A stretch of 64,000 nt of DNA from Patescibacteria group bacterium (GTDB taxonomy: Bacteria > Patescibacteriota > Patescibacteriia > PEXW01). The notes under the pieces were generated by a model, which was given only the letters and a program-made list of their open reading frames with translations, had not been told where the DNA came from and made no database searches. Each line of letters begins with the position of its first letter. Positions within the stretch are counted from its first letter, which is position 1. Positions 1 through 64,000 of the stretch are shown piece after piece. The DNA lies in the NCBI GenBank assembly GCA_041671325.1, contig JBAZBR010000001.1, positions 153,771-217,770 on the forward strand, given 5' to 3'. A program made the translations under genes and the position numbers.

Positions 1-926
1 TTGAAGCCAAAGAATTAGATCGGGAAAGGGGCGTTATAATCGAAGAAATCAACATGTATGAAGACAACCCCATGGCGCACATTGAGGATGTTTTCGAAAA
101 TGGTTTGTATGGCGACACGCCTTTGGGCTGGAATATTGCCGGAAAAAAAGAGGGGATTACTAAAATGTCCAGGGAAAAAATGCTGGCTTACAAAAATAAA
201 TATTATATCGGCAGGAATATGTGGCTGGTCATTGCCGGTAAAGTGCCGGAGAATTTAAATCAATTGATCAAAAAATATTTCAACTTGATTCCTGGGAAAA
301 GCAATGTGCCAAAGTATGTGGGGCAAAAGGGATATTCAAAAAATAAAATCCACTTGCAATACAAAGAGACAGAACAATCACATTTGATAATTGGCGGGCC
401 TGGGCTGAAATATTCTGCTAAGGAGCTAAACGCGGTTTCATTATTAGCAATTATGCTAGGCGGAAATATGAGTTCCAGGCTATTCATTGAAATTCGGGAA
501 AGAATGGGCTTGTGTTATTTTATCCGCGCAGGCTTGAGTCCCTATGAAGACATTGGGCATTTTCAAGTCCAAGCTGGGTTGGATAAAACCAGGATAAAAG
601 AAGCCATCCCCGCAATTCTGCAGGAAATTTCTAAAATGCAGAAAGGCGATTTTAGCCCCGAAGAATTAAGGCGGGCAAAGGAATTTATTAAAGGCAAATT
701 TATTTTGGAACTGGAAGATTCAGAAAATATTGCCGGCTGGATGGGCAAACAGGCCTTATTCATGAAAAAAATCAAGACTGCCAAGGAAAGGATTGCAGAA
801 GTTGAGGCGGTAAAAATAAACGAAGTTAAAAAAATCGCTAAACAAGTTTTAGATATAAAGAATTTCCATCTGGCCATCATCGGACCTTATAAGGACCAAA
901 AGGTTTTTGAAAAATTCATTAACTAG
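1..926 (+). CDS. M16-family (pitrilysin/insulinase-like) peptidase, C-terminal part; the reading frame continues upstream of the window
   Basis: The frame is open from base 3 (EAKELDRERGVIIEEINMYED...). The domain architecture and length are typical of the inactive C-terminal half of M16 peptidases. There is no stop until 926. Confidence 0.55.
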   Translation, partial: EAKELDRERGVIIEEINMYEDNPMAHIEDVFENGLYGDTPLGWNIAGKKEGITKMSREKMLAYKNKYYIGRNMWLVIAGKVPENLNQLIKKYFNLIPGKSNVPKYVGQKGYSKNKIHLQYKETEQSHLIIGGPGLKYSAKELNAVSLLAIMLGGNMSSRLFIEIRERMGLCYFIRAGLSPYEDIGHFQVQAGLDKTRIKEAIPAILQEISKMQKGDFSPEELRRAKEFIKGKFILELEDSENIAGWMGKQALFMKKIKTAKERIAEVEAVKINEVKKIAKQVLDIKNFHLAIIGPYKDQKVFEKFIN

Positions 927-928
927 AC

Positions 929-1735
929 GTGCGAGTCCAAACTTTCATCAAGAAAGGCTCGGGTAAAATTTTGGAGGATGCTTTGATTGTTAAGCCTCCA
1001 GTTTTTGGGGTTTTTGACGGGGCCACAGGTTTAGACGAATTTGCTAATAACAAAGGCTTGACAGGCGGTTATTTGGCGGCGAGTCTGGCAAAAAAGATTT
1101 TTGCTAATTCTAAAATGACATTAGCAAAATCTGCCGTGAGTTTGAACAATAAACTGCGAATTACCATGCAGAAAGAGGGGATAAACATAAACGAGAAGTT
1201 CCGGCGTTGGGCCCTAGCTTTAGCAGCAATTAAAATCTATGATAAATATTTTGAATGGATACAAATTACCGATTGTTCAATTTTGGTTATTTATAAAACT
1301 GGCAAATGCAGGCTTTTAGTAGAAAATTATGAAATTGATAGAGATCTGTTACTATTATGGCAAAAATATTCAATGTTAAAAATCAAAGATATTTTTACTA
1401 TAATTAAACCAATTATTCGTGAAAAGAGAAATGATGCCAACAAAAAATATGGCCTAATTGATGGGGGTTTAAAGATGGAAAAATTTTTACGATTAGGCAA
1501 AGTAAATTTAGAAGGGATCAAACATGTAATTCTTTTTACTGACGGCTTCCTTCCGCCAAAAAAAGATCCTCGAAAAAAAGATGATTTTTCGAATTTTGTA
1601 AGATTGTTTGAAAAGGGCGGTTTAAAATTAGTTGCCAAAACTCATTGGCAAATTCAAAGCGCTGATCCTTGGGGCTGGAAATATATCCGCTTGAAAAAAC
1701 ATGATGATATGGCGGCCATAGCCTTGAGTTTTTAA
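929..1735 (+). CDS. PP2C/PPM-like phosphatase-fold protein (degenerate)
   Basis: It has a GTG start. The motifs VFGVFDGATG and ILFTDGF resemble PPM motifs 1 and 8. The assignment is weak. Confidence 0.35.
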   Translation: MRVQTFIKKGSGKILEDALIVKPPVFGVFDGATGLDEFANNKGLTGGYLAASLAKKIFANSKMTLAKSAVSLNNKLRITMQKEGININEKFRRWALALAAIKIYDKYFEWIQITDCSILVIYKTGKCRLLVENYEIDRDLLLLWQKYSMLKIKDIFTIIKPIIREKRNDANKKYGLIDGGLKMEKFLRLGKVNLEGIKHVILFTDGFLPPKKDPRKKDDFSNFVRLFEKGGLKLVAKTHWQIQSADPWGWKYIRLKKHDDMAAIALSF

Positions 1736-1774
1736 GTTTTTGCCCTAAAAACCAAATACCGATATAATTATCCC

Positions 1775-2839
1775 ATGGCAGATACTATTAATAACCCAGG
1801 AAGTTTTTCCATAAACATATCAACCTCAACTATGTTGAGGGTGGTTTTAATCATAATTTTATTGGCTTTTGCCTATGCTATTAGGGAAGTCTTTGTTTTA
1901 TTCATCGTTGCTTTGGTTTTAGCTACGGCCTTAGACCCGATGGTGGATAAAATGGCTACCCGAAGGATCCCCAGAACTTTAAGCGTAATCATGCTTTACA
2001 TTGTACTTTTTGGCACCATAGCTTTGATTTTAGCCTTAATAATTCCGGCTTTAGTTAACCAGGTTAATGAATTATCCTCAAGTTTCCCAAGTTTATACCA
2101 AAAATTTGTTGATGAATTTACTGCATTACGCGATATTTCCGCCAATGCCGGGTTCCAAAATAGCATTAGTAATTTCTTGCAATCTTTGCAGATGAATGTT
2201 GGCAAGGCGGGAACCAGCATCTTTGGCGCCATTACCAGTTTTTTTGGCGGCTTGATTGCTTTTATCGCCATTCTGATCATGACTTATTACATGCTGAGTG
2301 AAGAAAATGGCATGAAAAAGTTCTTTACTAATATTGCCCCAGTAAAATACCAACCGTTCATTAACCAACTTTTAATCAAAGTCCAATTCAAGCTCGGCGG
2401 CTGGTTAAGGGGACAGCTATTGATCATGTTGATTGTGGCAGTTACAGATTTTATCGGCATGTCTATTATTGGCGTAAAATACGCGCTGGTCCTGGCATTG
2501 TTTGCCGGGCTTCTGGAAATCGTGCCTTTGGTCGGTTCGACCATCGCGGCAATACCGGCAGTTTTTGTGGCCTTTACTTTAAGCCCGCTTAAAGGCATTT
2601 TAACTCTCATTCTATTCTTTGTGGTTCAGCAAATCCAGAATAATTTCATATCCCCAAAAGTCATGAAAAGCAATACTGGCCTGCATTCGGTAGTGACCAT
2701 CGTAGTCTTGTTAATTGGCGGGAAAATCGCTGGCTTGTTGGGCATCCTTTTAGCAATTCCAGTCACTTTAATCATTATGACAATTTATTCCGAAATTTGG
2801 GGCAAGCGTCGGGCAGAAGAAATGACCTTGGAACAATAG
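1775..2839 (+). CDS. AI-2E family transporter (PerM/UPF0118)
   Basis: It is a multi-TM protein with the characteristic LEIVPLVGSTIAAIPAV segment. Confidence 0.7.
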   Translation: MADTINNPGSFSINISTSTMLRVVLIIILLAFAYAIREVFVLFIVALVLATALDPMVDKMATRRIPRTLSVIMLYIVLFGTIALILALIIPALVNQVNELSSSFPSLYQKFVDEFTALRDISANAGFQNSISNFLQSLQMNVGKAGTSIFGAITSFFGGLIAFIAILIMTYYMLSEENGMKKFFTNIAPVKYQPFINQLLIKVQFKLGGWLRGQLLIMLIVAVTDFIGMSIIGVKYALVLALFAGLLEIVPLVGSTIAAIPAVFVAFTLSPLKGILTLILFFVVQQIQNNFISPKVMKSNTGLHSVVTIVVLLIGGKIAGLLGILLAIPVTLIIMTIYSEIWGKRRAEEMTLEQ

Positions 2840-2845
2840 GATAAT

Positions 2846-4309
2846 ATGAAAAAAAATCTGGTACCCTTATTAATTACCACGCCTATTTATTATGCCAATG
2901 CGGCGCCGCATGTGGGCTCGGCTTATACGACTATTGCCACGGATGTGTTAGCCAGGTTTTGGCGTAGCCAAGGCAGAAAAGTTTTTTTTCTGACTGGAAC
3001 TGATGAACATGGCTCAAAAGTGGCTGAGGCGGCCAATAAAGCAGGGGTAGATCCCCAGGCTTTTGTTGACCAGCAAGCAAAAGTTTTCAAAGCCGCTTTT
3101 GAAGAGCTGAATATCAGTTTTAACCGTTTTATCCGGACAACCGAATCAGACCATGTTTTAGGCGTTGAGGTATTTTTGGACAAATTAAAAAAAGCCCAGA
3201 CCCCCCTGGGCAATCCCGCAATTTATGAAGGCGAGTATAAAGGTCTATATTGCCAAGGCTGTGAAAAATTCATAACCGAAAAAGAACTGGTTGACGGTAA
3301 ATGCCCATTGCATCTCACGGTGCCGCAGCATTTGGTTGAAAACAATTATTTTTTCAGGCTTTCAGACTATTTACCGGATTTAAAAAAAGCCATTGTTAAA
3401 AACAAGATTAGCATTTTCCCTAAAACTGCACGGGAAGAAGTTTTGGGATATTTTAAACAAGGCCTGAATGATTTTTCCATTTCCCGGCAAAATGTGAAGT
3501 GGGGGATCCCACTGCCATTTGACAAGTCCCAGACGGCTTATGTTTGGGTGGATGCTTTGCCGAATTATTTGACTGGCATTGGTTTTGGCAAGAATACTTC
3601 ATACCGCAATTGGTGGCGAAGCGAAGTTATCCATTTCATGGCCAGGGATATTTTGAAATTCCATGCCATATATTGGCCAGCCTTGTTAATGGCCATTAAA
3701 GAACCCATTCCTGAAACTATCATTGCCCATGGCTATTTCACAATCGCGGGCAAGAAAATGAGCAAGTCTTTGGGTAATGTCATTTTGCCCTCGGAAATGA
3801 TTGCCAAATATGGGGTTGATGGCACGCGTTACCTTTTGCTGTCCGCTTTCCCGTTTGGCCAGGATGGGGATTTGCCAGTCGATAAGTTTGCTGAAAAATA
3901 TAATGCAGATTTGGCTAATGGCTTGGGCAACCTGGTTTCCAGGACTACCAACATGGTTGAAAGGTTTTTAGCTGGGAAGATTAAACCGGTTAAACCGCCA
4001 AAATCACTGGACAAGGCCCTGGGTTATATTGCCAAATACCAATTCAGCCAGGCTTTGAATGAGATCTGGAAAACTATCGCTTGGGCAAACCAGCAGATTG
4101 ATAATGCCAAGCCTTGGGAGCTTGCCAAAAATCAAGTAAAAGCTGATACTTTAAAATTAGAGGGGCTGTTGAATGGTTTAGTGGCGCAATTGCTAGAAAT
4201 TGCCAAAGTCCTTAAGTCTTTTATGCCTGAATCGTGCGAAAAAATTGAAAAAATTTTGAAAGCCAAAAAGATTCTAAAAAATTTACCCTTATTCATGCGG
4301 GTTGTATGA
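2846..4309 (+). CDS. metG: methionyl-tRNA synthetase
   Basis: It has a HIGH-like class I motif (AAPHVGSAY), a KMSKS motif, a CxxC...C zinc knuckle and a TDEHG motif. Confidence 0.85.
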   Translation: MKKNLVPLLITTPIYYANAAPHVGSAYTTIATDVLARFWRSQGRKVFFLTGTDEHGSKVAEAANKAGVDPQAFVDQQAKVFKAAFEELNISFNRFIRTTESDHVLGVEVFLDKLKKAQTPLGNPAIYEGEYKGLYCQGCEKFITEKELVDGKCPLHLTVPQHLVENNYFFRLSDYLPDLKKAIVKNKISIFPKTAREEVLGYFKQGLNDFSISRQNVKWGIPLPFDKSQTAYVWVDALPNYLTGIGFGKNTSYRNWWRSEVIHFMARDILKFHAIYWPALLMAIKEPIPETIIAHGYFTIAGKKMSKSLGNVILPSEMIAKYGVDGTRYLLLSAFPFGQDGDLPVDKFAEKYNADLANGLGNLVSRTTNMVERFLAGKIKPVKPPKSLDKALGYIAKYQFSQALNEIWKTIAWANQQIDNAKPWELAKNQVKADTLKLEGLLNGLVAQLLEIAKVLKSFMPESCEKIEKILKAKKILKNLPLFMRVV

Positions 4310-4821
4310 ACACCACAGATATAATTTTGTTAATACTTTTATTCGGTTTTACCTGGGCAGGTTTTTGGTATGGCTTGATCCAAACTCTGGGCGGTATTGT
4401 CGGGGTGGTAGCCGGGGCGATTATTGCCAGCCGCACTTATTCGGTTGCCGCCGGCTGGGTTGGCGGGGTTGGCACCCGGGCCGGTTTATCAGAATGGCTG
4501 GCTTTTTCGGTAATATTCGTGGTGGTAAACCGAGCTATGGCAATTGCCACGGGCTCAGTAGGAAAAATTTTAAACGTGGTAAAAGTTGTGCCTTTTGTCG
4601 GCACCATCAACCGGTTGGGCGGGGCTGTTGTTGGCTTGGCTGAAGGCGCCTTAGTCATAGGCTTGATAATTGCCATGGCCCAGAGGTTTGAATTAAGCCC
4701 GCAATTAGTAACCATGTTGGATAATTCAAGGGTCGCGAATATTCTGGGGGCTTTTGGTTCAAGCCTAATGCCTTTGATGCCTAGCGCCATCCGCGGGACA
4801 AAAGCTCTTTTAGGCGTTTAA
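4306..4821 (+). CDS. cvpA: CvpA-family membrane protein
   Basis: It is a small 4-TM protein of Gly/Ala-rich helices. Its start overlaps the metG stop (ATGA). Confidence 0.55.
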   Translation: MNTTDIILLILLFGFTWAGFWYGLIQTLGGIVGVVAGAIIASRTYSVAAGWVGGVGTRAGLSEWLAFSVIFVVVNRAMAIATGSVGKILNVVKVVPFVGTINRLGGAVVGLAEGALVIGLIIAMAQRFELSPQLVTMLDNSRVANILGAFGSSLMPLMPSAIRGTKALLGV

Positions 4822-5499
4822 ATGTCCGGCATACTTTACATTGTTGCCACGCCAATCGGGAATTTGTCAGACCTTTCGGTTCGGGCGAAAGAAGTTTTAG
4901 CGCATGTCAACGCGGTTTTGTCCGAAGACACGCGGGAGGCGGCAAAATTGTTGGCCCATATTGGCGCGGAAAAAACCGTCATCCGTTATGATGAGCATAC
5001 CCGTGGCGCAAGAGAAGACACGATTTTGAATAAATTAAAAAGCGGTGAAAGTTTAGCCTTGATTGCGGATAGGGGAACGCCGAATATTGCGGACCCAGGC
5101 GGTAGATTAGTGGAAAGGGTTTATAGAGAATGTCCGGGGGTAAAAGTCGTGCCCATACCCGGTCCTTCAGCCATGAGCGCGGCTTTGTCAGTCTGCGGTT
5201 TTCCTTTACAACAATTTTGCGGTTATGGCTTTTTGCCTTTGAAAAACAAAAGGCAAGCAATTTTAAGACAGATGGCTGAAGATCCTCGGCCAGCCGTATT
5301 TTTTGAATCACCGCATCGGATTGAAAAAGTCCTGACTTTTTTTATCGAAACTTGTCCGGACAGGGAAGTGTTTATCGGCCGGGAATTAACCAAGACTTTT
5401 GAACATCTTTATCGCGGCAAACCCGAAGAAGTTCTTAAAGCATTGCGAGCTGATGCAGTGAAGGGGGAGTTTGTGGTGGTTTTGGGACCGGGAAAGTAA
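4822..5499 (+). CDS. rsmI: 16S rRNA (cytidine1402-2'-O)-methyltransferase RsmI
   Basis: The N-terminus ILYIVATPIGNLSDLS is the tetrapyrrole-methylase-fold RsmI signature. Confidence 0.8.
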   Translation: MSGILYIVATPIGNLSDLSVRAKEVLAHVNAVLSEDTREAAKLLAHIGAEKTVIRYDEHTRGAREDTILNKLKSGESLALIADRGTPNIADPGGRLVERVYRECPGVKVVPIPGPSAMSAALSVCGFPLQQFCGYGFLPLKNKRQAILRQMAEDPRPAVFFESPHRIEKVLTFFIETCPDREVFIGRELTKTFEHLYRGKPEEVLKALRADAVKGEFVVVLGPGK

Positions 5500-5620
5500 A
5501 AAATGTTTGGTCTTGACCGCGCACCACTTTCTAAACAAATATCAATTTTATTAATTAATATGTTAGTTCGATAAATATCCTAATAATTCGAGTGTAGTTA
5601 TTATAGAAAGTGGTGCGGGG

Positions 5621-5649
5621 TTGACAGAATCATTAATCCATGATACTAT
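5621..5649 (+). promoter_or_regulatory. sigma70-like promoter (TTGACA, 17 nt spacer, TACTAT) upstream of the DGR target gene. An inverted repeat at 5508-5527 and 5601-5620 precedes it.
   Basis: The hexamers and spacing were read directly. The inverted repeat is ttgaccgcgcaccactttct / agaaagtggtgcgggg. Confidence 0.4.
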
Positions 5650-5850
5650 ACTTTGTTATTTAGTACCTTGAAAATCTACCCGCCCGCCACGGCTACGCCG
5701 TAGGCGTATCGGGCAGGCCTGCGAAACAACGTAGTCATAGCCAAAAGGTACTGATTATTTGGTACTTCCTGGCTACGACTACCAAGGTGGCGGTCCGCTG
5801 GCAATAAACCAAAATTGGCGAAACCCTAATTACAGAAAGGAAAAAACGCC

Positions 5851-6462
5851 ATGGATAAGCAAACAGGAAAACTGGTTGCTAGAATCTCCGAGAATCTTCC
5901 GGACATGGATCCTCGCCAGATGCAAATCTGGATCGACGATCCTAAAAGACTTCAAGTAGCTCTTGCAAACGCGCTCTGTCCGGTCAGAATGGTTGACGTT
6001 ACGACCAATGGTCGCGGCGGTGAGGAGTGGATTACCCACCTCGAAGAAAAACGCTACCGTGTTGGTGACTGGGCGAAGCAGCTACTCCGCAACAAGAAGT
6101 TTGTTGCCACGAACGGCAAAACCTACACTCTCGCCATCATCATGGGCGACGAGTTCAAGGATAATGAACGCACCAACAAGAACATCAGAGAAACTGCTCA
6201 CGCTCGTGGGTACCTTGATCCGTCTGTCGAACTTGGCCCCTACCTTCGCGAGATGTTCTCTGATGAAGATCTCAAGAAAATGGGCCTTTGGGCACTCATT
6301 CTCATGCATGAGCCCATTGCCGATTCGGTTGGTGACCTGTACATGCTTGGTGTCGACCGCTTCGATGTTGGTCGTTGGCTGAACACCTACCACGGTAACC
6401 CTGACGATGGGTGGAGTCGTGAGGTCGGGTTCATGTTCTTGGTTCCCGTAAGTAGCAATTAG
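5851..6462 (+). CDS. DGR target protein; its C-terminal 43 residues are the variable region (C-type-lectin-like VR, inferred)
   Basis: The 3' end of the gene is a 129-bp near-copy of the template repeat downstream, differing only at template adenines. There is no signal peptide or TM segment. Confidence 0.8.
   Translation: MDKQTGKLVARISENLPDMDPRQMQIWIDDPKRLQVALANALCPVRMVDVTTNGRGGEEWITHLEEKRYRVGDWAKQLLRNKKFVATNGKTYTLAIIMGDEFKDNERTNKNIRETAHARGYLDPSVELGPYLREMFSDEDLKKMGLWALILMHEPIADSVGDLYMLGVDRFDVGRWLNTYHGNPDDGWSREVGFMFLVPVSSN
6320..6448 (+). repeat. DGR variable region (VR)
   Basis: It aligns base-for-base with 6879-7007 and has 12 mismatches. Every mismatch has A in the TR copy and T, G or C in the VR copy. 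Confidence 0.9.
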
Positions 6463-6500
6463 TCCTTTGGACTTCTAACCTTTGGTCTTTTGGACCCTTG

Positions 6501-6532
6501 CCCGCCTCGACTCGACGTCTCGGCGAGGCGGG
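6501..6532 (+). promoter_or_regulatory. GC-rich hairpin downstream of VR (cccgcctcg ... cgaggcggg, 9-bp stem)
   Basis: It is a perfect inverted repeat 52 nt after the VR end. It resembles the hairpin/cruciform element required for DGR target recognition in characterised systems. Confidence 0.65.
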
Positions 6533-6878
6533 GCTTTAGCCCTTGGACAAACGTACAAACCCCGCATCTTGATTTCGTAACACACGAATGATGGATGTGG
6601 GGTTTATTTATTTCTGTTAAAATAAAGATGGTAGTAGGTGAATAGGTGGATGGCTACGGCTTTCCGCTACCGAATCCAGTGAACATATAACTCAGAATAT
6701 CTTCGGGTACGCCTTAAGATAGCGCAGTGTATGTGAACTTAAAAAAATGAAGCTACTTGGTATAGCGTCCTAGGGCATTTTATATGCCGGATTCGATTCA
6801 GCCTTGAGAGTATCCCGTTGCGACTTGCGCAGCGAGGCGAGTCAAGAGGCAGTGGCATGGGCGGTACGTTATACAAAT

Positions 6879-7007
6879 CCGATTCGGATGGTGACCTGAA
6901 CATGCTTGGTGTCAACCGCAACGATAATGGTCGTTGGCTGAACACCTACAACGGTAACCCTGACAATAGGTGGAATCGTGAGATCGGGTTCATGTTCTTG
7001 GTTCCCG
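6879..7007 (+). repeat. DGR template repeat (TR). It is non-coding, and the 6818..7069 ORF is an artefact of VR homology.
   Basis: Its codons corresponding to varied VR positions are AAC/AAT (N). It is followed by a small hairpin (ctctccc/gggagag) at 7024-7044. Confidence 0.9.
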
Positions 7008-7120
7008 CAACTCGCTTCGTCACTCTCCCTATTTATGGGGAGAGTTTTGTTTCCCCGTTAGAGGTGTAATATTAACAGTATCACTCTTGGACGACATTTT
7101 TTACTTAAACGTAAGAACCT

Positions 7121-7459
7121 CTAACGGGGTTTTGTCAGTTGGCCGTTCCACCCGCCCAACATTTTTCCGATTTCATCTATTTTCATGGACAACGCGATAT
7201 ACTTTTTGTTATCCAGCGATTTTGTTTCCCACAAGATCATTAAAAGTATTTTTAGCGTGTCTGTTTTTTGAATGGCGCGACGAACATAGGGCAATTTTTC
7301 AGTTCGTCCTAAAAAGCTTGCGGTAGCAATCGCTTCTATTGTTTCGATGAAGAGGGTATCAATGCGTTGACCTAATGTGTGCCTGTGTGTTTTTGGTATT
7401 GTTTGAAAATATCCGTACCAAAGCAAATACGCACTTTTTACCTTTTGCAGGACTGGCAA
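7121..7459 (-). CDS. avd: Avd-like accessory variability determinant (four-helix-bundle protein)
   Basis: It is about 112 aa with an IPKTHRH segment. Its C-terminal EIGKMLGGW segment parallels the Bordetella phage bAvd EVGRILGSW region. It lies between TR and RT on the opposite strand. Confidence 0.6.
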   Translation of the reverse strand: MPVLQKVKSAYLLWYGYFQTIPKTHRHTLGQRIDTLFIETIEAIATASFLGRTEKLPYVRRAIQKTDTLKILLMILWETKSLDNKKYIALSMKIDEIGKMLGGWNGQLTKPR

Positions 7460-8481
7460 AAGTCGGGGGGGGTAGGATTAAGAGTATGAGTAGGATGCAA
7501 CTCATTCATAGTTATCAGCATATCATTTCCATAGAAAATTTACTTGAGGCATGGCGAGAATTCTTGGTAGGAAAACGATCTCGTTTGGATGTGCAGGCAT
7601 TTGAGATTAACTTAATGAGTAATATCATATCGTTACATAATGATCTTGCTACCAAAAAGTATCAGCATTCGTCGTATGAAGCTTTTAATATTTCCGATCC
7701 AAAACCTCGCAACATTCATAAAGCCAAGGTGCGAGACAGGTTATTACATCACGCCCTATACCGTGTTTTGTATCCATTTTTTGATAAGACATTTGTTGCC
7801 GATTCGTATTCGTGCAGGATTGGGAAAGGGACACATAAAGCAATGGAGAGGTTTCGAGGATTCGCGAATAAGACATCTCGCAATAACACAAAAACATTGT
7901 GGGTGCTAAAGTGCGATGTCAAGAAATTTTTTGCATCCATTGACCAAACTTTGCTCATGGAAATTTTGAGTGAGTACATTCCGGATAACAATGTCAGATG
8001 GCTTATGGGTCAGATTATTGGCAGTTTTTATTCAACCGAAAAAGGCAAAGGGTTACCACTTGGCAACCTAACCTCGCAACTGTTCGTTAATATGTATATG
8101 AATGAATTTGATCAATTCGTAAAGCATAAACTTAAAGCCAAGTATTACATTCGCTATGCGGATGATTTTGTTTTCATGTCGGATAGTAAGGCGTGGTTAG
8201 AATCACTGGTTCCGTTGATTAGAGATTTTTTAGCAGTCAGACTTCGCCTCACCTTACATCCACAAAAATTATTTCTTAAAACCTTGGCTTCAGGCGTTGA
8301 CTTTCTGGGATGGGTGAATTTTCCCGATCATCGCGTGTTACGCACGACAGCCCGACGGCGGATGGAAAGTCGCATCATAGAGCATCCAACGAGTGAAACG
8401 ATCCAGTCTTATTTAGGCTTACTTAAACACGGGAATACTGAGAAAATTAAAGCACAAATGTTAGGTGGTCAATTTTTGTAG
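7375..8481 (+). CDS. DGR-type reverse transcriptase (the real start is probably ATG at 7486, MSRMQLIHSY)
   Basis: It has RT motifs including LGNLTSQ (the DGR-specific [ILV]GxxxSQ in place of QGxxxSP) and YADDFVF. The size of about 330 aa is typical of DGR RTs. An AGGA-like ribosome-binding site precedes 7486. Confidence 0.85.
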   Translation: MCACVFLVLFENIRTKANTHFLPFAGLAKVGGGRIKSMSRMQLIHSYQHIISIENLLEAWREFLVGKRSRLDVQAFEINLMSNIISLHNDLATKKYQHSSYEAFNISDPKPRNIHKAKVRDRLLHHALYRVLYPFFDKTFVADSYSCRIGKGTHKAMERFRGFANKTSRNNTKTLWVLKCDVKKFFASIDQTLLMEILSEYIPDNNVRWLMGQIIGSFYSTEKGKGLPLGNLTSQLFVNMYMNEFDQFVKHKLKAKYYIRYADDFVFMSDSKAWLESLVPLIRDFLAVRLRLTLHPQKLFLKTLASGVDFLGWVNFPDHRVLRTTARRRMESRIIEHPTSETIQSYLGLLKHGNTEKIKAQMLGGQFL

Positions 8482-8514
8482 CTGGATTAATCCAAGATTT
8501 TAAAAATTAACCGC

Positions 8515-8542
8515 TTGACTTTTTGCTGAAAATTACTACAAT
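8515..8542 (+). promoter_or_regulatory. sigma70-like promoter (TTGACT, 16 nt spacer, TACAAT) for the atp operon leader
   Basis: The hexamers were read directly. It is followed by a leader of about 230 nt with alternative pairings (atcctcc/ggaggat; cctccttcg/cgaaggagg). Confidence 0.4.
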
Positions 8543-8780
8543 ATTGGTGCTTGTTGAGCCCGACTGTTTTTTTAGCCTTAGTCGTACATATGGGTTTTAC
8601 CGGGCGAAACCCTCCGAAGCGCATCCTCCTTCGTCCCACTGTCGCGTGACTACGGAGGATATCCTCGTATTAAAACCTTTATCGATAGGTTTTCTCTAAT
8701 CGTTGATGGAAGCGAAGGAGGGTAATAATGTGCAAAATCCCCCGGAAAATCGGGGAATCGTCTGTTTTAAATATAAGTAA

Positions 8781-9056
8781 ATGGAAAATCGTGAAAAATC
8801 CGGCTTTTGGCAAGCCTTGGGGATTGCCTGGGAACTCGGTTATGTTATTGCTATCCCCATTGTCGTTTTTGGCCTCTTAGGCAGGTTTTTAGACAAGAAA
8901 TTCCAGACTTCGCCTTGGCTTTTATTGGCCGGCATAATCATTTCAATTGCAATTTCTTCGTTCGGCCTGGTTTCCAAATTTAAAAAAATGCTGAAAAAAA
9001 TTGAAGACACCACAAAAACCCCACCTTCTTCAAATCCTAACCAAGAATCAAAATAA
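8781..9056 (+). CDS. atpZ: AtpZ/AtpI-like small membrane protein of the ATP synthase operon
   Basis: It is a 91-aa 2-TM protein immediately upstream of atpB, the typical position and size. Confidence 0.55.
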   Translation: MENREKSGFWQALGIAWELGYVIAIPIVVFGLLGRFLDKKFQTSPWLLLAGIIISIAISSFGLVSKFKKMLKKIEDTTKTPPSSNPNQESK

Positions 9057-9805
9057 TGGCATCTGAAGTTTCCTTAGCTGCAGAAAAAGTATTCCATCTT
9101 GGGCCTTTGCCCATAACCAACAGCCTTTTGGCTACTTGGGTGGTTATGGCGATTTTGGTTATTGGTGCCATTATTTTAAACCGAAAAATAAAGAAAGACC
9201 GGCCAGGTGGTTACCAAAATTTAGTGGAAATGATTTTTGAAGGCGCTTTGGGTTTGATGGACTCGGTCACACAAGATCGCAAGCAATCCATGAAATTTTT
9301 TCCTTTTGTTTTCACCTTTTTCATTTTAATAATTTGTGGCAACTGGTTTGGGCTATTGCCTGGTGTAGGAACCGTGGGCTTCCATGAAATCCATGATGGT
9401 AAGGAATTGTTCGTGCCTTTGTTAAGAGGCTCGGCCGCAGATTTGAATTTTACTTTGGCCTTAGCTGCCATTTCGGTAGTAGCTACCCAAATAATCGCTG
9501 TCGTCACTTTGGGTTTTTTCAAGCATGCAAAGAAATATATAAACTTTAAAAATCCGATTATGGGTTTTGTCGGCGCCTTAGAAGTCATTTCCGAATTCGC
9601 CAAAATCTTATCCTTTTCCTTCCGGTTATTCGGGAATATTTTTGCCGGGGAAGTCTTGTTGATTGTCATAGGATTAATAATTCCATATCTTGTACCAATC
9701 CCATTTTTATTCCTGGAATTATTTGTTGGCTTTATCCAGGCTTTTATTTTCTCGGTATTGACCTTAGTTTTCTTGAAAATTGCCACTACGGCCACCGAGC
9801 ATTAG
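9056..9805 (+). CDS. atpB: F0 ATP synthase subunit a
   Basis: It carries RLFGNIFAGE, the conserved Arg-containing helix. Confidence 0.9.
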   Translation: MASEVSLAAEKVFHLGPLPITNSLLATWVVMAILVIGAIILNRKIKKDRPGGYQNLVEMIFEGALGLMDSVTQDRKQSMKFFPFVFTFFILIICGNWFGLLPGVGTVGFHEIHDGKELFVPLLRGSAADLNFTLALAAISVVATQIIAVVTLGFFKHAKKYINFKNPIMGFVGALEVISEFAKILSFSFRLFGNIFAGEVLLIVIGLIIPYLVPIPFLFLELFVGFIQAFIFSVLTLVFLKIATTATEH

Positions 9806-9915
9806 TAATCAGGCCTTTGGATTTTAGTTATAAAATTCAAATGTTTCATTATTAATTAACAGCATTTTAACTTCGACTTTAAAAATCCAAAAAACAGTCG
9901 GAAGGAAAAATGTGA

Positions 9916-10155
<240 letters not shown>

Positions 10156-10217
10156 TTTTCAATTAGCCTTGTCTTGCTCCGCAACTGCGGGGCTGGACAG
10201 GCTAGTGGATAATTCTA

Positions 10218-10323
10218 TTGTCATTTCGAGCGGAGCAAAGCGAAGTCGAGAAATCTCGCCTTTACTAGACTAGATTCCTCCACTCCGTTCAGCCAAATGG
10301 CTGAACTTCGGTCGGAATGACAA
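10218..10323. repeat. Foldback MITE-like element, copy A (terminal inverted repeats TTGTCATTTCGAGCG / CGGTCGGAATGACAA)
   Basis: The terminal inverted repeats and internal hairpins (cgagaaatctcg; gttcagcc/ggctgaac) were read directly. It is related to copies at 13661 and 15606. Confidence 0.7.
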
Positions 10324-10354
10324 GTTTGTAAATTAACTAATAAATTACTTAAAT

Positions 10355-10858
10355 ATGGGAGATTTAATAAAACAATTCGGCATAGAACCCAGCCTCTTGA
10401 TTGCGCAAATAATTAATTTTGGCATTGTCCTGTTTGTCTTGTGGAAGTTTGCCTATAAACCAGTCCTAAAAGTATTGCGTGAAAGGCAAGCTAAAGTCAA
10501 AAAAAGTCTGGAAGATGCCAAAGCGGTGGAAATGAAACTGCAGGAAGCGGAAAAGATGAAACAGGAAAAGATTTTGGAAGCCAGGGGTGAAGCCGAGGCA
10601 ATTTTGGAGAATGCCTCTAAAGAAAGCGAAAGATACCGCCAACAGAGATTGGCGGAAGTCCAGTCCGAAATTGACGGCATGAAAGTCCATGCTCAGGCTG
10701 AAATTGTTGCCCAAAAAGCCCAAGCTTTGAATCAAGCCAAGGCCGAGATGGTGGATTTGGTAATTAGCGCAACCGGGAAAGTCGTGGGTAAATCCGGCAT
10801 TGAAAAAGTTAATAAAGCTTTAGTGGAAGAAGCGGTGGAGGAAACCAAGAATGTCTAA
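10355..10858 (+). CDS. atpF: F0 ATP synthase subunit b
   Basis: It has an N-terminal TM segment followed by a long charged coiled coil. Confidence 0.8.
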   Translation: MGDLIKQFGIEPSLLIAQIINFGIVLFVLWKFAYKPVLKVLRERQAKVKKSLEDAKAVEMKLQEAEKMKQEKILEARGEAEAILENASKESERYRQQRLAEVQSEIDGMKVHAQAEIVAQKAQALNQAKAEMVDLVISATGKVVGKSGIEKVNKALVEEAVEETKNV

Positions 10859-11258
10859 ATTTACAGTTAACCAATATGCGGCTGCTTATCAGGCTGCAGT
10901 CAAAGATAAAGCAGGGAAAGAGCGGGAAGTTATTGCCCATAATTTGGTAAAGACCTTGGCTTACCGCCGGCAAATAAAATTATTGCCAAGGATAATGACA
11001 GCTTTGGAAAGATTGATTGCGGAAGCTGGCGGGCCGATTGTGGTTAAAATTAAGGCCACCAGTAAACCAGATGAACAGACTTGCGGAATATTAAAACAAC
11101 AATTGGAAAAAGCCTTGGGCCGGGAAGTAAAAGTCCGCTGCCAAGTTGACCCGAAAATTTTGGCCGGCATCAAAATCCAGATAGGGGACCAATTAATCGA
11201 CAATTCCCTAGCTTCCAGGTTATTTAATTTAAAAAAACAACTTTTAACTAATTCCTAA
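10851..11258 (+). CDS. atpH: F1 ATP synthase subunit delta (OSCP), short form
   Basis: Its position between atpF and atpA and its C-terminal LAGIKIQIGDQLIDNSL segment support the call. Confidence 0.7.
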   Translation: MSKFTVNQYAAAYQAAVKDKAGKEREVIAHNLVKTLAYRRQIKLLPRIMTALERLIAEAGGPIVVKIKATSKPDEQTCGILKQQLEKALGREVKVRCQVDPKILAGIKIQIGDQLIDNSLASRLFNLKKQLLTNS

Positions 11259-11261
11259 ATT

Positions 11262-12764
11262 ATGCCCCACACTATCGTTGAAGTCCTTAAAACCCAACTC
11301 CAAAATTTTCAAGCCCAAGTCGCCAAAACCACAGTCGGCCATGTCATCGAAGTCGGCGATGGCATTGCCCGGGTTGAAGGCTTGTCCGATATCCGTTCAA
11401 GCGAAAAAGTAGTTTTTGCCTCTGGCGCCCAGGGCGTAGCTCAGAATTTGGAAGAAGACACGGTTGGCATCATGATCATGAAAGGTGCGGTAGAAGTTAA
11501 AGAGGGTGAAGAAGTTCGGGGTACGGGAGAAATACTGTCTGTTCCCGTGGGCCAGGAAATGGTTGGTCGGGTAGTAAACCCTTTGGGTGAAGCTATTGAT
11601 GGCAAGGGCGCTATTCAAACTAAAACGACTTATCCCGTAGAAAGGATCGCGCCCGGGGTAATTACCCGGGAATCAGTTAAACAGCCCTTACAAACCGGTA
11701 TAAAAGCTATTGATGCGCTTATCCCAATTGGCCGAGGTCAAAGAGAATTAATTATCGGTGATAGACAAACTGGCAAGACTGCGATCGTCATTGACACCAT
11801 TATCAATCAAAAAGGCACGGGTGTAACTTGCATTTATGTAGCCATTGGCCAAAAAGCCTCAAAGATCGCGCGTATTGTGGCAGAACTTGAAAAGCACGGA
11901 GCTATGGAGCACACTATCGTGGTTTTAGCCAACGCCTCAGATCCGGCAGCTTTATCTTTCCTGGCACCCTATGCTGGCTGTGCCATGGGTGAATATTTCA
12001 TGGATCAAGGCAAGGATGCTTTGGTAATTTATGATGACCTCTCCAAACACGCTTGGGCTTACCGCCAAATTTCCTTGCTTTTGCGCCGTCCCCCAGGCCG
12101 GGAAGCCTACCCAGGTGACATTTTTTACTTGCATTCCAGGTTGTTGGAACGCGCTGCGAAATTAAACAAGGATATGAAAGGCGGTAGCTTGACGGCTTTG
12201 CCGATTATTGAAACCCAAGCTGGGGATGTTTCGGCTTACATCCCGACTAACGTGATTTCCATTACTGATGGCCAAATTTATTTGGAATCAGATTTGTTTT
12301 ACCAAGGCCAAAGGCCGGCTTTGAACATCGGCTTGTCAGTATCCCGCGTAGGTTCAGCCGCGCAAAATAAAGCCATGAAAAAAGTAGCAGGCAAATTAAG
12401 GTTAGACATGGCCCAATACCGGGAATTAGCGGCTTTTGCCCAATTCGGTTCAGATTTAGACGCAGCCACTAAAGCGCAGTTGGAAAGAGGCAAGCGGACA
12501 GCAGAATTATTGAAGCAGGGCTTACTTAAGCCAATACCCGTTACCCAACAAATTTCAGTTTTGTATGCAGTCACCCAAGGTTTGCTAGATGAAGTTGCCG
12601 TTGAAGATATCCAGGCCTGGGAAAAAGCTTTTTTACACGCGCTTTCAACCCAGCAAAACAAGTTTTTGGAAAAATTGGCCAAATCGGCCGAGTTGACTCC
12701 GGAAATCGAGAAAGAACTCAAGGAGATAATCGTGAATTTTAACGCTTTAAGGAAAAATAAATAA
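11262..12764 (+). CDS. atpA: F1 ATP synthase subunit alpha
   Basis: It has the Walker A motif GDRQTGKTA and full alpha-subunit length. Confidence 0.95.
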
Positions 12765-13660
12765 TGCCCAGCACCCGCGACATCAAACGTCGGATCAAAT
12801 CCATTGGTAATACCCGCAAGATTACCAAAGCCATGGAATTGGTTTCGGCCGCGAAAATGCGCAAAGCCGTGAGTCAAGCTTTAGCTACCCGGGCGTATGC
12901 GCATGCGGCCTGGGAGGTTTTAACCAATGTTTCCGAAGTCACTAATCGGGAAAGCCATCCTTTGTTAATTCAGAGGACTGTAAAAAAAGTTGCCGTGATT
13001 GTCATCAGCTCTGACCGCGGTTTGGCCGGAGGCTTTAATGCCAACGTGGTTAGGCAGGCTTTGGAAGTAATCGCCCTGGAAAACCAAGTACCGGTGGATA
13101 TCATTGCTTTGGGAAATAAAGGTGCGGATGGTTTGCGCCGGGCAGGTACGAATTTAGTTGCAGCTTTTTCCAATCCCCACACCAAACCCACTATTGAAGA
13201 TTTGACGCCAATTACCAAGATTGCCATTGATGATTTTGTATCAGGGGTTTATGACAAGATTTATACGGTGTACACGGATTTTGTTTCTACCTTAACTCAA
13301 AAAGCCAGGTCAAGAATAATTTTGCCAATCCAAAAAGAAACCCTCCGCCAAGTCTTGGATGATGTAGCGCCGGAAATTGAAACAATGAAAGTTGATGCCA
13401 ATAATCCCTACCTGTTTGAGCCAAACCCGGATGAAGTTTTGGAAAAAATGTTGCGGGCTTTGGTCCAGTCCCAAGTTTACCAGGTGGTTTTGGAATCTTT
13501 AGCTTCAGAACACGCCGCCCGCATGGTCGCCATGCGCAATGCCAATGATGCGGCTGAAGAATTGACTGATGATTTGACTTTAACTTACAACCAAGCTCGC
13601 CAGGCTGGCATTACCCGGGAGATCGCGGAAATATCCGCTGGCCGTGCGGCGTTGGAGTGA
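12764..13660 (+). CDS. atpG: F1 ATP synthase subunit gamma
   Basis: The N-terminus RDIKRRIKSIGNTRKITKAMELVSAAKMRKA is the gamma signature. Confidence 0.9.
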   Translation: MPSTRDIKRRIKSIGNTRKITKAMELVSAAKMRKAVSQALATRAYAHAAWEVLTNVSEVTNRESHPLLIQRTVKKVAVIVISSDRGLAGGFNANVVRQALEVIALENQVPVDIIALGNKGADGLRRAGTNLVAAFSNPHTKPTIEDLTPITKIAIDDFVSGVYDKIYTVYTDFVSTLTQKARSRIILPIQKETLRQVLDDVAPEIETMKVDANNPYLFEPNPDEVLEKMLRALVQSQVYQVVLESLASEHAARMVAMRNANDAAEELTDDLTLTYNQARQAGITREIAEISAGRAALE

Positions 13661-13763
13661 TGTCATCCCGAGCGAAGTCGAGGGATCTCGTTAACCTAAA
13701 TATTTAAGAAATCGAGATTCCTCCGCTTCACCCCGCAATGCGGGGTTACGGTCGGAATGACAA
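13661..13763. repeat. Foldback MITE-like element, copy B. It starts immediately after the atpG stop codon. A partial extra copy with a CCCCGCGGCCGCGGGG palindrome lies at 13795-13836.
   Basis: The left end is TGTCATCCCGAGCGAAGTCGAGGGATCTCG. The right end is GATTCCTCC...CGGTCGGAATGACAA. Confidence 0.7.
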
Positions 13764-14199
13764 ATAAAAAACGTACATTACAAAATCTGATTACCCTCAT
13801 CCGGCCCCGCGGCCGCGGGGTCGCTCGCAATGACAGATAAAAAGTGTTCCTTACAAAACGAAAAAGCGCCTTGAAGTTATCGCAGCGCTTTAGTAAAGAT
13901 AATTCAATTACAGAGGTTTTCTGGACACTACGGTAAAAAATCCGTCAATGTAAAGAATCTGGAAGAGTTCAAATTTTTTAATACACAGGCCATTAAGGTA
14001 ACCCTTAAGTTCTGTGGGTGTAACCACTTCAACATGGTAATCATAAGCAATAACCACTTTTTTACCCCTTTCCTTTTGTGTTTATACAGGCTAATTTAAT
14101 TAGATATGTTAACAAAAGTATGAATATTTGTCAAGCCATTTATGAAATGAAAGTTTTAATTTCTAAATAACATTAGGAATTAAAATTTCTAGTTCATAA

Positions 14200-15600
<1,401 letters not shown>

Positions 15601-15605
15601 ATTAC

Positions 15606-15743
15606 TTGTCACCCTGAGCCTGAGTATTATGAAGGCGAAGGGTCTCCACAAGTGTAAATAATATTTATAAAGATTCTCCCGCCTGCCTCGCCAGTGCGAG
15701 TACGGTGGGCAGGTCCCCCGCAGTCGCGGGGTCAGAATGACAA
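15606..15743. repeat. Foldback MITE-like element, copy C. It contains the inner palindrome cccgcctgcc...gtacggtgggcagg, which is also inserted in a pseudo-tRNA at 39116-39152.
   Basis: The terminal inverted repeats are TTGTCACCCTGAGCC / GGGGTCAGAATGACAA. It begins 6 nt after the atpD stop. Confidence 0.7.
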
Positions 15744-15750
15744 AAACCTT

Positions 15751-16170
15751 ATGCTAAAAGTTTTAAACCTCACTATTACCACGCCTGAAAAAATCGTTTA
15801 CCAAGACACGGTTGATGAGATTGTTTTACCAACCTTGCAAGGCGAGATTGGCATACTGCCGAATCATATCCCTTTAGTTTCAATTTTAGCTGCTGGTGAA
15901 ATCAGGATAAAAAAACAAGGTGAAATAACCCTCATGGCAGTCTCCGCCGGCTTTATTGAGGTGAAAAATAATAATATAACGATTTTGGCTGACACTGCGG
16001 AAAAGGCCGAAGAGATTGACGAGCAAAGGGCGCAAGCGGGCAGGGAACGGGCTTTGAAATTAATGCAGGAAAGGGCGACTGATGATGTTGGTCTGGCTAG
16101 CGCCCAAGCGGCCTTGGCCAAAGAACTAGCCAGGTTAAAAGTCGCCAGGAAACACCGGAAACGAGTTTAA
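15751..16170 (+). CDS. atpC: F1 ATP synthase subunit epsilon
   Basis: The ATG at 15751 (MLKVLNLTITTPEKIVYQD...) is the likely start. The longer ORF-track start at 15694 would read through repeat copy C. Confidence 0.8.
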   Translation: MLKVLNLTITTPEKIVYQDTVDEIVLPTLQGEIGILPNHIPLVSILAAGEIRIKKQGEITLMAVSAGFIEVKNNNITILADTAEKAEEIDEQRAQAGRERALKLMQERATDDVGLASAQAALAKELARLKVARKHRKRV

Positions 16171-16207
16171 TATTAATAAGTGAAATATTGACAATCCACC
16201 CTTAAAG

Positions 16208-16732
16208 ATGGATAGTTTTAGCGTAGAATTATTGAAAAAGCCTATGACTCGAATTACCACGATATTAGGCGATATTACTCAACAGAAAGTTGACGCTATT
16301 GTTAATGCTGCCAACCCGCGTTTATCCGGAGGCGGGGGAGTTGATGGGGCGATCCATAAAGCCGCCGGCCCAGGTTTGTTAAAGGAATGTCAAACTTTAG
16401 GTGGTTGTAAAGTGGGGGAAGCGAAAATTACCAAAGGCTATAATTTGCCAGTGAAATTTGTCATTCATACTGTGGGTCCGGTATACAGGGGTTTGGCCCA
16501 AGACGCTGAATTGTTAGCTTTATGCTATCGGAATTCATTAGATTTGGCGTTAAAAAATAAAGTTCGCACTATTGCTTTTCCGGCAATATCCACAGGCGCC
16601 TATGGCTACCCTAAAGAAGAAGCGGAAAAAATTGCTTTGCATACAGTTAAAGAATGGGTTCTAGCCCACCCTGAGACTTTAGATGAAGTTAGGCTTGTCT
16701 TATTTGCTACGCGGGATATAGGCGGTGTTTAA
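16208..16732 (+). CDS. Macro-domain protein (O-acetyl-ADP-ribose deacetylase-like)
   Basis: It has [16 protein letters not shown] and [14 protein letters not shown] motifs. Confidence 0.8.
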
Positions 16733-16836
16733 GTCAAATTTAATTATTAAAATGAGGTTTTTCTAATCACCTTGATTTTTAGGAAGGTTTTGGATTATCA
16801 TTTAAATAGTACACTCAAAGCCGAAAGGAGGCCGGT

Positions 16837-17028
16837 ATGGCCAAATTGCCCAAAGGTGGAATGATTGACCTATCAACCAGAAAATCAGGCGCCGTAGTTC
16901 CTTCTACCGGTACCCCGTCAATTGGAACACCAAGGCCGCAAGATCATGCATGGATGTCAACATCTGACATTGATCATTGCAATCCACCATTTCCAAAAGG
17001 GAAGCCAAGAAACAATCGCAAGGAGTAA
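16837..17028 (+). CDS. small hypothetical protein
   Basis: A strong Shine-Dalgarno AAAGGAGG precedes the ATG. An intrinsic terminator hairpin (agagagg/cctctct plus a T-run) lies at about 17055-17085. Confidence 0.5.
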   Translation: MAKLPKGGMIDLSTRKSGAVVPSTGTPSIGTPRPQDHAWMSTSDIDHCNPPFPKGKPRNNRKE

Positions 17029-17117
17029 CACTACTTTTCATGCGATTCCAGATCCTTAAAAGAGAGGCATTAACCTCTCTTTTTTAAATTAATAATGGGT
17101 ATATACTAAACTCTAGT

Positions 17118-17297
17118 ATGGGTTCAAAAATTTTAATTTATATGGGCTTGTTTATCGGTTCAACGGTTGGAAGTTTAGTCCCTTCGCTTTGGCACCAAAG
17201 CGTTTTTTCAGGTCAGTCCTGGCTTGGCAGTTTAATTGGCGGAATTGTAGGAATTTGGGCGGGTTTTAAAATTAACCAGAAAATTACTGGAGGTTAA
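17118..17297 (+). CDS. small 2-TM glycine-zipper membrane protein (YeaQ/YmgE-like, 59 aa). It is not in the supplied ORF track because it is 59 aa.
   Basis: The ORF was read directly as MGSKILIYMGLFIGSTVGSLVP...GGIVGIWAGF. Confidence 0.4.
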   Translation: MGSKILIYMGLFIGSTVGSLVPSLWHQSVFSGQSWLGSLIGGIVGIWAGFKINQKITGG

Positions 17298-17301
17298 AAC
17301 T

Positions 17302-17592
17302 ATGTTTCATATCACCCCGCCAAAACCTACAAAAGCTAAGCATATTATTTATTTGATCAGTACTACGATTTTGGGCATTCTCTTGAGTTTGTTAGCTCAC
17401 GTGGGTTTGGAGTCATGGTATTTACATTGGGCTCAAGACAATAATCATTTAGTGGTTTGGTATGGCGGCTGTGCCTTGCCCTGGGAAGTCCAAGTAGCGC
17501 TACCAATTTTAGGAGCTTTGTTTGGTTTTTGGCTGGGCAGGATTTGGTGGCGAATTGTTTATGTTGAACAAAAGTGGCTGAAGAAAAAGTAA
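17302..17592 (+). CDS. hypothetical membrane protein
   Basis: It has two predicted TM helices. A bidirectional terminator hairpin follows at about 17597-17625. Confidence 0.45.
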   Translation: MFHITPPKPTKAKHIIYLISTTILGILLSLLAHVGLESWYLHWAQDNNHLVVWYGGCALPWEVQVALPILGALFGFWLGRIWWRIVYVEQKWLKKK

Positions 17593-17632
17593 TAAAAAAA
17601 CGCCCGGTAAGCCAGGCGTTTTTAATGTTCAG

Positions 17633-18022
17633 CTATTCATAGACGATGTTGTAGTCAGGGTCTGATAAGCGTTTCAAAACCAAGAAGGTATTAAGCGTCT
17701 CGCCGTTGGAACAGGGGACAAACCCGCCCTCACCTTTAGGGCAAAGTGCCCTGAGTATTGGTATAAAAACAGGAAGATGACTTGGGGTAGTTCCCAACCA
17801 GACTTCACCACCGTGGGTGATTATAACCATGATACCATTATTGGTCGACCATTTACCCATTTTGGCGTCCGTGAGTCTTTCACCAATGTATTCGCCTGCG
17901 TGGTTACCATAAGCTTCGAGACCAGTCACGTGGACGAATCCAAATCGCCTTAATGCGTCTCTCTCCTGTTGATTTGTTTTCGCTCCTTGTAAATGAACTA
18001 CACGATCGACAGAGATTTTCAT
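17633..18022 (-). CDS. hypothetical protein
   Basis: It has a minus-strand Shine-Dalgarno AGGAGGA and a TTGACA-17-TATACT promoter upstream (plus coordinates about 18060-18125). Confidence 0.5.
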   Translation of the reverse strand: MKISVDRVVHLQGAKTNQQERDALRRFGFVHVTGLEAYGNHAGEYIGERLTDAKMGKWSTNNGIMVIITHGGEVWLGTTPSHLPVFIPILRALCPKGEGGFVPCSNGETLNTFLVLKRLSDPDYNIVYE

Positions 18023-18136
18023 ACTTTTCCTCCTTTCTCTGTCTTTTTACATACATACCATACAGCGTGATTGCTGTATTTTTAACCTAAGAGTATAGGG
18101 TATTTTTGGTTTATTGTCAAGGCTAATTTTTGGAAT

Positions 18137-18268
18137 TAAAAAATAGGCTGGAGTCTTACCCAAGACTCCAGCCCCTTAACGATCCCTCAAGGAGGCCTTA
18201 GAAAAGGCCGTTACTAGCCCTGCTACCAAGAGCTCTTGTCTTGCCGCCGCTCAAGAGCGCCTAGCAGC
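18137..18268 (-). ncRNA. candidate small RNA of about 130 nt. It has a consensus promoter (TTGACA at 18303-18298, TATACT at 18280-18275) and an intrinsic terminator (12-bp stem at 18146-18173 plus a U-run).
   Basis: The promoter hexamers with a 17-nt spacer and a perfect hairpin followed by TATTTTTT on the minus strand were read directly. No ORF with a ribosome-binding site is present. The identity is unknown. Confidence 0.4.
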
Positions 18269-18404
18269 AAAACCAGTATAAAATAAAAAACGCAGTTGTC
18301 AAATATGATTATAGTAAAAGCTTTAATTTTAAAGGAGGTTTTAAATTTGCTTTTTAACGCATTTTAAGTAAAAATTAAGTTATCTACTATTAATCATCAA
18401 GAAT

Positions 18405-18965
18405 ATGACCAGAAAAACATATTACTTATTAATGCCAGCACTTTTATTGGCTATGGTTTTTGGGCTTTCAGCCTGTAAAAGCACCAGCCAAAAAGCTGCC
18501 GAATCAATTATTGAAAAATCCACCAATGGCCAAGCTGACGTGGATTTAACCAATAATAGCATCAAGGTAAATACAAACGGGTCTTCTTGGGAAACTGGCG
18601 ATAAAGTCAGCTTGCCAACGGATTTCCCATCAGATATTTATGTGCCAGAAGGAACCATTAAGACAGCGCTCAAGACTGATGCAAACAGCAGCTTTACGGT
18701 TAGTTTGGAATCCACAACTTCCATGGCAGACATCAAATCCGCTTATGAAAGCCATTTTCAATCCCAAAGCTGGACTATTACTTCTTCAGGCGCAATCCAA
18801 AATTCTTTTTCTTACCTGGCCCAAAAGGGCAATCGGGATTTGACCGTGGGCATTTCAGATTCTGACGGCAAGAGAATCGTTTCGATTACTACTTATACCA
18901 ATTCAACGACAACACAGGTTCCTGATAATAATACCAATTCAGACGAAGCCGCAACCAATAATTAG
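18405..18965 (+). CDS. secreted lipoprotein (hypothetical)
   Basis: It has a signal peptide with the lipobox LSAC. Confidence 0.5.
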   Translation: MTRKTYYLLMPALLLAMVFGLSACKSTSQKAAESIIEKSTNGQADVDLTNNSIKVNTNGSSWETGDKVSLPTDFPSDIYVPEGTIKTALKTDANSSFTVSLESTTSMADIKSAYESHFQSQSWTITSSGAIQNSFSYLAQKGNRDLTVGISDSDGKRIVSITTYTNSTTTQVPDNNTNSDEAATNN

Positions 18966-18992
18966 ATAGTTTTTCATTAAAAATAAACAAAT

Positions 18993-19781
18993 ATGGGAAA
19001 ATTTATTATTCTACCGACTGAGCAAAAGTTTATAAAAATCAGGAATTTCAATGTTGTAATGGGTTTCTTACATTTGATCCAGGCCATTGCCATGCTTTTT
19101 ATTAGTTCGGATTTTAGCTTGCCAGTAAATTCCTCTTTTGTTCAATTCAATGTGGCCAGCGGGAAATTAGAACCGGTATTGAATACGCTTTTTAGCTTGC
19201 GCATTGGGCCTTTGGTTGCCGGGTTCTTATTCCTTTCTGCTTTAGCGCATTTCGCCATTTCTTCCGGCCGGATTTACGAATGGTATATCAAGAATTTGAA
19301 AAAAGGCCTAAACCTTGCACGCTGGATTGAATATGCCCTAAGTTCATCTTTAATGATCGTGATAATTGCCATGCTGGTTGGCATGTATGATGGGGTCAGC
19401 CTGATGTTGATGTTCTTCTTAAACATGATGATGATTTTCTTTGGTTGGCTTATGGAACTGCATAACCAATCAATTTCAAAAACTAACTGGACATCCTACG
19501 TTTTTGGTTGTATTGCCGGCGCCATTCCTTGGTTAGCCGTGGCGTTTTATCTTTTTGGTTCGGGCGGTCCAACCGGCCATGCGCCGACCTTTGTCTACTG
19601 GATTTTCTTTTCAATTTTCATTTTCTTCGATATTTTTGCGGTCAATATGATTTTGCAATACAAGAAAGTCGGCAAGTGGAAAGATTACTTATATGGCGAA
19701 AGGGCGTATATAATCTTGAGTTTGGTAGCTAAGTCACTTTTAGCTTGGCAAGTCTTTTTCGGGACTTTAAGGCCGGTTTAA
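18993..19781 (+). CDS. heliorhodopsin
   Basis: It is a 7-TM protein. Its C-terminal segment GERAYIILSLVAKSLLAWQVFFGTL is nearly identical in pattern to heliorhodopsin 48C12 (ERAYIVLSLVAKSALAWQIFSGTL) and includes the retinal-binding Lys. Shared WIEYALSSSLMIV, FGWL and GCIAGAIPW segments support the call. Confidence 0.8.
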   Translation: MGKFIILPTEQKFIKIRNFNVVMGFLHLIQAIAMLFISSDFSLPVNSSFVQFNVASGKLEPVLNTLFSLRIGPLVAGFLFLSALAHFAISSGRIYEWYIKNLKKGLNLARWIEYALSSSLMIVIIAMLVGMYDGVSLMLMFFLNMMMIFFGWLMELHNQSISKTNWTSYVFGCIAGAIPWLAVAFYLFGSGGPTGHAPTFVYWIFFSIFIFFDIFAVNMILQYKKVGKWKDYLYGERAYIILSLVAKSLLAWQVFFGTLRPV

Positions 19782-19875
19782 TCTAGTTTGACAAAAATAT
19801 TTATAATTTCTATTATTAAGTTGCCTGCGGTTGCTTTATCCTTGCCTAAGCAGCCCGCAGCATTTGTAGAGTGCC

Positions 19876-19915
19876 CCTTTTGAAAGCCATCTCTCTGCCC
19901 CCCGCAGGAGATGGC
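19876..19915 (+). terminator. rho-independent terminator after heliorhodopsin (agccatctc ... gagatggct plus a T-run)
   Basis: A perfect 9-bp stem followed by TTTTTTT was read directly. Confidence 0.6.
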
Positions 19916-19961
19916 TATTTTTTTAAATGACTAGAGCCTAAACCAAAAATATTTTATCTAT

Positions 19962-20330
19962 ATGAAAAAGATTTTAATGATTGAGGATAATCAGGCTTTG
20001 CTGGAATTAATGAAATCAAAATATCAAGCTCTGGATTTGGAATTTCTAAGTTTAACTTACCCGCCAAAAAATTTAATTGAAGTCATTACGAATTTTCTAC
20101 CAGACATTATTTCTATGGACGTAACTATGCCGAATATGGATGGTTTTACCGCAACAAAAATTATAAAAACTAACTCAGAAACCAAAAACATCCCCATATT
20201 CTTTTATACGAACATGGGCAGAAAGCAAGACGTGGCCTTAGGCAGAGCATTAGGCGCAATCGGATACTTTATCAAGACTGAAAACTCTCCCGATGAAGTT
20301 GTTAATTGGGTAAAAAGCTTTTTGGGTTAA
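19962..20330 (+). CDS. stand-alone response-regulator receiver (CheY-like REC) domain protein
   Basis: It has an acidic pocket IEDN, a phospho-acceptor context DIISMDVTMPNMDG and a conserved Thr/Lys region FFYTNMGRK. Confidence 0.6.
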   Translation: MKKILMIEDNQALLELMKSKYQALDLEFLSLTYPPKNLIEVITNFLPDIISMDVTMPNMDGFTATKIIKTNSETKNIPIFFYTNMGRKQDVALGRALGAIGYFIKTENSPDEVVNWVKSFLG

Positions 20331-20974
20331 ATTGGTTTAAGGATGTCAACCGTGTCAATTGTTGGCGCGTTGACTGTCTTGGAAATCGGGTAGACTTGAA
20401 GCAAATCATCCGGAAAAACAGCCAAGCATTTCTTTAAGCTTTCAATTGGGCTTGTCAAATCCAACCATGTTTTTTCAGTTTCGGGATTTAAAATTACTGG
20501 CATGCGGTCATGTATTTTACTAATCAGCGAATTGGGTTCAGTCGTGATGATGGTGAAAGAGGGGAGGGTTTCATCCTTAAAAACATATGGCTCCCAAAGA
20601 CCGGCAAAAGCAAAGGGTTGGTTTGACTTTAAGGCAATCCGAAATGGCTGGCTGCCAGTCTTTAACCTTTGCCATTCAAAGAAGCCATCGCAAATCACCA
20701 AGCACCTTTGTTTTTGGAAGGCGTGTTTGAAAGTCGGCTTTTCTGCCACTGATTCAGCCCGGGCATTGATCAGACCTTCGGGTCTGTCCTTCAGCCATTT
20801 CAGTCTTAAACCCCAAATCCCAGGTTGGATAGCTTGAGGTTTTTCGTTGGTGATAACTGGCAAAATCTGTGAAGGCGCGGCATTATAGTGCTTAAAAATC
20901 TTGCCTTGGACTTTTGCGCCAAAGCGTTTTTCCAGGATTTCATCCGGTGAGAATATTGAATAACGGCCACACAT
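20327..20974 (-). CDS. SOS-response-associated peptidase (SRAP/YedK, abasic-site processing)
   Basis: It has the N-terminal MCGR with the catalytic Cys2, and typical family length. Confidence 0.8.
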   Translation of the reverse strand: MCGRYSIFSPDEILEKRFGAKVQGKIFKHYNAAPSQILPVITNEKPQAIQPGIWGLRLKWLKDRPEGLINARAESVAEKPTFKHAFQKQRCLVICDGFFEWQRLKTGSQPFRIALKSNQPFAFAGLWEPYVFKDETLPSFTIITTEPNSLISKIHDRMPVILNPETEKTWLDLTSPIESLKKCLAVFPDDLLQVYPISKTVNAPTIDTVDILKPI

Positions 20975-21037
20975 AGATAAAAACAGTATATCTTGAGGCA
21001 GGAAAGCCGTAAAACTGATATAATATACCCATAAAAT

Positions 21038-21562
21038 ATGCCAAATCCAGTACCCACGCCAAAATCAATAAATCCAGAAGAAGAACCCGAGGATATTTTT
21101 GAATTTGTCGAAAAAACTCCTGAAAAACCAGTGGAAGTGAAGATTGAGAAAGTCCGGGAAGCCTTAGAACAGCACGGCGAGAGGTTTGAACCTAAAGCCG
21201 CCCAGCAAACCGAAACCCGTGAATTGCCAGCCCAAGCGCCTGTTTCAAGCCAACCGACCATGCCTCTGCCCATCGCTGAGGAAGAAAAACGGGTTCAAGA
21301 GGTGGAGCAAATATTAGCTGATGGCTTGCAGGATTTGTACATGTCTTTGCCTCCGGTAGAACAACAAAAATTTAAAATTGAAGGCGAAAAAGCTGCCCGG
21401 GAAGTCGTTGGTCTTTTAGGCCAAGTTAAAGTAAAAATTGATTTGATAATAAGCGTCATCCGCAGGTGGTTATCTATTATTCCAGGCGTGAATAAGTTTT
21501 TTATCGAGCAGGAATCAAAAATTAAAGCCCAAAAACTCCTACTCTTAAAACAAAGAAAATAA
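21038..21562 (+). CDS. hypothetical protein (acidic and Pro-rich N-terminal region)
   Basis: It has an ORF and is adjacent to the following ATPase. There is no recognisable domain. Confidence 0.4.
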   Translation: MPNPVPTPKSINPEEEPEDIFEFVEKTPEKPVEVKIEKVREALEQHGERFEPKAAQQTETRELPAQAPVSSQPTMPLPIAEEEKRVQEVEQILADGLQDLYMSLPPVEQQKFKIEGEKAAREVVGLLGQVKVKIDLIISVIRRWLSIIPGVNKFFIEQESKIKAQKLLLLKQRK

Positions 21563-21565
21563 AAT

Positions 21566-24115
21566 ATGTTAGGAATTTGGCCAAGTCCAGCCTTTGCCCA
21601 AGACCTGGAAACCGAAACCGCAATCCAGACTCCGTCTAATTACATTTTATACGGCGTAATTGCTTTGACCATAATTTTCATCATCTTGTTTTTCATTTGG
21701 TTAAGGCAACGGCGGAAGAAAAATGCGCCCGAAGGCCTGCAAAGAATCTGCCTAATGATTACCTTGCCAAAAGAACAGCAGGAAGAGGAAGGCAGCAAAG
21801 GCCCTTCTCGGATCCAGCACATGCAAGAACAGATAAGCGTAGGGGAATCATTCCTTTCGTTTTTGGGCAATATGCGTTCCCAACGCTGGTTTAACACTTT
21901 GGGCCGAGGCCGGAGCGACCATTTTAGCTTGGAAATCGTCGCGGATAGGGGCGATATCCGTTTTTATGCCGTCATTCCGCAGATGATGCAGGAATTCATG
22001 GAGCAGCAAATTCACGCCCAATATCCCAGCGCAGAAGTGGTTGTCCAACCAGAATATAATCCTTTTCGGCCGAAATCTTTTATCGTCGGCGCCATGCTGG
22101 CCCAGAAAAAAAATAAAGTTTTGCCGATGCTCACCTTTCGCCGGATGGATGTTGATCCTTTATCTGGTTTGACAAATGCCTTGAGCAAATTGGAAAAAGA
22201 CGAATCAGCGGTTATCCAATTTGTTTGTCGGTCTTCACACCCGCGCTGGCATATCCGCGCAAATTTGGTCATCAGGCAATTACGGGACGGAAAAAGGTCA
22301 GTGCTGTACAATCGGTACTGGGTATTTATGGCAAAAAGCATTATTTCCGGAATTTTTTCAACCTTTTTTTCCAAAAAATCCAAGCAAGACGAGCTTAGCT
22401 TGCAAAAGCAGCTGACTCCGGGTGATGAAGAAATTCTCCAGAAAGTTCAGGAAAAAAATGCCAAAGCCGGTTTAGACGTAAACATTCGGGTTATTGTATC
22501 ATGCCCAAATTTAAGCGCGGCTGACTTGCGTTTAAAAAACATTTTGGATTCTTTTGGTCAATATAATGCTTTTAATACTGGCAATACCTTAATAAGAAGA
22601 AATCCATGGAAAAAGGATGAACTAATCCATGATTTTATTTACCGTTCATTTGATAGATGGCGATTTTCAATTTTGAATGTGGAAGAGCTGGCCAGCATGT
22701 GGCATCTGCCTATTCCCTCAACGGAAACCCCGAACATTCGCTGGATCCTTTATCGGACCGCGCCACCGCCGATAAATATTCCGCCGACTGGAGTAATTTT
22801 AGGCTCCAGCCATTTCCGGGGTGAAGAAAAAATAATCAAGATTGCCCGGGAAGACCGGCGGCGTCATGTCTACATTATTGGTAAATCTGGCGTGGGTAAA
22901 TCCGTGCTCATGACGCAAATGGCCCTGCAGGATATTGCCAATGGCGATGGGGTTTGCGTGGTAGATCCGCATGGGGATTTAATCATGGATATCCTAGCCA
23001 GACTGCCGATACACCGCCGGAATGACGTCATCCATTTTAATCCTTCGGATGTTGAAAATCCTGTGGGTTTGAATATGCTGGACGCCAAGACGCCTGAAAC
23101 TCAGGATTTTGCCGTGCAGGAAATGATTGCGATTTTCATGAAATTGTTCCCGCCGGAAGTCATTGGCCCGATGTTTGAGCATAATATGCGCAATGTCATG
23201 TTAACCCTGATGGCTGACCGCGAACACCCAGGCACGATCGTGGAAATCCCACGGATGTTTACCGACCCGGTTTTCCAAAAAGCCAAAGTTTCCAAAGTTA
23301 CGGATCCGATCGTCAGGTCTTTTTGGGAAAAAGAAATGGCCAAGACTTCGGATTTCCACAAAAGCGAAATGCTGGGTTATCTGATTTCCAAAGTCGGCAG
23401 GTTTGTGGAAAACAGCATGATGCGCAATGTCATTGGCCAGTCGGAAAGCGGTTTTGATTTTGAAAAGATCATGAATGAAGGCAAAATTCTCTTAGTCAAC
23501 CTTTCCAAAGGCACGACCGGCGAAGTCAATGCCAACTTGCTTGGCTTGATAATTGTTTCCAAATTGCAAATGGCTGCCTTGCGCCGGGCCAGTCTGCCCC
23601 AAGAGCAAAGGAAAGATTTTTTCCTGTATATTGACGAGTTCCAAAATTTCATCACGGATTCCATCGCCACCATTTTGTCCGAAGCTAGAAAATACCGCTT
23701 GAACCTGACGATTGCCCACCAGTACGTCGGCCAGTTGGTGGAAAAGCAAGATACCCGCATTCGTGATGCGGTCTTCGGCAATGTTGGCACTATTGTGGCT
23801 TTCCGGGTTGGAGTCGAAGACGCGGAAATTTTTTCCCAAGCCTTTGCCCCAATCTTCAACCAGTTTGACGTGACTAATATGGAAAAATACACAGCCATCG
23901 TCAAACTGCTTATTGATAATGCTTCTTCCAAGCCATTTACCATGAACACTTTGCCGCCCAGTCAGCCAATTCCAGGCCAGGCCGAACAAATAGTCGCCTT
24001 ATCCAGGCAACTTTATGGGCGACCTCGGGCGCAAATCGAAGCCGAAATTATGGAAAGGTCGCAATTAGGCGCCAGTGCCGCCCCACCGCCCATGGTGGCG
24101 GAAAAAAAGGCGTAA
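21566..24115 (+). CDS. membrane-anchored P-loop ATPase, VirD4/TraG/TrwB-like coupling-protein or HerA/FtsK-like
   Basis: It has N-terminal TM helices, a Walker A motif IGKSGVGKS, a Walker B motif FFLYIDEFQNF, and a size of about 850 aa. Confidence 0.55.
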   Translation: MLGIWPSPAFAQDLETETAIQTPSNYILYGVIALTIIFIILFFIWLRQRRKKNAPEGLQRICLMITLPKEQQEEEGSKGPSRIQHMQEQISVGESFLSFLGNMRSQRWFNTLGRGRSDHFSLEIVADRGDIRFYAVIPQMMQEFMEQQIHAQYPSAEVVVQPEYNPFRPKSFIVGAMLAQKKNKVLPMLTFRRMDVDPLSGLTNALSKLEKDESAVIQFVCRSSHPRWHIRANLVIRQLRDGKRSVLYNRYWVFMAKSIISGIFSTFFSKKSKQDELSLQKQLTPGDEEILQKVQEKNAKAGLDVNIRVIVSCPNLSAADLRLKNILDSFGQYNAFNTGNTLIRRNPWKKDELIHDFIYRSFDRWRFSILNVEELASMWHLPIPSTETPNIRWILYRTAPPPINIPPTGVILGSSHFRGEEKIIKIAREDRRRHVYIIGKSGVGKSVLMTQMALQDIANGDGVCVVDPHGDLIMDILARLPIHRRNDVIHFNPSDVENPVGLNMLDAKTPETQDFAVQEMIAIFMKLFPPEVIGPMFEHNMRNVMLTLMADREHPGTIVEIPRMFTDPVFQKAKVSKVTDPIVRSFWEKEMAKTSDFHKSEMLGYLISKVGRFVENSMMRNVIGQSESGFDFEKIMNEGKILLVNLSKGTTGEVNANLLGLIIVSKLQMAALRRASLPQEQRKDFFLYIDEFQNFITDSIATILSEARKYRLNLTIAHQYVGQLVEKQDTRIRDAVFGNVGTIVAFRVGVEDAEIFSQAFAPIFNQFDVTNMEKYTAIVKLLIDNASSKPFTMNTLPPSQPIPGQAEQIVALSRQLYGRPRAQIEAEIMERSQLGASAAPPPMVAEKKA

Positions 24116-24133
24116 ATTTTATTTTAATTTGCT

Positions 24134-24535
24134 ATGAAAACTATACCCGATTCACGGACTGAAGAAATTTCCAATAAGCAGATTGTGATATTAAAACAAT
24201 CTTGGCTGTTAATATTGATTATCGCGTTAGCAATGTTAATAGCCGGAGGAATGTATTATTGGTCGCAGGTACGTCCTGTTTATATCCGGCGTGAATGTCA
24301 GGTCATGGTAGACCATGTTCTTGCTGAAAAGCTAGCAAAAAATGGTTTTTATTATAATAATGAAAGTCGATGGGTAAGGACTGAAACAAAAGATTGTAGT
24401 TATCTAGATGAACTACTAGAAAATAAAGAATGTGGCAGACCGGTCATCAAGGAACTTGATCCAGAGGACTTAGTAGAAAATCAAGAAGTCGCCAACAAGT
24501 CTTATACCCCGTGTTTACGGAGGCATGGGCTGTAA
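24134..24535 (+). CDS. hypothetical membrane-anchored protein
   Basis: It is an ORF with one TM helix. Confidence 0.4.
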   Translation: MKTIPDSRTEEISNKQIVILKQSWLLILIIALAMLIAGGMYYWSQVRPVYIRRECQVMVDHVLAEKLAKNGFYYNNESRWVRTETKDCSYLDELLENKECGRPVIKELDPEDLVENQEVANKSYTPCLRRHGL

Positions 24536-24587
24536 TACCAGTTAAACAAAATTCGTTTTTGGCCTAAACAATAAATAACCAAACATT

Positions 24588-25031
24588 ATGATTGTCATTC
24601 ACGTTTTAATATCAATAATATTCTACTTTATCTTAATGTATCTAAGTATAAATCTGTTAGGGCTGCTCATAAGAGGTCTCTTTACTTATCCAGAAATTGA
24701 TAAAATAAAAGCCGAAACAAAGAATGATTTTATTAAAAAAGAAATTGGAAAATCTGAACGCGCTGATAAATGGATTAATCTCATCGCGTTTTTAGGTATT
24801 ATCGGTTATATTTATGCCACATTTCATTTTTGGAATATAGGGGTTTCTGCTATTGCAATAGTATTGATGTTGGTCAGGCTTCCTTATTTACTATGGGAAA
24901 TTAAAACAGGACAAGAACTTAACCGTGTTGCCTCAGTCTTTTCTATGCCCAAAAACGCTTTGCAATATATTGCTACTTTTTTAACCTTAGCTGCCCTACC
25001 AGCTTTATATTATTTTTTGTATCACTTTTAA
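24588..25031 (+). CDS. hypothetical multi-TM membrane protein
   Basis: It is an ORF with 4 predicted TM helices. Confidence 0.4.
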   Translation: MIVIHVLISIIFYFILMYLSINLLGLLIRGLFTYPEIDKIKAETKNDFIKKEIGKSERADKWINLIAFLGIIGYIYATFHFWNIGVSAIAIVLMLVRLPYLLWEIKTGQELNRVASVFSMPKNALQYIATFLTLAALPALYYFLYHF

Positions 25032-25147
25032 AAACGTCTTAAGTAAATAAGCACTTAAATTTTAAGAATCACAGGCAAAAAATTAATTTCATCTAACATG
25101 GGTTAGTTGGCTAGATGGCTAAATAAAACTACCTTAATAAATATGTC

Positions 25148-25384
25148 ATGAAAAAAGTTATTGATTTACTCACTGTAAATAAATATTACCGAATGAGCGA
25201 TGGTGATTTAGAAAGAGAGGCAGCAAAATGGAAAATTGGAGAATATTTTGATGGACGTTTAATCTCAAGAAGACTAGTAATTGAACAGTTAATTGAGCGC
25301 CAAAAAGCAAACAATTCAAGAATTGCGATTTTCATATCATTTATTGCTTTGCTAATAAGCCTTGTCGCATTACTCATACCTTGA
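25148..25384 (+). CDS. hypothetical small protein with a C-terminal TM anchor
   Basis: It is an ORF only. Confidence 0.3.
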   Translation: MKKVIDLLTVNKYYRMSDGDLEREAAKWKIGEYFDGRLISRRLVIEQLIERQKANNSRIAIFISFIALLISLVALLIP

Positions 25385-25528
25385 ATCTGGTAACAAAAAA
25401 ACTGCGCCCACTCACCCAAATTGCTTGTTCACTTACGCGGTCGGCTCCGCCGGAATGATACCGCGACGCTCTATCGCAACTTCGGCTAGCCCGAAACGTC
25501 AGGCGCCATTAGGCAGATATTTATATCT

Positions 25529-25825
25529 ATGAAAGTATTTACAAGGGAAGAGTGGATAAAATTACTAAAAAGAGATCTTTCGCCGTTACCTTCAAATGAT
25601 AGTCCAGTTCATCAATACGCGGTCCCGGAGAATCTAATTGTAACAGTGACTACAAAGAATAAGGTCAGGAGAAATTATACATTCGGTGGGCCAATCTGGT
25701 GCGGTATATTAGATTTTTCTAATGAGAGTGTATTAAAGCTGACATATTTAAGCCCATTGAAAAAACCTCATAATATCAAGTGGAATAAAATTAAAGAAAT
25801 TACACTACATTACATATCTACCTGA
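25529..25825 (+). CDS. hypothetical protein
   Basis: It is an ORF preceded by repeat-containing intergenic sequence. Confidence 0.35.
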   Translation: MKVFTREEWIKLLKRDLSPLPSNDSPVHQYAVPENLIVTVTTKNKVRRNYTFGGPIWCGILDFSNESVLKLTYLSPLKKPHNIKWNKIKEITLHYIST

Positions 25826-25863
25826 CATCACTTAACACAGGCTAGTCGGTTCGTGAGAAAAAA

Positions 25864-26145
25864 ATGAGACTAACCAATATTTTTCAAAGTAAAATAATAA
25901 TACTAGCTTTGTTTATTATTTTAATACTCATATTACATGGTTGTGCTTTATCTGAACCAAATGAAACCTCATCGTCTACTTCCGATTGTCATCCTAGCTA
26001 TTCGGAATGTCTAAAAGCAGATGCTAGTGATTATGATTGTGCCGGTGGTTCCGGGAATGGTCCATTCTATACAGGGAGAGTGAAAGTCACGGGTCCAGAT
26101 GAATTTGATCTAGATCGTGATAACGATGGTTGGGGGTGTGAATAA
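25864..26145 (+). CDS. lipoprotein with a C-terminal Excalibur calcium-binding domain
   Basis: It has the lipobox LHGCAL and a DRDNDGWGCE motif (DxDxDGxxCE). Confidence 0.6.
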   Translation: MRLTNIFQSKIIILALFIILILILHGCALSEPNETSSSTSDCHPSYSECLKADASDYDCAGGSGNGPFYTGRVKVTGPDEFDLDRDNDGWGCE

Positions 26146-26254
26146 TATAATTTTACCTCACCCATATCTCTCAGCTTCGCTCGGGTCATTGGCTAACCCG
26201 AAACGTTTTATTTTACGGCTTATTCAATTCGCGAGCTACACACTAATTTGATCT

Positions 26255-26752
26255 ATGAGTTACTACATTATTATCCGAGGACCACTCGGCTGCGGGAAAT
26301 CAACTATCTCAGAGCGATTAGCAATGGCGTTCAACGCAGAGCACATTTCTGTTGATCGCGTTCTAGATGATCACGGATTGACAGATGACAAAGAGGATGG
26401 ATATATCTCTCAAGCCAGCTTCAAACGTGCTAATGAAATCATTACCCCGAAAGCTAAAGAGTTTTTGGATAACGGTAAAACCATTGTCTTTGATGGAAAC
26501 TTCTACTGGAAGTCCCAACTGGATGATCTCATCCAAAGATTAGATTATCCTCATTACGTATTTACCCTTAAAGTTCCTCTGGAGCTCTGTATTGTACGCG
26601 ATCACAAAAGAGATAAAACACATGGAAAAGACGCAGCCGAGGCGGTTTATGCAAAATCAACGTCATTTGAGTACGGCATGCCGATTGATGCCACTGGAAC
26701 GATTGATGAAACAATCAACAAAATCTGTTCTTTTATTCCAGCATTAAATTAG
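26255..26752 (+). CDS. P-loop NTPase / small-molecule kinase-like (AAA_33-type)
   Basis: It has the N-terminal Walker A motif GPLGCGKST and is about 165 aa. Confidence 0.5.
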   Translation: MSYYIIIRGPLGCGKSTISERLAMAFNAEHISVDRVLDDHGLTDDKEDGYISQASFKRANEIITPKAKEFLDNGKTIVFDGNFYWKSQLDDLIQRLDYPHYVFTLKVPLELCIVRDHKRDKTHGKDAAEAVYAKSTSFEYGMPIDATGTIDETINKICSFIPALN

Positions 26753-26857
26753 TATGTAACTTGTTCACCTAAATTGCTTGTCCGCTTAGGCGGTTGGCAT
26801 GCCGGCCAATTATACCGCCCCGCCGCCTATGGTGGCAGAGAAGAAGGCTTAAAAATA

Positions 26858-27859
26858 CTAAGATTTTTTTGAAGCGGCTTCTTCGAACGCTTTATCAATA
26901 AGTTCGGCAATTTTATTAACAACCGCTTCTGGATCGGCTTTTTCATCGAAAAAAATGTTATGGTAGTTTTCGGCTTTAAAACCCATGCTGTTAAGCATGG
27001 ACCAAACTCGGTCTTGTTGGGCTTTAAAATGATTAGGTAAGATGACCAAGTGCGCAATTTTCCGGTTTTCGGCATCTAAAAACGCTGAAGCATCCAATGC
27101 TTCGCACATCCAACGGCCTTGCTTTGACCTTAACACAAAACTTTCAGAACCATTATTAAACCTGATGGTCTTATCCTTAACCTCTTCGCCAGATACTATT
27201 TCTTTTAAACCCTCGCCCTCCAATAAGCCGGGGTTATTTTGGTATAAAGCCCTTATTAATTCAGGAGCTTTTTCAGTCTTACTGCTTTCAGACACTAATA
27301 AATAATTTTCATTTTCTTGGTCTTCATTTTTTATGACCCCTTGCTCCTGTAAAAATTGCTTTATGCTGGCCTTAAAATTTTCCTTGACTTCATCTGAAAG
27401 CGCAATTTGTTTAGTCTCACCCTGACCTCCGGCTTTTTCAAAATTTTTTGCTAAGGGGTCAACCGGTACACCGCTTGGGCCTGTGGTATCTGGCAGATCA
27501 GTATTATATTCATCATAAAGTGAGATCATCCGAGCTTTTTTAAATTTTTCCCTTAGGTATCTGCCAATAGCTACGCCTATCTTGTCGATATTCGGCAGGT
27601 TTTCTTTTAAAATATCCCCAGTGGCTAAATTATGGTCAGAAAGGTAAGGACTATAAGATTCCCATTCTAATTGCGTACCCTGTAAATAAGCTTTAATAAT
27701 CTGATCTATTTGGCATTTTTCAAAATCCACAATTTCCCGGGAAACTTCCTGGTTTTCTGGTTGAGAGATAACTTCAGTTCTTTTCAAGGCTTGTTCTTGA
27801 TTAAATTGTGCTGCCGCTGCTTTTTCTTCAGTTGACCGAAAACCGATGGCTTCAGACAT
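26858..27859 (-). CDS. hypothetical protein
   Basis: It is a 333-aa ORF with no recognised domain. Confidence 0.45.
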   Translation of the reverse strand: MSEAIGFRSTEEKAAAAQFNQEQALKRTEVISQPENQEVSREIVDFEKCQIDQIIKAYLQGTQLEWESYSPYLSDHNLATGDILKENLPNIDKIGVAIGRYLREKFKKARMISLYDEYNTDLPDTTGPSGVPVDPLAKNFEKAGGQGETKQIALSDEVKENFKASIKQFLQEQGVIKNEDQENENYLLVSESSKTEKAPELIRALYQNNPGLLEGEGLKEIVSGEEVKDKTIRFNNGSESFVLRSKQGRWMCEALDASAFLDAENRKIAHLVILPNHFKAQQDRVWSMLNSMGFKAENYHNIFFDEKADPEAVVNKIAELIDKAFEEAASKKS

Positions 27860-27987
27860 ATATACTTAATTAATTTTGTACGTTTTCATTTTAATCTAAT
27901 TTGGTCTTAAGTCAAATATTTGACTTCTGCTTTGAATTGGTTTAAGTTTGAATGAAAATAAAGAACCTTTAAAAAGAAGGGTTAAAA

Positions 27988-28614
27988 ATGAGGCGCCAGA
28001 GAATTGGCTATACTCGGAAAGTTTTTACCAAGCAATTTATTGAAAAGTTAATTTTATCAAAATTCAACTCTGACGAAATCAGGTTGATTATGTTGGCTTG
28101 GCTATTTTCCGAAGTGGGGCATAAAGGGCAGACCCGAAAAGATGGTATCACTCCTTACGCTTATCATCCGCTCAGAGTTGTTTTGATCTTGATGTTGGAA
28201 TGCGGAGTTTTCCTGACAAGAACGTGTATTTTGGGCTTTATTCATGACTTGCGTGAAGATTCAGAAATCCTGACCGATGAACTAGTAAGACTGCTTTTCG
28301 GTGAAGCCGTGCTTGCAGATTGGCTGACGATTTCCAAATTTCCGGGTAAAAATTATTTTGCCGAGTTTGAAAAAGCCTCTTGGCTGGCAATCCTGGTCAA
28401 ACTGGCTGATCGGCTTGATAATTTACGCGATTTTAAAGCCCCAGAGTCTTTTCGGCGCGAATACATTGCTGAAACCGAAGCTAATTACTTTGCGCTGATT
28501 AGGATTTTTGAGAGAAAAGCTCCCAAAAGATATAAGCACTTAGCGAATTACTTCAGGCTTGAGCTTAATTACGCCCTAGCCAAAGTCCGCCGGTCTTTAA
28601 AAAAAGCAACTTGA
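27988..28614 (+). CDS. HD-domain (p)ppGpp hydrolase-like (small alarmone hydrolase, RelA/SpoT HD family)
   Basis: It has YAYHPLRV, GFIHDLREDS and VKLADRLDNLRD motifs. A bidirectional terminator lies at 28621-28648. Confidence 0.65.
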   Translation: MRRQRIGYTRKVFTKQFIEKLILSKFNSDEIRLIMLAWLFSEVGHKGQTRKDGITPYAYHPLRVVLILMLECGVFLTRTCILGFIHDLREDSEILTDELVRLLFGEAVLADWLTISKFPGKNYFAEFEKASWLAILVKLADRLDNLRDFKAPESFRREYIAETEANYFALIRIFERKAPKRYKHLANYFRLELNYALAKVRRSLKKAT

Positions 28615-28630
28615 TTAAAGCGCGTCAGCC

Positions 28631-29509
28631 TTATGGCGCGCTTTTTGTAATAATCAGGAATCTGGTTTTTTGACTTAAATCCTTTTGGAATTCAAATTTA
28701 TAATTATTATAATCCCGCATTTTGGTTTCCAGCCAAGGCTCTTGGGCGGGAGAGATTTCCAAAATCGCCTGGGGGATTTGCTTGTCAATAATTTCCTCAA
28801 TCAGTTGGTAAATTAAGTCTAAACCTTGCCGGCCGCCATCAAGGGCAAGTTTTGGCTCAAAGGGGACATTCTGGAGTTCTGTCTGAGTCAAATAGGGAAG
28901 ATTACTAATAACCAAATCCAAACGGGCAAATTTATTTATGGGCTGGAGGTATTTGCCTTTTAAGAATTTAACTTTGGCATTTTGGCCATGAAGTTTGGCA
29001 TTAGTCCTGGCAACCGCTAAGGCTTTTTCCGATGGGTCAAGCGCCAGGATTTCCGCTAAGGGAAAGTATTTTGCCAAGGTAATAGCCAAACAGCCTGAAC
29101 CAGTGCCGACATCCGCAATCGTCAGCCGGATATCGCGTTTATAATTCTGCAAAACCCAATCAACTATTTGTTCGGTTTCCGGGCGGGGGATTAAGACGTT
29201 TTCGTCAACCTTAAAATCCAAACCATAAAAACCCTTGCTGCCAGTCAAATAAGCCATTGGCCAGCCTTTAATCCTTTTTTTCAATAAGCTATAAAATATT
29301 TTGGATTGGCTGGCTGTAATTTTGTAATCCGGGTGGGCTACTAAATAACTGACCGGTTGTTTCAAGACAAGACTCAAAATATCCCGGGCTTCATTTAAAG
29401 TTACGGGAGTTAAATTAATTATTTTTTGGGCTTGGAGCAATATTTCTTCAATCGAAAGGGTTTTTGCCCGCATATTAGCTGTTTTCTCGGCGCATTTTTT
29501 GCAGGGCAA
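28631..29509 (-). CDS. prmC: release-factor glutamine N5-methyltransferase
   Basis: It has the SAM-binding motif [10 protein letters not shown] and an NLPY (NPPY-type) motif. It lies immediately downstream of prfA. Confidence 0.8.
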
Positions 29510-30548
29510 CAGTTATTTTTTCAATATCGCCATCCATAATGCTGTTAATATTATGAAAGTTTTCATTCAAACGGTGATCGGTTATACGGTCTTGGGGGAA
29601 ATTATAGGTCCGGATTTTTTCACTGCGGTCGCCACTGCCGACTTGGCTTTTCCTGATGCGGGAATCTTCGATGCGTTTTTTTTCTTGTTGCATGTCAAAA
29701 ACCCTGGCCCGCAAGACTTCCATGGCTTTCTCCCTATTTTGTTTTTGCGACCTTTCGTCTTGGCATTTGACTACAATGCCAGTAGGAATATGGGTCATCC
29801 TGACAGCGGAGTAGGTAGTGTTAACAGATTGGCCGCCATGCCCAGAAGAAGTCGTTACTTCAAGTTTTACTTCCTCGGGTTTGATTTGGACATCACCTTC
29901 TTCCACAACTGGAAGGACAGCTACTGTTGAGGTGGAAGTGTGGACCCGACCGCTTTTTTCTGTAGCTGGCACCCTTTGCACGCGATGCACGCCTGATTCT
30001 GTTCTTAGTATGCCATAAGCATCCAAACCGTTTACTTCAAAAATAATTTCTTTATATCCGCCAATGCCTGTCCGGTTAGTATCTAAAATGTGGGTTGACC
30101 AGCCTTGCCTTTCGGCAAAACGGATATACATGCGGGAAAGTTCAGCCGCAAATAAGCCTGACTCATCCCCGCCAGCACCGGCGCGAATTTCAATTATGAC
30201 ATTATGGGAATCCAGCGGGTCTTTTGGTTTTTCAAAATCCAATATTTTTTGGCTTACTTCCTTAAGTTCTTCAACAATTCTCTTTTCTTCATCAGAGCCT
30301 AAACTTACTAACTCCAGATCAGCATCCATTTGCGCGGATTTGGCGTCGACTAGCTGTTTTTCAAGCAAATTTTTTTGAGTTAGCAAGTTTAAACTTTCCA
30401 AAACCTCTTTAAGTTCGCGAGAAAATTTTTGTAAACTTAAAGCGTCACCAGAACTGGCGGCGTTCTGGATTTTTGTTTCTAATTCCTCGCGTTTTTTTAA
30501 TAAGTCAATTTTGTCCATAAATATTTGCTTGCACTGAACGATAGCCAA
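29475..30548 (-). CDS. prfA: peptide chain release factor 1
   Basis: It has a GGQ motif (SGHGGQSVN) and a PAT tripeptide characteristic of RF1. Confidence 0.85.
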
Positions 30549-30587
30549 AAAGCCCCAATAAAAAAATTGAGACTAAGTTTGCCAGGG

Positions 30588-30842
30588 TTATTTTTTTGAC
30601 TTGGTTTTTTTTTGCGCTAATCTCGAAGTTACTTTAGCGGTTGATTTCTCTTTCAAACGCTTAAACCTCTCAACCCGGCCTTGGGTATCAACAACCTTTT
30701 GTTTGCCCGTAAAAAGCGGATGGCAATTGGAACAAACTTCCACGTGAAGCTCTTTTTGGGTGGAACCCGTAGTAAAGCTATGGCCGCAACCGCAAATAAC
30801 CTTGGCGTCAGTATGGTATTCTGGGTGGATTTTTTTCTTCAT
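30588..30842 (-). CDS. rpmE: 50S ribosomal protein L31
   Basis: It has the zinc-ribbon CGCGH...CSNCH and MKKKIHPEY. Confidence 0.85.
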
Positions 30843-30982
30843 AAGTTCGTCAAATATAACACATTCCTAATATCCGTCAAGTCTGGGTTGGATAAGCAAA
30901 GAGTTTGATTTTGTTGCTGCGCTATTGTAGTATATTTTGAAGTGCAGTTCTTTTAAAAAACAGTTATATTAAGGCGGAGACA

Positions 30983-31837
30983 ATGAAAATAGAGAAAGCT
31001 ATTGAATCAGCGAGGTTGTACTTAAATGCGCAAGTAAATGATGGTTTTTGTTTAGAGTTTCATCAACTCCGGAACGGCCCAAGTATTGCATGGACAACTG
31101 CTTGAGTAGGTTCCACACTTTCTGAATTTCATGCTATTCCTCAAGGAATGCTTGAGGCGGTATTGTCTTTACAACAAAAGGATTGTGGCGGTTGGTCATA
31201 TAATCAGCACGTTGTACCTGACGCTGACACTACATTAAGGGTTCTTCAATTTCTGGGTAAGGCAGGATTCAATAACGAAGTTATAATTAACAGAGCTGAA
31301 CAATTCGTTATTGCTCATCAACAAGCCGATGGGGGTATAGCAACCTACTTGCCCGATATGGTTACAGCCATGGGTTACCCCGAAGGCGGATGGACGGTCT
31401 CACACCCTTGCGTTACCGCCCTGGCCAGTCGTATTTTGCGAAATGAACAAGCGAAGCAAAAAGCACGTCAATACTTAGATATACGACTTGCCAATGGTGA
31501 TACCCGAGCGTATTGGTGGAAAACACCATGGTATGTCAGATATGAATCTGGGTTTATTAACGGGGAAAGTTTCAGTAATGATCCAGTCGAACTTTCATTA
31601 GTGCTTCTTTTAAAGGCACGCTATAGCTTAGCCGACAGAAAGCTACTCGTGAGCTTGAAGAATTTACAGCTTGATGATGGTAGCTGGCCGGCTAGTCGAC
31701 AGTTTCGAATTCCTCGGCCTAATCAGTTTCTTGAAGATATCAACGAAGGAACTGAGTTAGTTGAAGATCGGACAAGAATTTTTTCAACCGCAGCCGCAGT
31801 AGTAGCAATCTCTCGCCAAAAGGCACTTCTTAATTGA
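30983..31837 (+). pseudogene. prenyltransferase/terpene-cyclase-like alpha/alpha-toroid repeat protein, interrupted by an in-frame TGA at 31103-31105. The downstream 31148..31837 ORF may be expressed alone.
   Basis: QxxDGGW-type repeats are present (QQKDCGGWSY, HQQADGGIATY, LQLDDGSWPAS). The upstream 40-codon ORF with the ribosome-binding site AAGGCGGA is in the same frame. Confidence 0.5.
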
Positions 31838-32032
31838 GGCGCCTTTTTATATGTGTTAAATTTATTAAGTGAGCCCTTGCCAGAAATTAAGCTTTATGTT
31901 AAAGTCTAGCAAGTTATTATTAATATCTCTCATACGCCCCCTCTAGCAAGAGTTTAATTGTTTCCTGCCTTAAATCATTAAGGTTAACAATTAAGAAAGG
32001 CGTAGCGGAAATTTAAAGAAAGGATTATTTTT

Positions 32033-32731
32033 ATGCATGAGGTCACTCTCCTCGAAATGCTCCAAAAGGGCGTGCATTTTGGACATCAAGAATCAAGATG
32101 GAGCCCAAAAATGAAGCCATTCATTTTTACGTCCCGTAATGGCATTCATATCATTAATTTGGAAGCAACGCGGGATAGAATGAAAGTCGCGGCTGAATTT
32201 GCTGCCTCGATTGCCAAATCAGGCGGCAAGATTTTATTTGTCGGCACTAAAAGACAGGCCAAAGCCATAATCAAGAAATACGCTGAAACATGCGGCATGC
32301 CTTTTATGGTTGAAAGGTGGGTTGGTGGGGCGTTAACAAACTTTTCGACAATCCACGAATTGATAAAGAAATTAAAGCGGCTTAAAAGCGAGCAGATTGC
32401 TGGGTTATTGGATAAATACACCAAGAAAGAGCAATTGAACATAAACAAGGAAATTGTGAAATTACAGAACGAAATTGGCGGCATGGAAATGCTTGACCAG
32501 GTTCCCCAAGCGATATTCATAGTTGATTCTACTAAAGAAAGGACGGCCTTGCGTGAAGCTAGAAAAATGAAAATTCCAGTTATCGCAATTTGCGATACAA
32601 ATAGCAATCCAGATATAATTGATTTTCCAATACCTGCTAATGATGACGCCACAAAATCAATTGATTTTATAGCTGGTTATATCTGTGAAGCAATTCAAGA
32701 AGGCAAGTCAAATCAGGCTCAAACCGTCTAA
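32033..32731 (+). CDS. rpsB: 30S ribosomal protein S2
   Basis: The N-terminal LLEMLQKGVHFGHQESRWSPKM segment matches S2. Confidence 0.9.
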   Translation: MHEVTLLEMLQKGVHFGHQESRWSPKMKPFIFTSRNGIHIINLEATRDRMKVAAEFAASIAKSGGKILFVGTKRQAKAIIKKYAETCGMPFMVERWVGGALTNFSTIHELIKKLKRLKSEQIAGLLDKYTKKEQLNINKEIVKLQNEIGGMEMLDQVPQAIFIVDSTKERTALREARKMKIPVIAICDTNSNPDIIDFPIPANDDATKSIDFIAGYICEAIQEGKSNQAQTV

Positions 32732-32743
32732 GTTTATAAAAAA

Positions 32744-33335
32744 TATGACAAATATTTCAATTAATAATGTCCAACAATTAAGAGAAAAAACTGGAGTGGG
32801 CGTGATGGCCGCCAAAAAAGCCCTGGAAGAAAGCGGGGGAGATGTTGAGAAAGCAGTGACGGTTTTGCGCAAAGCCGGGCAAAAAATTGCTGAAAAAAAG
32901 CAAAATCGCCAGACTCATGAAGGCGTGGTTGGAACGTACTTGCATTCCAACAAAAAACTTTTAGCTGCAGTGGCGGTGGCTTGCGAAACGGATTTTGTTG
33001 CGCTGACCGACCCCTTTCAAGAATTAGCCCATGATTTAGCCATGCACGTGGCGGCTATGAACCCGGAATATTTAGGCCCAGAAAATGTACCCGCTGACTT
33101 GGTTAATAAAGAAAAAGAAATTGCTAAAGCCCAAGCAATCAGCGAAGGCAAATCCGTAAAAATCATTGAGAATATCGTTAGCGGCAAGCTTAATAAATTT
33201 TTTGAAGAGAAGTGTTTACTGAAGCAAAAGTTTTTTAAAGACGATGAAAAGACCATCGAACAGGTAATCCAAGAAGCAATTCAGAAGTTAGGTGAAAACA
33301 TCAAAATAAAAGAATTTATCCGTTTTACTATTTAA
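32744..33335 (+). CDS. tsf: elongation factor Ts (short form)
   Basis: The N-terminus ISINNVQQLREKTGVGVMAAKKALEESGGDVEKAV carries the UBA-like domain. The likely start is the ATG at 32744. Confidence 0.85.
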
Positions 33336-33340
33336 TTTTT

Positions 33341-34231
33341 ATGTTAATTGACTGGATTGCGCTTGCTATTTTTGGGCTTTGTATGGTAATCTGCGCGGTT
33401 ATTATTTGGCGCAAGCTTCCAACTTTAGCCAGTATAAAAACCGAAGCAATTCCTAAACATCAGCAAGCTGCCCAAAAGAAGGCGCTCTTAGATAAGAGAT
33501 TACAAGATAAACTAGGCAGTTTTGAAACCGCAGTAATAAAAGTCTTTAAATTAATTTACCTGAATTTACAGAAATTCTTTAGAAATTTACTTAAATATCT
33601 GAAAGTTCGGGAAAGTGAATATCGCCGCAAAGTAATCACTCAAAAGGCAATTGAAAATCCCGATGCCTTAAGGGCAAAAATTGTAACTGCCCTGAATGAG
33701 GCTCAAATAAATTTAAAACAGAATGATCTGGAAAAAGCCGAGCAAATATTTGTTGATGTGATAAGTATGGATGCAAAAAATATAGACGCTTATTTGGGTT
33801 TATCTGATGTGGCAATGTCAAAAAAAGATTATGCAAATGCCAAGGAAGCTTTAAATTTTGTTTTAAAACTGCATCAAGATAATGAAGCGGCTTATAGCCG
33901 GCTTGGCAGGATTGCTTCGGATGAAGGAAACTTCAATGAAGCTGAAGCTGATTATTTAAAATCAATATCCCTGAATGCTTCCATGGCCAATGCGCAATTT
34001 GAATTGGGGAGTGTTGAAGAAAAACTTGGCAATTACGAGAAAGCAGAACAGGCTTTTTCTGAATCAGTAAAATTAGAGCCTGCCAACCCAAAATATTTAG
34101 ATGGATTAATACAGTTTGCCATTAGACAAAAAAATAAAAATTTAGCCAAAGAAACCTTGAAAAAATTAAAAGAAGCTAATCCAGAAAATGAAAAAATTGA
34201 TGAGTTATCAGAAAACATTAAAACAATTTAA
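33341..34231 (+). CDS. TPR-repeat protein with an N-terminal TM anchor
   Basis: It has a TM helix followed by several 34-residue A/Y/L-pattern repeats. Confidence 0.55.
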   Translation: MLIDWIALAIFGLCMVICAVIIWRKLPTLASIKTEAIPKHQQAAQKKALLDKRLQDKLGSFETAVIKVFKLIYLNLQKFFRNLLKYLKVRESEYRRKVITQKAIENPDALRAKIVTALNEAQINLKQNDLEKAEQIFVDVISMDAKNIDAYLGLSDVAMSKKDYANAKEALNFVLKLHQDNEAAYSRLGRIASDEGNFNEAEADYLKSISLNASMANAQFELGSVEEKLGNYEKAEQAFSESVKLEPANPKYLDGLIQFAIRQKNKNLAKETLKKLKEANPENEKIDELSENIKTI

Positions 34232-34257
34232 ATAATTTGTTTTCTCCCGCCACCTCT

Positions 34258-34333
34258 GCCGTTGTAGCTCAGCTGGTAGAGCAACTCCATGGTAAGGAGT
34301 AGGTCGCCGGTTCAATTCCGGCCAACGGCTCCA
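34258..34333 (+). tRNA. tRNA-Thr (anticodon GGT)
   Basis: The cloverleaf was folded by hand, with acceptor stem gccgttg/caacggc and anticodon loop aTGGTaa. A CCA end is encoded. It is enclosed by a 17-bp inverted repeat (34241-34257 / 34333-34349). Confidence 0.85.
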
Positions 34334-34444
34334 GAGGTGGCGGGAGAAATTACGCAACGGTTTTGTCCCGCACATTATAAATTCAATAGTTGTAAACGGG
34401 ATCTTCGAAATTGCATCAAAATTTGCCAGCGTAGCTCAGCTGGT

Positions 34445-34688
34445 ACCCCGCACAACTCACTACGTTCGTTTGCGGGGCAGGGAGCAACGGTTTTGTCTCC
34501 CTTCGGGAGATGTCCCGTAGGGACATAAACCTTGAAAAATAATTAGTTTTAAACCCGAGCCGCCCTAGCTCAGTGGTAGAGCAACTGTTTTGTAAACAGT
34601 AGGTCGTCAGTTCGACTCTGACGGGCGGCTCCAAACCCGGCGGGCAGAAACCGTAGGTCGTCCCGCGGCCGCGGGACCGCTGGCTCCA
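34445..34688 (+). pseudogene. degenerate tRNA-Thr(TGT)-like gene with hairpin insertions in the D-loop, anticodon loop and T-loop. The intact tRNA-Thr(TGT) is nested inside its anticodon-loop insertion.
   Basis: The 5' half gccagcgtagctcagctggta...gagcaacggttttgt and the 3' half aaaccgtaggtcgtc[ccgcggccgcgggac]cgctggctcca pair as acceptor and anticodon stems. Confidence 0.55.
34559..34633 (+). tRNA. tRNA-Thr (anticodon TGT)
   Basis: The cloverleaf was folded by hand, with anticodon loop ttTGTaa. A CCA end is encoded. Confidence 0.85.
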
Positions 34689-34830
34689 CGCGTCATCGCT
34701 TGTTCCACCCTTCGTGTACTCGAATTGTCGAGTCCACTGCGGGTTCCACAAGCGTGCCGCTTTCCCCAAATTTTTCTTTGAAAAATTTGGGGCTCCAATT
34801 CATTAATTTCAATAATTCAATTATTATCCT

Positions 34831-34986
34831 ATGTCACAAGAAAATCTTATCAAGTTAGAATGTACGGTTTGCAAGCACGTGAATTATCATTCAAAAAAGA
34901 ACAAAAAAACTTTGAAAAAACGTTTGGAATTGAAGAAACACTGTTCATGGTGCGAAAAGCATACTTTACACAAGGAAACTAAATAA
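34831..34986 (+). CDS. rpmG: 50S ribosomal protein L33 (zinc-ribbon form, 51 aa). It is not in the ORF track because it is under 60 aa.
   Basis: The ORF was read directly as [51 protein letters not shown], with CxxC...CxxC and a KKRLELKK segment. Confidence 0.7.
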
Positions 34987-34992
34987 TTGGAT

Positions 34993-35083
34993 GGGGGAAT
35001 AGTTCAGCGGTAGAACAGCGGTCTCCCCGCCTTCCACGCCCGACGTACCAGACGCACTCTGGCGGGGACGGGTCGGAGTACGG
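34993..35083 (+). pseudogene. degenerate tRNA 5' fragment (tRNA-Trp-like) with a GC-rich hairpin insertion after the anticodon
   Basis: gggggaatagttcagcggtagaacagcggtctcc parallels the intact tRNA-Trp 5' half. It is followed by the insert ccgcc...ggcgg and has no T-arm or acceptor 3' strand. Confidence 0.5.
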
Positions 35084-35108
35084 AAATTATATTATATTGC
35101 TAGTTGAT

Positions 35109-35182
35109 GGGGGCGTAGTTCAACAGTAGAACTTCGGTCTCCAAAACCGGTAACGAGGGTGCGACACCTTCCGCCCCCGCCA
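35109..35182 (+). tRNA. tRNA-Trp (anticodon CCA)
   Basis: The cloverleaf was folded by hand, with anticodon loop ctCCAaa. A CCA end is encoded. The T-loop tgcgaca is non-canonical. Confidence 0.75.
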
Positions 35183-35238
35183 ACTAGCGGTATACATGAT
35201 ATTATTCCTATTTTTTCTATATTTTTTAACAAAAATTA

Positions 35239-36609
35239 ATGCAACTTACAATATTATTTTTCATACTGTATATTGCCGTTGTAGTAATAATCGGTGTAAT
35301 ATCTTCACGAAAAGAGACTGAAGACGGTTTTATGATCGCAGAAAGGAAGGTGTCTGGTATCCAGGTTGCTGCCACAATGAGCGCTGGTTTTTTTGACGGT
35401 GCAACACTCGCGGTATATCTTGCGTATATTTACCTATACGGAATGTCGGCGGCATGGCTCTTTGTTGGTTTAGCCATTGGCTTTATTCTTTTGCGCCGTC
35501 GATATGCGCTGATAATAAAGAAAAGGGCGGATGAAATGCATGTGTACTCTATGCCTGAATATTTTTATAAAATTTTTGGGAAAAGAACTGGTTTAATGTT
35601 CACATTTTTACTAGTTCTGCAGTATTTTCTTCTGCTAATAGTAAACTTCATAATCGCTGGCAAAGTATTGTCATTAATTTTCCCTGTATCTTATTTCATT
35701 TCGGTAATGATCGGAGGTGCTGTAATCCTTACTTATCTTTTACTCGCCGGTTTTAAAGCCGTTATTAAAACAGACTTTTTTCAGTTAATAATAATGTTTA
35801 TAATGAGTTTAACAGTAGCAATATTCTTGTTTGGTAAAACCAATATACCAATTTCTGATTTTAGACCTTTTACTTTAGGAGTTGGCAATTTAGTAGGATT
35901 TTTACTGTTAGGATGTGTAGGAATAATGGTCGCACCCGACCTTTGGCAACGTATTTTCGCTACCAAAGATGAAATTAACCTCAAACGAGGATTGGGTTAT
36001 TCCGCAATCATCTTGCCATTACTTGCTATCATTATTAGTATTGTTGGTCTTGCAACTAAACAATTCTTTCCAAATATTGTCCCTGAAAATGCACTTATTA
36101 CAGGGTTCTCTGAGTTATTACCCTTTGGGCTTAAGGAGTTTGGCATTGTCCTGTTATATGCCGTCGCCCTTTCGTCGTCGGACACTATCACTTTCTTAGT
36201 ATCATCAATCTTTACCAGAGATTTGAAAAATTACACTAAACGGTTTGGCGAAGAATCAATGAAAAAACTTACTCGATTTTTCATGATAGTATTCGTATTA
36301 GTTGCCGTTCTTATTGCTATATTCTATCAAAACATTGTTGCCCTCGGTCTATCATTGGGCAGTTTAAGTTTGGCCTTATTCCCTGTCATTCTCGGCACCT
36401 TTTATTGGAAGCTAAACGAACGTGCGGTTTATTGGAGCTTGTTGATAGCTTTTCTGAGCGTTGTCGCAGTATTTTTAGCTGATGCTGTGAATCCGCAAAA
36501 TGTGGCAATTTCTCTACCTGTTGCGGTCATTAGTCTGTTTATCCTTAACAAAATTTTTAAGAAAAAAGAAAGAATAACCTCTGCGCCTAAAGTTACAATG
36601 ACTTTGTAG
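35239..36609 (+). CDS. sodium:solute symporter (SSS) family transporter
   Basis: It is a roughly 13-TM protein of 456 aa with an SSS-like N-terminal region. It lies between tRNA-Trp and a 29-nt repeat of the tRNA 3' part. Confidence 0.5.
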   Translation: MQLTILFFILYIAVVVIIGVISSRKETEDGFMIAERKVSGIQVAATMSAGFFDGATLAVYLAYIYLYGMSAAWLFVGLAIGFILLRRRYALIIKKRADEMHVYSMPEYFYKIFGKRTGLMFTFLLVLQYFLLLIVNFIIAGKVLSLIFPVSYFISVMIGGAVILTYLLLAGFKAVIKTDFFQLIIMFIMSLTVAIFLFGKTNIPISDFRPFTLGVGNLVGFLLLGCVGIMVAPDLWQRIFATKDEINLKRGLGYSAIILPLLAIIISIVGLATKQFFPNIVPENALITGFSELLPFGLKEFGIVLLYAVALSSSDTITFLVSSIFTRDLKNYTKRFGEESMKKLTRFFMIVFVLVAVLIAIFYQNIVALGLSLGSLSLALFPVILGTFYWKLNERAVYWSLLIAFLSVVAVFLADAVNPQNVAISLPVAVISLFILNKIFKKKERITSAPKVTMTL

Positions 36610-36661
36610 AAAACGTGGGCATTATCCAATATCACGGTACTATATCTGCCAAGCGGGCATG

Positions 36662-36690
36662 CAAAACCGGTAACGAGGGTGCGACACCTT
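36662..36690 (+). repeat. 29-nt perfect direct repeat of the tRNA-Trp 3' part (caaaaccggtaacgagggtgcgacacctt), equal to 35142-35170. It looks like an att-site scar.
   Basis: The exact match was read directly. Confidence 0.8.
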
Positions 36691-36721
36691 TTGCTCCTGT
36701 TGCATAACTATATCGAAATTT

Positions 36722-37318
36722 ATGTTACCAAAAATAATTCTTTTTGATGTCGGCAATGTGGTTATCGATGCCGATCAAGCAATTACTCATAAACTTCTTC
36801 AAAGTTTGGGTGTTCCAAAGGAACAGTCCGAATTATTTTATAAGAATAAGGAATACTTTGAGTTTAGCCGCGGTAATATTTGCGGGCAGGATTTTTATAA
36901 ATCCTTAATTAATGAGTATTTAAAAATTCCGCTCTCTTACGAGCAGGTGGTAAACGCCCACAACCAACATATTTATGGAGTTAATGAAAACGTTATTCAA
37001 ACCATTAAGGGCTTATCAAAGTACACAATTTTATTTGCGACAGATACCAACGAGTGGCAAACCGCCAGAGAGAAGGAGTTAATAAACTTGAAATTATATA
37101 GCCAACATATTTTTAGATCTCACGAATTACATAAGTTAAAAGTGGATGATGGATTCTTTGAGGGTATTCTTGAATTTCTTAACATTAATTCAGCCGAGGT
37201 TCTTTTTATCGATGATGATCCGCAAAAGTTAAATATGGCGATAAGACAGGGTTTGGAAGGGTTAATTTTTGAAAATAATCTTCAATTGAAACAATCTTTA
37301 AGCAATTTGGGTATTTAA
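36722..37318 (+). CDS. HAD-superfamily hydrolase
   Basis: It has motif I ILFDVGNVVID, motif II ILFATDTN and motif IV LFIDDD. Confidence 0.55.
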   Translation: MLPKIILFDVGNVVIDADQAITHKLLQSLGVPKEQSELFYKNKEYFEFSRGNICGQDFYKSLINEYLKIPLSYEQVVNAHNQHIYGVNENVIQTIKGLSKYTILFATDTNEWQTAREKELINLKLYSQHIFRSHELHKLKVDDGFFEGILEFLNINSAEVLFIDDDPQKLNMAIRQGLEGLIFENNLQLKQSLSNLGI

Positions 37319-37448
37319 GGCTTATTTAGAAATGAATTTAAAATAACCTGTTTGTCAATTAATACCGCCAAGAAAGCGGTTTTTTTGTTAGTGTTGACGG
37401 AATTTCATTATTGTGTGAAAATAAAAAAGCTACAATGCTTACCTTAAG

Positions 37449-37859
37449 ATGCGAAATCAACATCAAAAACAATTCCTAAAGCGGGTTTTAACCTCAAGAG
37501 GTATAATTGTTTTTGAGGTTTTAATTATAGCTTTTTTACTTATTGGCATTTCTAAGGAAATTATCAGGCGAGTTTCATTAAGGCAGGAAATAACGACCCT
37601 AGAAAAGCAAATTACCGAACTTGAATCGCAAAACCGAAGCTTGGGAGAATATGTAGCCTCGATAAATACCGAAAGTTTTAAAGAAAAAGAGGCGCGGAAG
37701 CGCTTAAACCTTCAAAAACCCGGAGAATCTTTACTAATCTTGCCGGAAACCAAGAGTTTATCAAATGAAACACCAGAAAATTCAATTTCAAACTCCATTG
37801 GAAAAGGAAAGTCGAACCCGCTTCGATGGTGGCGATATTTCTTTACTTCTTCAACTTAA
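37449..37859 (+). CDS. FtsB/DivIC-like septum formation initiator (TM plus coiled coil)
   Basis: It has an N-terminal TM helix and a leucine-zipper coiled coil LRQEITTLEKQITELESQNRSL. Confidence 0.55.
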   Translation: MRNQHQKQFLKRVLTSRGIIVFEVLIIAFLLIGISKEIIRRVSLRQEITTLEKQITELESQNRSLGEYVASINTESFKEKEARKRLNLQKPGESLLILPETKSLSNETPENSISNSIGKGKSNPLRWWRYFFTSST

Positions 37860-37866
37860 TTAATTT

Positions 37867-38955
37867 ATGACCGAAATTCATCCTGATCATGAGGCGGTTC
37901 GAGCAGAGATTGCGGAAGCAAAATTACCCGATCCAGAGCATCATGATTTAAAAAAATTACCTCCTCCGCACATCCATTGGCTTAGAAGGATAGCTATCTG
38001 GCTGGGCGGCTTGGTTGTTTTATTAATCCTGGTTTTTGCCGTAGGCTATTTGCGGTTCAGCTGGCAGAACAAAATATTATTATGGCCAGCCAAAGTTTTG
38101 CCCTATCCAGTCTCAATTGTGGGAGGTGAATGGCTTTCATATTATGATTATCAAGCTGATGTGCCAAATATAACCCAATACGTTGAAAGAAATTCCCCAC
38201 CAGATGCCGAGGTTACCAGAAATATGTCTTTAGACGTTTATTCCCGCAAGATAATCTTGAATAAGATGATTGGCGAGGAAATTATCAATAAAATTGGTCT
38301 AGCCAAAAAATTAACCGTCACCCAGGCTGATATTGATAAAACTTATCAAAATTACGTCACCCAGGCTGGCAGTACTGAAGCAGAAATTTCTGATACTATT
38401 AAAACTTTGTACAACTGGTCGGTGGATGAATTCAAACAAAAATTAATCAGTTCTCAGGTTATCCAGGAAAAATTGGCTGAATCATATTTTGCTGAAGTAA
38501 AAAATCAAGTTGAACAGCTCCGAACGGAAATCCTGAAAGACCCCAAAACTTTTGGTGAAGTTGCAAAAACACAAAGCGATGATACCTCAGCTGCCAAAGG
38601 TGGATTAATTGAGCCTATGAATACTGCTGCCCTTAAGACAGCCTATAGCGATTCGGCCGCGCAGATTGAAAGCCTGAAGGTTGGCGAAATCTCAAACGTT
38701 CTGGAAACCAGCCGAGGTTATGAAATTGTGTATTTGGAAAAGAAGGAAGCGGCAAAAAAAACGGCTGATGGTAATATGTTTACTTTGAGGGTAATTTCCA
38801 AAATGCCGGATTATAATACCTGGATCCAGGATTTAGTTAATGCAGAAATAAAGAAAAGCCGAATTATTGTTTTTGAACCAAGATTCAGATGGGAAGCGGA
38901 CTGCGGTATCTTAACTAAAGCGGAGCCAAGCTGCAAAACTACGGCTAGTAATTAA
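37867..38955 (+). CDS. membrane-anchored PpiC/parvulin-type peptidyl-prolyl isomerase (PrsA/SurA-like foldase)
   Basis: It has a TM anchor and a C-terminal parvulin domain (GGLIEP...GEISNVLETSRGYEIVYL). Confidence 0.55.
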   Translation: MTEIHPDHEAVRAEIAEAKLPDPEHHDLKKLPPPHIHWLRRIAIWLGGLVVLLILVFAVGYLRFSWQNKILLWPAKVLPYPVSIVGGEWLSYYDYQADVPNITQYVERNSPPDAEVTRNMSLDVYSRKIILNKMIGEEIINKIGLAKKLTVTQADIDKTYQNYVTQAGSTEAEISDTIKTLYNWSVDEFKQKLISSQVIQEKLAESYFAEVKNQVEQLRTEILKDPKTFGEVAKTQSDDTSAAKGGLIEPMNTAALKTAYSDSAAQIESLKVGEISNVLETSRGYEIVYLEKKEAAKKTADGNMFTLRVISKMPDYNTWIQDLVNAEIKKSRIIVFEPRFRWEADCGILTKAEPSCKTTASN

Positions 38956-39070
38956 ATTAAGTTTGGATCCCCGCGCGGCGGAACTGGCGCGTGGGGAAGG
39001 CGAGGCTTCGTGCGGAGTCTGGAGTGAGCAAGCGTTAGCGTGCTTACGGAAGGCGAAGCACGAAACGAGC

Positions 39071-39270
39071 TGGAGCCAGCGGTCCCGCGGCCGCGGGACG
39101 ACCTCTGCTTTACCTGCCCACCGTACTTCGCTTGGCGAAGGCAGGCGGGCGAAAGCATTGCTCTTCCGGGGAGTTCGGATCCCGTAAGCGGGATAGCCTC
39201 ACTCCCGTCTTGGCTCTCGCAAACTCAAGCAGTTGAGTTTGCTCGTCGCCTCGACCCAACTGAGCTAGAT
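39071..39270 (-). pseudogene. degenerate tRNA-Thr(CGT)-like copy immediately downstream (minus strand) of the intact gene. It has a 95-nt D-loop insertion, a 37-nt anticodon-loop insertion and the same palindromic T-arm and tail as the 34445-34688 pseudo-tRNA.
   Basis: The minus-strand read is ctagctcagttgg[ins]gagcaatgctttcg[cccgcctgccttcgccaagcgaagtacggtgggcagg]taaagcagaggtcgtcccgcggccgcgggaccgctggctcca. The 34-nt tail is identical to 34655-34688. Confidence 0.55.
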
Positions 39271-39346
39271 TGGAGCCACCCGTCGGAGTCGAACCGACGA
39301 CCTCTGCTTTACGAAAGCATTGCTCTACCAACTGAGCTAGGGTGGC
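39271..39346 (-). tRNA. tRNA-Thr (anticodon CGT)
   Basis: The cloverleaf was folded by hand on the minus strand, with anticodon loop ttCGTaa. A CCA end is encoded. Confidence 0.8.
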
Positions 39347-39361
39347 ATAAGATATGACGCG

Positions 39362-39435
39362 TGGAGCGGGTAACGGGAATCGGACCCGTATCTCATCCTT
39401 GGGAAGGATATGTACTACCACTGTACTATACCCGC
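39362..39435 (-). tRNA. tRNA-Gly (anticodon CCC)
   Basis: The cloverleaf was folded by hand on the minus strand, with acceptor gcgggta/tacccgc and anticodon loop ttCCCaa. Confidence 0.75.
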
Positions 39436-39456
39436 CTGCAATCAGGATTTTAAACA

Positions 39457-41442
39457 ATGTATGGATATATGACAAGCTTAAAAAAACTTTCATTCGCCAT
39501 TTGCGCCTTTTTAGTGATTTTTTTGCCAATCAAAGTTTTTGCGGCTGAACCAACGATAATTGACGTTGAAAGCGATTTCGCAGTCCGCGGCAGGGAATAT
39601 AAAATTGGAGAAGAATTCACTTTAGGTTTAAGACCCGACCTTTTTTCCTCTCCAGCCAGGATTACCATCACCCCGGAAGCTACTTTACCATTAGCCCTGC
39701 CTCCTAGGTATGAAGAGGCTGGCAAGCGTTATGAGTTAGTAATTGACGCGGCAGATGAAGGTGTGATGGCGGCAGATGCCATGTGGTTAAAAGTTTTAAG
39801 CGCTCCAAAAGCTGGGACAGAAACAGTTTTATTAGGCTTTAATTTTTCCAAACAAATTTGGGAATTTTTGGGACGTGGTGCGGACGCTCAGAATTTTATT
39901 AAAGGATCAACAAAACAACTGCATACTGTAATTGTAGCGGCAGCAGATTTATTTACCGTTCCAGGGAATTTTGGCAGTGATTTAATTGTTAATTCAAAAA
40001 CACAAGTTATAGATTTATCATCCCAATCAGTATTAAATTTTAAATTTGAAAATCTGCAATTTACTTTACCGAGTTCAACTATCAGCCAGAATGCGAGTTT
40101 AATAGTAATTCCAAATGTCGTTAGTCCTTTAATTTTACCGAGTCGATTTAAGGCCCGAACTTCATATTATCAGATAGCTCTACGTCAGCCCGGTGGGATA
40201 AAAATCCGGCCAACCGCTCCAATTACAATTTCGCCGACTTTAGCCAAGAACGGTTTTTTTGAACAAAAAGTTTTAATTTATAATGCCACCCATAAAACCT
40301 GGGAAACAGCCATTAAAAACCGTGTACCCAATCCAGAATCAATTTTTTTAATTGTTGATGATTTGGGCGAAGAGCAGGGGATAGCCAGTTGGTATTCAAG
40401 CAAAAAGTATCCTGATGGCGTAGCTCATAATCGTTATCCCATGGGTACTAAGCTAAAAGTCACAAATATCGAAAATAACAAATCAACCATCGTTAAAGTC
40501 GTCTCACGGGGACCGTACATTCGCGGTCGGGTTATTGATATGGTTTATACGGCATTTAAAAAGATAAAAGGCAAAAATGGCGGGGTAGCCACGGTCAAGG
40601 TTGCGGTTGTCGATTTGAAAGTTTTAGGCGAAACCATTGCAAAAACTGAAACACAATTAAATCCGGTTCCCACAGATGTCAATTCCAAGGAGCCTATTAA
40701 GCTTCCAATTTCGAGTACTGCTGGTGCAGTTTATGATGTTGATAATAAGGTCTTTGTGGCAATAAAAAATTCAGATGAAGCCCATCCAATCGCCAGCCTG
40801 TCCAAATTAATGACAGCTTTAGTTTATCTTGATCGCAAACCAACCTTTAGGAATAAAGTCACTTATCAAAAATCAGATTCAGCAATATGCGCTTGTCTGT
40901 ATGTGTCACCAGGCGAAACTTTAACAACCAAAGATTTGTGGAATGCCATGCTGATCGGTTCGGCAAATAACGCAGTTAAAGCGTTAGTCAGGTCAACGAA
41001 ATTATCAGAAGCAGAGTTTGTAAAACTAATGAACGAGAAGGCAAAGGCCTTGGGCCTTAACACCCTAACTTTTGCCGATCCAACCGGCTTAGATCCAGCA
41101 AACCAGGGCTCAGCTGCGGATATGGCAAAACTTGCCGCCATTGCTTTTTCTCGCCCAGAAATTGCCAATACGACCATTAAAAAAAGCTATACTTTTTCAA
41201 CCCTTAATACCAAAAGAAGCCATACCATAACCAACCGTAACCAGATTTTAACCAGTGGCTGGCAAGTAACCGGGACAAAAACTGGATATATAGAAGAATC
41301 AGGTTTTTGCTTAATCGGCCAGGTAAAAGGCAAGACCACAAACCGGAATTTAGTCGTGGTCACTTTGGGGGCCCAATCAAAAGCCCTGCATTATACTGAA
41401 ATGGAAAATTCATTTAGCATTGGTTTTGCAAATATTCAATGA
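39457..41442 (+). CDS. secreted cell-wall enzyme with an RlpA-like double-psi beta-barrel domain and a D-alanyl-D-alanine carboxypeptidase (S11, PBP5-like) domain
   Basis: It has a signal peptide, a DPBB-like region WYSSKKYPDGVAHNRYPMGTKLKVTN, an SxxK motif IASLSKLMTA and a serine-carboxypeptidase region. Confidence 0.65.
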   Translation: MYGYMTSLKKLSFAICAFLVIFLPIKVFAAEPTIIDVESDFAVRGREYKIGEEFTLGLRPDLFSSPARITITPEATLPLALPPRYEEAGKRYELVIDAADEGVMAADAMWLKVLSAPKAGTETVLLGFNFSKQIWEFLGRGADAQNFIKGSTKQLHTVIVAAADLFTVPGNFGSDLIVNSKTQVIDLSSQSVLNFKFENLQFTLPSSTISQNASLIVIPNVVSPLILPSRFKARTSYYQIALRQPGGIKIRPTAPITISPTLAKNGFFEQKVLIYNATHKTWETAIKNRVPNPESIFLIVDDLGEEQGIASWYSSKKYPDGVAHNRYPMGTKLKVTNIENNKSTIVKVVSRGPYIRGRVIDMVYTAFKKIKGKNGGVATVKVAVVDLKVLGETIAKTETQLNPVPTDVNSKEPIKLPISSTAGAVYDVDNKVFVAIKNSDEAHPIASLSKLMTALVYLDRKPTFRNKVTYQKSDSAICACLYVSPGETLTTKDLWNAMLIGSANNAVKALVRSTKLSEAEFVKLMNEKAKALGLNTLTFADPTGLDPANQGSAADMAKLAAIAFSRPEIANTTIKKSYTFSTLNTKRSHTITNRNQILTSGWQVTGTKTGYIEESGFCLIGQVKGKTTNRNLVVVTLGAQSKALHYTEMENSFSIGFANIQ

Positions 41443-42119
41443 TTACTTTTGAAAAGGTTTCCAAAATTTACCCTCATAATGTCATTGCCCTAAAAGACAT
41501 AAACCTTACCATTGAACCCGGCGAGTTAGTTTCTATTGTTGGCCAATCCGGCACGGGCAAGACCACTTTAGCAAAAATGATCATTGCCGAAGAGCATGCT
41601 TCAGAAGGCCGGGTAATTATCGGTGATTGGGATATTACGAATATAAACACTAAGGACGTACCGCTTTTACGCCGGCAGATTGGTGTGGTGTTCCAGGATT
41701 TTAAGCTTTTGCCCCAGAAGACCTTATTTGAAAATGTAGCTTTTGCCTTGGAGGTATCCGGGGCTTCCCATAGCAAAATTCAGCAAATCGTTCCGCAAGT
41801 TTTAAAAATAGTCGGTCTGCAACAAAAGCAAGACCGTTTTCCAAGGGAGGTTTCTGGTGGCGAGCAGCAGCGCGTGGTTATTGCCCGAGCCTTGGTCCAT
41901 CGCCCAAAAATTTTAGTTGCGGATGAACCAACCGGCAATCTTGACGCGATTAATGCCCATGAGATTGTTGAATTACTGCTCAAAATCAATAGTTTTGGAA
42001 CAACCGTTGTTTTGGTAACCCACAATCGGGAAATCGTAAACGGCCTTCGAAAAAGAGTTATAACCCTTGATCACGGCCACTTGGTCTCAGATCAAGCTAC
42101 AGGGAAATATCGATTATGA
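41439..42119 (+). CDS. ftsE: cell-division ABC transporter ATP-binding protein FtsE
   Basis: It has a Walker A motif GQSGTGKTT, an ABC signature LSGGEQQR and a Walker B motif. It is followed by ftsX. Confidence 0.85.
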   Translation: MITFEKVSKIYPHNVIALKDINLTIEPGELVSIVGQSGTGKTTLAKMIIAEEHASEGRVIIGDWDITNINTKDVPLLRRQIGVVFQDFKLLPQKTLFENVAFALEVSGASHSKIQQIVPQVLKIVGLQQKQDRFPREVSGGEQQRVVIARALVHRPKILVADEPTGNLDAINAHEIVELLLKINSFGTTVVLVTHNREIVNGLRKRVITLDHGHLVSDQATGKYRL

Positions 42120-43042
42120 TAGCCTTACAAACCAGTCGTGCCATCAAATTTGCCATTCAGAATTTCCGCAGGAACCTTTGGCTTTCCATTGTAACCATAA
42201 TTATCGTCGCGGTTGCGGTTTTTTCAATAAGTTTAGTATCGGCTTTAAATGTTTTGGGCGGGCGGGCTTTGCAGACCGTTGAAAAGAAAGTTGATGTCAC
42301 CTTGGAATTAAAAACTGATGTCACTGAAGATCAAGCGCTTGCTTTTAAGGGAAGATTGGAAGCCCTACCCAACATCCAAAGTATTGTGTATCAAAGCAAA
42401 ACCCAAGCTTTTGAGAATTTCAAGCAAATCCATAAAGACGATCCAAACATTCAAGCTTTATTGGCTGAACTTACGGAAAACCCCTTGCCTGCAAACATAA
42501 TCATTAAGGCAAAAAAAATCACCGACTTTGAGCAAATCATGAAGTTTGTGGACATTGATGAAAATATTAAATTAATTGCGGATAAAGACAGGGATTTTCA
42601 GGATAGCCAGACTGTCATAACAAAATTGACCCAAATTACCGATCGCATCAGGGAAATCGGGATTTTAGTTAGCGGGGTATTTGCCCTGCTGTCTTTAATT
42701 GTTTTATTCAATACTATCCGAATTGCCATTTACACCCATCGGGAAGAGATTGGGATAATGAGATTGGTTGGCGCTTCGAATGGTTTTATCCGTTCACCGT
42801 TTATAATTGAAAGCATTATTTATAGCATCATTGGCGCAGGCATTGCTTTGGCAGTAATTATCGTTCTTTGGCAAAGCGCGGCGCCGGCGGTATACAGGTT
42901 TTTCTTTGTTGGAACAGACGTGAGTGTCAGCAATATTTTAAAACAGGAATTTTGGGCAATTCTTGGCTGGGAGTTTATTGGCGCAATAATCTTGAGCACT
43001 TTAAGCGCTTGGATTGCCGCTCGGAGGTACTTGAAAGTCTGA
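42116..43042 (+). CDS. ftsX: cell-division permease FtsX
   Basis: It has 4 TM helices with a large first periplasmic loop, overlaps ftsE, and has the typical FtsX length. Confidence 0.8.
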   Translation: MIALQTSRAIKFAIQNFRRNLWLSIVTIIIVAVAVFSISLVSALNVLGGRALQTVEKKVDVTLELKTDVTEDQALAFKGRLEALPNIQSIVYQSKTQAFENFKQIHKDDPNIQALLAELTENPLPANIIIKAKKITDFEQIMKFVDIDENIKLIADKDRDFQDSQTVITKLTQITDRIREIGILVSGVFALLSLIVLFNTIRIAIYTHREEIGIMRLVGASNGFIRSPFIIESIIYSIIGAGIALAVIIVLWQSAAPAVYRFFFVGTDVSVSNILKQEFWAILGWEFIGAIILSTLSAWIAARRYLKV

Positions 43043-43069
43043 GAAAATTAATTTAATCTAGTGAATCAT

Positions 43070-43161
43070 TCCGGGATCGTCTTCCGCCAGAGGCGGATTA
43101 AGAAAATGGTAGGACAGCGGCCTTTTCCGCCCTAGGCGGACTCGCCTCCGGCGAGGAAGCC
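43070..43161 (+). pseudogene. degenerate tRNA-Gln 5' half with a hairpin insertion in the D-loop and two hairpins after the anticodon position. It lies upstream of a GIY-YIG gene.
   Basis: tccgggatcgtc[ttccgccagaggcggattaagaaaa]tggtaggacagcggcctttt[ccgccctaggcgg actcgcctccggcgagg]aagcc parallels intact tRNA-Gln positions 1-38. Confidence 0.55.
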
Positions 43162-43173
43162 AAGATATAATTT

Positions 43174-43371
43174 ATGTATTACGTTTACGTATTACTAAGT
43201 CATAAAGATAGAACAAGATATATTGGTTATTCTTCAAAAGAACCACATATTCGTCTCGCTGAACATAATAGTAGCAAAGGAATGTTTACACGTGGTCATC
43301 AACCCTGGATACTGACTTATTATGAAGAATTTGAACAGATAAAGACTGCTCGTGAGCGTGAGTTATTCTAA
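43174..43371 (+). CDS. GIY-YIG nuclease family protein (65 aa)
   Basis: It has an YVYVLLS...RTRYIGYS GIY-YIG core. Confidence 0.65.
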   Translation: MYYVYVLLSHKDRTRYIGYSSKEPHIRLAEHNSSKGMFTRGHQPWILTYYEEFEQIKTARERELF

Positions 43372-43425
43372 AAAAAGCGGCCAGGGCAGGAAATGGCTTG
43401 ACGACAAGTTTAAAAAATAATTTAT

Positions 43426-43499
43426 TCCGGGATCGTCTAATGGTAGGACAGCGGCCTTTGAAGCCGTTTATCTTGGTTCGAATCCAGGTCCCGGAGCCA
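43426..43499 (+). tRNA. tRNA-Gln (anticodon TTG)
   Basis: The cloverleaf was folded by hand, with acceptor tccggga/tcccgga, anticodon loop ctTTGaa and T-loop ttcgaat. Confidence 0.8.
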
Positions 43500-45080
43500 A
43501 TGTGCACGAAGCGACCGCTCTGGGTCGTTTTGTGCTGTAGTTGCAAAGGATTTCTTTGGTTCTAACATAGTCATTACTCGCTCTGCATTCTGATCAAGAT
43601 TTTTCACCGCAAACAGGAGAATGTCCAATGAAAGGTGGAGCTTTCCGTCCTTTAAAGAAAAGTTCGAACCTAGCGTTGTAAAAATCTCTTTTTTCACCTC
43701 AAGGCTTCCCGTAGCGAATACGCGCCGTGCTTTCTCTGCAAAGTTGATGCCCCGCTCGGCAATCCCCAGCCAATTTTCAATCCGCTTGTCCGTATCTTTC
43801 AAGAATTCCTGCATACGGTCTTTCTCTTTTAGTAAGGCAACCTTCCTGCCTCGAAACTCCACCTCATCAATCTCACTGTTTGCCCGCATGTCAATGAGGT
43901 TATCAAGCTTCTTCACGCACGATTCGTACTCTCGACGTTGGTTGCCGTAAACACGTTCCCGGTCCACTACTTCAAGCTTGTGCATTTCCCGGAGCCTCGC
44001 AATAGCCCAGTCTCGAAAATCCTCTTTGATTTCTAATTTACCAAGTTCAGTGGCAATCTGCTTTTCCACTTCACCTTCCTCAAGGGACTTTTGGGTGCAG
44101 TTCGGGTACTTCCGCTTCGTGCAGTGGTAGTAAATGTAGTGTTGGACGGTTCCATCAGCGAGGCGTTTCGTTTTCTCTTCAGCCGTGACCATTGCACCGC
44201 ACTCGCCACAGCGGATTGGGCCACGGTAAGGAAAGTCATGCGTCTTTGAGCGCTGGGGTGACGGGCGGCCAAGGAGTTCCTGAATGCGTTCAAACTCCTC
44301 TCGGTTAATCATTGCTTTGTGAATACCTTTATGCCAGTTGCCGCTACCCTTGGGATACTCGAACTCCCCATAGTAGAACGTATTTGTGAAAATGTTGTAG
44401 ATGGAGCTTCGACAAATTGGGGTGCCATAAGTGCCCCTAAGTTTCCACTCATCAGCCGCAATTTGCTGGATGCGTGGCGGAGAGTAGTTACCCGTAAGCA
44501 TGAGATCAAACATCTTTCGCACCAGGCCAAAGCGCTCCGGGTCGGGTGTAATAGTTTTCATGCCTTTGGTCATGTACATTTCGTTTTTATAACCCAGGGG
44601 TGCGGGAGCGGGCAGTACTCCCATTTGTGCTTTTTGAACCAAACCACGCTTCACATCCCTGCCTTTCTTGGCGCTCTCATACTGCGACTGCGAAAGCGCC
44701 AGTTGTAGCATCCAGATACCTTCAGGCGAGTTATTCTCAAAGTGGTAGGTGGCCAGCTTGAGGTCTTTGATGATGCCCTCACGTAACATGTAGGTAATAC
44801 TACTCGCGTCAACTTCATTGCGAGAAAGACGATCTGGATGCCACGCGAGTAAGCCCTGGCGTTCGCCCTTCCGAATACGTTCCAACATCTTGGTAAAAGC
44901 AGGGCGATTATACGGGTGAAAGGCACTGGCCTTGTCCTCAACGAATTCAATATCGAGGTCAGCAAAGACCTCAGTGAGCTTATTCTTTTGCGCAGGGATA
45001 GATAACGCCTGTCGCTCTTTTCCTTCAGAGGACTTACGTACGTAAGCGAAGTATTTAGTTGTTTTGCCGTGTGGATCCAT
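43437..45080 (-). CDS. large serine recombinase (resolvase N-terminal domain, recombinase domain and zinc ribbon). Its 3' end overlaps tRNA-Gln.
   Basis: It has an N-terminal YVRKSS...RQ.LSI catalytic Ser region, a YYHCTKRK...NCTQ zinc-ribbon region and a length of about 547 aa. It is a paralog of 58183..59859. Confidence 0.8.
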   Translation of the reverse strand: MDPHGKTTKYFAYVRKSSEGKERQALSIPAQKNKLTEVFADLDIEFVEDKASAFHPYNRPAFTKMLERIRKGERQGLLAWHPDRLSRNEVDASSITYMLREGIIKDLKLATYHFENNSPEGIWMLQLALSQSQYESAKKGRDVKRGLVQKAQMGVLPAPAPLGYKNEMYMTKGMKTITPDPERFGLVRKMFDLMLTGNYSPPRIQQIAADEWKLRGTYGTPICRSSIYNIFTNTFYYGEFEYPKGSGNWHKGIHKAMINREEFERIQELLGRPSPQRSKTHDFPYRGPIRCGECGAMVTAEEKTKRLADGTVQHYIYYHCTKRKYPNCTQKSLEEGEVEKQIATELGKLEIKEDFRDWAIARLREMHKLEVVDRERVYGNQRREYESCVKKLDNLIDMRANSEIDEVEFRGRKVALLKEKDRMQEFLKDTDKRIENWLGIAERGINFAEKARRVFATGSLEVKKEIFTTLGSNFSLKDGKLHLSLDILLFAVKNLDQNAERVMTMLEPKKSFATTAQNDPERSLRAHWLRDLDSNQDKRLQRPLSYH

Positions 45081-45121
45081 AAACCTTTTAATAGGATAGC
45101 TTAGTTGCGTTATAGCACTTT

Positions 45122-45751
45122 TTATATTTCAAGGTTAGTATAGCTTCTAGACGCCTGTTCGTAGAGCCTATACAGACGTTGTTGTTTTTTTGTGGGCTTT
45201 CCGGCGTAGTATGGGTTTTTTATTTTCTCCTGAAGTTCATACATTTTCTTGTGCATCATAAGAGTATTGAAGAGCGAAAAGTATTTACTACGTCGGTTTT
45301 CATTTCTGGAACTGTAGGTGAGATTGTAACAATGCCGGCAGGCGAAAAAAGTGCCAATTTGGTAGAGAACCCCCACCCGTCGACCGCAGTAATGACCATT
45401 GGAGAAGAATGGGCAACGAAACCAATATCGTTTACCCCCGTATCGGCATACCGTGGTAGTAAGAGGTACCCGACAGTCAAAAGCCTTCTCATCGCCATTG
45501 GGGTCGGTCTGTGCATAGGTTAAAAGTATATAAGCATTTTCACCAAGTGCCGAGACAGCGAGGTGGGTACTACTTTCCTCACCAGTGTAACCGTTGGTCC
45601 AGGTCATGGTCGCTGTTCTCCCGCTGGAAAGAAGGCCATTATGTTTGAGCACGTTAATAGATAGCTTCTTTAACCGATCTGCCTCGATTTTGCGTAAAAT
45701 CGTTATCCTATAATTACCGAAATCATTTGAGATTGGGGTCGGTTGCGGCAT
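45122..45751 (-). CDS. hypothetical Cys-rich (zinc-ribbon-like) protein
   Basis: It is an ORF with CRYGGKRYWFRCP...CRHC and lies between the recombinase and the primase. Confidence 0.45.
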   Translation of the reverse strand: MPQPTPISNDFGNYRITILRKIEADRLKKLSINVLKHNGLLSSGRTATMTWTNGYTGEESSTHLAVSALGENAYILLTYAQTDPNGDEKAFDCRVPLTTTVCRYGGKRYWFRCPFFSNGHYCGRRVGVLYQIGTFFACRHCYNLTYSSRNENRRSKYFSLFNTLMMHKKMYELQEKIKNPYYAGKPTKKQQRLYRLYEQASRSYTNLEI

Positions 45752-47940
45752 TAAAGTAATTTTTCAGTTACATTTACCCCACCCTTCGTCTCACTATTAT
45801 TGCCAGGAGGATTAGCCGTCAAATCGTTGGCGTCTTTACTACCATCAGAATTTTGAAAGTGGGAGGATGGGAAAATCAAGATTTTCCGTTTATCATCGGG
45901 ATCTTGCTCCTGGATGATAAGCCCGGCCGTCTCCAACATTGGCAGTATTTGCTGACGGAGCTGATGCGTGTCCAGCATCCGTCCGTAGACGGCGAAGTGT
46001 TTACTTAGCACCTCTTGGCGGGTAACTCCGACTGTACCTACGACTTTCTCTATTCCGTCTTGCCCTACATTTTTTTCCTCCCAAGCAGGAAAAATTATGT
46101 CTTTATAGAGGTCGTAAATGTAGGGTGGCAAATTGAGTTCCTGGCTTACAGAGATTTTATCCCAGAGCATGAAGGCCGCATCAATATCTTCATTATTAGC
46201 CATGATGGTTGAGTCTGTCTGTTCCCGCCACCAGATATTAAGGAGGGCAAACGCTTTAATAAGGGAGAGAAGTCGTTTGATGTCCCGTTGGTGACGCGGT
46301 TTGAGGAACTGATGATCGCCAAGGAAGCGTTTCTCTATCCTCTCCGGTGATACGATATTTATTTCCTTTGCATTCTCCAGCTTGATGGCACGGATGCGTT
46401 CTTTGAGCAAGATGCGTCCTGGATCCGCCTCTAGCCAGCTCGTGAAGCTTTCGCTGTTTGCTTCTTTGCGAATAACGGCGCTAATACCCTCGTGAATTTT
46501 TTCCTGATTAACCTCTGGCGAGAGTAGAAGAAAGCGGGTTGCTTCTTGCTCATCTATACGGAGTCCCGCGGTACAAAAGATGACTGACGGAAAACCTTTA
46601 ATAATTACAGTCTTGGTTCGGTTGCCACCTTTTTCATTTTTGTCGGTTATTTTGGATTGCATCTCTTTTTCGTCATGGGACAAAAGAGATCGTAATCGCT
46701 CTAGAAGATCGGCATGAGGTTGATCTAGAAAAATGATTATTTTCCTCGATAAATCCACTACGATTGTATTCGTATCCTTGTCAAACTCACCTTGCTCGTG
46801 AAAAAAAGCGTTGGGTGAGCAGTTGCCCAATTTCATAACATCTTGATTTGGAAACAAATTGGAGATTTCCAGTGGGATGTAGCTTTTCCCCGTTGAGGAT
46901 GGTGCGTTGTAACTGATGTTGAATTGGGCGTTTTCGGTGTATGCAGACAATTCACATAAGAACGTGGCGAGCTTGTTTTCTGCGTCGTGTTTAATGGTCA
47001 ACCCAAGCGTTGCAAGGAGCTGATTGACTGTGAGCGGCGTGAACTTGCTAGTATCAATCCGTTCGGGATACGGTTTCGCGTACTTGGAGAATAGGTCCTC
47101 AACCGTGCCATTCAGCTTAGTGAAGTAATCAGTTACATCCCCCCCATCGCCGACCTCCGGCGGAAGGGTGATGATGAATGTTTCTACTTTTCCGCCATCT
47201 TCAACCATTTTTGCGGTTCGCTCTGCGCCCTTTCGACCAGCATTATCGTTGTCGAAGCATACATAAACCTCCTTGAGGTTTTGGATACGTTCTGCCCATT
47301 CTTTATTGAACGTCATTGCCCCATGAGTCGAAGTAACAGCTAAAACACCTTTGGAGATGAGTAAGAGTCTGTCTAGTTCTCCCTCACACACCACCAGAGG
47401 GCTATCTGAAGTTTCTAGAGCTCCCCAGTCATACAGTTGGGCTTCCACCCCACTGGGGTAGGTCATTTTGTCATTCCCAAATGCTGGATCCTGTCGGAGC
47501 TTAAAAAAGACGTAATTCCCGTAGGTATCCTTGATGGGTATGGTAATCCACTGCTTACGGTAGAATTGCCCGTAGCCGAGCTTGTAGGCGTCAATTACAG
47601 CGTCTGTAAGCCCCCGCTCGTGTAGGTATTCACGAATATGAATTGGGAGTGCCTGGTGGTACTTCTCAACCTTGTCTGTAACAGAGTTGATCGTCCGGCG
47701 AGGGCGTGACTCCTCGTCGCCCAGATGTTTGCGGAGGGTTTGGAGATTACCTTGTGCGCCACACTTCTTGCAGTCGTACTGCCCGGTTTCGGTATTGAAG
47801 TACAAGTGCGCCTCTCCGTTCCTGCTATCCTTGTCGCACTCGTTTAATAGGCATTTCGTGATGAGTTCGTTGCCACTCTCGCGGAATGCGATACCCTTCT
47901 GGGCTAGGTACTCGCGGATGGTAATTGTCTGTAGGGTCAT
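45751..47940 (-). CDS. phage/plasmid-type DNA primase-helicase (zinc finger, Toprim and P-loop region)
   Basis: It has an N-terminal CxxC...CxxC zinc finger, a Toprim-like EGELDRLLL...TSTHG region and a Walker-A-like PSSTGKSY motif. It is 729 aa. Confidence 0.6.
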   Translation of the reverse strand: MTLQTITIREYLAQKGIAFRESGNELITKCLLNECDKDSRNGEAHLYFNTETGQYDCKKCGAQGNLQTLRKHLGDEESRPRRTINSVTDKVEKYHQALPIHIREYLHERGLTDAVIDAYKLGYGQFYRKQWITIPIKDTYGNYVFFKLRQDPAFGNDKMTYPSGVEAQLYDWGALETSDSPLVVCEGELDRLLLISKGVLAVTSTHGAMTFNKEWAERIQNLKEVYVCFDNDNAGRKGAERTAKMVEDGGKVETFIITLPPEVGDGGDVTDYFTKLNGTVEDLFSKYAKPYPERIDTSKFTPLTVNQLLATLGLTIKHDAENKLATFLCELSAYTENAQFNISYNAPSSTGKSYIPLEISNLFPNQDVMKLGNCSPNAFFHEQGEFDKDTNTIVVDLSRKIIIFLDQPHADLLERLRSLLSHDEKEMQSKITDKNEKGGNRTKTVIIKGFPSVIFCTAGLRIDEQEATRFLLLSPEVNQEKIHEGISAVIRKEANSESFTSWLEADPGRILLKERIRAIKLENAKEINIVSPERIEKRFLGDHQFLKPRHQRDIKRLLSLIKAFALLNIWWREQTDSTIMANNEDIDAAFMLWDKISVSQELNLPPYIYDLYKDIIFPAWEEKNVGQDGIEKVVGTVGVTRQEVLSKHFAVYGRMLDTHQLRQQILPMLETAGLIIQEQDPDDKRKILIFPSSHFQNSDGSKDANDLTANPPGNNSETKGGVNVTEKLL

Positions 47941-48125
47941 AGTGGGTAATGTTTAGTGAGTGAGGGGTTGGGGAAAGTTCTTTGCGCTTTCTTTCAGGAC
48001 AACCTCCATTAGGCGGATGAGTCGTAGTCCCTTCTCCAGTGCTTCCTCCTTGGTGAGGTCCACACCAAAGTGCTTGCGGTAGAGCATTTGGAACTCGGTA
48101 AGGTGGTCGTCCGTGAGCTGCATGG

Positions 48126-48419
48126 CTATTCGGAGTAGAGCCGATTTTTTAGCATTTTGAGGGTGTCGAAGTACTGTAATGCAGAGATTTTGAGTTCACC
48201 CGCCCAATATTTATTTATAGCCTCGTCGATTCCTTCCTTACGTTTGAAGACAAAAAGTGCCTTCCGTGGGTTCGTTTTATCGAGCGTTACAAGTTCAAAA
48301 CCTGAACAGAGGAGCGCGGAACAAGCGCCCATGTCAAAGGACCTTAGAAGATGCTCTTGGTTGTCAAGCGGAATGTGGCGGATCTCTTCCGGGGGTATGC
48401 TCTTCTGTCCTTGAGTCAT
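48126..48419 (-). CDS. hypothetical protein
   Basis: It is an ORF in the mobile region. Confidence 0.35.
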   Translation of the reverse strand: MTQGQKSIPPEEIRHIPLDNQEHLLRSFDMGACSALLCSGFELVTLDKTNPRKALFVFKRKEGIDEAINKYWAGELKISALQYFDTLKMLKNRLYSE

Positions 48420-48518
48420 AAATATTTAGGTAATAAAAAAATAGCGTAATCTACTTTAAAGTTACGCGTTAGCTGTTTTGTTGTCGTTGTAGGCTTATTG
48501 GGTCATATCATTTCTGAC

Positions 48519-49337
48519 TTAATCTGTATGTTTCCACTCCGGTAAACCTTTAAGAAATGAATTGATGATTTCTTCGTTAATATTTAGACTTCGTAAGTTC
48601 TGCGTATCTATTTTTGTACGAAATTCTACACCGGCGCTTGATATACCCGGAAAGAAGAGTTTTTTAAGTTCCTTAGTAAAACCTAAATCATCAATGATTT
48701 GGTGAAGCGACTTTTTGAGAGTTGTTCTCATTCCCGACTCGATATCCTTTTTCGTATGCTTTTGATCAGGATGAGCAAAAACATACTCACAAAATTTATC
48801 ATTTTCGCTGTCAAAGTTAGGCCTACTAAGAATGCGGTCGTTAATAATCAGCTCACGGGTTTTGGGACGAAAAATAGAGTAAATGGAGCGGGGATCAATA
48901 CTATTATGTGAATAGACAATAGATTGTTTCTTCTTACTTCCAGCTTTCAACTTTTGAAAAGAAGGTTCGACATCTTCATATTCGTCTGCGACCCATTTTA
49001 AGTAGTTTTCAAAAGCAACATTATCAATAATTTGTATAGAAAAATGATCTAAGGGAGCGACATGATCGGTTAGGGTAATCCACCTGTACCGAATACCACC
49101 ACCCTCAAGTGAAGCTTTTTTTAGAATGCTTTCAACTTCGGATTGATTTTTTACAAGTCCTCGGCCGGCTTCGAAGAAGTCAGTCCATTTGATATTAAAA
49201 TTAACCTGATCACGTGGCGCTATCTCTTTTCGTTGCCGTATATAAAGTAATATCCTCTTTATCTTCAGAAGGCCGTCTCTCTTGAGTTGTAATTGATTCT
49301 TATCTTGTTGATCCATAGTAATAATATACTTGCACAA
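48519..49337 (-). CDS. hypothetical protein (low GC, about 35%)
   Basis: It is an ORF with no recognised domain. A nested perfect hairpin lies upstream at 49426-49497. Confidence 0.4.
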   Translation of the reverse strand: MCKYIITMDQQDKNQLQLKRDGLLKIKRILLYIRQRKEIAPRDQVNFNIKWTDFFEAGRGLVKNQSEVESILKKASLEGGGIRYRWITLTDHVAPLDHFSIQIIDNVAFENYLKWVADEYEDVEPSFQKLKAGSKKKQSIVYSHNSIDPRSIYSIFRPKTRELIINDRILSRPNFDSENDKFCEYVFAHPDQKHTKKDIESGMRTTLKKSLHQIIDDLGFTKELKKLFFPGISSAGVEFRTKIDTQNLRSLNINEEIINSFLKGLPEWKHTD

Positions 49338-49585
49338 TGTCCTGCTTTTCAGTATGATTTTATCAGCTTCAAGACTTTTTTCAAGAGCAAATGCGTTAGC
49401 AGAATAGACAATTTTCGAGCCTAAACCTCACTTCGTGAGGCATGGTACCAAACCCCTTAGTAGATACTGAACCCCGTGTTCAGCGACTCTACTAAGGGTC
49501 ACATTCCGAAAGGGATGTGGGTGGCCGAAAGGTCGCTAGCTGGCGCGGGGTTTTGTGTTTTTACTCTCTTATCAAATCATAAACT

Positions 49586-49885
49586 ATGGAAAGTTCTGCA
49601 GAAAAAATTATCAAAGTGCAACAAAAAAGATACTACCATTGTGAAAAGTGTGGTTCCTATACAAGAGCGCCAATTGAAGAGCCAAACTTCTTTTTCCTGT
49701 TGTTGGGAGGTTTTCTGATAGCACTTATTCGTCAATGGGTAAAATCTAAGCCGCCTAAAGTATGCGTGAAATGCGGTAGTAGTATTACATCAAAAGAAAT
49801 ATTTTTAAGAACAGAGATGGGTAAAAGCCGAAAGGAAATTGCATTTTATTTACCCTCAGGTGATAGAGTTCAATCGCAAACTTAA
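49586..49885 (+). CDS. hypothetical zinc-ribbon membrane protein
   Basis: It has CEKCG...CVKCG flanking one TM helix. Confidence 0.35.
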   Translation: MESSAEKIIKVQQKRYYHCEKCGSYTRAPIEEPNFFFLLLGGFLIALIRQWVKSKPPKVCVKCGSSITSKEIFLRTEMGKSRKEIAFYLPSGDRVQSQT

Positions 49886-50437
49886 TATATGAAAATTGTT
49901 AAAGCTAAACAGTCTTTTATTATTCTTGCCGTACTGTGGTTTATGATGTTGATCCCGATTATTGTGGACGCTCATTTGAGTCGTGTTGGGGCACTGATTT
50001 TCTGGCTGCCCTTTTGCTTTATGATTTTCTACTTGTATCGTATTTTAACCCCATGACCTCACGTCTCGAAAAAGTACTCATTGTAAGTATGGGTTTTAAT
50101 TGTCATCCAATGTCCCGCCGCTGATGGTGGTGTAGCGGATGACGTGGTCAATCTTATGCAACAGTCAAATTCAACCCATATAGTTATTGGTATCAGTGCT
50201 TTCATTGCCAGTTTTTTCTTCTATTTCATATTGCTTCCACGAAGTATCACGGTGAGTTATGCTTATGAAGATACCTTAAGCTTGAGTACTCTGTGGCTAG
50301 TTCTTGGTACTTTATGTTTTTGGATCGCTTTTTTGTGTGTGTATGGTTATTTCAAAAAATAATAGAACATTATTATCTCGGCATGTCGATATAAAGAGAC
50401 TTTGTTCTACTGGATATAATGCTTTATCGAAATAGCA

Positions 50438-51283
50438 ATGTATAAAATTTTTATCTTTGAGGACGATCATTTTCTACGTGAGATGTATGTTGGGATGCTT
50501 AAGACAGAAGGTTTTGAGGTTTTTGAATTTGAATATCCGCCAATTAACGTGGTGGATATTATCGCTCAAGCAAAACCCGACGTGATAATATTTGGTATAC
50601 TGCCGAACCTTTCGGGTCCTGAAACTATTAAGCAGTTGCAAGTTGACCCAAGAACCAAGAATATCCCTTGTCTTGACCTTGGTAACATCAATAAACCTAT
50701 TGATAAAAAATCTCATAAATGGAGCGGCGCGGATGACTATAAAATGATGGCTGACATGATGCCTTCTGCTGTTATCAACCGCGCGAAGGCGTTGATCGGT
50801 TTGCCTCCAACTAAATATAAATCAGTATACAAACAGAAACCTTTAGAAACATTACAACCACCAGCTACGCCAACTAAAGTTGCAAATCCACAATACAACT
50901 TTAAAATAATGATGTTTGAAGATGATCTGTTTATGCAGGGAATGTATGAACTAAAATACCAAGCGCATGGTATTACAGTAGTTGCATTTGAATACCCACC
51001 AGTAAATGTTGCTGATGTAGTTGCAAAAGAAAAACCAGATGTAATATCTATGGGAGTAATTATGCCACACATGGATGGTTTTGAGGCAGCGGCTATTCTT
51101 CATAAAGATCCACGAACAAAAGCCATTCCACTTTTCTTTTTTACAAACATGGGGAGGAAAAAAGACATTGAAAAAGGCGTGTCTTTAGGAGCGGTAGATT
51201 ACATAATTAAAACTAATTGTCCTCCCCAGGCAGTTCTTGAAAGGGTAGTAACGATTGTACAAAAATCAAATGCTAACCATTAA
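50438..51283 (+). CDS. tandem receiver-like (REC-REC) protein, a paralog of the REC protein at 19962. The first domain lacks the phospho-acceptor Asp.
   Basis: Its second half (DVISMGVIMPHMDGF...FFFTNMGRKKDIEKGVSLGAVDYIIKT) is clearly similar to 19962..20330. Its first half has FGILPNLSG in place of the acceptor Asp. Confidence 0.55.
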   Translation: MYKIFIFEDDHFLREMYVGMLKTEGFEVFEFEYPPINVVDIIAQAKPDVIIFGILPNLSGPETIKQLQVDPRTKNIPCLDLGNINKPIDKKSHKWSGADDYKMMADMMPSAVINRAKALIGLPPTKYKSVYKQKPLETLQPPATPTKVANPQYNFKIMMFEDDLFMQGMYELKYQAHGITVVAFEYPPVNVADVVAKEKPDVISMGVIMPHMDGFEAAAILHKDPRTKAIPLFFFTNMGRKKDIEKGVSLGAVDYIIKTNCPPQAVLERVVTIVQKSNANH

Positions 51284-51614
51284 CCACGCTAGAAAGCTAA
51301 TTGGCGACAGTGCGCTTACTGATGATGAAGTTCAGGATATTATGGATAGACTTTACCAACTGGCAGCAACTGGGTTAGATCATTACGTTGCTTATCGTAA
51401 AAACGGAAAGGAGGAAAGTGATGTAGCGCCATTTTTTATAAAAAGGGGAAACGTGTAGTAGGTTAAAAGATTTAGAGCAGCCCTTTCTGCAGAAGGTATG
51501 GCGGTTAGTACGGATTTTTTACGTTTTAAAGTAGTAAGTAACAGGGTGGGGACGCTTGACGACCTGAGCAAATTACGAGAGGATTAAGCCATCAAATTTT
51601 AACCATATACACCT

Positions 51615-52544
51615 ATGGACAACCAACCTCAACCAACAACATCAACTAATAAAGCTCTGTGGATCGTGCTTATTATTGTAGTCCTCGCAATTGCCGGGTA
51701 TGGGATATATACGCTTGTTTCTAATCAAGACAATGAAAATACTAACAATGCCAATACCGCCGTAAACCAGAATACGAATGTGGTTGCTAATTCAAACATT
51801 GCTCTGAATCAGAACACGAATAGCGCCATAAACGGAAATGCGAATCTGAATGTGAATGCCGAGAATACAAATGGTTCGGTTAGCGCTAACCAGAATAGTA
51901 ATACATCCATAGTCAGTTTTACAAAAGGGTCATATGATTATACTGACCAACTGAAGAATTCATTTACCAACGCTACCTATTACATTCGTAAAGCGACCGG
52001 TGAACAGTTTTGTGGTGTAAATGGATCTGGGGTATGTGAATTGGTTCGAGCAGAAACCAATGAGTCGTTCATGGTTGTGGCGAACCTCTTTTTTAAAGAA
52101 ACTCCAAAGACATCTGGTGCGCTCCAGGGTGCATCGCTCCTTACGTTCTCTGATGCTAACACGCTTATCATTAAGTATGCTTCGGGTGACCATGGTGGCA
52201 GCAGTAGTAGCGTATACGCCTATAATCTTAAGACTAAGAATTTGCAACAAAAAATTGTTTTTATTCAAGCGGAATCCAGCACTTCTGGCACATACGGTGT
52301 TGATTACTACCAGATTGAAAAAGATGGAAAGAAGCTAGTTTTTGTGAACAACTCTACATCTACGTATACAACGGTAGGTATATTTACTGTCTCAGGCTCT
52401 ACAGTCACGCCCCTCTCTTCATCTATCACAACGCCTTTTACGGTGGTGTTTGATGTAGCAAAAAATTACCAGAATAATAGAATTTCATTGCTAGTTAATA
52501 ATACTACTCTCACATTTGATTTTTTAACCCTCAGATTCGAGTAG
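51615..52544 (+). CDS. membrane-anchored Asn/Thr-rich low-complexity secreted protein
   Basis: It has an N-terminal TM helix followed by NQNTN-type repeats. Confidence 0.4.
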   Translation: MDNQPQPTTSTNKALWIVLIIVVLAIAGYGIYTLVSNQDNENTNNANTAVNQNTNVVANSNIALNQNTNSAINGNANLNVNAENTNGSVSANQNSNTSIVSFTKGSYDYTDQLKNSFTNATYYIRKATGEQFCGVNGSGVCELVRAETNESFMVVANLFFKETPKTSGALQGASLLTFSDANTLIIKYASGDHGGSSSSVYAYNLKTKNLQQKIVFIQAESSTSGTYGVDYYQIEKDGKKLVFVNNSTSTYTTVGIFTVSGSTVTPLSSSITTPFTVVFDVAKNYQNNRISLLVNNTTLTFDFLTLRFE

Positions 52545-52608
52545 TTACAAATCCAATAACGGACATTCACAACTTAATACTTAACTAAAACCCAAACACA
52601 GGAGGTCA

Positions 52609-55332
52609 GTGATGAAACTGACAAAAGTAATGTGGCTAGTAGTAGTCACAGTTGTTCTCTGGACTGCTGGACTTTCTCTAGCTGCAGAAGGACCGGCGAT
52701 GTTACCGATCTTTGGTAACCACGCAAGGGGCGCCTCAGCAGGTTGGAAGTTCACGGAGTACGCATGTGGGTATCCAAATGGGTGTGTTTATCACCCTGGG
52801 TGGGACTTTAATTTGTCCAATCCAAACGATGCCCATCAGAATGTTTACGCCATTGCGGACGGCACGGTGGTTAGCGCGGCGCCCCATTACCCAACCACAT
52901 GGGGATCCGTAATTATTGAGCATAACATCAATGGACAGCACTTTTACTCACAGTATGGTCACTGTGAAGAAGTATTTGTTATTGCTAACCAGCAAGTGCA
53001 TAAGGGGAATCGAATTGCAAAGGTTGGCGACATTGGCGCACAAGGTGCGTACCATTTGCACTGGGAGATAAGAACAACCTCTCATGAGAACCCGGCTCTT
53101 CTGGATTACTGGACTGATAATCTAAAGAATCAAGCAACGGTTGAATCTTGGTACCGTAATCCTGAACGCATGATTGTCCGTCTGGACATTGATGCCGAAC
53201 GACAATCACAAGGCGAAGGGAACTATGGCAGTCTGGTGCAGGACAACGACTGGTTTATTCCCCTGAACGCCGATGCTCCGTACAACGGTGACAACACCCC
53301 GAAGACTTGTTACGTCCAAAGATGGTCGGGTGGCACGTTCGGCCCCTGTGGCGTTATCTATGATGCTCTCGGTGGAACTCGTACCGCCTATACAGTTCGT
53401 AACGGTTTCTGGGGTACGTGGAACGGTGCGGGTGGCCCCTCGAGCTCCATTGGCATACCCATAACCAATGAGTACAACAATGGCGGCTCAACTGCCAGAC
53501 AGGATTTTCAGAAAGGATACCTGTATTGGAACGGTAGTTCAGTGTCAGTCAATTACTATCCAAACTGTTCGCCTGGTTGGACCTCATCAGGCTGGAACAA
53601 CCAGTACTCGTATCTCTTCGCTCGGGCGTATGAACGCAACGGTGCGCGAAATGCGCTCGGTGAGGCAATTGGGCAGGTAAATGGCTGGAACGGTTTCTTT
53701 CGTCAGAATTTCACTGACGGTCGCTGTGTAATATACGACCCGAACAACGCTGTGGACAATTCTGCAGCGACGAACGAGGCGTACTACCTCACTGGCAACT
53801 TCTACACCGTGTATTTCCAAGAGTACCCGAGCGCCTGGCAAACCATCGGCCCCCCGACGCGCGATCGCGAGGGAAATGTGCAGTACTTTAAGACTGGCCG
53901 GATGGTGGAAGAGGCGAACGGCGTAATCCGCGTGTACAACGCGAGTGGCCAGCAAGTGTGGACGAACTACGTTGGGGGTGCTGGTGGCGGAGGAGACCCG
54001 TACGTCGACCTCGCCGTTCTGTACGATTACGGCGGGTGCCAGACGCGAGCCCATACGTTCCTGTCTACGGGTAGTACGTTCAACTACCAAGGTAACGAAG
54101 GCTGGGCGATCCTGAACAACTATTGCTTGCAGTATGTTGTGCGGAGCGTATCTGGCGACTTCGACGGTAATGGCGTTGCCGATGTGGCCATGCTTTACCA
54201 ATACGGCGAGTGTAGCGTCGGCATCCACGTGCTCCTCTCTACGGGTGCAAGCTTCACATACCAACCATACTGGTGGCAGTCGAGTGGGTTCTGTCCATAC
54301 GCCATCAGGGGTATGGTTGCCGGTGACTTCAATGGCGATGGTAAGGATGATATTGCCACGGTCTACGACTTCGGGAACAACCAAATCCGCATCTTCGTCT
54401 TGCTCTCTACAGGCAGTGGCTTCGCGTACCAGCCAGGAAACGAAGCCTGGTTGATTAACTACAGCTACGATGGGAGTGCGGTGAAGTTCGTGAACGCTGG
54501 TGATTTGAACGCCGACGGTAAAGACGACATTGTCATGGCCTACCGTTACGGCCCCTCAAGTACAGCGTTGCACGTCTTCCTTTCCACGGGTTCCAGCTTC
54601 ACATATCAGTCCTTCTGGTTCTGGGCTGATGGCTGGTTCGCCCTGGACGCCATGAAGTTCATGGAGATGGGTGACCTGAATGGCGATGGGAAGTGCGACG
54701 TGGTTATGGCCTGTCGGTACGGGTCGAATGAAATGGCTCTGCTCACATTCCTCTCCACCGGTACTGGCTTTAACTACCAGGGCTGGTGGTACCACAACGT
54801 CTCCTACAGCCTAGATGCTGTGAAATACATGGCGGTTGGGGATATCACTGGTGATGGCCTGGCCGACGTAGCTATGTCTTACCTCTATAGTGAGTATTCC
54901 GGTGCCATCCACTGTTTTACTTCCAGTGGTTCGGGCTTCAACTACTCGCCGTGGTGGTGGCAGAGTACGAGCTACGGCTGGGACCATACGAACGGTTTCT
55001 TCCTTGGGAAGTTCGACGGCAGCGGTACGCCAAAAGTGCTGGCAGGTGATCAGGAATGTTCACTCCCGCTGATGTTCCAGCTTAACCAGAATTACCCGAA
55101 CCCATTTAACCCGGCAACAGTAATTGCCTATACGTTACCAAGCGCCACGCACGTAACCCTAGAGGTGTACAACGTCTTGGGTCAGCGTGTTACGACTTTG
55201 GTAGATGAACAGCAAACAGCAGGTGAGCATACCGCTACTTGGGATGCTAACCCCTACTCTTCCGGCGTGTACTTCTATCGTCTCCGAGCTGGAGAAGCCA
55301 CGGAGACGAAAAAGATGCTCTTGCTGAAATGA
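52609..55332 (+). CDS. secreted M23-family peptidase fused to FG-GAP/VCBS-type repeats and a T9SS-type C-terminal sorting domain (Por_Secre_tail-like). It has high GC (about 52%).
   Basis: It has a signal peptide and M23 motifs (HPGWDF...D, HLHWE). Repeated GDFDGNGVADV / GDFNGDGKDDI / GDLNADGKDDI motifs are present. The C-terminal NYPNPFNPAT...GVYFYRL beta-sandwich tail is typical of T9SS cargo. Confidence 0.65.
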   Translation: MMKLTKVMWLVVVTVVLWTAGLSLAAEGPAMLPIFGNHARGASAGWKFTEYACGYPNGCVYHPGWDFNLSNPNDAHQNVYAIADGTVVSAAPHYPTTWGSVIIEHNINGQHFYSQYGHCEEVFVIANQQVHKGNRIAKVGDIGAQGAYHLHWEIRTTSHENPALLDYWTDNLKNQATVESWYRNPERMIVRLDIDAERQSQGEGNYGSLVQDNDWFIPLNADAPYNGDNTPKTCYVQRWSGGTFGPCGVIYDALGGTRTAYTVRNGFWGTWNGAGGPSSSIGIPITNEYNNGGSTARQDFQKGYLYWNGSSVSVNYYPNCSPGWTSSGWNNQYSYLFARAYERNGARNALGEAIGQVNGWNGFFRQNFTDGRCVIYDPNNAVDNSAATNEAYYLTGNFYTVYFQEYPSAWQTIGPPTRDREGNVQYFKTGRMVEEANGVIRVYNASGQQVWTNYVGGAGGGGDPYVDLAVLYDYGGCQTRAHTFLSTGSTFNYQGNEGWAILNNYCLQYVVRSVSGDFDGNGVADVAMLYQYGECSVGIHVLLSTGASFTYQPYWWQSSGFCPYAIRGMVAGDFNGDGKDDIATVYDFGNNQIRIFVLLSTGSGFAYQPGNEAWLINYSYDGSAVKFVNAGDLNADGKDDIVMAYRYGPSSTALHVFLSTGSSFTYQSFWFWADGWFALDAMKFMEMGDLNGDGKCDVVMACRYGSNEMALLTFLSTGTGFNYQGWWYHNVSYSLDAVKYMAVGDITGDGLADVAMSYLYSEYSGAIHCFTSSGSGFNYSPWWWQSTSYGWDHTNGFFLGKFDGSGTPKVLAGDQECSLPLMFQLNQNYPNPFNPATVIAYTLPSATHVTLEVYNVLGQRVTTLVDEQQTAGEHTATWDANPYSSGVYFYRLRAGEATETKKMLLLK

Positions 55333-55499
55333 TCTTAACCTTAAACATCAACACGCCCTGCGGACTATCCGTGGGGCGTTTTTCAATTCAGAAATTTAAA
55401 ATTAGCAATAGTGAGTTGCGGTAATCACGAAAATTTTTTATAGTAAAGACTATTTTTAATGGATCTTGCCTCCCAAATATAACTCATTAGGTGTAAGAT

Positions 55500-56432
55500 T
55501 TGATCATGCGAAAGCCCCTAGAAAAACTTAGAAAAATTGGCCTAAAGCATGCTCTTAGCACGCGTCTTTACGGAATCGTTGGTGTTTTTATTGTATTATC
55601 CTTCGCCATCCCCCAGTTATCACTAGCGTCAACAATTACCGCTCGTTCTTTGGCACTCAAGCTTACCGTACACGCAGAGGATGGAGCCGGGTATGTTCGT
55701 TCTGCATTTAAGCTATGGATTGATGCTGACCATGACGGTTGTGATACGCGACAGGAGGTATTGATTGTTGAATCAAAGGTTAAACCTAAGCTTGGAGCCA
55801 AATGTAAAATTATCTCGGGCAAGTGGATATCCTGGTATGACAACAAAACCTGGACGAAACCTGCTGACGTTGCTATTGATCATGTTGTCCCTCTTAAGGA
55901 AGCCTGGGATTCTGGGGCAAAATTTTGGACAGCCGCAACCCGCGAGCGTTATGCAAACGATTTAAGTTTCAGTTGGGGACTTGATGCCATAACTAGCAAA
56001 GTTAACTCCAGTAAGGGTGACAAAGACCCCGCTCAGTGGCTCCCTCCACTCACTTCCGCACGGTGTACCTATGCTATCCATTGGGTTGCAATTAAATACC
56101 GATGGAAGCTTACCGTTGACTCTGCTGAGCAAAAAAAGTTACTATCCATCCTCTCTGGTACCTGTGGCTCACGTACACTTACAGTACCAACTGTAATTGC
56201 TACAAGTACCACGATAAATCAAAATACCAATGCAAACACTAATACAATCAACACCAGTGCGCCTATTATTGCCCCGGTCCAGACGCCCGCACCAACACCA
56301 GTAGTTGTTACTCCAGTACCTAACACGAGTTCCTGTTGCAAAGTTTGTACAAGCGGGCAAGCTTGTGGCGATAGCTGTATTTCTTGGTCTTACACATGCC
56401 ATAAGGGCGTAGGCTGCGCCTGCCAAGGATAA
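55500..56432 (+). CDS. secreted HNH-like nuclease-fold protein (GmrSD C-terminal / DUF1524-like) with a Cys-rich C-terminus
   Basis: It has a signal/TM anchor, IDHVVPLKEAW...N...SKGDKDP (a His-Me finger-like motif) and a C-terminal CCKVCTSGQACGDSC. Confidence 0.45.
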   Translation: MIMRKPLEKLRKIGLKHALSTRLYGIVGVFIVLSFAIPQLSLASTITARSLALKLTVHAEDGAGYVRSAFKLWIDADHDGCDTRQEVLIVESKVKPKLGAKCKIISGKWISWYDNKTWTKPADVAIDHVVPLKEAWDSGAKFWTAATRERYANDLSFSWGLDAITSKVNSSKGDKDPAQWLPPLTSARCTYAIHWVAIKYRWKLTVDSAEQKKLLSILSGTCGSRTLTVPTVIATSTTINQNTNANTNTINTSAPIIAPVQTPAPTPVVVTPVPNTSSCCKVCTSGQACGDSCISWSYTCHKGVGCACQG

Positions 56433-56441
56433 ATCATTCCA

Positions 56442-56990
56442 ATGTCAATGAAATGGAACAAAGCTAGTACCCTAGTGGTTTTACTTTTTCTTGTAACAGT
56501 AACTCTAAATTTTTATTATGGTTCTGTTTTATATTCAAAAGTATTAGGGAAGCAGTACCAATTCACTATTGGCAAGGAATGTTTTAAATCACGTCCTGAT
56601 TGCGAAGCAAAGTATTTTCAAGGTTATTTAGATAAAATTGGTTCTCTTACCAATGAGAGCAGAACCTATTTTTCAAACATCATTATTCAAAACAACCAAA
56701 AAGGATATACAGGAAATTGTCCTTGTCCTTACGATAGTGATAGTGCGGGGAATAGTTGTGGAGGGAGATCTAGTTACTCAAAAAATGGACGAATATCATT
56801 TTGCTATGACTCCGATGTACCAGCTGAACAGATTGTGGACTTAAAGAGCTCGATGATTGCTCAGGAAAGAAAAAATCTTGATGATGCTATACAAAAAGAT
56901 ATTAACATTTATCACGAACAGTACACATTGCTTATAGTAGTAATTATATATAGTGTGATATTTTTCTACTTTAAAAATAAAAAATATTGA
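56442..56990 (+). CDS. hypothetical membrane protein with a Cys-rich central region
   Basis: It is an ORF with N- and C-terminal TM helices. Confidence 0.35.
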   Translation: MSMKWNKASTLVVLLFLVTVTLNFYYGSVLYSKVLGKQYQFTIGKECFKSRPDCEAKYFQGYLDKIGSLTNESRTYFSNIIIQNNQKGYTGNCPCPYDSDSAGNSCGGRSSYSKNGRISFCYDSDVPAEQIVDLKSSMIAQERKNLDDAIQKDINIYHEQYTLLIVVIIYSVIFFYFKNKKY

Positions 56991-57179
56991 AGGAATCTCC
57001 CTAGACACTGACACTTTAACGTTAAATAGAATTTAGCCATGATGTTGCTTTAAAAATTTTTTATTTTTTTCTAACAAACGAGGCGTATACTAGAGAAAAA
57101 TTTGGAGACGGCTCTTTATTTCAGGTGGGTAGGGGGGGGCGGTAATAAAACTTCACAAAATGAGTAGTATTGAGTATAC

Positions 57180-57716
57180 TTGAGTTGCTTTATGAATATC
57201 GCAATAACGGGCAATAGAAGAATATCCGAGACAATTCTTTACTTGCTCAAACGAGCTGATGAGAGAGGGGTACACAACCTCTCGAAATTTCAAATTATGA
57301 AACTTCTATACCTAATTGAGGTAGAGTATAGGAGATATCTTGGGAAAGGATTCTTTGAGACGCCAACATTTACAAGATTTGATCGAGGACCAATTCTTAA
57401 TGAAGCATATCCAATTATTGATACATTAATTTCAAGTGGTAAGGTCAAACTAACAATTCAAAGAAACCCAGGGTATGGACACGATAGGCATAGCCATTCT
57501 TTAAACAATCCAGATATTAAGGTGAGCCTTAGAGATGGAGAAAAAATATTCTTGAATAGTATTATTGATAGCTACATTGAATTAACACAAGCAAAATTGA
57601 GTAAAATTGCATACTCAACCGAACCAATGAAGAAAGTTCTGGCTAAAGAAAAAGGGGGAGAAATTTCTAAAGAAGCATTAGACATGGGACTAGTAAAAAA
57701 ACAAAGCTTTGGCTAA
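57180..57716 (+). CDS. Panacea-domain (DUF4065 / SocA-like) protein, a candidate antitoxin-associated protein
   Basis: It has the Panacea-like core KLLYLIEVEYRRYLGKGFFETPTFTRFDRGPI. Confidence 0.5.
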   Translation: MSCFMNIAITGNRRISETILYLLKRADERGVHNLSKFQIMKLLYLIEVEYRRYLGKGFFETPTFTRFDRGPILNEAYPIIDTLISSGKVKLTIQRNPGYGHDRHSHSLNNPDIKVSLRDGEKIFLNSIIDSYIELTQAKLSKIAYSTEPMKKVLAKEKGGEISKEALDMGLVKKQSFG

Positions 57717-58134
57717 TCCACCGGGATCAATACTTCATTTTACTAAGTACGTTTTCCTGGATAATAATGAGGCCAGGAACCATTTCGCTTTGCTTCTTAT
57801 CCCAGAGGACAAGACTAGTTTTACTAGAAGCGTTTGGTGTTGCGTCATTTCGTCAAACATTGATTACACCACTGGAATGAAAAAGTATTGTGTAAGGTTG
57901 GGAGAACGCTACCCATGTTTTTTACACCGTACTTACGTACACACTCACAAAATTGATTTACAGGAGAAAATTAATCTTCATAGAAACAACCCACGTGGGC
58001 TATTACGTGGAAGTGATCTCCGTCTTGTATTTCGAAAACTTCAAAGTTATATCTCTTCAAAAACATCATTAGAACCTGAAATCAAAGCCACCATATTCAG
58101 AGAGTGGCAGTTGCATTATGGGACCCTGCTTTGA
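57709..58134 (+). CDS. hypothetical protein (a possible partner of the Panacea-domain protein)
   Basis: It is an ORF overlapping the previous gene by 8 nt. Confidence 0.35.
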   Translation: MANPPGSILHFTKYVFLDNNEARNHFALLLIPEDKTSFTRSVWCCVISSNIDYTTGMKKYCVRLGERYPCFLHRTYVHTHKIDLQEKINLHRNNPRGLLRGSDLRLVFRKLQSYISSKTSLEPEIKATIFREWQLHYGTLL

Positions 58135-58182
58135 AGATGAGTTTTGTCCTGATTAAATAGTGAGTACTGGGGTGGGGTAAAT

Positions 58183-59859
58183 TTACAAAGTAATTGTTTG
58201 GTAGCAAAAGTTTGATTTTCCGCTTAAAGCTGCGTTTCTAACGTCGTCCAACAATCGGAGCCAGTTAGAAATGCCGCTCCCGACAGGGGAGGTTTTTGCT
58301 TTAGCGTAGCTCAAGAATTGGGGTTCGAACCGCAATGTTTTGACCAATGACATCTGCACGGCAGTTTGAATATCCCTCAGTGGTTTTTGCGGCTTTATTT
58401 GCAGAATTCCATTAAGAAGAACGAGGTTCGAACCTGTATAACACAGTATTGCCCGTTTGTCCTCAAGGGTGCCATTGTCGAACTGACCTTTCGCGGTATG
58501 AGCAAAGTCAAAGGCATCTTCGCAGGCCTTTAATACATGTTCGAAGCGAGCATCACTATCATTGAGAAGTTCCTTCAGTCGGAATTGTTCTTGCTCAAGG
58601 TCGGACTTCTTCGCTAGGTATTCATCATCATTGAGAAGACCACGCAAGCGCATGTTAACCAATTCTCCAAGTTCCTTTCTGCCTGCCTCAAAACGTCGAT
58701 GCAAAGAATTAAGAGTGGCACTGTCGGCCTTGCGTTCGTCATCATGAAGTTCTTTTAGGATTTCAATAGTCCAATCTCGAATTTCTCGGCTGATCGTGAG
58801 ACTGCCCAAGAAATCGGATATCTGTATTTCCAATGCGGCACGCTCAATTACGCGTTGGGTGCAGTTGACCGAACGCTTTCGTTTTGTACAATGATAGTAA
58901 ATGTACGTACGTCCGTTGCGGTTCGTTTTATGCTCGGCCGTGATAGCAGCGCCGCATTCCCCGCACTTTATCATTCCAGTGAATGCAAAATTATGTTGTT
59001 TCGGTCGAGGCCGGCTTGAAAGCCCCAGTATTTCCTGCACACGGTCGTATTCAGATTTAGAAATCATTGGTTGATGAGAACCAGTGAAGAGTTCGTTGTT
59101 GTAGAGAATAGCTCCATAGTAAAACGGATTTGTAAATATCCGGTAGATTGTCGAATATTGCACTGGACCGCCGCCCATTCGGACAAATTTGCGGGTACGA
59201 AGTGCAAGTTGATCTGTGGCAATCTGAAGCACTTTCCTTGGGGTAAAGCTTCCAGTTATCATCATATCCCACATCTTGCGAACTAAAGGAAACCGGACCG
59301 GATCTTTGATCACCGTATGTGTATTGCGGTCATTTAGATAACCCAAAGGCGGCATTCCTGGCATCCAACCTTGGGCGATTTTCGCCCGGAGGCCGCGTTT
59401 GACGTTGTCAGAGAGATCATCGACGTACTTTTTGGCCATGCCGAATTCAAGTTGCATCCAAAATTTGTCATTACCCGTATTCAGAAATGAACGCTGAGGA
59501 GTGTGGATGACTTTTAGCTTTTGTTCTTCCATCGCCCAGATGACGGCACCGCCATCAACCGGATTTCTGGCCAGGCGGTCAAGCTTCCAGCAGACAACCT
59601 GGTCGATTATTCCCTTTTGGACCAAGGCGAATAGTTGATTAAAGATCGGTCGGCCCGGAGATTTGGCCGATCGGGATTCCGTGAAGACTTTTTCAATGAC
59701 AAGTCCATCGTTTTCTGCAAAGGCCTTCAATTCGCGGACCTGAGATTCAATAGACAATATCTGTCGATCCTCAGATTCGCTCGATTTTCTAGCATAGATA
59801 ATAGTTTTGGACATATGGCTAATGTGGTTCATTATTAACCCTACTCCGAACTGCCCCAT
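58183..59859 (-). CDS. large serine recombinase (second paralog)
   Basis: It has IIYARKSSESEDRQ.LSIESQ with the catalytic Ser, the same architecture and zinc ribbon (YYHCTKRKRSVNCTQ) as 43437..45080. The likely start is MSKTIIY. Confidence 0.8.
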   Translation of the reverse strand: MGQFGVGLIMNHISHMSKTIIYARKSSESEDRQILSIESQVRELKAFAENDGLVIEKVFTESRSAKSPGRPIFNQLFALVQKGIIDQVVCWKLDRLARNPVDGGAVIWAMEEQKLKVIHTPQRSFLNTGNDKFWMQLEFGMAKKYVDDLSDNVKRGLRAKIAQGWMPGMPPLGYLNDRNTHTVIKDPVRFPLVRKMWDMMITGSFTPRKVLQIATDQLALRTRKFVRMGGGPVQYSTIYRIFTNPFYYGAILYNNELFTGSHQPMISKSEYDRVQEILGLSSRPRPKQHNFAFTGMIKCGECGAAITAEHKTNRNGRTYIYYHCTKRKRSVNCTQRVIERAALEIQISDFLGSLTISREIRDWTIEILKELHDDERKADSATLNSLHRRFEAGRKELGELVNMRLRGLLNDDEYLAKKSDLEQEQFRLKELLNDSDARFEHVLKACEDAFDFAHTAKGQFDNGTLEDKRAILCYTGSNLVLLNGILQIKPQKPLRDIQTAVQMSLVKTLRFEPQFLSYAKAKTSPVGSGISNWLRLLDDVRNAALSGKSNFCYQTITL

Positions 59860-59889
59860 AGGGGCAACCGAGAAAACGTTCGAACCCGT

Positions 59890-60123
59890 TTAATCGATAT
59901 CAGCATCTGATTTCATCAAGGTTTTAAAAAGATTGGTGAGTCTATTTGCTATCTCCCAGGCTTCCTTATCAGAGAGCTTATGACCAAATTCATCTTCATA
60001 GATGGCCTTAAGTTCTTCAATCGATTTCTGCGCTAATGGCATAAGCCCTAACCATAACAATCCCGTTAAGTCTGAACAGAGAGGAAATATTGCCTCTACG
60101 AGCAAACCAACCCAAAATGTCAA
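59890..60123 (-). CDS. hypothetical small protein
   Basis: It is an ORF. Confidence 0.3.
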   Translation of the reverse strand: MTFWVGLLVEAIFPLCSDLTGLLWLGLMPLAQKSIEELKAIYEDEFGHKLSDKEAWEIANRLTNLFKTLMKSDADID

Positions 60124-60184
60124 TTCCTTGGGTCATCCTTGTTTTTATCCACAGCGGGTTGCCTAGAGTGGCAATTGCAGGCAT

Positions 60185-60532
60185 TTGCATCCCTGCCCTA
60201 ATCTTGCTGTTACTGCTAGTTTAGTAATCAGGAGGGTATATTTTATGTCAAAAATCGCTCTTTCCCCGCGATTCCCAAATGATATCCGGCGGATTCGAAG
60301 ATCACGGCATCTAAGATTGAAGGATGTGGCCATTCTTATGGGTCAAAAATCAGTGGCACATATCTCGCACTGGGAAAAAGGTCGGAAGATTCCGTCTTTA
60401 ACAAATCTTTTCAAACTCGCGGCAATTCTGGGTATTCAGCCGGAATTCCTATTCCTCGAACTATACAGGCAGATTCGAAAAGATGTGCATGAACTCAACC
60501 AGAACCATAATATTTTCGAAAGGTATGACTGA
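60185..60532 (+). CDS. XRE-family helix-turn-helix transcriptional regulator
   Basis: It has the HTH region LRLKDVAILMGQKSVAHISHWEKGRKIPSLTNLFKLAAILGI. The likely start is the ATG at about 60245. Confidence 0.6.
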   Translation: MHPCPNLAVTASLVIRRVYFMSKIALSPRFPNDIRRIRRSRHLRLKDVAILMGQKSVAHISHWEKGRKIPSLTNLFKLAAILGIQPEFLFLELYRQIRKDVHELNQNHNIFERYD

Positions 60533-60797
60533 CCTTTGAAACGGATTCTCATATTGCATATCATGTTCCTCTATGTCAGCCGCATGATTGCCGGCACAAC
60601 TAATTCATTGGAATACAAGTGATTGTGCCTATTTTATGGGCACGACGCTGAGGCCATCGAGAGATCAGGTTGGGGCAAGATAATGCCTTGGGGAAAATCT
60701 TAGATTTCTACCGACAAATGGATAGGCGATTTTATGCGAAACATAAATGGGGACGAAACAGTATAGTGCCCCCACTTGGCAACTTTATGACACATCG

Positions 60798-61847
60798 TTA
60801 TCGCTTGATAATCTGTCGATATAGCAACAATTCATTTCCCTTAAAGGCGAACTTGCCATTGTCCTCAATGTCATATCGGATCAATGGGTGAACTGAAGTG
60901 TAAAGCCGAGTTGCGATTATACGTCCCCATTCGCAAAGAAATATCGAGACTCCGGAATCATCGACCAATTCAAAGAAATTTTCTTCCCAGGTCGTTTTCA
61001 ACCACTCTGGAGGCGACTCTGAGGCCCTATACGGAGTTGAATAGGCAATAGTGCCGAGCTCTCCAGATTCAATCCACTCAACAAGCCACGGATTTCCAAG
61101 CTTTGCTAATCGATCTCTATCTTTGGACGTTAGCGCCGCGCCGCCAAGAATTACTATGTTTGTTTCGTAATTCGAAAACAGTTCTTTTCCCTTCTCGAGG
61201 GCAGGCATAAATATTTCTCGCAGTACATTTGGTGATGTGGCCAAGATTTGGGGTTTCGTAATGACCAACGCCTTAAACAAGCGGTCCTTTTCAAGTAGTG
61301 CCTCTTTGTCCGATATCTTATACGCAAGAAACCTGAGACCAGTACAATATGTTGTCAACCCGAATTGAATCGCTGCCGACTTGAATATCTTTCCGGATAC
61401 ATGATCGCTCCTATAATTTCCAGATTCCGGTTCCGATTCTATCTGAATTCCAAAATCGTAAGGATATGGATCTGTACCGGGAAAGGTGATAAGAATCTTC
61501 TCTTCATGAAGCTTCAATTCACGAAACAGTTTACTGATTGGCTTCTGCATAATCAAGAATTCATCAGGACTCAAGTAGCTTATGAGTGGCGATCTAAATG
61601 GTTTGCCACCAGTGCTGACTTTCACAAATGAATCGGTAGGTCTTTGCGTCAACAGTTCTTCCACAAAACCATGATCATATAGGTTTGCGAGTTCTGACCT
61701 ATTGACAATCGGGATATTTCTAAAATCATTAATGGTGCATATCTCACGAATATGAATTCTGTTTCTCCAAAATATTGATTTATGACAATTCTCGACGACC
61801 TCCTTCAATTTTGGCAGGCTTGATAATATGTATTCATTTTCAGTCAT
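60798..61847 (-). CDS. adenylate-forming enzyme-like (PaaK / F390-synthetase / CapK family, tentative)
   Basis: The VSTGGKPFRSP segment resembles the family AMP-binding motif SSGTTGKP. The assignment is weak. Confidence 0.35.
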   Translation of the reverse strand: MTENEYILSSLPKLKEVVENCHKSIFWRNRIHIREICTINDFRNIPIVNRSELANLYDHGFVEELLTQRPTDSFVKVSTGGKPFRSPLISYLSPDEFLIMQKPISKLFRELKLHEEKILITFPGTDPYPYDFGIQIESEPESGNYRSDHVSGKIFKSAAIQFGLTTYCTGLRFLAYKISDKEALLEKDRLFKALVITKPQILATSPNVLREIFMPALEKGKELFSNYETNIVILGGAALTSKDRDRLAKLGNPWLVEWIESGELGTIAYSTPYRASESPPEWLKTTWEENFFELVDDSGVSIFLCEWGRIIATRLYTSVHPLIRYDIEDNGKFAFKGNELLLYRQIIKR

Positions 61848-61856
61848 ACGGTCATA

Positions 61857-62615
61857 TTATACCATGTTATATCGACAGTCATACAAATCGATGTCCAAAA
61901 GAGGGAAATATTCATTGAGTAGTCTAAACAACATAAGTACCGCTGGGCGTTCTAATGCATAATCATCGCAATTAATAGTGCAAAGCCCAAGATCCCTTGC
62001 GTATCGAATCGCGAAATCATCGGGATCGCCACTTAAGTAGCATTGGACTCCAATGTCACTCATAAAATCAATATCTTGAAGTGACATGGCCGAGCCAGCT
62101 ACGATACCGACCCGCTCAATAATATTCATTGGATCACCAGCGACAACAATATATTCAGGGTTTAATCTGGAATTGACATACACGGCGAATTCGCTCAGTG
62201 TCGTGGAGGGCATGGTTGTTACCACGTATTCGCCTGTTTGTGAAACAACCCGCAACTCAAGATTTGCGGCTAGTTGATACCCGGTGCCATGACTGGCCCT
62301 ATCAAGGTTATCATGAAGACTGTAAATCGCAATATTTGAACGATTTAAAAGATCGGTAATTTTACCCCACCATTTTTCGGGAGGAGGCCCAAACTTGGAT
62401 TGGAGAAGGAGGGGCCTATGAGTTATCAAGAGATCACACCTAGTATTGATACAATAACTGATCACATCGAGTGTTTTCTCATAGGAGACCACCACTCGCT
62501 TAACACCTATTCGATCTGATCCCCATTGAAGTCCGCTGGTATCCTGGGGGCCCTGTAAAGAGAGTGGAAAACGGGCCTCGAGGTAATCGATAATGGTTTT
62601 AGCATTCATTATCAC
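61857..62615 (-). CDS. Nif3-family (YqfO-like) dinuclear-metal protein
   Basis: It has an N-terminal LEARFPLSLQ...SGLQWG...VKRVVVSYEKTLDVISYCINTRCDLLITHRPLL pattern. Confidence 0.55.
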   Translation of the reverse strand: MIMNAKTIIDYLEARFPLSLQGPQDTSGLQWGSDRIGVKRVVVSYEKTLDVISYCINTRCDLLITHRPLLLQSKFGPPPEKWWGKITDLLNRSNIAIYSLHDNLDRASHGTGYQLAANLELRVVSQTGEYVVTTMPSTTLSEFAVYVNSRLNPEYIVVAGDPMNIIERVGIVAGSAMSLQDIDFMSDIGVQCYLSGDPDDFAIRYARDLGLCTINCDDYALERPAVLMLFRLLNEYFPLLDIDLYDCRYNMV

Positions 62616-63294
62616 AATATCGAATTGCTAGCCTTATTGCGAGTTTAGCCGCCAAGCGTTTAGCGAGCCGGCATTGGGTGAGAAGAGTTGGAATTCCCCG
62701 TACAACCTTAAGGCTCTGACCAAGGATCAAGTTATCGGAAACGTATAGAACCGCGATTGCTTGCACACCTCGAAAGCTACATTCATACATAAGCTCTGCC
62801 GCTTCTTGATCGATTACGGATACATAATTGCGCATGTCAAGTGGCACATTCCGCATTGCACTGACCAGATAGTTGACCGAACCACAACTTGCCACTCGCA
62901 CGGGAACATTTGATAATGCCGCTAATGAAAGAGCGTCCTTTATTAGCTTCGGGTCTAAGATCGTAACCTTTCCATCCAAAGTGGTAGTATAATTCGGTAT
63001 CACCAGGGTACCTATATTAATATGGGGATCGATACTTGCGCAAGCACCGCAGGATACGATTAACCGGAGAGCAGGAGGAAATGCATGCACGCATTTATGA
63101 GCTTCAATTCTTCCTTGGACAAAGTAGACGGATAGATAGATTGATCCGACGGTGAGGAATACATTATTGGATACTTTTTGGGCTGTAACAATAGGCGCTG
63201 CAGTCGCCATAAACCATTTCTGTTTCCATGCATAACCGTAGTGAGGAATTCTATTGCCACACATCACCAAGGATGATAACGCAGGGCTATTCAT
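62599..63294 (-). CDS. PNP_UDP_1 family nucleosidase/phosphorylase (MTA/5'-deoxyadenosine nucleosidase Pfs-like)
   Basis: It has VSCGACASIDPHINIGTLVI and EAAELMYECSFRGVQAIAVLYVSD family patterns. Confidence 0.5.
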   Translation of the reverse strand: MNSPALSSLVMCGNRIPHYGYAWKQKWFMATAAPIVTAQKVSNNVFLTVGSIYLSVYFVQGRIEAHKCVHAFPPALRLIVSCGACASIDPHINIGTLVIPNYTTTLDGKVTILDPKLIKDALSLAALSNVPVRVASCGSVNYLVSAMRNVPLDMRNYVSVIDQEAAELMYECSFRGVQAIAVLYVSDNLILGQSLKVVRGIPTLLTQCRLAKRLAAKLAIRLAIRYCDNEC

Positions 63295-64000
63295 GAGGTG
63301 TCCCCCAGTCGAATCTTAGCGGAATTTCCTTTTCTCGAAATACAATCCAATCCTCATCGATAAGGCGATATATCCTTTCAACCGTACCATAGTGTTTTAG
63401 GAGGGCAATCTGCGGTCGCGGATTAGCCTCTGCGCACATCATCATTACATTGTTAATACTTGGTTCGATAAGGCCAGCGTTTAGAAAATCACGTACCGGC
63501 TGAAACTGAACCGCGACATTACTCGGAAAGCCGGTTGCGGATTTGACATCGCGAAGAATTGCCTCAATATCGTCTTTTGTCGTATGCTCATGAATAATTA
63601 TTTTAAACTCAACGTTTGTGAATCTGGAAGCGTTGGACAAGGATTCCATCACCAAATCATAGGCGTCTTGCCCCGATGTATCACGGTATTTCCCTCGCGT
63701 ATCCTTTATATCAATTTTCACCGCATCGGCGTATTGACACATTGCAGTAACTCGGTCAGGAAATAATCCGTTAGTGGAAAATAATGTGGTAATTCCTTCG
63801 GCTTGTAGTGCATTCATAATTGAAATAGCGGCTTTGAAGTGGAGGGTGATTTCGCCACCAGTAACTACGACGGTATTGTAATATTCAAGCTCCCTTAATC
63901 TGATAAGAATTTCATTTACGGGCACGTCGGGGAATCTTTTTTCTAGAAAGTCGCGCCGGTGACAATAGTAACAGCGACAATTGCATGGGCCGGCTAATAT
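63287..64000 (-). CDS. radical SAM protein (NrdG/QueE-like small activase type). It is partial, and its N-terminus lies beyond the window end.
   Basis: The minus-strand read near the window end gives ...ILAGPCNCRCYYCHRRDF... with a CxxxCxxC motif, followed by VVVTGGEITL...STNG. Confidence 0.6.
   Translation of the reverse strand: MLAGPCNCRCYYCHRRDFLEKRFPDVPVNEILIRLRELEYYNTVVVTGGEITLHFKAAISIMNALQAEGITTLFSTNGLFPDRVTAMCQYADAVKIDIKDTRGKYRDTSGQDAYDLVMESLSNASRFTNVEFKIIIHEHTTKDDIEAILRDVKSATGFPSNVAVQFQPVRDFLNAGLIEPSINNVMMMCAEANPRPQIALLKHYGTVERIYRLIDEDWIVFREKEIPLRFDWGTPHE

Follow-up and report, generated by a model that had tools for sequence, protein, structure and literature searches.

The window (the whole stretch of DNA analysed here, 64,000 nucleotides) carries between positions 5621 and 8481 a target gene with a C-terminal variable repeat (VR), a template repeat (TR), a gene for an accessory variability determinant (avd), and a gene for a reverse transcriptase (RT). 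All four components of the complete diversity-generating retroelement (DGR) proposed in the initial annotation are therefore present, and each is borne out by its own independent test (Table 1). [quoted passage not shown] Of the DGRs in CPR genomes, 90% have this architecture, TR-(avd)-RT (Wu et al. 2018, NAR 46:11, PMC5758913). B3 DGRs of CPR/DPANN genomes (for CPR/DPANN DGRs see Paul et al. 2017, Nat Microbiol 2:17045, as cited in PMC5758913) resemble the window element in how target, TR, inverted avd, and RT are ordered and oriented, in their host lineage (Patescibacteria), and in having a small target without recognisable domains and with a C-terminal VR; there is no difference in gene architecture. 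We conclude that positions 5621–8481 very probably contain a chromosomal DGR (target-TR-(avd)-RT) of the B3 type known from CPR, the host being a Kerfeldbacteria-like Patescibacterium. The gene architecture is already known; what we did not find described elsewhere is a conserved, structured leader before the TR.

Table 1 Features of the DGR locus, in coordinates of the window.
Feature	Position	Strand	Basis or remark
Target promoter-like site (TTGACA, 17 nt, TG-extended TACTAT)	5621–5649	+	Consensus scan; match only
Target 5′ UTR, conserved; stem 5731–5742/5771–5782	5729–5850	+	Comparison with L001
Target (variable-protein) gene, 203 aa	5851–6462	+	ORF carrying the VR
VR	6320–6448	+	Target codons 157–200; 12 A-specific mismatches to TR
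IMH-like VR end (CCCGTAAGTAGC)	6445–6456	+	Clade pattern; putative role by analogy with Bordetella phage
CTTGG/CTTTG-type short repeats and mini-palindromes (e.g. 6461–6473, 6484–6496)	6461–6545	+	Kept in relatives
Intrinsic-terminator-like hairpin with T-tract at the end of the target transcript	6559–6613	+	Stem 6559–6568/6594–6603, then TTTATTTATTT
Extended −10 box (TGTTAAAAT) of the TR-containing RNA	6615–6623	+	TGnTAnnnT consensus
Structured non-coding leader, ~250 nt	6629–6878	+	nhmmer, RNAalifold, covariance model R1
Leader helices H1, H2	6630–6639/6669–6677; 6647–6654/6659–6666	+	Predicted fold
Leader helices H3, H4	6684–6692/6726–6733; 6698–6708/6711–6721	+	Predicted fold
Leader helices H5, H6	6760–6771/6863–6874; 6775–6777/6785–6787	+	Predicted fold
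Leader helix H7	6801–6809/6842–6850	+	Predicted fold
Near-invariant leader segment AAAUGAAG-CUACUUGGU	6745–6761	+	First 8 nt pair with 7015–7022; candidate primer strand
TR	6879–7007	+	Ungapped match to VR; non-coding in context
IMH*-like TR end (CCCGCAACTCGC) and tail strand CTTCGTCA	7004–7022	+	Tail pairs with leader
Stem-loop 7023–7028/7039–7044, then TTTTGTTT	7023–7053	+	Terminator scan; 5 of 6 stem pairs covary
Window-specific insertion, 13-bp inverted repeat (7053–7065/7117–7129)	7053–7129		Absent from L002, L003, L004
avd, 112 aa, TTG start	7121–7459	−	Pfam bAvd PF22296
DGR RT, 331 aa, ATG at 7486	7486–8481	+	RVT_1 77 bits; motifs; PDB match

The initial annotation described the cassette as richer in G+C than its flanks and suggested horizontal acquisition. 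Only the target gene and the TR are richer (G+C 0.51–0.53), whereas avd and the RT gene, at 0.38–0.40, equal the flanks, and a related Kerfeldbacteria genome (locus L001) has the target gene at the same syntenic site. Because the rise is limited to target and TR and the target is syntenic in L001, the suggestion of horizontal acquisition fails.

VR and TR differ only at TR adenines

The VR and TR align without gaps over 129 nt with 12 mismatches (at VR positions 6329, 6340, 6355, 6361, 6362, 6367, 6368, 6391, 6406, 6409, 6416, and 6424). In 12 of 12 an A in the TR faces T, G, or C in the VR, so that our recount agrees with the restriction to TR adenines reported initially; with adenines at 30 of the 129 TR positions, the chance of all 12 mismatches falling on A is 3.3e-9. 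A repeat search of the window recovered the pair independently, and no second VR-like copy was found on either strand of the window. Read in the VR frame, the TR adenines occupy codon positions 1 (14 adenines) and 2 (16) and never position 3, and nine TR codons are AAC or AAT. The statement that the changed codons are AAC/AAT in the TR is correct for seven of ten but not for the remaining three, which are GAT, AGG, and ATC.

Directly after 6448/7007 the mismatches are no longer A-specific (T/C, G/C, A/C), which places the 3′ boundary of the repeat pair where it had been annotated. Across the clade the VR finishes CGCAAGTA(G) and the TR finishes CGCAACTC, the window having CCCGTAAGTAGC and CCCGCAACTCGC, respectively. 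By analogy with the IMH and IMH* of the Bordetella phage element (PMC3240598, PMC5758913), we infer an IMH-like role for the CCCGTAAGTAGC end. Nothing here clearly corresponds to the G+C-rich cruciform of the phage element; CTTGG-type repeats follow the VR instead. Nearly every related locus has such repeats after its VR (CCTTTG in 23 of 50, CCTTGG in 21 of 50), and in the window the array is broken by a G+C-rich hairpin (6501–6532) that is absent from relatives.

The diversified protein has a predicted C-type-lectin-like fold

A helical N-terminal module of ~45 aa followed by a C-type-lectin-like domain of ~155 aa is predicted for the target protein. Its sequence matches no Pfam family and no PDB chain, and none of the 11 members of the target family tested has a Pfam-A match. 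When modelled, the structure resembles C-type-lectin and formylglycine-generating-enzyme (FGE) folds, including that of the DGR variable protein TvpA, in line with the fold anticipated for the C-terminus in the initial annotation. Residues ~46–200 of the target are predicted to have the same fold as Mtd, TvpA (2y3c), and FGE-type CLec domains, with the VR in the last strands and loops and with a conserved ...W.R..GF.F... scaffold between whose residues the hypervariable positions lie. The target differs from them in having no sequence relation, in its very small ~155-aa domain, and in the absence of an export signal, there being neither a signal peptide nor a membrane segment. The VR sits C-terminally in the ORF, inside a fold predicted to tolerate variation, and the element diversifies the last ~43 codons of what is, on the structure model, a C-type-lectin-like protein of 203 aa.

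The TTGACA and the downstream box of the target promoter-like site are kept in the syntenic locus L001, to which the target 5′ UTR is ~90% identical, exceeding the conservation of the surrounding DNA. At the downstream end, relatives have hairpins of other sequence and T-tracts at the same place after the target.

RT and Avd belong to DGR families

The RT contains the motifs LGNLTSQ (8059–8079) and YADD (8155–8166), both as annotated, and its >496 metagenomic relatives align from residues 1–5; a longer ORF that begins at 7375 and overlaps avd is without homologous support. Its best match among solved structures is 8ub7_A (152 bits, E 2e-43), which we take to be the Bordetella phage bRT (it has 328 aa, like brt in AY029185, and shows IGSLTSQ in the alignment), and the next PDB matches, group II and ‘retron-type’ RTs, reach ≤63 bits. 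Among the 147 phage records that tblastn returned for the RT are those of five Bordetella phages, ANMV-1, and crAss-like phages. The best matches and the motifs support placing the RT in the DGR clade, as had been called from the motifs.

That the locus is instead a group II intron or retron RT beside a duplicated gene end is so improbable as to be negligible: the best NCBIfam model for the RT is group_II_RT_mat, retron and Drt models also match while no DGR-RT model does, and many database records label such RTs ‘retron-type’, but the group_II_RT_mat score is far under the model cut-off (TIGR04416, 136.9 bits vs 300), the best retron score is likewise under its own (retron_St85_RT, 56.6 bits vs 235), the 331-aa protein has no maturase or endonuclease extension, Rfam scans found no group II intron or retron RNA family, bRT leads the solved matches by 90 bits, avd adjoins the RT gene, and the VR/TR mismatches are strictly A-specific.

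The 112-aa ORF between TR and RT had been recognised as Avd-like, an identification confirmed by Pfam (bAvd PF22296, 49.6 bits against a cut-off of 40, model positions 5–104 of 107), but its inversion onto the minus strand had been missed. The NCBIfam model DivGenRetAVD (NF033474) scores 68.8 bits, below its cut-off of 80. Both the position and the strand of avd are kept in all related loci (>60 loci for position). The insertion that adjoins avd bears a weak, below-threshold resemblance to c4-2 RNA and is probably not part of the DGR.

The element is apparently still active

Comparison of the window with a second assembly of the same genome (ENA contig k141_710309, locus L090) revealed 4 differences in 8,612 bp, all four of them in the VR at TR-adenine positions (6409, 6415, 6416, and 6424). 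VR polymorphism confined to TR-A sites, which had been set out as a check on the DGR, is thus seen between two assemblies of one genome. Since the two differ only at these sites, the element has been active recently, and it is apparently active still, although the pair could represent two co-assembled strains rather than one evolving population.

The VR/TR pattern might alternatively record past activity of a cassette that no longer works. Decay does occur in this clade: only 4 of 17 VR/TR mismatches are at TR-A in locus L004, and leader, TR, avd, and RT have been lost from the syntenic Kerfeldbacteria locus L001, where the target persists. The window itself has three small insertions inside or beside the DGR RNA, but these either fall in the loop of a hairpin or lie beyond the conserved RNA. 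Moreover, the RT and avd ORFs are intact and retain conserved motifs, none of the mismatches across the 129 nt of VR and TR is at a TR base other than A, and the only differences between the two assemblies in 8.6 kb are at four TR-A sites of the VR. We consider a fossil element very improbable.

A conserved, structured leader precedes the TR

Searches with nhmmer found the leader directly 5′ of the TR in >50 loci and across unrelated target families. RNAalifold gave 52 pairs, 45 of them with compensatory changes, and in the test against slid and shuffled controls 56 of 66 pairs of the leader have such changes. In that test 93.8% of the cells are paired vs 40–55% in slid controls, the covariation score is 0.539 vs 0.10–0.18, and shuffles reached the observed pairing in 0 of 500 trials; because the loci are interrelated (their RTs are 62–71% identical to that of the window), the shuffle controls overstate the significance. 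A covariance model of the leader core built without the window (R1) matches 6749–6853 of the window with 62.6 bits (E 5e-11), and a 31-nt insertion peculiar to the window falls in the H7 loop. The consensus TGnTAnnnT of an extended −10 box is present in 36 of 50 loci and in 33 of those ends 5–7 nt upstream of the base at which pairing in the leader begins. In Rfam 15 the leader matches no family, and we found no description of the structured leader or of its long-range pairing in the accessible DGR literature. The leader is a covariation-supported RNA family new to Rfam 15.

The near-invariant segment of the leader pairs with the tail that follows the TR. Taken alone, this long-range helix is 90.3% paired vs 48–57% in slid controls, with 20 double-change cells vs 3–10, a comparison in which it is favoured because it was first spotted by eye on the consensus; compensatory changes are visible by eye in loci L017, L062, L032, and L036. 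In 43 of 50 loci the VR homology begins 0–4 nt after the 3′ strand of H5, and it ends a few nt before the tail strand. The stem-loop that follows is, as judged from its sequence, terminator-like and/or a candidate for Avd binding. Handa et al. (bioRxiv 10.1101/2023.10.23.563531) predicted Avd-binding stem-loops just 3′ of the TR for 207 of 278 DGRs. In relatives the T-tract of this stem-loop, read on the opposite strand, forms the final codons of avd.

The predicted RNA compared with known DGR RNAs

To our knowledge, the Bordetella phage element is the only DGR studied biochemically. That of phage BPP-1 is arranged mtd-avd-TR-brt, and the bRT-Avd-RNA particle is available as the PDB 8ub7 series (Handa et al., bioRxiv 10.1101/2023.10.23.563531). 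The window element has in common with it the RT family (E 2e-43; [I/L]GxLTSQ and Y[A/M]DD motifs), Avd, A-specific mutagenesis, and a putatively IMH-like difference between the VR and TR ends, as well as, on prediction, a helix immediately before the TR, a template whose 3′ end lies in a duplex, and a stem-loop directly after the TR. Unlike in BPP-1, avd is inverted and downstream of the TR, there is no ~140-nt spacer between TR and RT, the structured RNA is 5′ of the TR, in a topology that seems circularly permuted, and has an additional 5′ domain (H1–H4), and the strand that pairs at the template 3′ end lies upstream and has its partner just beyond the part homologous to the VR.

A structured RNA adjoining a DGR TR is also known as Rfam RF03022 (Phage_DGR), which we take to be the RT-10 motif of Weinberg et al. 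2017. RNAs of this type have been proposed to prime or assist reverse transcription (PMC5737381). RF03022 lies between TR and RT, whereas the window leader lies before the TR. The RF03022 model found no match in the window at its gathering score (50 bits), none at E<=10 in 5450–7200, and nothing at E<=1 in four CPR loci; the positive control, BPP-1, scored 104.7 bits. Model R1 in turn did not detect the spacers of BPP-1, BalMu-1, VP585, or ANMV-1. As each model misses the RNAs of the other group, homology of the leader RNA and the phage DGR RNA is not demonstrated, its sole support being topology and one 13-nt resemblance.

A circularly permuted DGR RNA as a tentative model

From 5′ to 3′, the predicted RNA consists of a primer strand, a stop strand, a short stem-loop, an A-rich single strand, a stem-loop, another stop strand, the TR, and a final stem-loop, an arrangement that would amount to a circular permutation of the Bordetella phage DGR RNA. 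We suggest that the leader belongs to a DGR RNA whose parts have been rearranged, the elements for protein binding and priming now preceding the template. A separate RNA of ~420 nt (leader, TR, tail, and stem-loop, roughly 6629–7050) would be made from its own promoter and would offer its folded leader and 3′ stem-loop as binding sites for the RT and a pentameric Avd. The leader:tail duplex would be the counterpart of the template:primer duplex in the Bordetella phage element, so that the cDNA would be cis-primed from the leader, starting just 3′ of the TR. The RT would copy the TR, misincorporating opposite A, until halted by the 12-bp helix H5, a putative physical stop comparable to the ‘cPRT Stop’ duplex of the phage, and the cDNA would replace the VR from its 3′ (IMH-like) end. 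The priming and stopping roles of the leader:tail duplex and of H5 are proposed by analogy with the phage element. As a possibility raised by the sequences, the invariant ACUUGGU segment of the leader and the CTTGG repeats after the VR may take part in recognition of the target site. Extended to the class, the model holds that the B3 DGRs dominant in CPR use a circularly permuted RNA in which RT/Avd-binding, primer, and stop elements are all in a ~250-nt 5′ leader, with cis-priming from upstream and the TR looped between two helices; we regard this reading as possible rather than established.

Alternatively, the RNA might be organised as in the Bordetella phage, with a functional spacer downstream of the TR (the stem-loop and antisense avd, in a transcript that reads through to RT) and a leader that is only promoter-proximal, stabilising, or regulatory, for example in TR transcription. 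No promoter-like site for the RT was found in our scan and only 26 nt separate the avd and RT starts, so that read-through from the TR would supply the RT transcript. Only a short U-tract follows the stem-loop (UUUUG in most loci), as would suit read-through. Stem-loops 3′ of the TR and upstream/downstream duplexes have been described in DGRs including those of CPR, in an analysis spanning 40 nt upstream and 100 nt downstream (Handa et al., 10.1101/2023.10.23.563531). Against such a spacer, however, the synonymous sites of avd are essentially unconstrained over codons 1–108, suppression being seen only in the last 3–4 codons, which indicates that no conserved RNA element is embedded in avd, while in the leader most pairs show compensatory changes. 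Furthermore, H5 and the leader:tail helix bracket the TR within a few nt, which is hard to reconcile with a mere regulatory 5′ UTR, and the leader is retained over unrelated target families. We consider a phage-like organisation rather unlikely.

Implications for CPR DGRs

The window element is one more well-documented, apparently active example of a known DGR class, and its target is one of a family (at least 2,291 clusters) of small, predicted C-type-lectin-like proteins without export signals. The Bordetella phage DGR requires a downstream spacer RNA, for which the architecture of 90% of CPR DGRs leaves no space, and the covarying leader offers a concrete, testable answer to where the functions of that spacer went. 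A defined RNA of ~420 nt and two small proteins (331 and 112 aa) would suit reconstitution, and the sequence and structure signature of the leader could sharpen both the detection of DGRs and the calling of TR boundaries in CPR metagenomes.

The element is a complete and recently active diversity-generating retroelement

Direct alignment of the variable repeat (VR, 6320-6448) with the template repeat (TR, 6879-7007) gave 129 gap-free nt with 12 differences, each of which has A in the downstream copy (TR) and T, G or C in the upstream copy (VR). The recount agrees with the repeat coordinates and mismatch number of the initial annotation, and tabulation by TR base places 12 of 12 mismatches on A, an outcome with a chance probability of ~3e-9 given the 30 A in TR. 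The pair was recovered independently by a repeat search of the window, and neither strand of the window holds a further VR when any base is accepted opposite TR adenines. Right after 6448/7007 the VR/TR differences are T/C, G/C and A/C and are no longer A-specific; the A-specific zone thus stops abruptly on its 3' side. Read in the frame of the 203-aa target ORF, the TR adenines occupy codon position 1 (14) or position 2 (16) and never position 3. The assignment of these adenines to AAC/AAT codons in the initial annotation holds for 7 of the 10 changed codons, the remaining three being GAT, AGG and ATC.

The reverse transcriptase (RT) gene starts with the ATG at 7486 and encodes 331 aa that match Pfam RVT_1. 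Among all PDB sequences the top match was 8ub7_A (328 aa; E 2e-43, 152 bits), aligned over residues 12-311 with LGNLTSQ facing IGSLTSQ and YADD facing YMDD; the next-best matches were group II intron and 'retron-type' RTs, at 63 bits or less. We take 8ub7 to be the Bordetella phage RT (bRT), on the grounds that brt in AY029185 has the same length of 328 aa and that the motifs agree. A tblastn search of 50,697 phage records with the RT returned 147 records at 33-38% identity, including five Bordetella phages, crAss-like phages, Faecalibacterium phages and the archaeal virus ANMV-1, in which the gene adjoining the match is annotated 'DGR target protein'. No DGR-RT model was matched in an NCBIfam scan, where the best model was a group II RT-maturase (136.9 bits, cut-off 300). 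The 112-aa ORF between TR and RT matched Pfam bAvd at 49.6 bits (cut-off 40) over almost the whole profile and NCBIfam DivGenRetAVD at 68.8 bits, under the cut-off of 80; a search of PDB sequences did not match solved Avd. On the strength of the Pfam and NCBIfam profiles this ORF is an Avd, as first proposed, with the addition that it lies on the minus strand, an orientation previously left unstated. The genes avd and RT diverge from start codons only 26 nt apart (7460-7485), so that each promoter must lie within the coding region of the other gene, or RT is transcribed by read-through from the TR RNA. A promoter scan found no promoter-like site.

The database protein nearest to the target (P0001, 99% identity) differs from it only by G187R, S189H and V192I, all within VR. 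It is encoded on a 618-kb contig (ENA ERZ27249449 k141_710309) that, over the 8,612 bp compared (MetRS to atpF), shows exactly four base differences from the window, at 6409, 6415, 6416 and 6424, all of them VR positions facing a TR adenine. As read from these two assemblies, identical in every other respect, the four differences would mark recent mutagenic retrohoming, and their clustering in the 3' third of VR is compatible with integration proceeding from the 3' end. Taken together, the recount, the RT and Avd matches and the four TR-A differences between assemblies bear out the original proposal of a complete DGR with target, VR, TR, Avd and RT, and indicate that it has been recently active.

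The target belongs to a large family of unnamed proteins

Neither as a single sequence nor as a profile did the 203-aa target find a match in Pfam, NCBIfam, a PDB phmmer search or a PDB profile search, and none of ten diverse family members matched Pfam. A word-indexed search identified 25 relatives, all unnamed proteins from Patescibacteria MAGs, and a target HMM run against 1.84 billion cluster representatives retrieved 2,291 at E<=1e-3 and 219 at E<=1e-30. Almost all of these are 150-260 aa long, with variable N-termini and a conserved C-terminal domain of ~155 aa. In the family alignment an invariant scaffold (...G.L..LGV.R...GRWL....G.PD..W.R..GF.FLVP) is interspersed with hypervariable columns. 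The target has neither a signal peptide nor a hydrophobic segment, in agreement with the earlier reading of its sequence.

We note that target residues 1-45 (5851-5985) form a helical module, MDKQTGKL(I/V)ARI(S/A)ENLPDM...MQ.WID(D/N)PK, common to P0019 and P0022-P0025, proteins that are quite different over the rest of their length. The N-terminal module of other family members is another one, and by sequence comparison the shared module appears to be an exchangeable domain for docking or targeting. The target 5' UTR (5729-5850, plus strand) is ~90% identical to that of the syntenic locus L001, a degree of conservation above that of an ordinary UTR, and includes a 12-bp stem at 5731-5742/5771-5782.

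Related elements share one architecture and are typical of the Candidate Phyla Radiation

We collected related loci with the target protein (nine loci) and with the RT (80 of more than 496, at 62-71% identity). All loci that include the upstream DNA begin with the target gene and its VR; ~300-450 nt without coding sequence separate these from TR, which is followed by avd in reverse orientation and then by RT. The VR/TR mismatches fall overwhelmingly on TR-A. Architecture B3, 'TR-(avd)-RT', accounts for 90% of the Candidate Phyla Radiation (CPR) set of Wu et al. 2018 and is almost never found elsewhere (PMC5758913). The element in the window is exactly of this architecture, the inverted avd is already known, and the element is ordinary for the CPR class. 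A locus in a Ca. Microgenomatus auricola MAG (L004, 6376-6513 vs 6880-7017) has the same architecture with TR-A at only 4 of 17 VR/TR mismatches, its repeat pair apparently being decayed or inactive.

The window organism is close to Candidatus Kerfeldbacteria. The locus syntenic to the window, L001 in a Ca. Kerfeldbacteria MAG (PEXW01000002), shows amino acid identities of 78% for MetRS, 88% for RsmI, 93% for AtpB and 100% for AtpE. L001 has the target gene at the same site and has lost the leader, TR, avd and RT. Specifically, at its positions 6001-7392 the target is kept together with its IMH-like end (IMH being the VR-end element of the Bordetella phage DGR), the CTTGG repeats, the terminator and the -10 box, and ~13 nt survive at the start of the leader; the remainder of the leader, TR, avd and RT have given way to a 134-aa minus-strand ORF that, judged by eye, looks like a CheY-type receiver. 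L001 is an orphaned DGR target.

The initial annotation had described the whole cassette as G+C-rich and had suggested horizontal acquisition. Only the target gene and TR are richer (0.51-0.53) than the flanks (~0.40-0.45), avd and RT being at 0.38-0.40, and the target occupies the same syntenic site in the Kerfeldbacteria MAG; neither G+C content nor synteny supports a recent transfer. A phage origin was likewise rejected: a 16-nt leader motif gave at least 120 matches in IMG/VR, among which, of those listed, L179 alone is a real DGR of this type and the others are chance, and the window element is flanked by housekeeping genes. The L179 contig carries two target-like ORFs followed by leader, TR, avd and RT (9361-12247).

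A leader RNA with covarying helices precedes TR

Comparison of the VR-to-avd interval in the window and three relatives showed that the ~250 nt directly 5' of TR are as conserved as the genes. A leader HMM matched immediately 5' of TR in more than 50 loci, many with a target protein unrelated to that of the window. Since the leader is present whatever the target protein, it is a part of the retroelement and not of the target gene. Searched against 1.02 Mb of unrelated viral sequence, the HMM matched L179 alone.

RNAalifold predicted 52 pairs on a 50-sequence alignment, 45 of them with compensatory double changes. Counting these pairs together with two added helices, standard pairs occupy 93.8% of cells, compared with 40-55% when partners are slid by 1-3 columns, and the covariation score is 0.539 against 0.10-0.18; the observed values were reached in 0 of 500 shuffles. 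A covariance model of the leader core (R1), built from 43 relatives with the window left out, matches the window at 6749-6853 (62.6 bits, E 5e-11) and places the extra 29-31 nt of the window within the terminal loop of helix H7, by this model a harmless position. R1 detects the window and L179, and has no match in BPP-1 (the Bordetella phage reference), BalMu-1, VP585, ANMV-1 or the orphan L001. No Rfam 15 family reaches its gathering score in the leader region, and none appears in 5450-7200 at E<=10; the model RF03022 (Phage_DGR) reaches 104.7 bits with the spacer of BPP-1 and has no match in four CPR loci. We found no description of the leader in the literature searched, which does not fully exclude an earlier one.

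Features of the element and its RNA in the window.
Feature	Position	Strand	Sequence or remark
Target ORF	5851-6462		
VR	6320-6448		
IMH-like sequence at VR end			CGCAAGTAG
Hairpin and T-tract ending the target transcript	6559-6613	+	hairpins of other sequence at the equivalent place in relatives
Extended -10 box	6615-6623	+	TGTTAAAAT; consensus TGnTAnnnT
Leader	~6629-6878	+	5' domain H1-H4 at 6630-6733
Almost invariant single-stranded leader segment	6745-6761	+	AAAUGAAG-CUACUUGGU
H5	6760-6771 with 6863-6874		12 bp; encloses short hairpin H6, A-rich single strand and hairpin H7
TR	6879-7007		
Tail strand	7015-7022		CUUCAUUU (window: CTTCGTCA); a few nt 3' of TR; complementary to leader AAAUGAAG
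Stem-loop	7023-7044	+	6-10 bp, then UUUUG(UUU); covariation in 5 of 6 core pairs; terminator-like in a simple scan
avd	7459 down to 7121	-	ORF coordinates
RT	7486-8481	+	

The -10 consensus occurs in 36 of 50 loci, 33 of which have the end of the box 5-7 nt ahead of the point where pairing in the leader begins, and the 3' strand of H5 ends 0-4 nt before the VR-homologous start of TR in 43 of 50. The long-range helix between leader and tail, picked by eye on the consensus in a way that favours it over the slid control, is 90.3% paired (48-57% after sliding) and contains 20 double-change cells where slid partners give 3-10, with clear compensatory pairs in four relatives (L017, L062, L032 and L036). 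The minimum-free-energy fold of the window RNA alone (z = -3.95) recovers H2, H3/H4, H6, H7 and the 3' stem-loop, and lacks H5 and the long-range helix.

Repeats and hairpins around the element

Across the clade VR ends in CGCAAGTA(G) and TR in CGCAACTC; in the window the ends are CCCGTAAGTAGC and CCCGCAACTCGC, respectively. The difference is consistent and, as far as sequence can tell, resembles that between IMH and its TR-end counterpart IMH*. BPP-1 has a G+C-rich cruciform after VR, whereas in the CPR loci this place is taken by an array of 7-10-nt CTTGG/CTTTG-type repeats and mini-palindromes. The array spans 70-90 nt after VR, between VR end and target terminator, in the window (6461-6545; examples at 6461-6473 and 6484-6496) and ~50 loci, and roughly 20 loci have GGTCT-CTTT-GGACC-type hairpins ~25 nt downstream. 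The repeat array and the invariant leader segment have an ACUUGG core in common.

The window also contains G+C-rich insertions that form hairpins (CCGCC...GGCGG type or a 13-bp inverted repeat) and are missing at matching positions in relatives. One each lies in the target 5' UTR (5676-5720), the target 3' UTR (6501-6532), the H7 loop (6811-6841) and between the stem-loop and avd (7053-7129); others are at 15679, 35024-35068 and 39114. Similar hairpins occur in three related loci (L027, L028 and L041), and the insertions may form a family of miniature mobile or REP-like repeats. Elsewhere, two identical copies of an 18-nt perfect palindrome (GTCCCGCGGCCGCGGGAC) are found close to tRNA genes at 34660-34677 and 39082-39099, and a full-length Rfam LOOT RNA (RF03000; 84.1 bits, gathering score 46.4), unrelated to the DGR, lies at 49418-49537 on the plus strand.

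The leader may be part of a rearranged DGR RNA

The RNA required for cDNA synthesis in the Bordetella phage element is made up of a short upstream piece, TR and a ~140-nt downstream spacer. The spacer begins, immediately 3' of TR, with a stem-loop that binds Avd. This is followed by a primer strand, which anneals to the TR 3' end and has the priming adenosine as its last nucleotide, and by a strand whose pairing with the upstream piece creates the 'cPRT Stop' duplex; the cDNA terminates just before this duplex. Further on come a short stem-loop with adenosines after it, the single-stranded 'thumb ring' and a stem-loop that binds RT (Handa et al., bioRxiv 10.1101/2023.10.23.563531). In the CPR elements, by contrast, only ~45 nt separate TR from the avd stop, beyond which the sequence is unconstrained. 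If the phage RNA were cut after the Avd-binding stem-loop, ahead of the primer strand, and its original ends were joined, its elements would stand in the same relative order as those of the CPR RNA: primer-like strand, H5 5' strand, H6, A-rich single strand, H7, H5 3' strand, TR and stem-loop. The stretch left unpaired 3' of H6 (consensus GAAUACGAUACAA; window GGAUUCGAUUCAG, 6789-6801) resembles phage Sp79-91 (GAACACGUUACAC) at the equivalent place. Because R1 detects no classical spacer, common descent of leader and phage spacer is not demonstrated.

We consider it possible, if somewhat short of an even chance, that CPR elements of this clade run on such a rearranged DGR RNA. Beyond the folding of the RNA, each step is one that we infer. 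In the reading that we prefer, an RNA of ~420 nt would be made from its own promoter, and RT and Avd would assemble on the leader and the 3' stem-loop; the leader:tail duplex would set a leader nucleotide as cis-primer beside the 3' end of the template, and H5 would halt the polymerase at the TR 5' end.

The main rival is that the leader is merely regulatory and that read-through into antisense avd and RT supplies the working RNA, a reading kept in play by the short U-tract after the stem-loop and by the 26-nt spacing of the avd and RT starts. Against it, TR is bracketed exactly by the leader and tail helices, and the synonymous sites of avd are unconstrained. Specifically, synonymous variation is suppressed only in the last 3-4 codons, the final ones of which in relatives (K-Q-N, AAACAAAAC) are the antisense of the stem-loop's U-tract; codons 1-108 show nearly the full synonymous range, which argues that antisense avd holds no conserved RNA element, and a functional spacer within it was rejected on these grounds.

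A DGR as such is not unusual for this host group. What is notable is a covariation-supported leader RNA common to a large CPR clade, and the proposal that these elements may use a rearranged DGR RNA is testable.

Follow-up and report, generated by a model that had tools for sequence, protein, structure and literature searches.

Mitochondrial GC clusters, double-hairpin elements (DHE) and repetitive hairpin-forming elements are described from yeast, Allomyces, Schizosaccharomyces and sponges; their mobility is suspected but unproven, and no enzyme for it is known (PMC10085805, PMC2800124). Like them, the units reported here, which lie in a 64,000-nt stretch of a Patescibacteria genome (the window), are short GC-rich hairpins, often arranged as tandem pairs, in a more AT-rich genome (PMC10085805, PMC2800124). 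They occupy intergenic DNA and tolerant loops of structured RNA genes, and are polymorphic between relatives; stems are conserved while loops vary, and identical units are found across species. In Allomyces, DHEs have been noted near mobile endonuclease ORFs. Unlike the mitochondrial elements, the units reported here reside not in an organelle but in a bacterium of a free-living or episymbiotic lineage (Patescibacteria), whose genome, at 42% GC, is AT-rich to a moderate degree only; they go together with displaced copies of tRNA genes and with one particular small nuclease gene. By this analogy we regard the hairpins of the window as a functional analogue of GC clusters and DHE, not as a member of the group, and sequence homology is not expected.

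For the nuclease, the phage T4 enzyme SegB offers a comparison. This free-standing GIY-YIG homing endonuclease cleaves a related genome within its tRNA gene region and in this way favors the inheritance of its own gene together with the tRNA genes around it (PMC2330249). Here as well, a GIY-YIG gene lies among or beside tRNA genes. Unlike SegB, the predicted proteins encoded here are 65-90 aa long and consist of the catalytic domain only; their best solved relatives are UPF0213 proteins (UPF0213/YhbQ-like). After each insertion the target tRNA is left partly duplicated, and GC hairpins interrupt the duplicate; we know of no such hairpin-interrupted duplicates reported for the Seg enzymes. A search of full-text literature lying mostly outside subscription journals, for GIY-YIG together with tRNA genes, hairpins and CPR/Patescibacteria, returned no description of the arrangement of hairpins, tRNA copy and GIY-YIG gene.

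We suggest that the GC hairpins are modules of free-standing GIY-YIG endonuclease cassettes that invade tRNA genes, together with solo derivatives of such modules. We give this reading a probability of about 50%, and its mechanism is one that we infer. In a cassette, a displaced 5′ tRNA copy is followed by the nuclease gene, which lies immediately upstream of the live tRNA gene. Several marks of a homing cassette are found: a GIY-YIG catalytic domain, recurrent insertion at a defined target with breakpoints at few tRNA positions, and presence or absence between relatives.

The exact 14-mer CCCGCGGCCGCGGG occurs three times in the window (13806-13819, 34662-34675 and 39084-39097), whereas shuffled sequences give 0.07 copies, so the recurrence named in the original prediction holds. 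The full palindromes around it measure 16 nt (13805-13820) and 18 nt (34660-34677 and 39082-39099). The second claimed repeat, a near-identical inverted nested palindrome in a MITE-like repeat and in a tRNA-Thr pseudo-copy, is also real, with its coordinates shifted by a few bases: the unit of about 36 nt lies at 15678-15713 on the forward and at 39113-39149 on the reverse strand, and about 33 of 38 aligned columns are identical. In general the GC hairpins take the form of single 15-18-nt units (stem of 6-9 bp, loop of 0-4 nt), of tandem double hairpins or of the nested unit of about 36 nt. When perfect GC hairpins are counted from a stem length of 6 bp and a GC content of 80% upward, with loops no longer than 6 nt, the window holds 11 against 4.6 ± 2.2 in shuffles. 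Truly non-coding DNA makes up roughly 9 kb and contains eight of the 11, against an expectation of 0.5 ± 0.7; a crude gene map calls three of the counted hairpins coding owing to spurious ORFs. The hairpins are thus non-random GC-rich units. Independent Logan unitigs (SRR6484324) carry the region of MITE-like copy B with its palindrome, identical to the window (unitig L082), and the palindrome at 39082-39099; the unitig with the latter starts and stops exactly in the two repeat copies. That the whole pattern is chance or an assembly artefact has nothing in its favor except the small size of the units. It is refuted by both counts against expectation, by the agreement of independent assemblies and by homologous units in other genomes, and we consider its probability negligible.

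The hairpins were described earlier as scattered through the genome, which they are not: within the window they have two contexts only. One is a displaced tRNA copy next to a live tRNA gene, the other a MITE-like repeat, in which they take a single fixed subterminal position. The one tRNA cassette that is still in place is that of tRNA-Gln (43069-43499, forward strand), with the order tRNA 5′ copy with three hairpins, GIY-YIG ORF and real tRNA. Positions 1-13/14 of the displaced copy correspond to 43069-43082 and positions 14-34 to 43105-43124, with GAAGCC following the last hairpin. TCCGCCAGAGGCGGA (43083-43097) interrupts the D loop, and the tandem pair TCCGCCCTAGGCGGA (43126-43140) and CTCGCCTCCGGCGAG (43141-43155) interrupts the anticodon. 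The small ORF (43174-43371, forward strand; PF01541, E = 1.7e-9) has a premature stop, and the real tRNA-Gln follows at 43426-43499. A serine recombinase gene adjoins this tRNA-Gln.

At the other tRNA sites hairpins stand without an ORF. The displaced 5′ copy of tRNA-Trp with its hairpin (34993-35067, forward strand) covers positions 1 to about 35 (34993-35026), and a GC hairpin of 43 nt (35025-35067) splits it within the anticodon; the real tRNA-Trp lies at 35109-35182. An ancestral tRNA-Thr(UGU) is disrupted at 34425-34688 (forward strand). Its positions 1-21 (34425-34445) are followed by a 36-nt D-loop insert (34446-34481), positions 22-36 (34482-34496) by the tandem hairpins TCTCCCTTCGGGAGA and TGTCCCGTAGGGACA (34496-34525), and a complete replacement tRNA-Thr(UGU) (34559-34633) is nested in the anticodon loop of the old copy. 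In the 3′ part of the old copy (34649-34688), GTCCCGCGGCCGCGGGAC (34660-34677) stands in place of the T arm. After the anticodon of tRNA-Thr(UGU), two generations of insertion are found at the same point (34354-34372 and 34496), and the successive tRNA-Thr copies have different acceptor stems. On the reverse strand, a pseudo-tRNA-Thr (39071-39267) directly follows the real tRNA-Thr(CGU) (39271-39346). It consists of the D-arm start (39256-39267), a 92-nt D-loop insert with multiple hairpins (39164-39255), positions 22-35 (39150-39163), the 37-nt nested hairpin inside the anticodon and a 3′ part (39071-39112) in which the palindrome 39082-39099 takes the place of the T arm. The further hairpins that had been predicted in the pseudo-tRNAs for Gln, Trp and Thr(UGU) are all present, those of the last at 34446-34481 and 34496-34525.

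Both T-arm palindromes lie in an identical 34-nt block, AGGTCGT-CCCGCGGCCGCGGG-ACCGCTGGCTCCA, at 34655-34688 and 39071-39104. The T arm is indeed replaced in both pseudo-tRNAs, as was proposed for the T-loops, but the identity of the block means that the palindromes at 34662 and 39084 represent one event copied together with its tRNA flanks, not two independent insertions. At the level of sequence, the block shows copying by gene conversion.

Comparison with a related genome, L088, which was the presence-or-absence check proposed at the outset, shows differences from the window in the hairpins of pseudo-tRNA-Gln, pseudo-tRNA-Trp and tRNA-Thr(UGU). L088 has an intact tRNA-Thr(UGU) (gccagcg...ggtccaaatcc...cgctggctcca) that is orthologous to the disrupted copy of the window, and relative to it the window copy gained the D-loop insert, the anticodon-loop insert and the palindromic T arm. 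L088 repeats the architecture of the tRNA-Gln cassette, and its second Gln hairpin holds an extra unit of about 36 nt that has no counterpart in the window. Its pseudo-tRNA-Trp carries a double hairpin after position 12, which the window lacks. In these alignments, several hairpins prove to have been inserted at, or to have replaced, positions of the D loop, the anticodon loop and the T arm. The idea of invaders that prefer loops thus survives for tRNA loops and helix ends, while the MITE hairpins, with their fixed position, do not fit random landing.

The hairpins could in principle have arisen on the spot, by replication errors such as fold-back or template switching in decaying palindromic DNA, and would then be neither mobile nor functional. 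Several palindromes are indeed perfect and loopless (13805-13820 and 34660-34677), and in two loci (L110 and L149) the first arm of the hairpin matches the reverse complement of GGCTG, the tRNA bases beside it. However, the same hairpin occurs in L122 beside a different flank (GGCAG), families with the same asymmetric mismatches are found in unrelated genomes, and the T-arm palindrome is not derivable from the replaced sequence GGTCCAAATCC. We hold this origin to be highly improbable.

The association of the hairpins with small GIY-YIG nuclease genes across many metagenomic contigs, which was missed by the original prediction, is seen in 80 metagenomic loci with related GIY-YIG genes. In about 40 of them a same-strand tRNA (at least 14 identities) starts 6-66 nt downstream of the gene, and among 26 distinct loci with enough upstream sequence about 22 carry a 5′ copy of that tRNA, most copies being interrupted by hairpins; spurious alignments of tRNA to upstream sequence in weak cases (L108, L118, L150, L165 and L171) were left out of these counts. 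The breaks fall at loop-coding positions, at about 12-15, 21-23 and 32-37 and in the T arm. In 73 distinct loci, hairpin density in the 50 nt before the ATG is 8.3 per kb against 0.25 per kb elsewhere (about 33-fold). Hairpin type tracks the clade of the nuclease; for example, CCAGCCnnnGGCTGG and TCSGCCnnnGGCSGA go with Ser and Tyr tRNAs. The families TCCGCCnnnGGCGGA, CTCGCCTCYGGCGAG, TCTCCCTTCGGGAGA (L137) and CCCCGCnnnnGCGGGG (L163) are common to the window and unrelated contigs, and the family CCCGCCTGC...GYGGGCAGG is found in the window, L004, L023, L088 and L112.

These data also bear on the view that the hairpins are independent non-autonomous elements of the REP, RPE or Correia type, moved by an unlinked transposase and piling up harmlessly in dead tRNA copies and MITEs. 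Such elements would be short GC-rich palindromes confined to non-coding DNA, as here; one family common to distant genomes would fit, and so would the solo copies (34446-34481, L112 and L138), whose borders are precise and free of target duplication. In L024 and L078 the related MITE-like repeat of the window even falls within the reading frame of atpG, a placement also known from RPE. Yet the annotated parts of the window contain no transposase of any kind, the concentration upstream of GIY-YIG starts and the match to nuclease clades are not expected from passive accumulation, and insertion points are limited to few tRNA positions instead of being spread over the dead copies. We consider this view unlikely. 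Solo hairpins as remnants of cassette deletion between direct repeats were likewise set aside: a deletion would take the hairpin too, and the borders are exact.

The likeness to Correia, RPE and REP elements drawn in the original prediction does not extend to the features examined, that is a 100-150-bp unit with terminal inverted repeats, target duplication, and a conserved head with high copy number. The hairpins share with REP/REPIN and RAYT systems that they are short GC-rich imperfect palindromes, extragenic and sometimes paired; the idea of a nuclease gene with its cognate hairpins on either side is common to both as well. Unlike REP/REPIN, they have no GTAG-type head, include 15-18-nt triloop hairpins and go with a GIY-YIG gene; Pfam-annotated genes, which cover parts of the 64-kb window, include no RAYT (Y1/HUH) gene. 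Whereas REP/REPIN are 20-40 nt long with a conserved head and tens to hundreds of copies, the window has several stem families without a common head and two to three copies per family in 64 kb. With RPE and Correia elements the shared trait is the presence of palindromic repeats in intergenic DNA and tolerant parts of genes, which applies to the MITE-like repeat. Unlike these elements of about 100-150 bp with defined terminal inverted repeats, the GC hairpins are 15-40 nt long and have no terminal repeats, and unlike Correia elements (with TA) and MITEs they leave no target-site duplication.

For the invading cassettes we propose the following course. In the first step, a break would occur in the loop-coding part of a tRNA gene, plausibly made by the GIY-YIG nuclease. 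In the second, repair would copy the donor cassette, with hairpins, ORF and part or whole of a replacement tRNA, into the break; this would make the essential tRNA whole again, and the original part would stay behind as a dead copy. In the third, later breaks in dead copies would be patched with hairpins copied from elsewhere, sometimes together with flanking homology (the 34-nt block) and sometimes without it (the 36-nt unit in MITE copy C and in the Thr anticodon). The tRNA-Gln locus would then carry a cassette in decay, relics that lack an ORF would be left at Thr(UGU), Thr(CGU) and Trp, and the MITE-like repeats would represent a second hairpin-accepting site.

Several observations stand against this course, and for this genome the analysis covered 64 kb. 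The live tRNA that adjoins the cassette keeps the presumed target of the nuclease; for the same reason we set aside the idea that the hairpins confer immunity by destroying the target. Known homing endonucleases have a DNA-binding domain that provides specificity, whereas the proteins here lack a separate one. Three hairpin sites of the window carry no GIY-YIG remnant: when 75 GIY-YIG proteins were compared with the window by tblastn, none turned up at the Thr and Trp relics. That an ORF once stood there is an idea drawn, by analogy, only from L093 and L137. In L093, tRNA-Trp has the layout of the window plus a GIY-YIG ORF in between, with two hairpins that share one stem; in the same genome, CCCCGCCACGGCGGGG takes the place of the T arm in a tRNA-Thr copy that is otherwise nearly intact. 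At tRNA-Gln, the GIY-YIG cassette is present in the window and L088 and absent in L093, while in L092 the ORF is reduced to a C-terminal remnant. With this remnant and the premature stop in the window, the tRNA-Gln cassette seems to be an old one, passed on by vertical descent.

Pseudo-tRNA-Gln and its hairpin leader share 93% identity between the window and L088, rising to 100% in the 31 nt that directly precede the ATG, against 74-79% for ftsX, ftsE and the GIY-YIG ORF. This difference points to a selected function of the leader and not to pure selfish turnover. It therefore favors the reading in which the hairpins are not mobile DNA but stem-loops of RNA or DNA that selection keeps as structural signals; they would belong to the leader of a cassette transcript that also has to deliver the essential tRNA. 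Possible roles include protection of the 5′ end, signals for processing, or barriers to recombination between tRNA copies that would delete the cassette. The tight distance between hairpin and start codon, typically about 15-50 nt, agrees with it, as do paired stem changes that keep complementarity (TCC/GGA, TCG/CGA, CCA/TGG, CTC/GAG and CCT/AGG around a GCC...GGC core) and the fact that all insertions respect tRNA helix boundaries. On the other hand, hairpins are gained and lost at orthologous sites between close relatives, the same units occur without a nearby ORF (MITE arms, tRNA T arms and the tRNA trailers of L088), and no hairpin has the T tract of an intrinsic terminator. In a terminator scan of 34200-43600 no palindrome is among the terminator-like sites, and the palindrome flanks lack T runs; promoter-like sites in the same segment are at background level. 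TATAAT just before the GIY-YIG ATG was rejected as a promoter, the spacing being too short for the GIY-YIG ORF. Rfam, run on the whole window at gathering thresholds, matched tRNAs and LOOT RNA only, with no family for the hairpins or pseudo-tRNAs, and at E ≤ 10 in 33800-44000 it again matched tRNAs and LOOT but nothing at the hairpins. A structural role alone also leaves identical families in distant genomes and at different tRNAs unaccounted for. We consider such a purely structural role possible but rather doubtful; it is compatible with the cassettes proposed here and does not exclude them.

The second context of the hairpins lies in the spacers of the atp genes. The MITE-like repeat (TGTCAT...ATGACA) has terminal inverted repeats and is an element separate from the GC hairpins. 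Copy A (10219-10322, forward strand; atpE-atpF spacer) has a subterminal hairpin at 10287-10306 that is not GC-rich, and just upstream of it lies a GC hairpin (10165-10203) whose position after atpE is kept in L084 and L086. Copy B (13661-13762, forward strand; TGTCATCCCGAGCG...CGGTCGGAATGACA) is located in the atpG-atpD spacer and has the hairpin ACCCCGCAATGCGGGGT at 13730-13746. A half copy follows at 13794-13835 (no strand assigned), in which the 16-nt perfect palindrome CCCCGCGGCCGCGGGG (13805-13820) takes the fixed subterminal hairpin position of the repeat. In copy C (15607-15742, forward strand; atpD-atpC spacer) the nested hairpin of the CCCGCCTGC family adjoins the resident subterminal hairpin CCCCGCAGTCGCGGGG (15716-15731). 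The atpD-atpC spacer is missing in L001 and present without the MITE in L084 and L086; L001, the closest AtpD relative, is high in GC and has no spacers, and is usable only as an empty reference. An exact search with CCGCGGCCGCGG and the MITE end gave no match in 80 atp-centered genome loci, whereas a looser pattern of the MITE end found the family in five other genomes. The hairpin is at the same place in L086/L087, L024 and L078, and every copy, those of other genomes included, has a hairpin at the subterminal position. Judged by this placement, the position is either a hot spot or a variable module that forms part of the repeat, and not a site of random landing. No link to a nuclease gene is apparent for the MITE hairpins, which is a point against the cassettes as their source.

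More tentatively, and well short of an even chance, the hairpins could be cis-acting DNA structures that are recognized or cut by the minimal GIY-YIG nuclease. They would form with it a new REP-RAYT-like mobile unit, widespread in Patescibacteria, that homes into loop-coding positions of tRNA genes, rebuilds the tRNA from the copy that it carries and seeds solo hairpins into DNA that readily forms cruciforms, for example MITE arms and dead tRNA copies. If invasion by the cassettes is true, there would be a bacterial counterpart to the long-unexplained mitochondrial GC clusters and DHE with a candidate enzyme next door, which would make mobility testable. Essential single-copy tRNA genes would have been repeatedly invaded, rebuilt and replaced in genomes of about 1 Mb, a turnover that the differing tRNA-Thr acceptor stems would show. 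The ‘shadow’ tRNA fragments that confuse annotation would be accounted for, and the very common, uncharacterized UPF0213-type small GIY-YIG proteins would gain a possible role. Hairpin-interrupted tRNA copies would serve as practical markers of such cassettes in metagenomes.

Last, the arrangement resembles the tRNA duplications at integrase att sites, in which an element enters a tRNA gene, restores the tRNA with its own copy and leaves a fragment. With genomic islands it is the 3′ end of the tRNA gene that is moved away, whereas the inserts described here displace the 5′ part or the entire gene. These inserts measure only about 250-350 nt and have no integrase inside, and the fragment carries hairpin insertions. 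A classic integrase-type partial tRNA duplication is also found in the window, at tRNA-Trp (35142-35170 and 36662-36690).

We take the GC-rich hairpins of the window to be modules of cassettes that invade tRNA genes, together with solo derivatives. In such a cassette a displaced tRNA 5′ copy with GC hairpins is followed by a small GIY-YIG ORF and the live tRNA gene. The original prediction placed one palindrome at three sites, and the exact 14-mer CCCGCGGCCGCGGG is present at all of them (13806, 34662 and 39084; 0.07 copies expected in the window). The long imperfect palindrome described for MITE C and, inverted, for a tRNA-Thr pseudo-copy is a nested hairpin of ~36 nt at 15678-15713 and 39113-39149, and every short hairpin quoted for the disabled Gln, Trp and Thr copies is present. 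The GC content of the window is 42%. With a stem of at least 6, a loop of at most 6 and GC of at least 80%, it holds 11 perfect GC hairpins versus 4.6 ± 2.2 in dinucleotide shuffles; the truly non-coding DNA, ~9 kb, contains 8 of the 11 (0.5 expected), so that chance does not explain their frequency. Mis-assembly is also excluded as the source of the palindromes, since those of MITE B and 39082-39099 recur in independent Logan unitigs, which come from another sequencing run.

AtpD and AtpG of the window find their best relatives in metagenome-assembled CPR genomes. The comparison used syntenic relatives of increasing divergence: L084 (AtpG 86% identical), L086/L087 (71%), L088-L091 (PPIase 72%), L092 (65%) and L093 (56%).

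The tRNA-Thr(UGU) gene that is intact in L088 (gccagcgtagctcagctggtagagcaacggttttgtaaaccgtaggtcgtcggtccaaatccgaccgctggctcca) lies in pieces at 34425-34688 of the window. A 36-nt hairpin separates tRNA positions 21 and 22; directly after the anticodon, a tandem pair of 15-nt hairpins is followed by a spacer and by a complete but different tRNA-Thr(UGU) (34559-34633), and the T arm reads CCGCGGCCGCGG in place of GGTCCAAATCC. Hence, as judged from the intact copy, these hairpins are true insertions or replacements in a superseded gene. An older tRNA-Thr 5′ fragment upstream, found in both the window (34354-34372) and L088, ends at the same anticodon position; this point was therefore hit at least twice. 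In L093 a near-perfect tRNA-Thr(UGU) copy has the T arm alone swapped for CCCCGCCACGGCGGGG.

Downstream of the live tRNA-Thr(CGU), a further pseudo-tRNA-Thr (39071-39267, minus strand) carries a 92-nt multi-hairpin insert in the D loop, the 37-nt unit within the anticodon and the same palindromic T arm as the copy at 34425-34688. The last 34 nt of the two pseudo-genes, tRNA flanks included, are identical, down to an acceptor strand unlike that of either live Thr gene nearby. The palindrome was thus not inserted on two occasions but copied with its tRNA flanks, i.e. by gene conversion, in one copy event with flanking homology. The palindrome-bearing 3′ blocks form a 41-nt inverted repeat (34648-34688 and 39071-39111) around a 4.4-kb segment with rpmG, tRNA-Trp, a transporter, HAD, DivIC and PPIase. 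This segment could be invertible, since one Logan unitig has its two ends precisely within these two blocks. An 89-nt block at 34704-34792, with the terminal hairpin CCCCAAATTTTT...AAAAATTTGGGG and a start resembling the tRNA-Thr 5′ end (TCCACCCT), is kept in L088 between tRNA-Gly and tRNA-Thr(CGU), and a partial second copy lies near the start of the L088 contig.

At tRNA-Trp, the window has a 5′ copy (34993-35026) whose anticodon is interrupted by a GC hairpin of 43 nt; the live gene starts 42 nt further on. The L088 pseudo-tRNA-Trp bears a double hairpin after position 12, absent from the window, and in L093 a 5′ copy with two hairpins of common stem CCCAGCC/GGCTGGG precedes a GIY-YIG ORF and the live tRNA. 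The tRNA-Gln 5′ copy (43069 onward) has its D loop interrupted by TCCGCCAGAGGCGGA and its anticodon by TCCGCCCTAGGCGGA plus CTCGCCTCCGGCGAG; behind it come a GIY-YIG ORF of 65 codons (PF01541, E = 1.7e-9) and the live tRNA-Gln. The arrangement in L088 is the same, with an extra ~36-nt unit nested inside the second hairpin. L092 retains only a C-terminal ORF remnant, and L093 is without the cassette at tRNA-Gln. Between species, hairpins have thus been retained at Gln, and gained or lost at Trp and Thr.

The non-coding Gln copy with its hairpins is 93% identical between the window and L088, and the 31 nt before the ATG 100%, versus 74-79% for ftsX, ftsE and the nuclease ORF. The window ORF is shortened by a stop codon relative to L088, with the conserved KSGQGRK motif of its C-terminus now in a different frame (43368-43415), so the gene is decaying though its hairpin leader is highly conserved. 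This conservation, the minimal domain-only nuclease and the presence of the presumed target in the adjacent live tRNA, which leaves self-immunity unexplained, count against a purely selfish reading. They make a selected structural role of the hairpins in the cassette or tRNA transcript a serious rival, which is partly compatible with the cassette reading. The hairpins are neither classical terminators nor members of known RNA families.

The cassette architecture is general. Searching with three of these nucleases in alignment retrieved 80 metagenomic loci, of which about 40 carry a tRNA gene on the same strand, beginning 6-66 nt past the ORF (at least 14 identities). Where upstream sequence suffices, ~22 of 26 distinct loci contain a 5′ copy of the neighbouring tRNA ending a few bases before the ATG, and GC hairpins interrupt most of these copies. 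In 73 distinct loci, the 50 nt ahead of the ATG have 8.3 hairpins per kb, versus 0.25 per kb elsewhere. The ~29 curated insertion points, window and relatives included, are confined to tRNA positions 12-15, 21-23 and 32-37, the border of the variable loop and the T arm; the acceptor stem is free of them, and they reach no more than 2 nt into any helix (rough p ~5e-4 for uniform placement; the clustering at few positions is stronger than this suggests). Loci with a common hairpin type group together in protein clustering: one clade, beside Ser and Tyr tRNAs, has CCAGCCnnnGGCTGG then TCSGCCnnnGGCSGA, and other clades have their own common 5′ motifs. Gene and 5′ flank are thus inherited together. 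Hairpin families of the window recur elsewhere (TCCGCCnnnGGCGGA, CTCGCCTCYGGCGAG, TCTCCCTTCGGGAGA in locus L137, CCCCGCnnnnGCGGGG in L163), and L004, L023, L088 and L112 share the nested unit CCCGCCTGC-(inner hairpin)-GYGGGCAGG down to its two imperfect pairs.

We suggest that the GIY-YIG nuclease makes breaks, into which repair would copy the cassette or a single hairpin. Relic sites would formerly have held the ORF, of which no remnant is detectable at the ORF-less sites. Of the proposed small hairpin invaders of loops, the hairpins and their insertion at tRNA loop positions stand, and the idea, supported in part, is better framed around tRNA-gene replacement by small nuclease cassettes. The suggested likeness to REP, RPE and Correia elements does not extend to membership: unlike REP/RAYT, RPE, Correia and MITE families, the hairpins have no common head, terminal repeats or target duplication, and no transposase is seen in the annotated parts of the window. 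In mode of working, the hairpins come closest to mitochondrial GC clusters, double-hairpin elements and repetitive hairpin elements. Those are likewise GC-rich hairpins, single or in tandem, that occupy non-coding DNA and tolerant loops of rRNA; their stems are conserved, copies are identical across species and no enzyme is known for them (PMC10085805, PMC2800124). Free-standing GIY-YIG homing endonucleases are another analogue, such as T4 SegB, which is located in, and targets, a tRNA gene cluster (PMC2330249). In the full texts searched, mostly outside subscription journals, we met no account of GIY-YIG genes with hairpin-interrupted tRNA 5′ copies in front of them.

Three atp-operon spacers contain copies of a ~100-nt palindromic repeat, TGTCATYCYGAGCG...TCRGRATGACA. 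One arm of every copy has a small hairpin at a constant subterminal position, variable in sequence and GC-rich in B, half-B (13794-13835) and C, not in A; copies in L086/L087, L024 and L078 have it at the same position. The palindrome at 13805-13820 therefore fills a standing hairpin slot, and only the 36-nt unit in MITE C is clearly an extra insertion. L084 is without MITE C, and L001 has no atp spacers at all. The TGTCAT...ATGACA repeat occurs in other CPR lineages (L024 9430-9505, L078 9650-9731, L086 10905-11410), in L024 and L078 within the atpG reading frame, as Rickettsia palindromic elements likewise sit in reading frames.

Other features surround the tRNA genes. The tRNA-Trp 3′ part from the anticodon loop on is repeated at 35142-35170 and 36662-36690 (92% over 36 nt), flanking a sodium:solute symporter gene (35239-36609), and resembles an att duplication from a small integrated cassette. 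A probable integrated element beside tRNA-Gln (43437-48419) encodes a large serine recombinase (minus strand, ending at 45080), a 209-aa ORF, a 729-aa Toprim/primase-like protein (45751-47940) and a DUF5659 protein. Inverted repeats bracket the live tRNA-Thr(GGU) (34245-34349; tctcccgccacctc...gaggtggcgggaga) and tRNA-Trp (35100-35195; ctagtt...aactag) and would lengthen the acceptor stems in the precursors. GC-rich sequences of 110-170 nt directly follow the CCA of several tRNA genes and are of two conserved types, GCTCGTTTCG...ACGAAGCCTCGC... and GCCTTCGCCCCTTG... (window 38950-39078, minus strand; L093 7452-7600 and 8674-8815; L092 4395-4570; L088 476-700, 3290-3470 and 3690-3845).

A complete diversity-generating retroelement occupies 5851-8481. 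Its ORF 5851-6462 carries the variable repeat (6320-6456) in the 3′ end; the template repeat (6879-7015) and the reverse transcriptase gene (7375-8481) complete it. Template and variable repeat differ internally at 12 sites, every one a template adenine, and the variable repeat has a GC hairpin (6501-6532) shortly downstream. A heliorhodopsin gene (PF18761, 18993-19781) keeps its position in L084 and L086, and the LOOT RNA motif (RF03000) matches strongly at 49418-49537 (84 bits versus a threshold of 46).

Follow-up and report, generated by a model that had tools for sequence, protein, structure and literature searches.

The window, i.e. the whole 64 kb stretch of a Patescibacteria MAG that was analysed, contains a heliorhodopsin gene followed on the same strand by the gene of a stand-alone response-regulator receiver. 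The open reading frames were found at the coordinates that the original prediction had given for them. The genes and features that make up this neighbourhood are the following.

17118..17297, + strand: o59, a small glycine-rich membrane protein without a Pfam match, used as a synteny marker.
18135..18270, - strand: a candidate small RNA predicted in the spacer that precedes the lipoprotein gene; it combines a promoter-like site with 136 nt of structured sequence and a terminator.
18405..18965, + strand: a predicted lipoprotein (lipobox LSAC), 27 bp before the heliorhodopsin start.
18993..19781, + strand: heliorhodopsin of 262 aa, identified by Pfam, by the NCBIfam HeR equivalog and by its conserved residues.
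19788..19816, + strand: a candidate sigma-70-like promoter, TTGACA-17-TATTAT, matching at 11 of 12 positions, right after the heliorhodopsin stop codon.
19826..19859, + strand: the first spacer hairpin, present in both the MFE and the centroid fold.
19885..19925, + strand: an intrinsic terminator, in the predicted folds a GC-rich hairpin (19885-19916) followed by U7.
19962..20330, + strand: a stand-alone single-domain response-regulator receiver of 122 aa, PP-motif family group A, identified by PF00072, its catalytic residues and an AF2 model.
20327..20974, - strand: an SRAP (SOS-response-associated peptidase) gene (PF02586, 214 bits), convergent with the receiver gene, the two sharing 4 bp.
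21038..24115, + strand: a conserved downstream block of o174 and an 849-aa VirD4/TraD-like coupling ATPase (Pfam T4SS-DNA_transf and TrwB_AAD_bind; TraD-like in NCBIfam).

The product of 18993..19781 matches PF18761 of Pfam along the entire profile (positions 1-242 of 242) with 327.3 bits against a cutoff of 26.7, and the NCBIfam HeR equivalog NF038020 with 337.8 bits against a cutoff of 100. This is in agreement with the original assignment of the 262-aa protein to the heliorhodopsins. The best matches in the PDB are TaHeR (PDB entry 6is6; E 4e-80, 53% identity) and 48C12 (PDB entry 6su3; E 1e-63, 45% identity). K247, E113, H27 and H86 are invariant in an alignment with 38 relatives, and the alignment to 6su3 places the first three of these on K241, E107 and H23 of 48C12. 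K247 corresponds to the retinal lysine, E113 is the single Glu counterion on helix C, and H27 and H86 form the conserved His pair. The SxxxK motif of helix G is present as S243-L-V-A-K247, equivalent to S237/K241 of 48C12, whose helix-G string, as given in the original prediction, agrees with the sequence of 6su3. SLVAK is the commonest helix-G motif among CPR heliorhodopsins (PMC9166423). As far as can be judged from these alignments, the window protein keeps every residue required for retinal binding and for the heliorhodopsin photocycle.

A crude hydropathy and positive-inside count finds Lys and Arg concentrated in the N-terminus, the BC loop and the FG loop, as expected for an N-in protein, a topology otherwise suggested by the 53% identity to TaHeR. 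The window protein resembles 48C12 and TaHeR in its full-length alignment, the SxxxK lysine, the Glu counterion, the two histidines, its length and the presumed N-in topology. It differs from them in that it stems from a Patescibacteria MAG, is known from its sequence alone and is encoded among other neighbours. An identical protein is already present in NCBI under the name 'heliorhodopsin HeR', and the receiver had likewise been named correctly there beforehand. The product of 18993..19781 is an ordinary member of the heliorhodopsin family.

The product of 19962..20330 matches PF00072 with 54.8 bits over residues 4-111. On alignment, its residues E8/D9, D53, T83 and K105 coincide with D12/D13, D57, T87 and K109 of CheY. 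The AF2 model (pLDDT 98) has a complete (beta-alpha)5 fold of five strand-helix units, and its best match in the PDB is RR468 (TM 0.92, 30% identity). By alignment and by the predicted model, the receiver is complete and canonical, with its phosphorylation site intact, and it looks like a standard histidine kinase substrate. Its orthologs P0122, P0123 and P0126 (61-66% identity; 64% for P0126) are 122-132 aa long, and it is therefore not a fragment of a larger regulator but the single-domain receiver that was originally proposed. Its beta2-alpha2 loop contains an inserted [YF]PP motif, which it shares with a small Patescibacteria family in which two groups, A and B, can be told apart. The receivers of these groups are recognized by [YF]PPxN/D ahead of helix 2 together with a retained Asp. 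Many members of this family lack the phospho-Asp, a hint of phosphorylation-independent functions.

More distant relatives of the receiver are found in unrelated settings. One of them, P0124, the next-closest receiver outside the PP-motif family (39% identity), is encoded in a type IV pilus operon between its two ATPase genes of the T2SSE family, where PilM, PilO and a T2SSF gene are further neighbours. Another adjoins genes for MscL and an ABC transporter, and the 8 kb around it contain no heliorhodopsin. A metagenome scan with the receiver alignment returned five distant receiver loci only (24-36% identity), none of which has a heliorhodopsin within 6 kb.

The spacer between the heliorhodopsin and receiver genes measures 180 bp and contains a terminator ahead of the receiver, as had been noted originally; the strong hairpin with its U7 is the one at 19885-19916. 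Since this terminator parts the two genes and the heliorhodopsin stop codon is followed by a promoter-like site, co-transcription of the receiver with heliorhodopsin is not what the spacer points to. The spacer folds with a z score of -4.4 to -4.5, and none of 200 shuffled sequences reaches an equally stable fold. Read from the sequence, a 5' arm CCUGCGG is able to pair with CCGCAGG of either spacer hairpin. The U-tract ends 37 nt before the start codon of the receiver, which leaves little room for a separate receiver promoter.

These features raise the question of whether the spacer is a regulatory RNA, in which the promoter at 19788-19816 would drive a leader or small RNA of ~100 nt and the receiver would be expressed by conditional read-through (attenuation). 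The 11/12 promoter match directly upstream of the structured region, the two stable hairpins (z -4.5), the alternative pairing of the 5' arm and the short distance from the U-tract to the start codon are all consistent with this, as is the occurrence of a second such unit ahead of the lipoprotein gene, again made up of promoter, structured RNA and terminator. However, promoter-like matches are not enriched in the region (5 found compared with 7.2 expected from shuffles), the spacer has no match to any Rfam family even at E up to 1, and the hairpins may simply terminate the heliorhodopsin transcript. Nor is the spacer kept in the syntenic genome L003, where the two genes are 430 bp apart with an opposite-strand ORF between them and, aligned by eye, the intervening sequence is unrelated to that of the window. 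We regard a regulatory role of the spacer as unlikely; it would be compatible with any other explanation of the locus.

In the candidate small RNA upstream of the lipoprotein gene, the promoter-like site (TTGACA-16-TATACT) lies at 18302-18275 and matches at 11 of 12 positions, and the putative terminator consists of 13 pairs and a T-run at 18174-18145. The predicted fold has an energy of -65 kcal/mol and a z score of -4.9. Rfam gave no match for 18135..18270, and aligning this region with the 180-bp spacer revealed no meaningful similarity between the two.

From their same-strand spacing of 27 bp alone, the lipoprotein and heliorhodopsin genes probably form one operon. Homologs of the lipoprotein, which carry a precomputed match to PF27226 (AF_1845), are encoded immediately upstream of heliorhodopsin in L001, L002, L030 and L095; the homolog of L093 is two genes upstream, and that of L006 lies on the upstream side at a distance of ~0.9 kb. 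They make up the largest cluster of heliorhodopsin neighbours (7 of 83 loci), and within this clade the lipoprotein gene is a more consistent neighbour of heliorhodopsin than the receiver gene is. The lipoprotein family profile found no match below E 0.1 among the PDB sequences, a single-sequence AF2 model was unusable (pLDDT 44), and a literature search for AF_1845 and PF27226 returned nothing.

The genes further out are shared with related genomes to varying degrees. Homologs of o59 are found directly upstream of a group B PP-motif receiver in L009, L093 and L098; a search for a decayed group B receiver between o59 and the lipoprotein gene of the window found none. The convergent receiver-SRAP pair is repeated in L087, the contig of P0122, which extends only 18 bp upstream of the receiver, too short to show a heliorhodopsin. 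An SRAP gene also comes after heliorhodopsin in L096. We considered SRAP as a recurrent heliorhodopsin neighbour and rejected it, as the combination is confined to the window and L096, is present in 0 of 80 GTDB loci and is taken as chance. Both L003 and L030 have the block of o174 and the 849-aa ATPase, while L009 has o174 and its contig ends right after it. The contig of P0126 shows a layout like that of L003, with the end of a gene, a gap of ~420 bp, the receiver and, 58 bp on, a gene on the same strand.

The last of these arrangements bears on the possibility that the receiver serves o174 and the VirD4/TraD-like ATPase, or pilus and DNA-translocation ATPases generally in the manner of PilG/PilH, with heliorhodopsin a bystander. 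The L003 receiver is followed after 70 bp by o174 and the 849-aa ATPase on the same strand, the receiver of the P0126 contig by its own close same-strand gene, and P0124 sits among the ATPase genes of a pilus operon. Yet the convergent SRAP gene parts the receiver from o174 both in the window and in L087, L030 has the o174-849 block without a group A receiver, L009 has o174 at the very end of its contig, and the group B receivers do not adjoin the block at all. A function of the receiver in this block is highly unlikely in our view. Taken as a whole, we infer that the neighbourhood of o59, receiver, lipoprotein, heliorhodopsin, o174 and VirD4-like ATPase is lineage-specific and is being reshuffled among related genomes.

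Conservation of the heliorhodopsin-receiver adjacency in related genomes, which the original prediction had named beforehand as its touchstone, is largely lacking. At the two nearest heliorhodopsins (83-84% identity), PFOR genes take the downstream place and a receiver is absent. A receiver flanks heliorhodopsin in two of 12 near-clade loci and lies within 5 kb of it in three of the 12; the other neighbours of near-clade heliorhodopsins include DUF6512, an aminoacyl-tRNA synthetase, SRAP and peroxiredoxin. Over all loci a receiver is found within 1.2 kb of heliorhodopsin in three of 82, or about 2-4%. Across the family, receivers are not enriched beside heliorhodopsin: their density is 13.4 per Mb in the flanks up to 1.2 kb, compared with 12.4 per Mb in those at 1.5-5 kb (82 loci, p=0.59), near flanks of heliorhodopsin being set against far ones rather than against a genome-wide background. 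No neighbour recurs across the whole heliorhodopsin family.

Against this stands the distribution of the PP-motif receivers themselves. Wherever the context of a group A or B receiver is readable (5/5), it lies within 4 kb of heliorhodopsin or of its linked lipoprotein gene, on either side. Group A receivers are directly downstream of heliorhodopsin in the window and in L003. In L009 a group B receiver precedes heliorhodopsin by 76 bp, in L098 one precedes the linked lipoprotein gene by 78 bp, and in L093 one lies upstream of heliorhodopsin at a distance of 4 kb. This proximity could reflect selection for closeness. All five receiver genomes share their macro-synteny (o59, lipoprotein, heliorhodopsin and o174/849), however, and are therefore not independent observations, so that common descent accounts for the 5/5 proximity as well as function does. 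The constant neighbour of group B is o59 (3/3), while the distance to heliorhodopsin varies with inserted genes, and L030 shares the synteny and keeps the o174-849 block without having a group A receiver.

These observations have to be weighed for the possibility that heliorhodopsin and receiver form a clade-specific light-signalling pair. Heliorhodopsin would bind the PP-motif receiver through its basic N-terminus and its BC and FG loops, and binding would alter the phosphorylation of the receiver or its availability to targets, either free of any kinase or with a kinase encoded elsewhere. The 5/5 proximity fits such a pair, as do the absence of a kinase from the scanned ORFs of the window, the published sensory-rhodopsin/two-component hypothesis, which covers Patescibacteria (PMC8612252), and the fact that direct binding of a partner is a demonstrated mode of heliorhodopsin action. 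Apart from the non-independence of the five genomes and the variable distance in group B, the pair is contradicted by the missing receiver at the closest heliorhodopsins and at L030, by the terminator or opposite-strand ORF between the genes and by the resemblance of the receiver to a standard kinase substrate. In addition, no fusion of heliorhodopsin to a receiver is seen, the best 120 heliorhodopsin relatives all being 229-277 aa long. As the pairing is limited to a narrow set of related genomes, it lends weak support to a light-to-receiver pathway; the arrangement first suggested retains the proximity of the PP-motif receivers on its side, but neither conservation nor enrichment, and we judge a signalling pair to be unlikely. 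That the PP-motif receivers, which would be specific to Patescibacteria, have co-evolved with heliorhodopsin as its cytoplasmic partner, light-dependent binding taking the place of a histidine kinase, appears quite improbable. A related reading, likewise improbable, makes the conserved lipoprotein an extracellular accessory of heliorhodopsin that would, for example, capture exogenous retinal or carotenoid.

The families required for a conventional pathway were sought in every window ORF of 200 aa or more except the evident ATP-synthase genes, together with several shorter ones. No HisKA or HATPase_c domain, no Htr-like transducer (HAMP/MCP-signal), no CheA or CheW and no crt or blh family was detected in these ORFs. 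The original statements that the window has neither a cognate histidine kinase nor genes of retinal biosynthesis are thereby borne out within the scanned ORFs. The called genes of L003, L093 and L098 likewise contain no histidine kinase.

Rhodopsins that ultimately control the phosphorylation of a CheY-like receiver are well established, namely the haloarchaeal sensory rhodopsins I and II, which act through Htr, CheA and CheY, and the algal histidine-kinase rhodopsins. These pathways need a transducer with HAMP and MCP-signal domains together with CheA, or else a fused kinase. Their rhodopsins are of type 1 and have the opposite topology, and their transducer and kinase are absent from the scanned window ORFs. 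An identified cognate histidine kinase, in most cases encoded alongside, exists for stand-alone receivers such as RR468 of Thermotoga maritima (which pairs with HK853), DivK and Rcp1, the last being linked to a phytochrome. The window receiver shares with these three the single-domain architecture, the fold and the catalytic residues, but differs in the [YF]PP insertion and in having no kinase among the scanned ORFs of the 64 kb. To our knowledge there is no dedicated signal transducer for any heliorhodopsin, and the physiological function of the family is partly resolved.

A link between heliorhodopsin and two-component signalling is already published. Bulzu et al. (2021, mSphere; PMC8612252) proposed that heliorhodopsin is a sensory rhodopsin whose surroundings contain HisKA and Response_reg genes, Patescibacteria included, and found two-component domains to be significantly over-represented within 10 kb of heliorhodopsin genes. 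Their association is statistical, spans plus or minus 10 kb and is centred on kinases, whereas the window has a lone receiver without a kinase, and, when we set near flanks against far ones, the immediate neighbour position shows no additional enrichment. With ordinary, annotated proteins, a published idea and an adjacency confined to one syntenic lineage, the evidence argues that the locus is not a strong lead.

The partners that have been established for heliorhodopsins are glutamine synthetase for AbHeR, photolyase for TfHeR and the ABC transporter OmrDE for OcHeR; in each case heliorhodopsin directly binds a product of its own operon (PMC9529153, PMC9769723, PMC11109279). The ten recurrent groups of heliorhodopsin-flanking genes described in the literature do not include receivers. 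The mode of action that may be considered here, in which heliorhodopsin, once activated by light, would bind the product of a neighbouring gene and modulate it, would resemble these three systems. Compared with their same-operon partners, the window receiver lies behind a terminator, and the lipoprotein gene is the probable same-operon neighbour.

The explanation that we favour, and hold to be probable, is that an ordinary heliorhodopsin gene adjoins the gene of an ordinary orphan single-domain regulator, the two most likely being separate functional and transcriptional units. Heliorhodopsin would most probably be co-transcribed with the lipoprotein gene upstream of it, and the transcript would run into the strong intrinsic terminator. 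The protein may be loaded with retinal from outside, as proposed for other CPR bacteria, which are without blh and probably scavenge retinal (PMC9296517). By analogy with the characterized members, it could be a slow light sensor which binds a partner protein directly and thereby modulates it. Because known heliorhodopsin partners share its operon, the lipoprotein and not the receiver is the nearest candidate for such a partner. A kinase encoded beyond the window, or acetyl phosphate, would phosphorylate the receiver, whose position beside heliorhodopsin would reflect the lineage-specific syntenic neighbourhood.

Were the heliorhodopsin-receiver pair genuine, it would be the first dedicated transducer of a heliorhodopsin and directly testable in vitro. 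A co-evolved partnership, if true, would also account for a receiver that remains a few kilobases away at most, on either side, amid the turnover of neighbours. The PP-motif receiver family offers a narrow, checkable target for a genome-wide co-occurrence test.

A profile of the PP-motif receivers, searched against 1.84 billion representative proteins, has multi-receiver proteins as its top matches. Among the nine best-scoring tandem receiver proteins whose sequences were read, none is fused to a heliorhodopsin. The top matches include a protein encoded elsewhere in the window.

50438..51283, + strand: a tandem PP-motif pseudo-receiver protein of 281 aa, with Gly at the phospho-Asp position of both domains as aligned with CheY.

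The two receiver-like domains originally described for this protein are indeed present, but the phospho-acceptor Asp, which had been thought to be missing from the first domain only, is replaced by Gly in both (IIFGI and ISMGV in the alignment with CheY). Its relatives are tandem receiver proteins of 280-474 aa, most of which have Gly, Ser or Asn at the Asp position of one or both domains and many of which end in a hydrophobic C-terminal tail. The gene is located between two serine recombinase genes and adjoins tRNA-Gln, within a putative integrative element.

We read this locus, with moderate confidence, as two independent units. The first would be a lipoprotein–heliorhodopsin transcription unit, its two genes separated by 27 bp and its transcript stopping at a terminator, while the second would be a canonical orphan receiver whose kinase would be encoded elsewhere. 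The elements concerned are

18405–18965 (+), predicted lipoprotein with lipobox LSAC
18993–19781 (+), heliorhodopsin (262 aa; PF18761 and NCBIfam HeR equivalog)
19788–19816, promoter-like TTGACA-17-TATTAT, 11 of 12 positions matched
19826–19859, first hairpin of the spacer, from folding
19885–19916, GC-rich hairpin followed by U7, from folding, resembling an intrinsic terminator
19962–20330 (+), stand-alone response-regulator receiver (122 aa), single PF00072 domain at residues 4–111

The original prediction of a heliorhodopsin, including its ORF coordinates, agrees with the ORF map and with family profiles: the protein matches PF18761 end to end (327 bits, profile positions 1–242 of 242) and scores 338 bits against the NCBIfam equivalog, for which the cutoff is 100. 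The closest solved structures are TaHeR (PDB entry 6is6, E 4e-80, 53% identity) and 48C12 (6su3, E 1e-63, 45% identity). Alignment with 6su3, which also shows that the helix-G string given for 48C12 was correct, places the retinal lysine at K247 within S243-LVA-K247 (K241 of 48C12) and the counterion at E113 (E107), with H27 corresponding to H23. Across 38 aligned relatives, K247, E113, H27 and H86 do not vary. Lys and Arg are concentrated in the N-terminus, the BC loop and the FG loop, which in this crude test fits an N-in topology. CPR heliorhodopsins bearing the SLVAK motif have already been described (PMC9166423), and NCBI already lists the identical protein, encoded by a contig of 618 kb, under the name "MAG: heliorhodopsin HeR [Patescibacteria group bacterium]".

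The downstream gene likewise encodes the expected complete single-domain receiver, in which E8/D9, D53, T83 and K105 align with D12/D13, D57, T87 and K109 of CheY. Its AF2 model, made with 35 family members, has a complete (βα)5 fold (pLDDT 98.3), and the top PDB match is RR468, a stand-alone regulator of Thermotoga maritima (TM 0.92, 30% identity). Orthologs are 122–132 aa long, so the protein is complete and no part of some larger regulator. No NCBIfam equivalog attains its cutoff for this protein; its NCBI name is already "response regulator". Each of the two proteins falls in a well-known family, and public records already name both correctly. A Pfam scan of all window ORFs of at least 200 aa other than evident ATP-synthase genes, and of several shorter ones, found no HisKA/HATPase_c, HAMP/MCP-signal transducer or CheA domains, nor any genes for making carotenoids or retinal; the lack of a kinase and of retinal genes had been anticipated. 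CPR bacteria normally lack retinal genes, as do many hosts of heliorhodopsins, and are thought to obtain retinal externally (PMC9296517).

The 180-bp gap between the two genes does contain the terminator that had been proposed. The GC-rich hairpin with its U7 tract and the low fold energy of the spacer (z of about −4.4, with 0 of 200 shuffles folding equally well) indicate that the genes are split by an apparently efficient intrinsic terminator. The role of the spacer may be no more than to stop the heliorhodopsin transcript, or it may act on the receiver gene as a leader or attenuator. An Rfam scan of the spacer gave no match at E up to 1, and the corresponding 430-bp spacer at the locus of P0004 (L003) is unrelated in sequence. 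We consider an RNA attenuator improbable; it would be compatible with the other readings.

Seen from the heliorhodopsin side, the adjacency on which a light-signalling pair had been proposed is not conserved. P0002 (84% identity; Macro–lipoprotein–heliorhodopsin–PFOR) and P0003 (83%; lipoprotein–heliorhodopsin–PFOR) have PFOR and no receiver. P0005 (77%) reads DUF6512–heliorhodopsin, P0006 (75%) lipoprotein–heliorhodopsin–aminoacyl-tRNA synthetase and P0010 (73%) heliorhodopsin–SRAP, while for P0008 (77%) a receiver lies 4 kb upstream beyond five genes, among them those of an ABC transporter and the lipoprotein. P0004 (Parcubacteria SURF_31, 76%) has the same block as the window: atp genes, then heliorhodopsin, a 61-aa ORF on the opposite strand, the receiver, o174 and an 849-aa VirD4-like ATPase. 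Across 80 species-representative heliorhodopsin loci, searched with a receiver HMM trained on these loci, receivers occur within 1.2 kb of heliorhodopsin in three loci and five occur at 1.5–5 kb; the densities are equivalent (13.4 versus 12.4 per Mb, binomial p = 0.59, n = 82 loci). Clustering of three genes per side at 83 loci found no widely recurrent neighbour, the receiver cluster comprising four loci. Receivers are also absent from the ten recurrent groups of a 2024 classification of heliorhodopsin-flanking genes, and heliorhodopsins as sensory rhodopsins linked to two-component genes, Patescibacteria included, were proposed in 2021 (PMC8612252).

Seen from the receiver side, the window protein is one of a small family marked by a [YF]PP motif in its β2–α2 loop:

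Group A, window receiver, P0122, P0123 and P0126 (61–66% identity)
Group B, P0125 and P0127–P0130 (about 30% identity to group A)
Group C, without the phospho-Asp, like domain 2 of the tandem protein
Group D, P0141 and P0143

In group A, heliorhodopsin lies upstream of the receiver in the window and at L003. The group B arrangements are o59 (a small glycine-rich membrane protein)–receiver–heliorhodopsin with a 76-bp gap at L009, o59–151-aa ORF–receiver–lipoprotein and then the contig end at L098, and o59–receiver–five genes–heliorhodopsin at L093. No heliorhodopsin was found within 8 kb of group D. Group A and B receivers are thus near heliorhodopsin or its linked lipoprotein gene in 5/5 readable contexts, as direct coupling of heliorhodopsin to the receiver would have it; against this, the five genomes all share o59, lipoprotein, heliorhodopsin or o174/849 synteny, and we regard such coupling as unlikely. 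In group B o59 is the invariant neighbour and inserted genes change how far away heliorhodopsin lies, a pattern that neutral descent with insertions would give and with which a functional link remains compatible. Delineation of this family, confined to a heliorhodopsin-containing syntenic lineage, is new but minor.

The receiver might instead be tied to the downstream VirD4-like ATPase or to pilus machinery. The block is shared with P0004, and the non-PP receiver P0124 (39% identity) lies inside a type IV pilus operon; at L030 the atp genes, lipoprotein–heliorhodopsin and o174–849 are kept, but a peroxiredoxin-like ORF follows heliorhodopsin. This is the least probable of the readings weighed here. 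P0124 comes from a Falkowbacteria genome (L085, 1475–8640), where its gene has the operon's two T2SSE-family ATPase genes on either side; PilM, PilO, T2SSF and pilin genes are also part of the operon, which resembles a PilG/PilH-like arrangement in CPR bacteria.

A further minor novelty is that, within this clade, the lipoprotein gene accompanies heliorhodopsin more consistently than any other neighbour. It forms the largest neighbour cluster (7/83 loci), mostly immediately upstream on the same strand, and besides the window it is present at L001, L002, L006, L030, L093, L095 and L098. Published experiments support direct, light-dependent modulation by heliorhodopsins of a same-operon protein, for example glutamine synthetase, photolyase or an ABC transporter (PMC9529153, PMC9769723, PMC11109279). 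Since known partners are encoded in the same operon, the lipoprotein rather than the receiver is, by analogy, the nearest candidate partner. It would sit at the extracellular face and may be an extracellular accessory of heliorhodopsin, a placement of interest given the capture of exogenous carotenoid by heliorhodopsins proposed in a 2025 preprint. Homologs carry a precomputed PF27226 (AF_1845) match; for the protein itself, Pfam and NCBIfam scans gave no match, the PDB no relative, and the single-sequence model is unusable (pLDDT 44).

Between o129 and the lipoprotein gene lies a candidate small RNA (18135–18302, −), with a TTGACA-16-TATACT site (11/12) ahead of a 136-nt region (−65 kcal/mol, z −4.9) that ends in a 13-bp terminator and T-run; Rfam gave no match to it. 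A SRAP (abasic-site shielding) gene is close to heliorhodopsin or receiver in three contigs (L096 5392–6060, window 20327–20974, L087 384–914) and in none of the 80 GTDB heliorhodopsin loci, so this recurrence is probably chance or clade synteny. The L030 peroxiredoxin-like ORF (5781–6368, starting 16 bp past heliorhodopsin) and a thioredoxin-reductase-like ORF 2 kb downstream of heliorhodopsin at L040 (7667–8584), both identified by reading the sequence, fit the association of heliorhodopsin with genes of oxidative stress that has been published.

The second receiver protein predicted in the window does have two domains, yet both, and not only the first, lack the phospho-Asp, which is replaced by Gly (IIFGI, ISMGV). 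Domain 2 retains the acidic pair, Thr and Lys; domain 1 is more degenerate. Its relatives are tandem receiver proteins of 280–474 aa, most with Gly, Ser or Asn for the phospho-Asp in one or both domains and many with a hydrophobic C-terminal tail. The gene is flanked by two serine recombinase genes and adjoins a Toprim gene; these, with the overlapping tRNA-Gln, suggest that it probably sits on an integrative element:

43426–59859, putative integrative element, from recombinase, tRNA and primase-like gene content
43426–43499, tRNA-Gln, overlapping the 3' end of serine recombinase gene 1
43437–45080 (−), serine recombinase gene 1
45751–47940, Toprim/primase-like gene
50438–51283 (+), tandem receiver-like protein, from alignment with CheY
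58183–59859, serine recombinase gene 2

Also within the putative element are genes for a GmrSD_C nuclease and a SocA/Panacea antitoxin-like protein, and a LOOT RNA (RF03000; 49418–49537, +; 84 bits versus a gathering score of 46) that lies some 900 bp upstream of the tandem gene. A 907-aa protein (52609–55332, +) combines Peptidase_M23, FG-GAP repeats and, at its C-terminus, a sorting domain of type IX secretion (Por_Secre_tail), and the local GC is 0.48–0.50 versus about 0.42 elsewhere; as this sorting domain is unexpected in Patescibacteria, the gene could have been acquired horizontally or could stem from an error of binning or assembly. A reverse transcriptase gene (7375–8481, +; RVT_1, 77 bits), found shortly before the ATP synthase operon, could belong to a group II intron, a retron or a DGR-type element.
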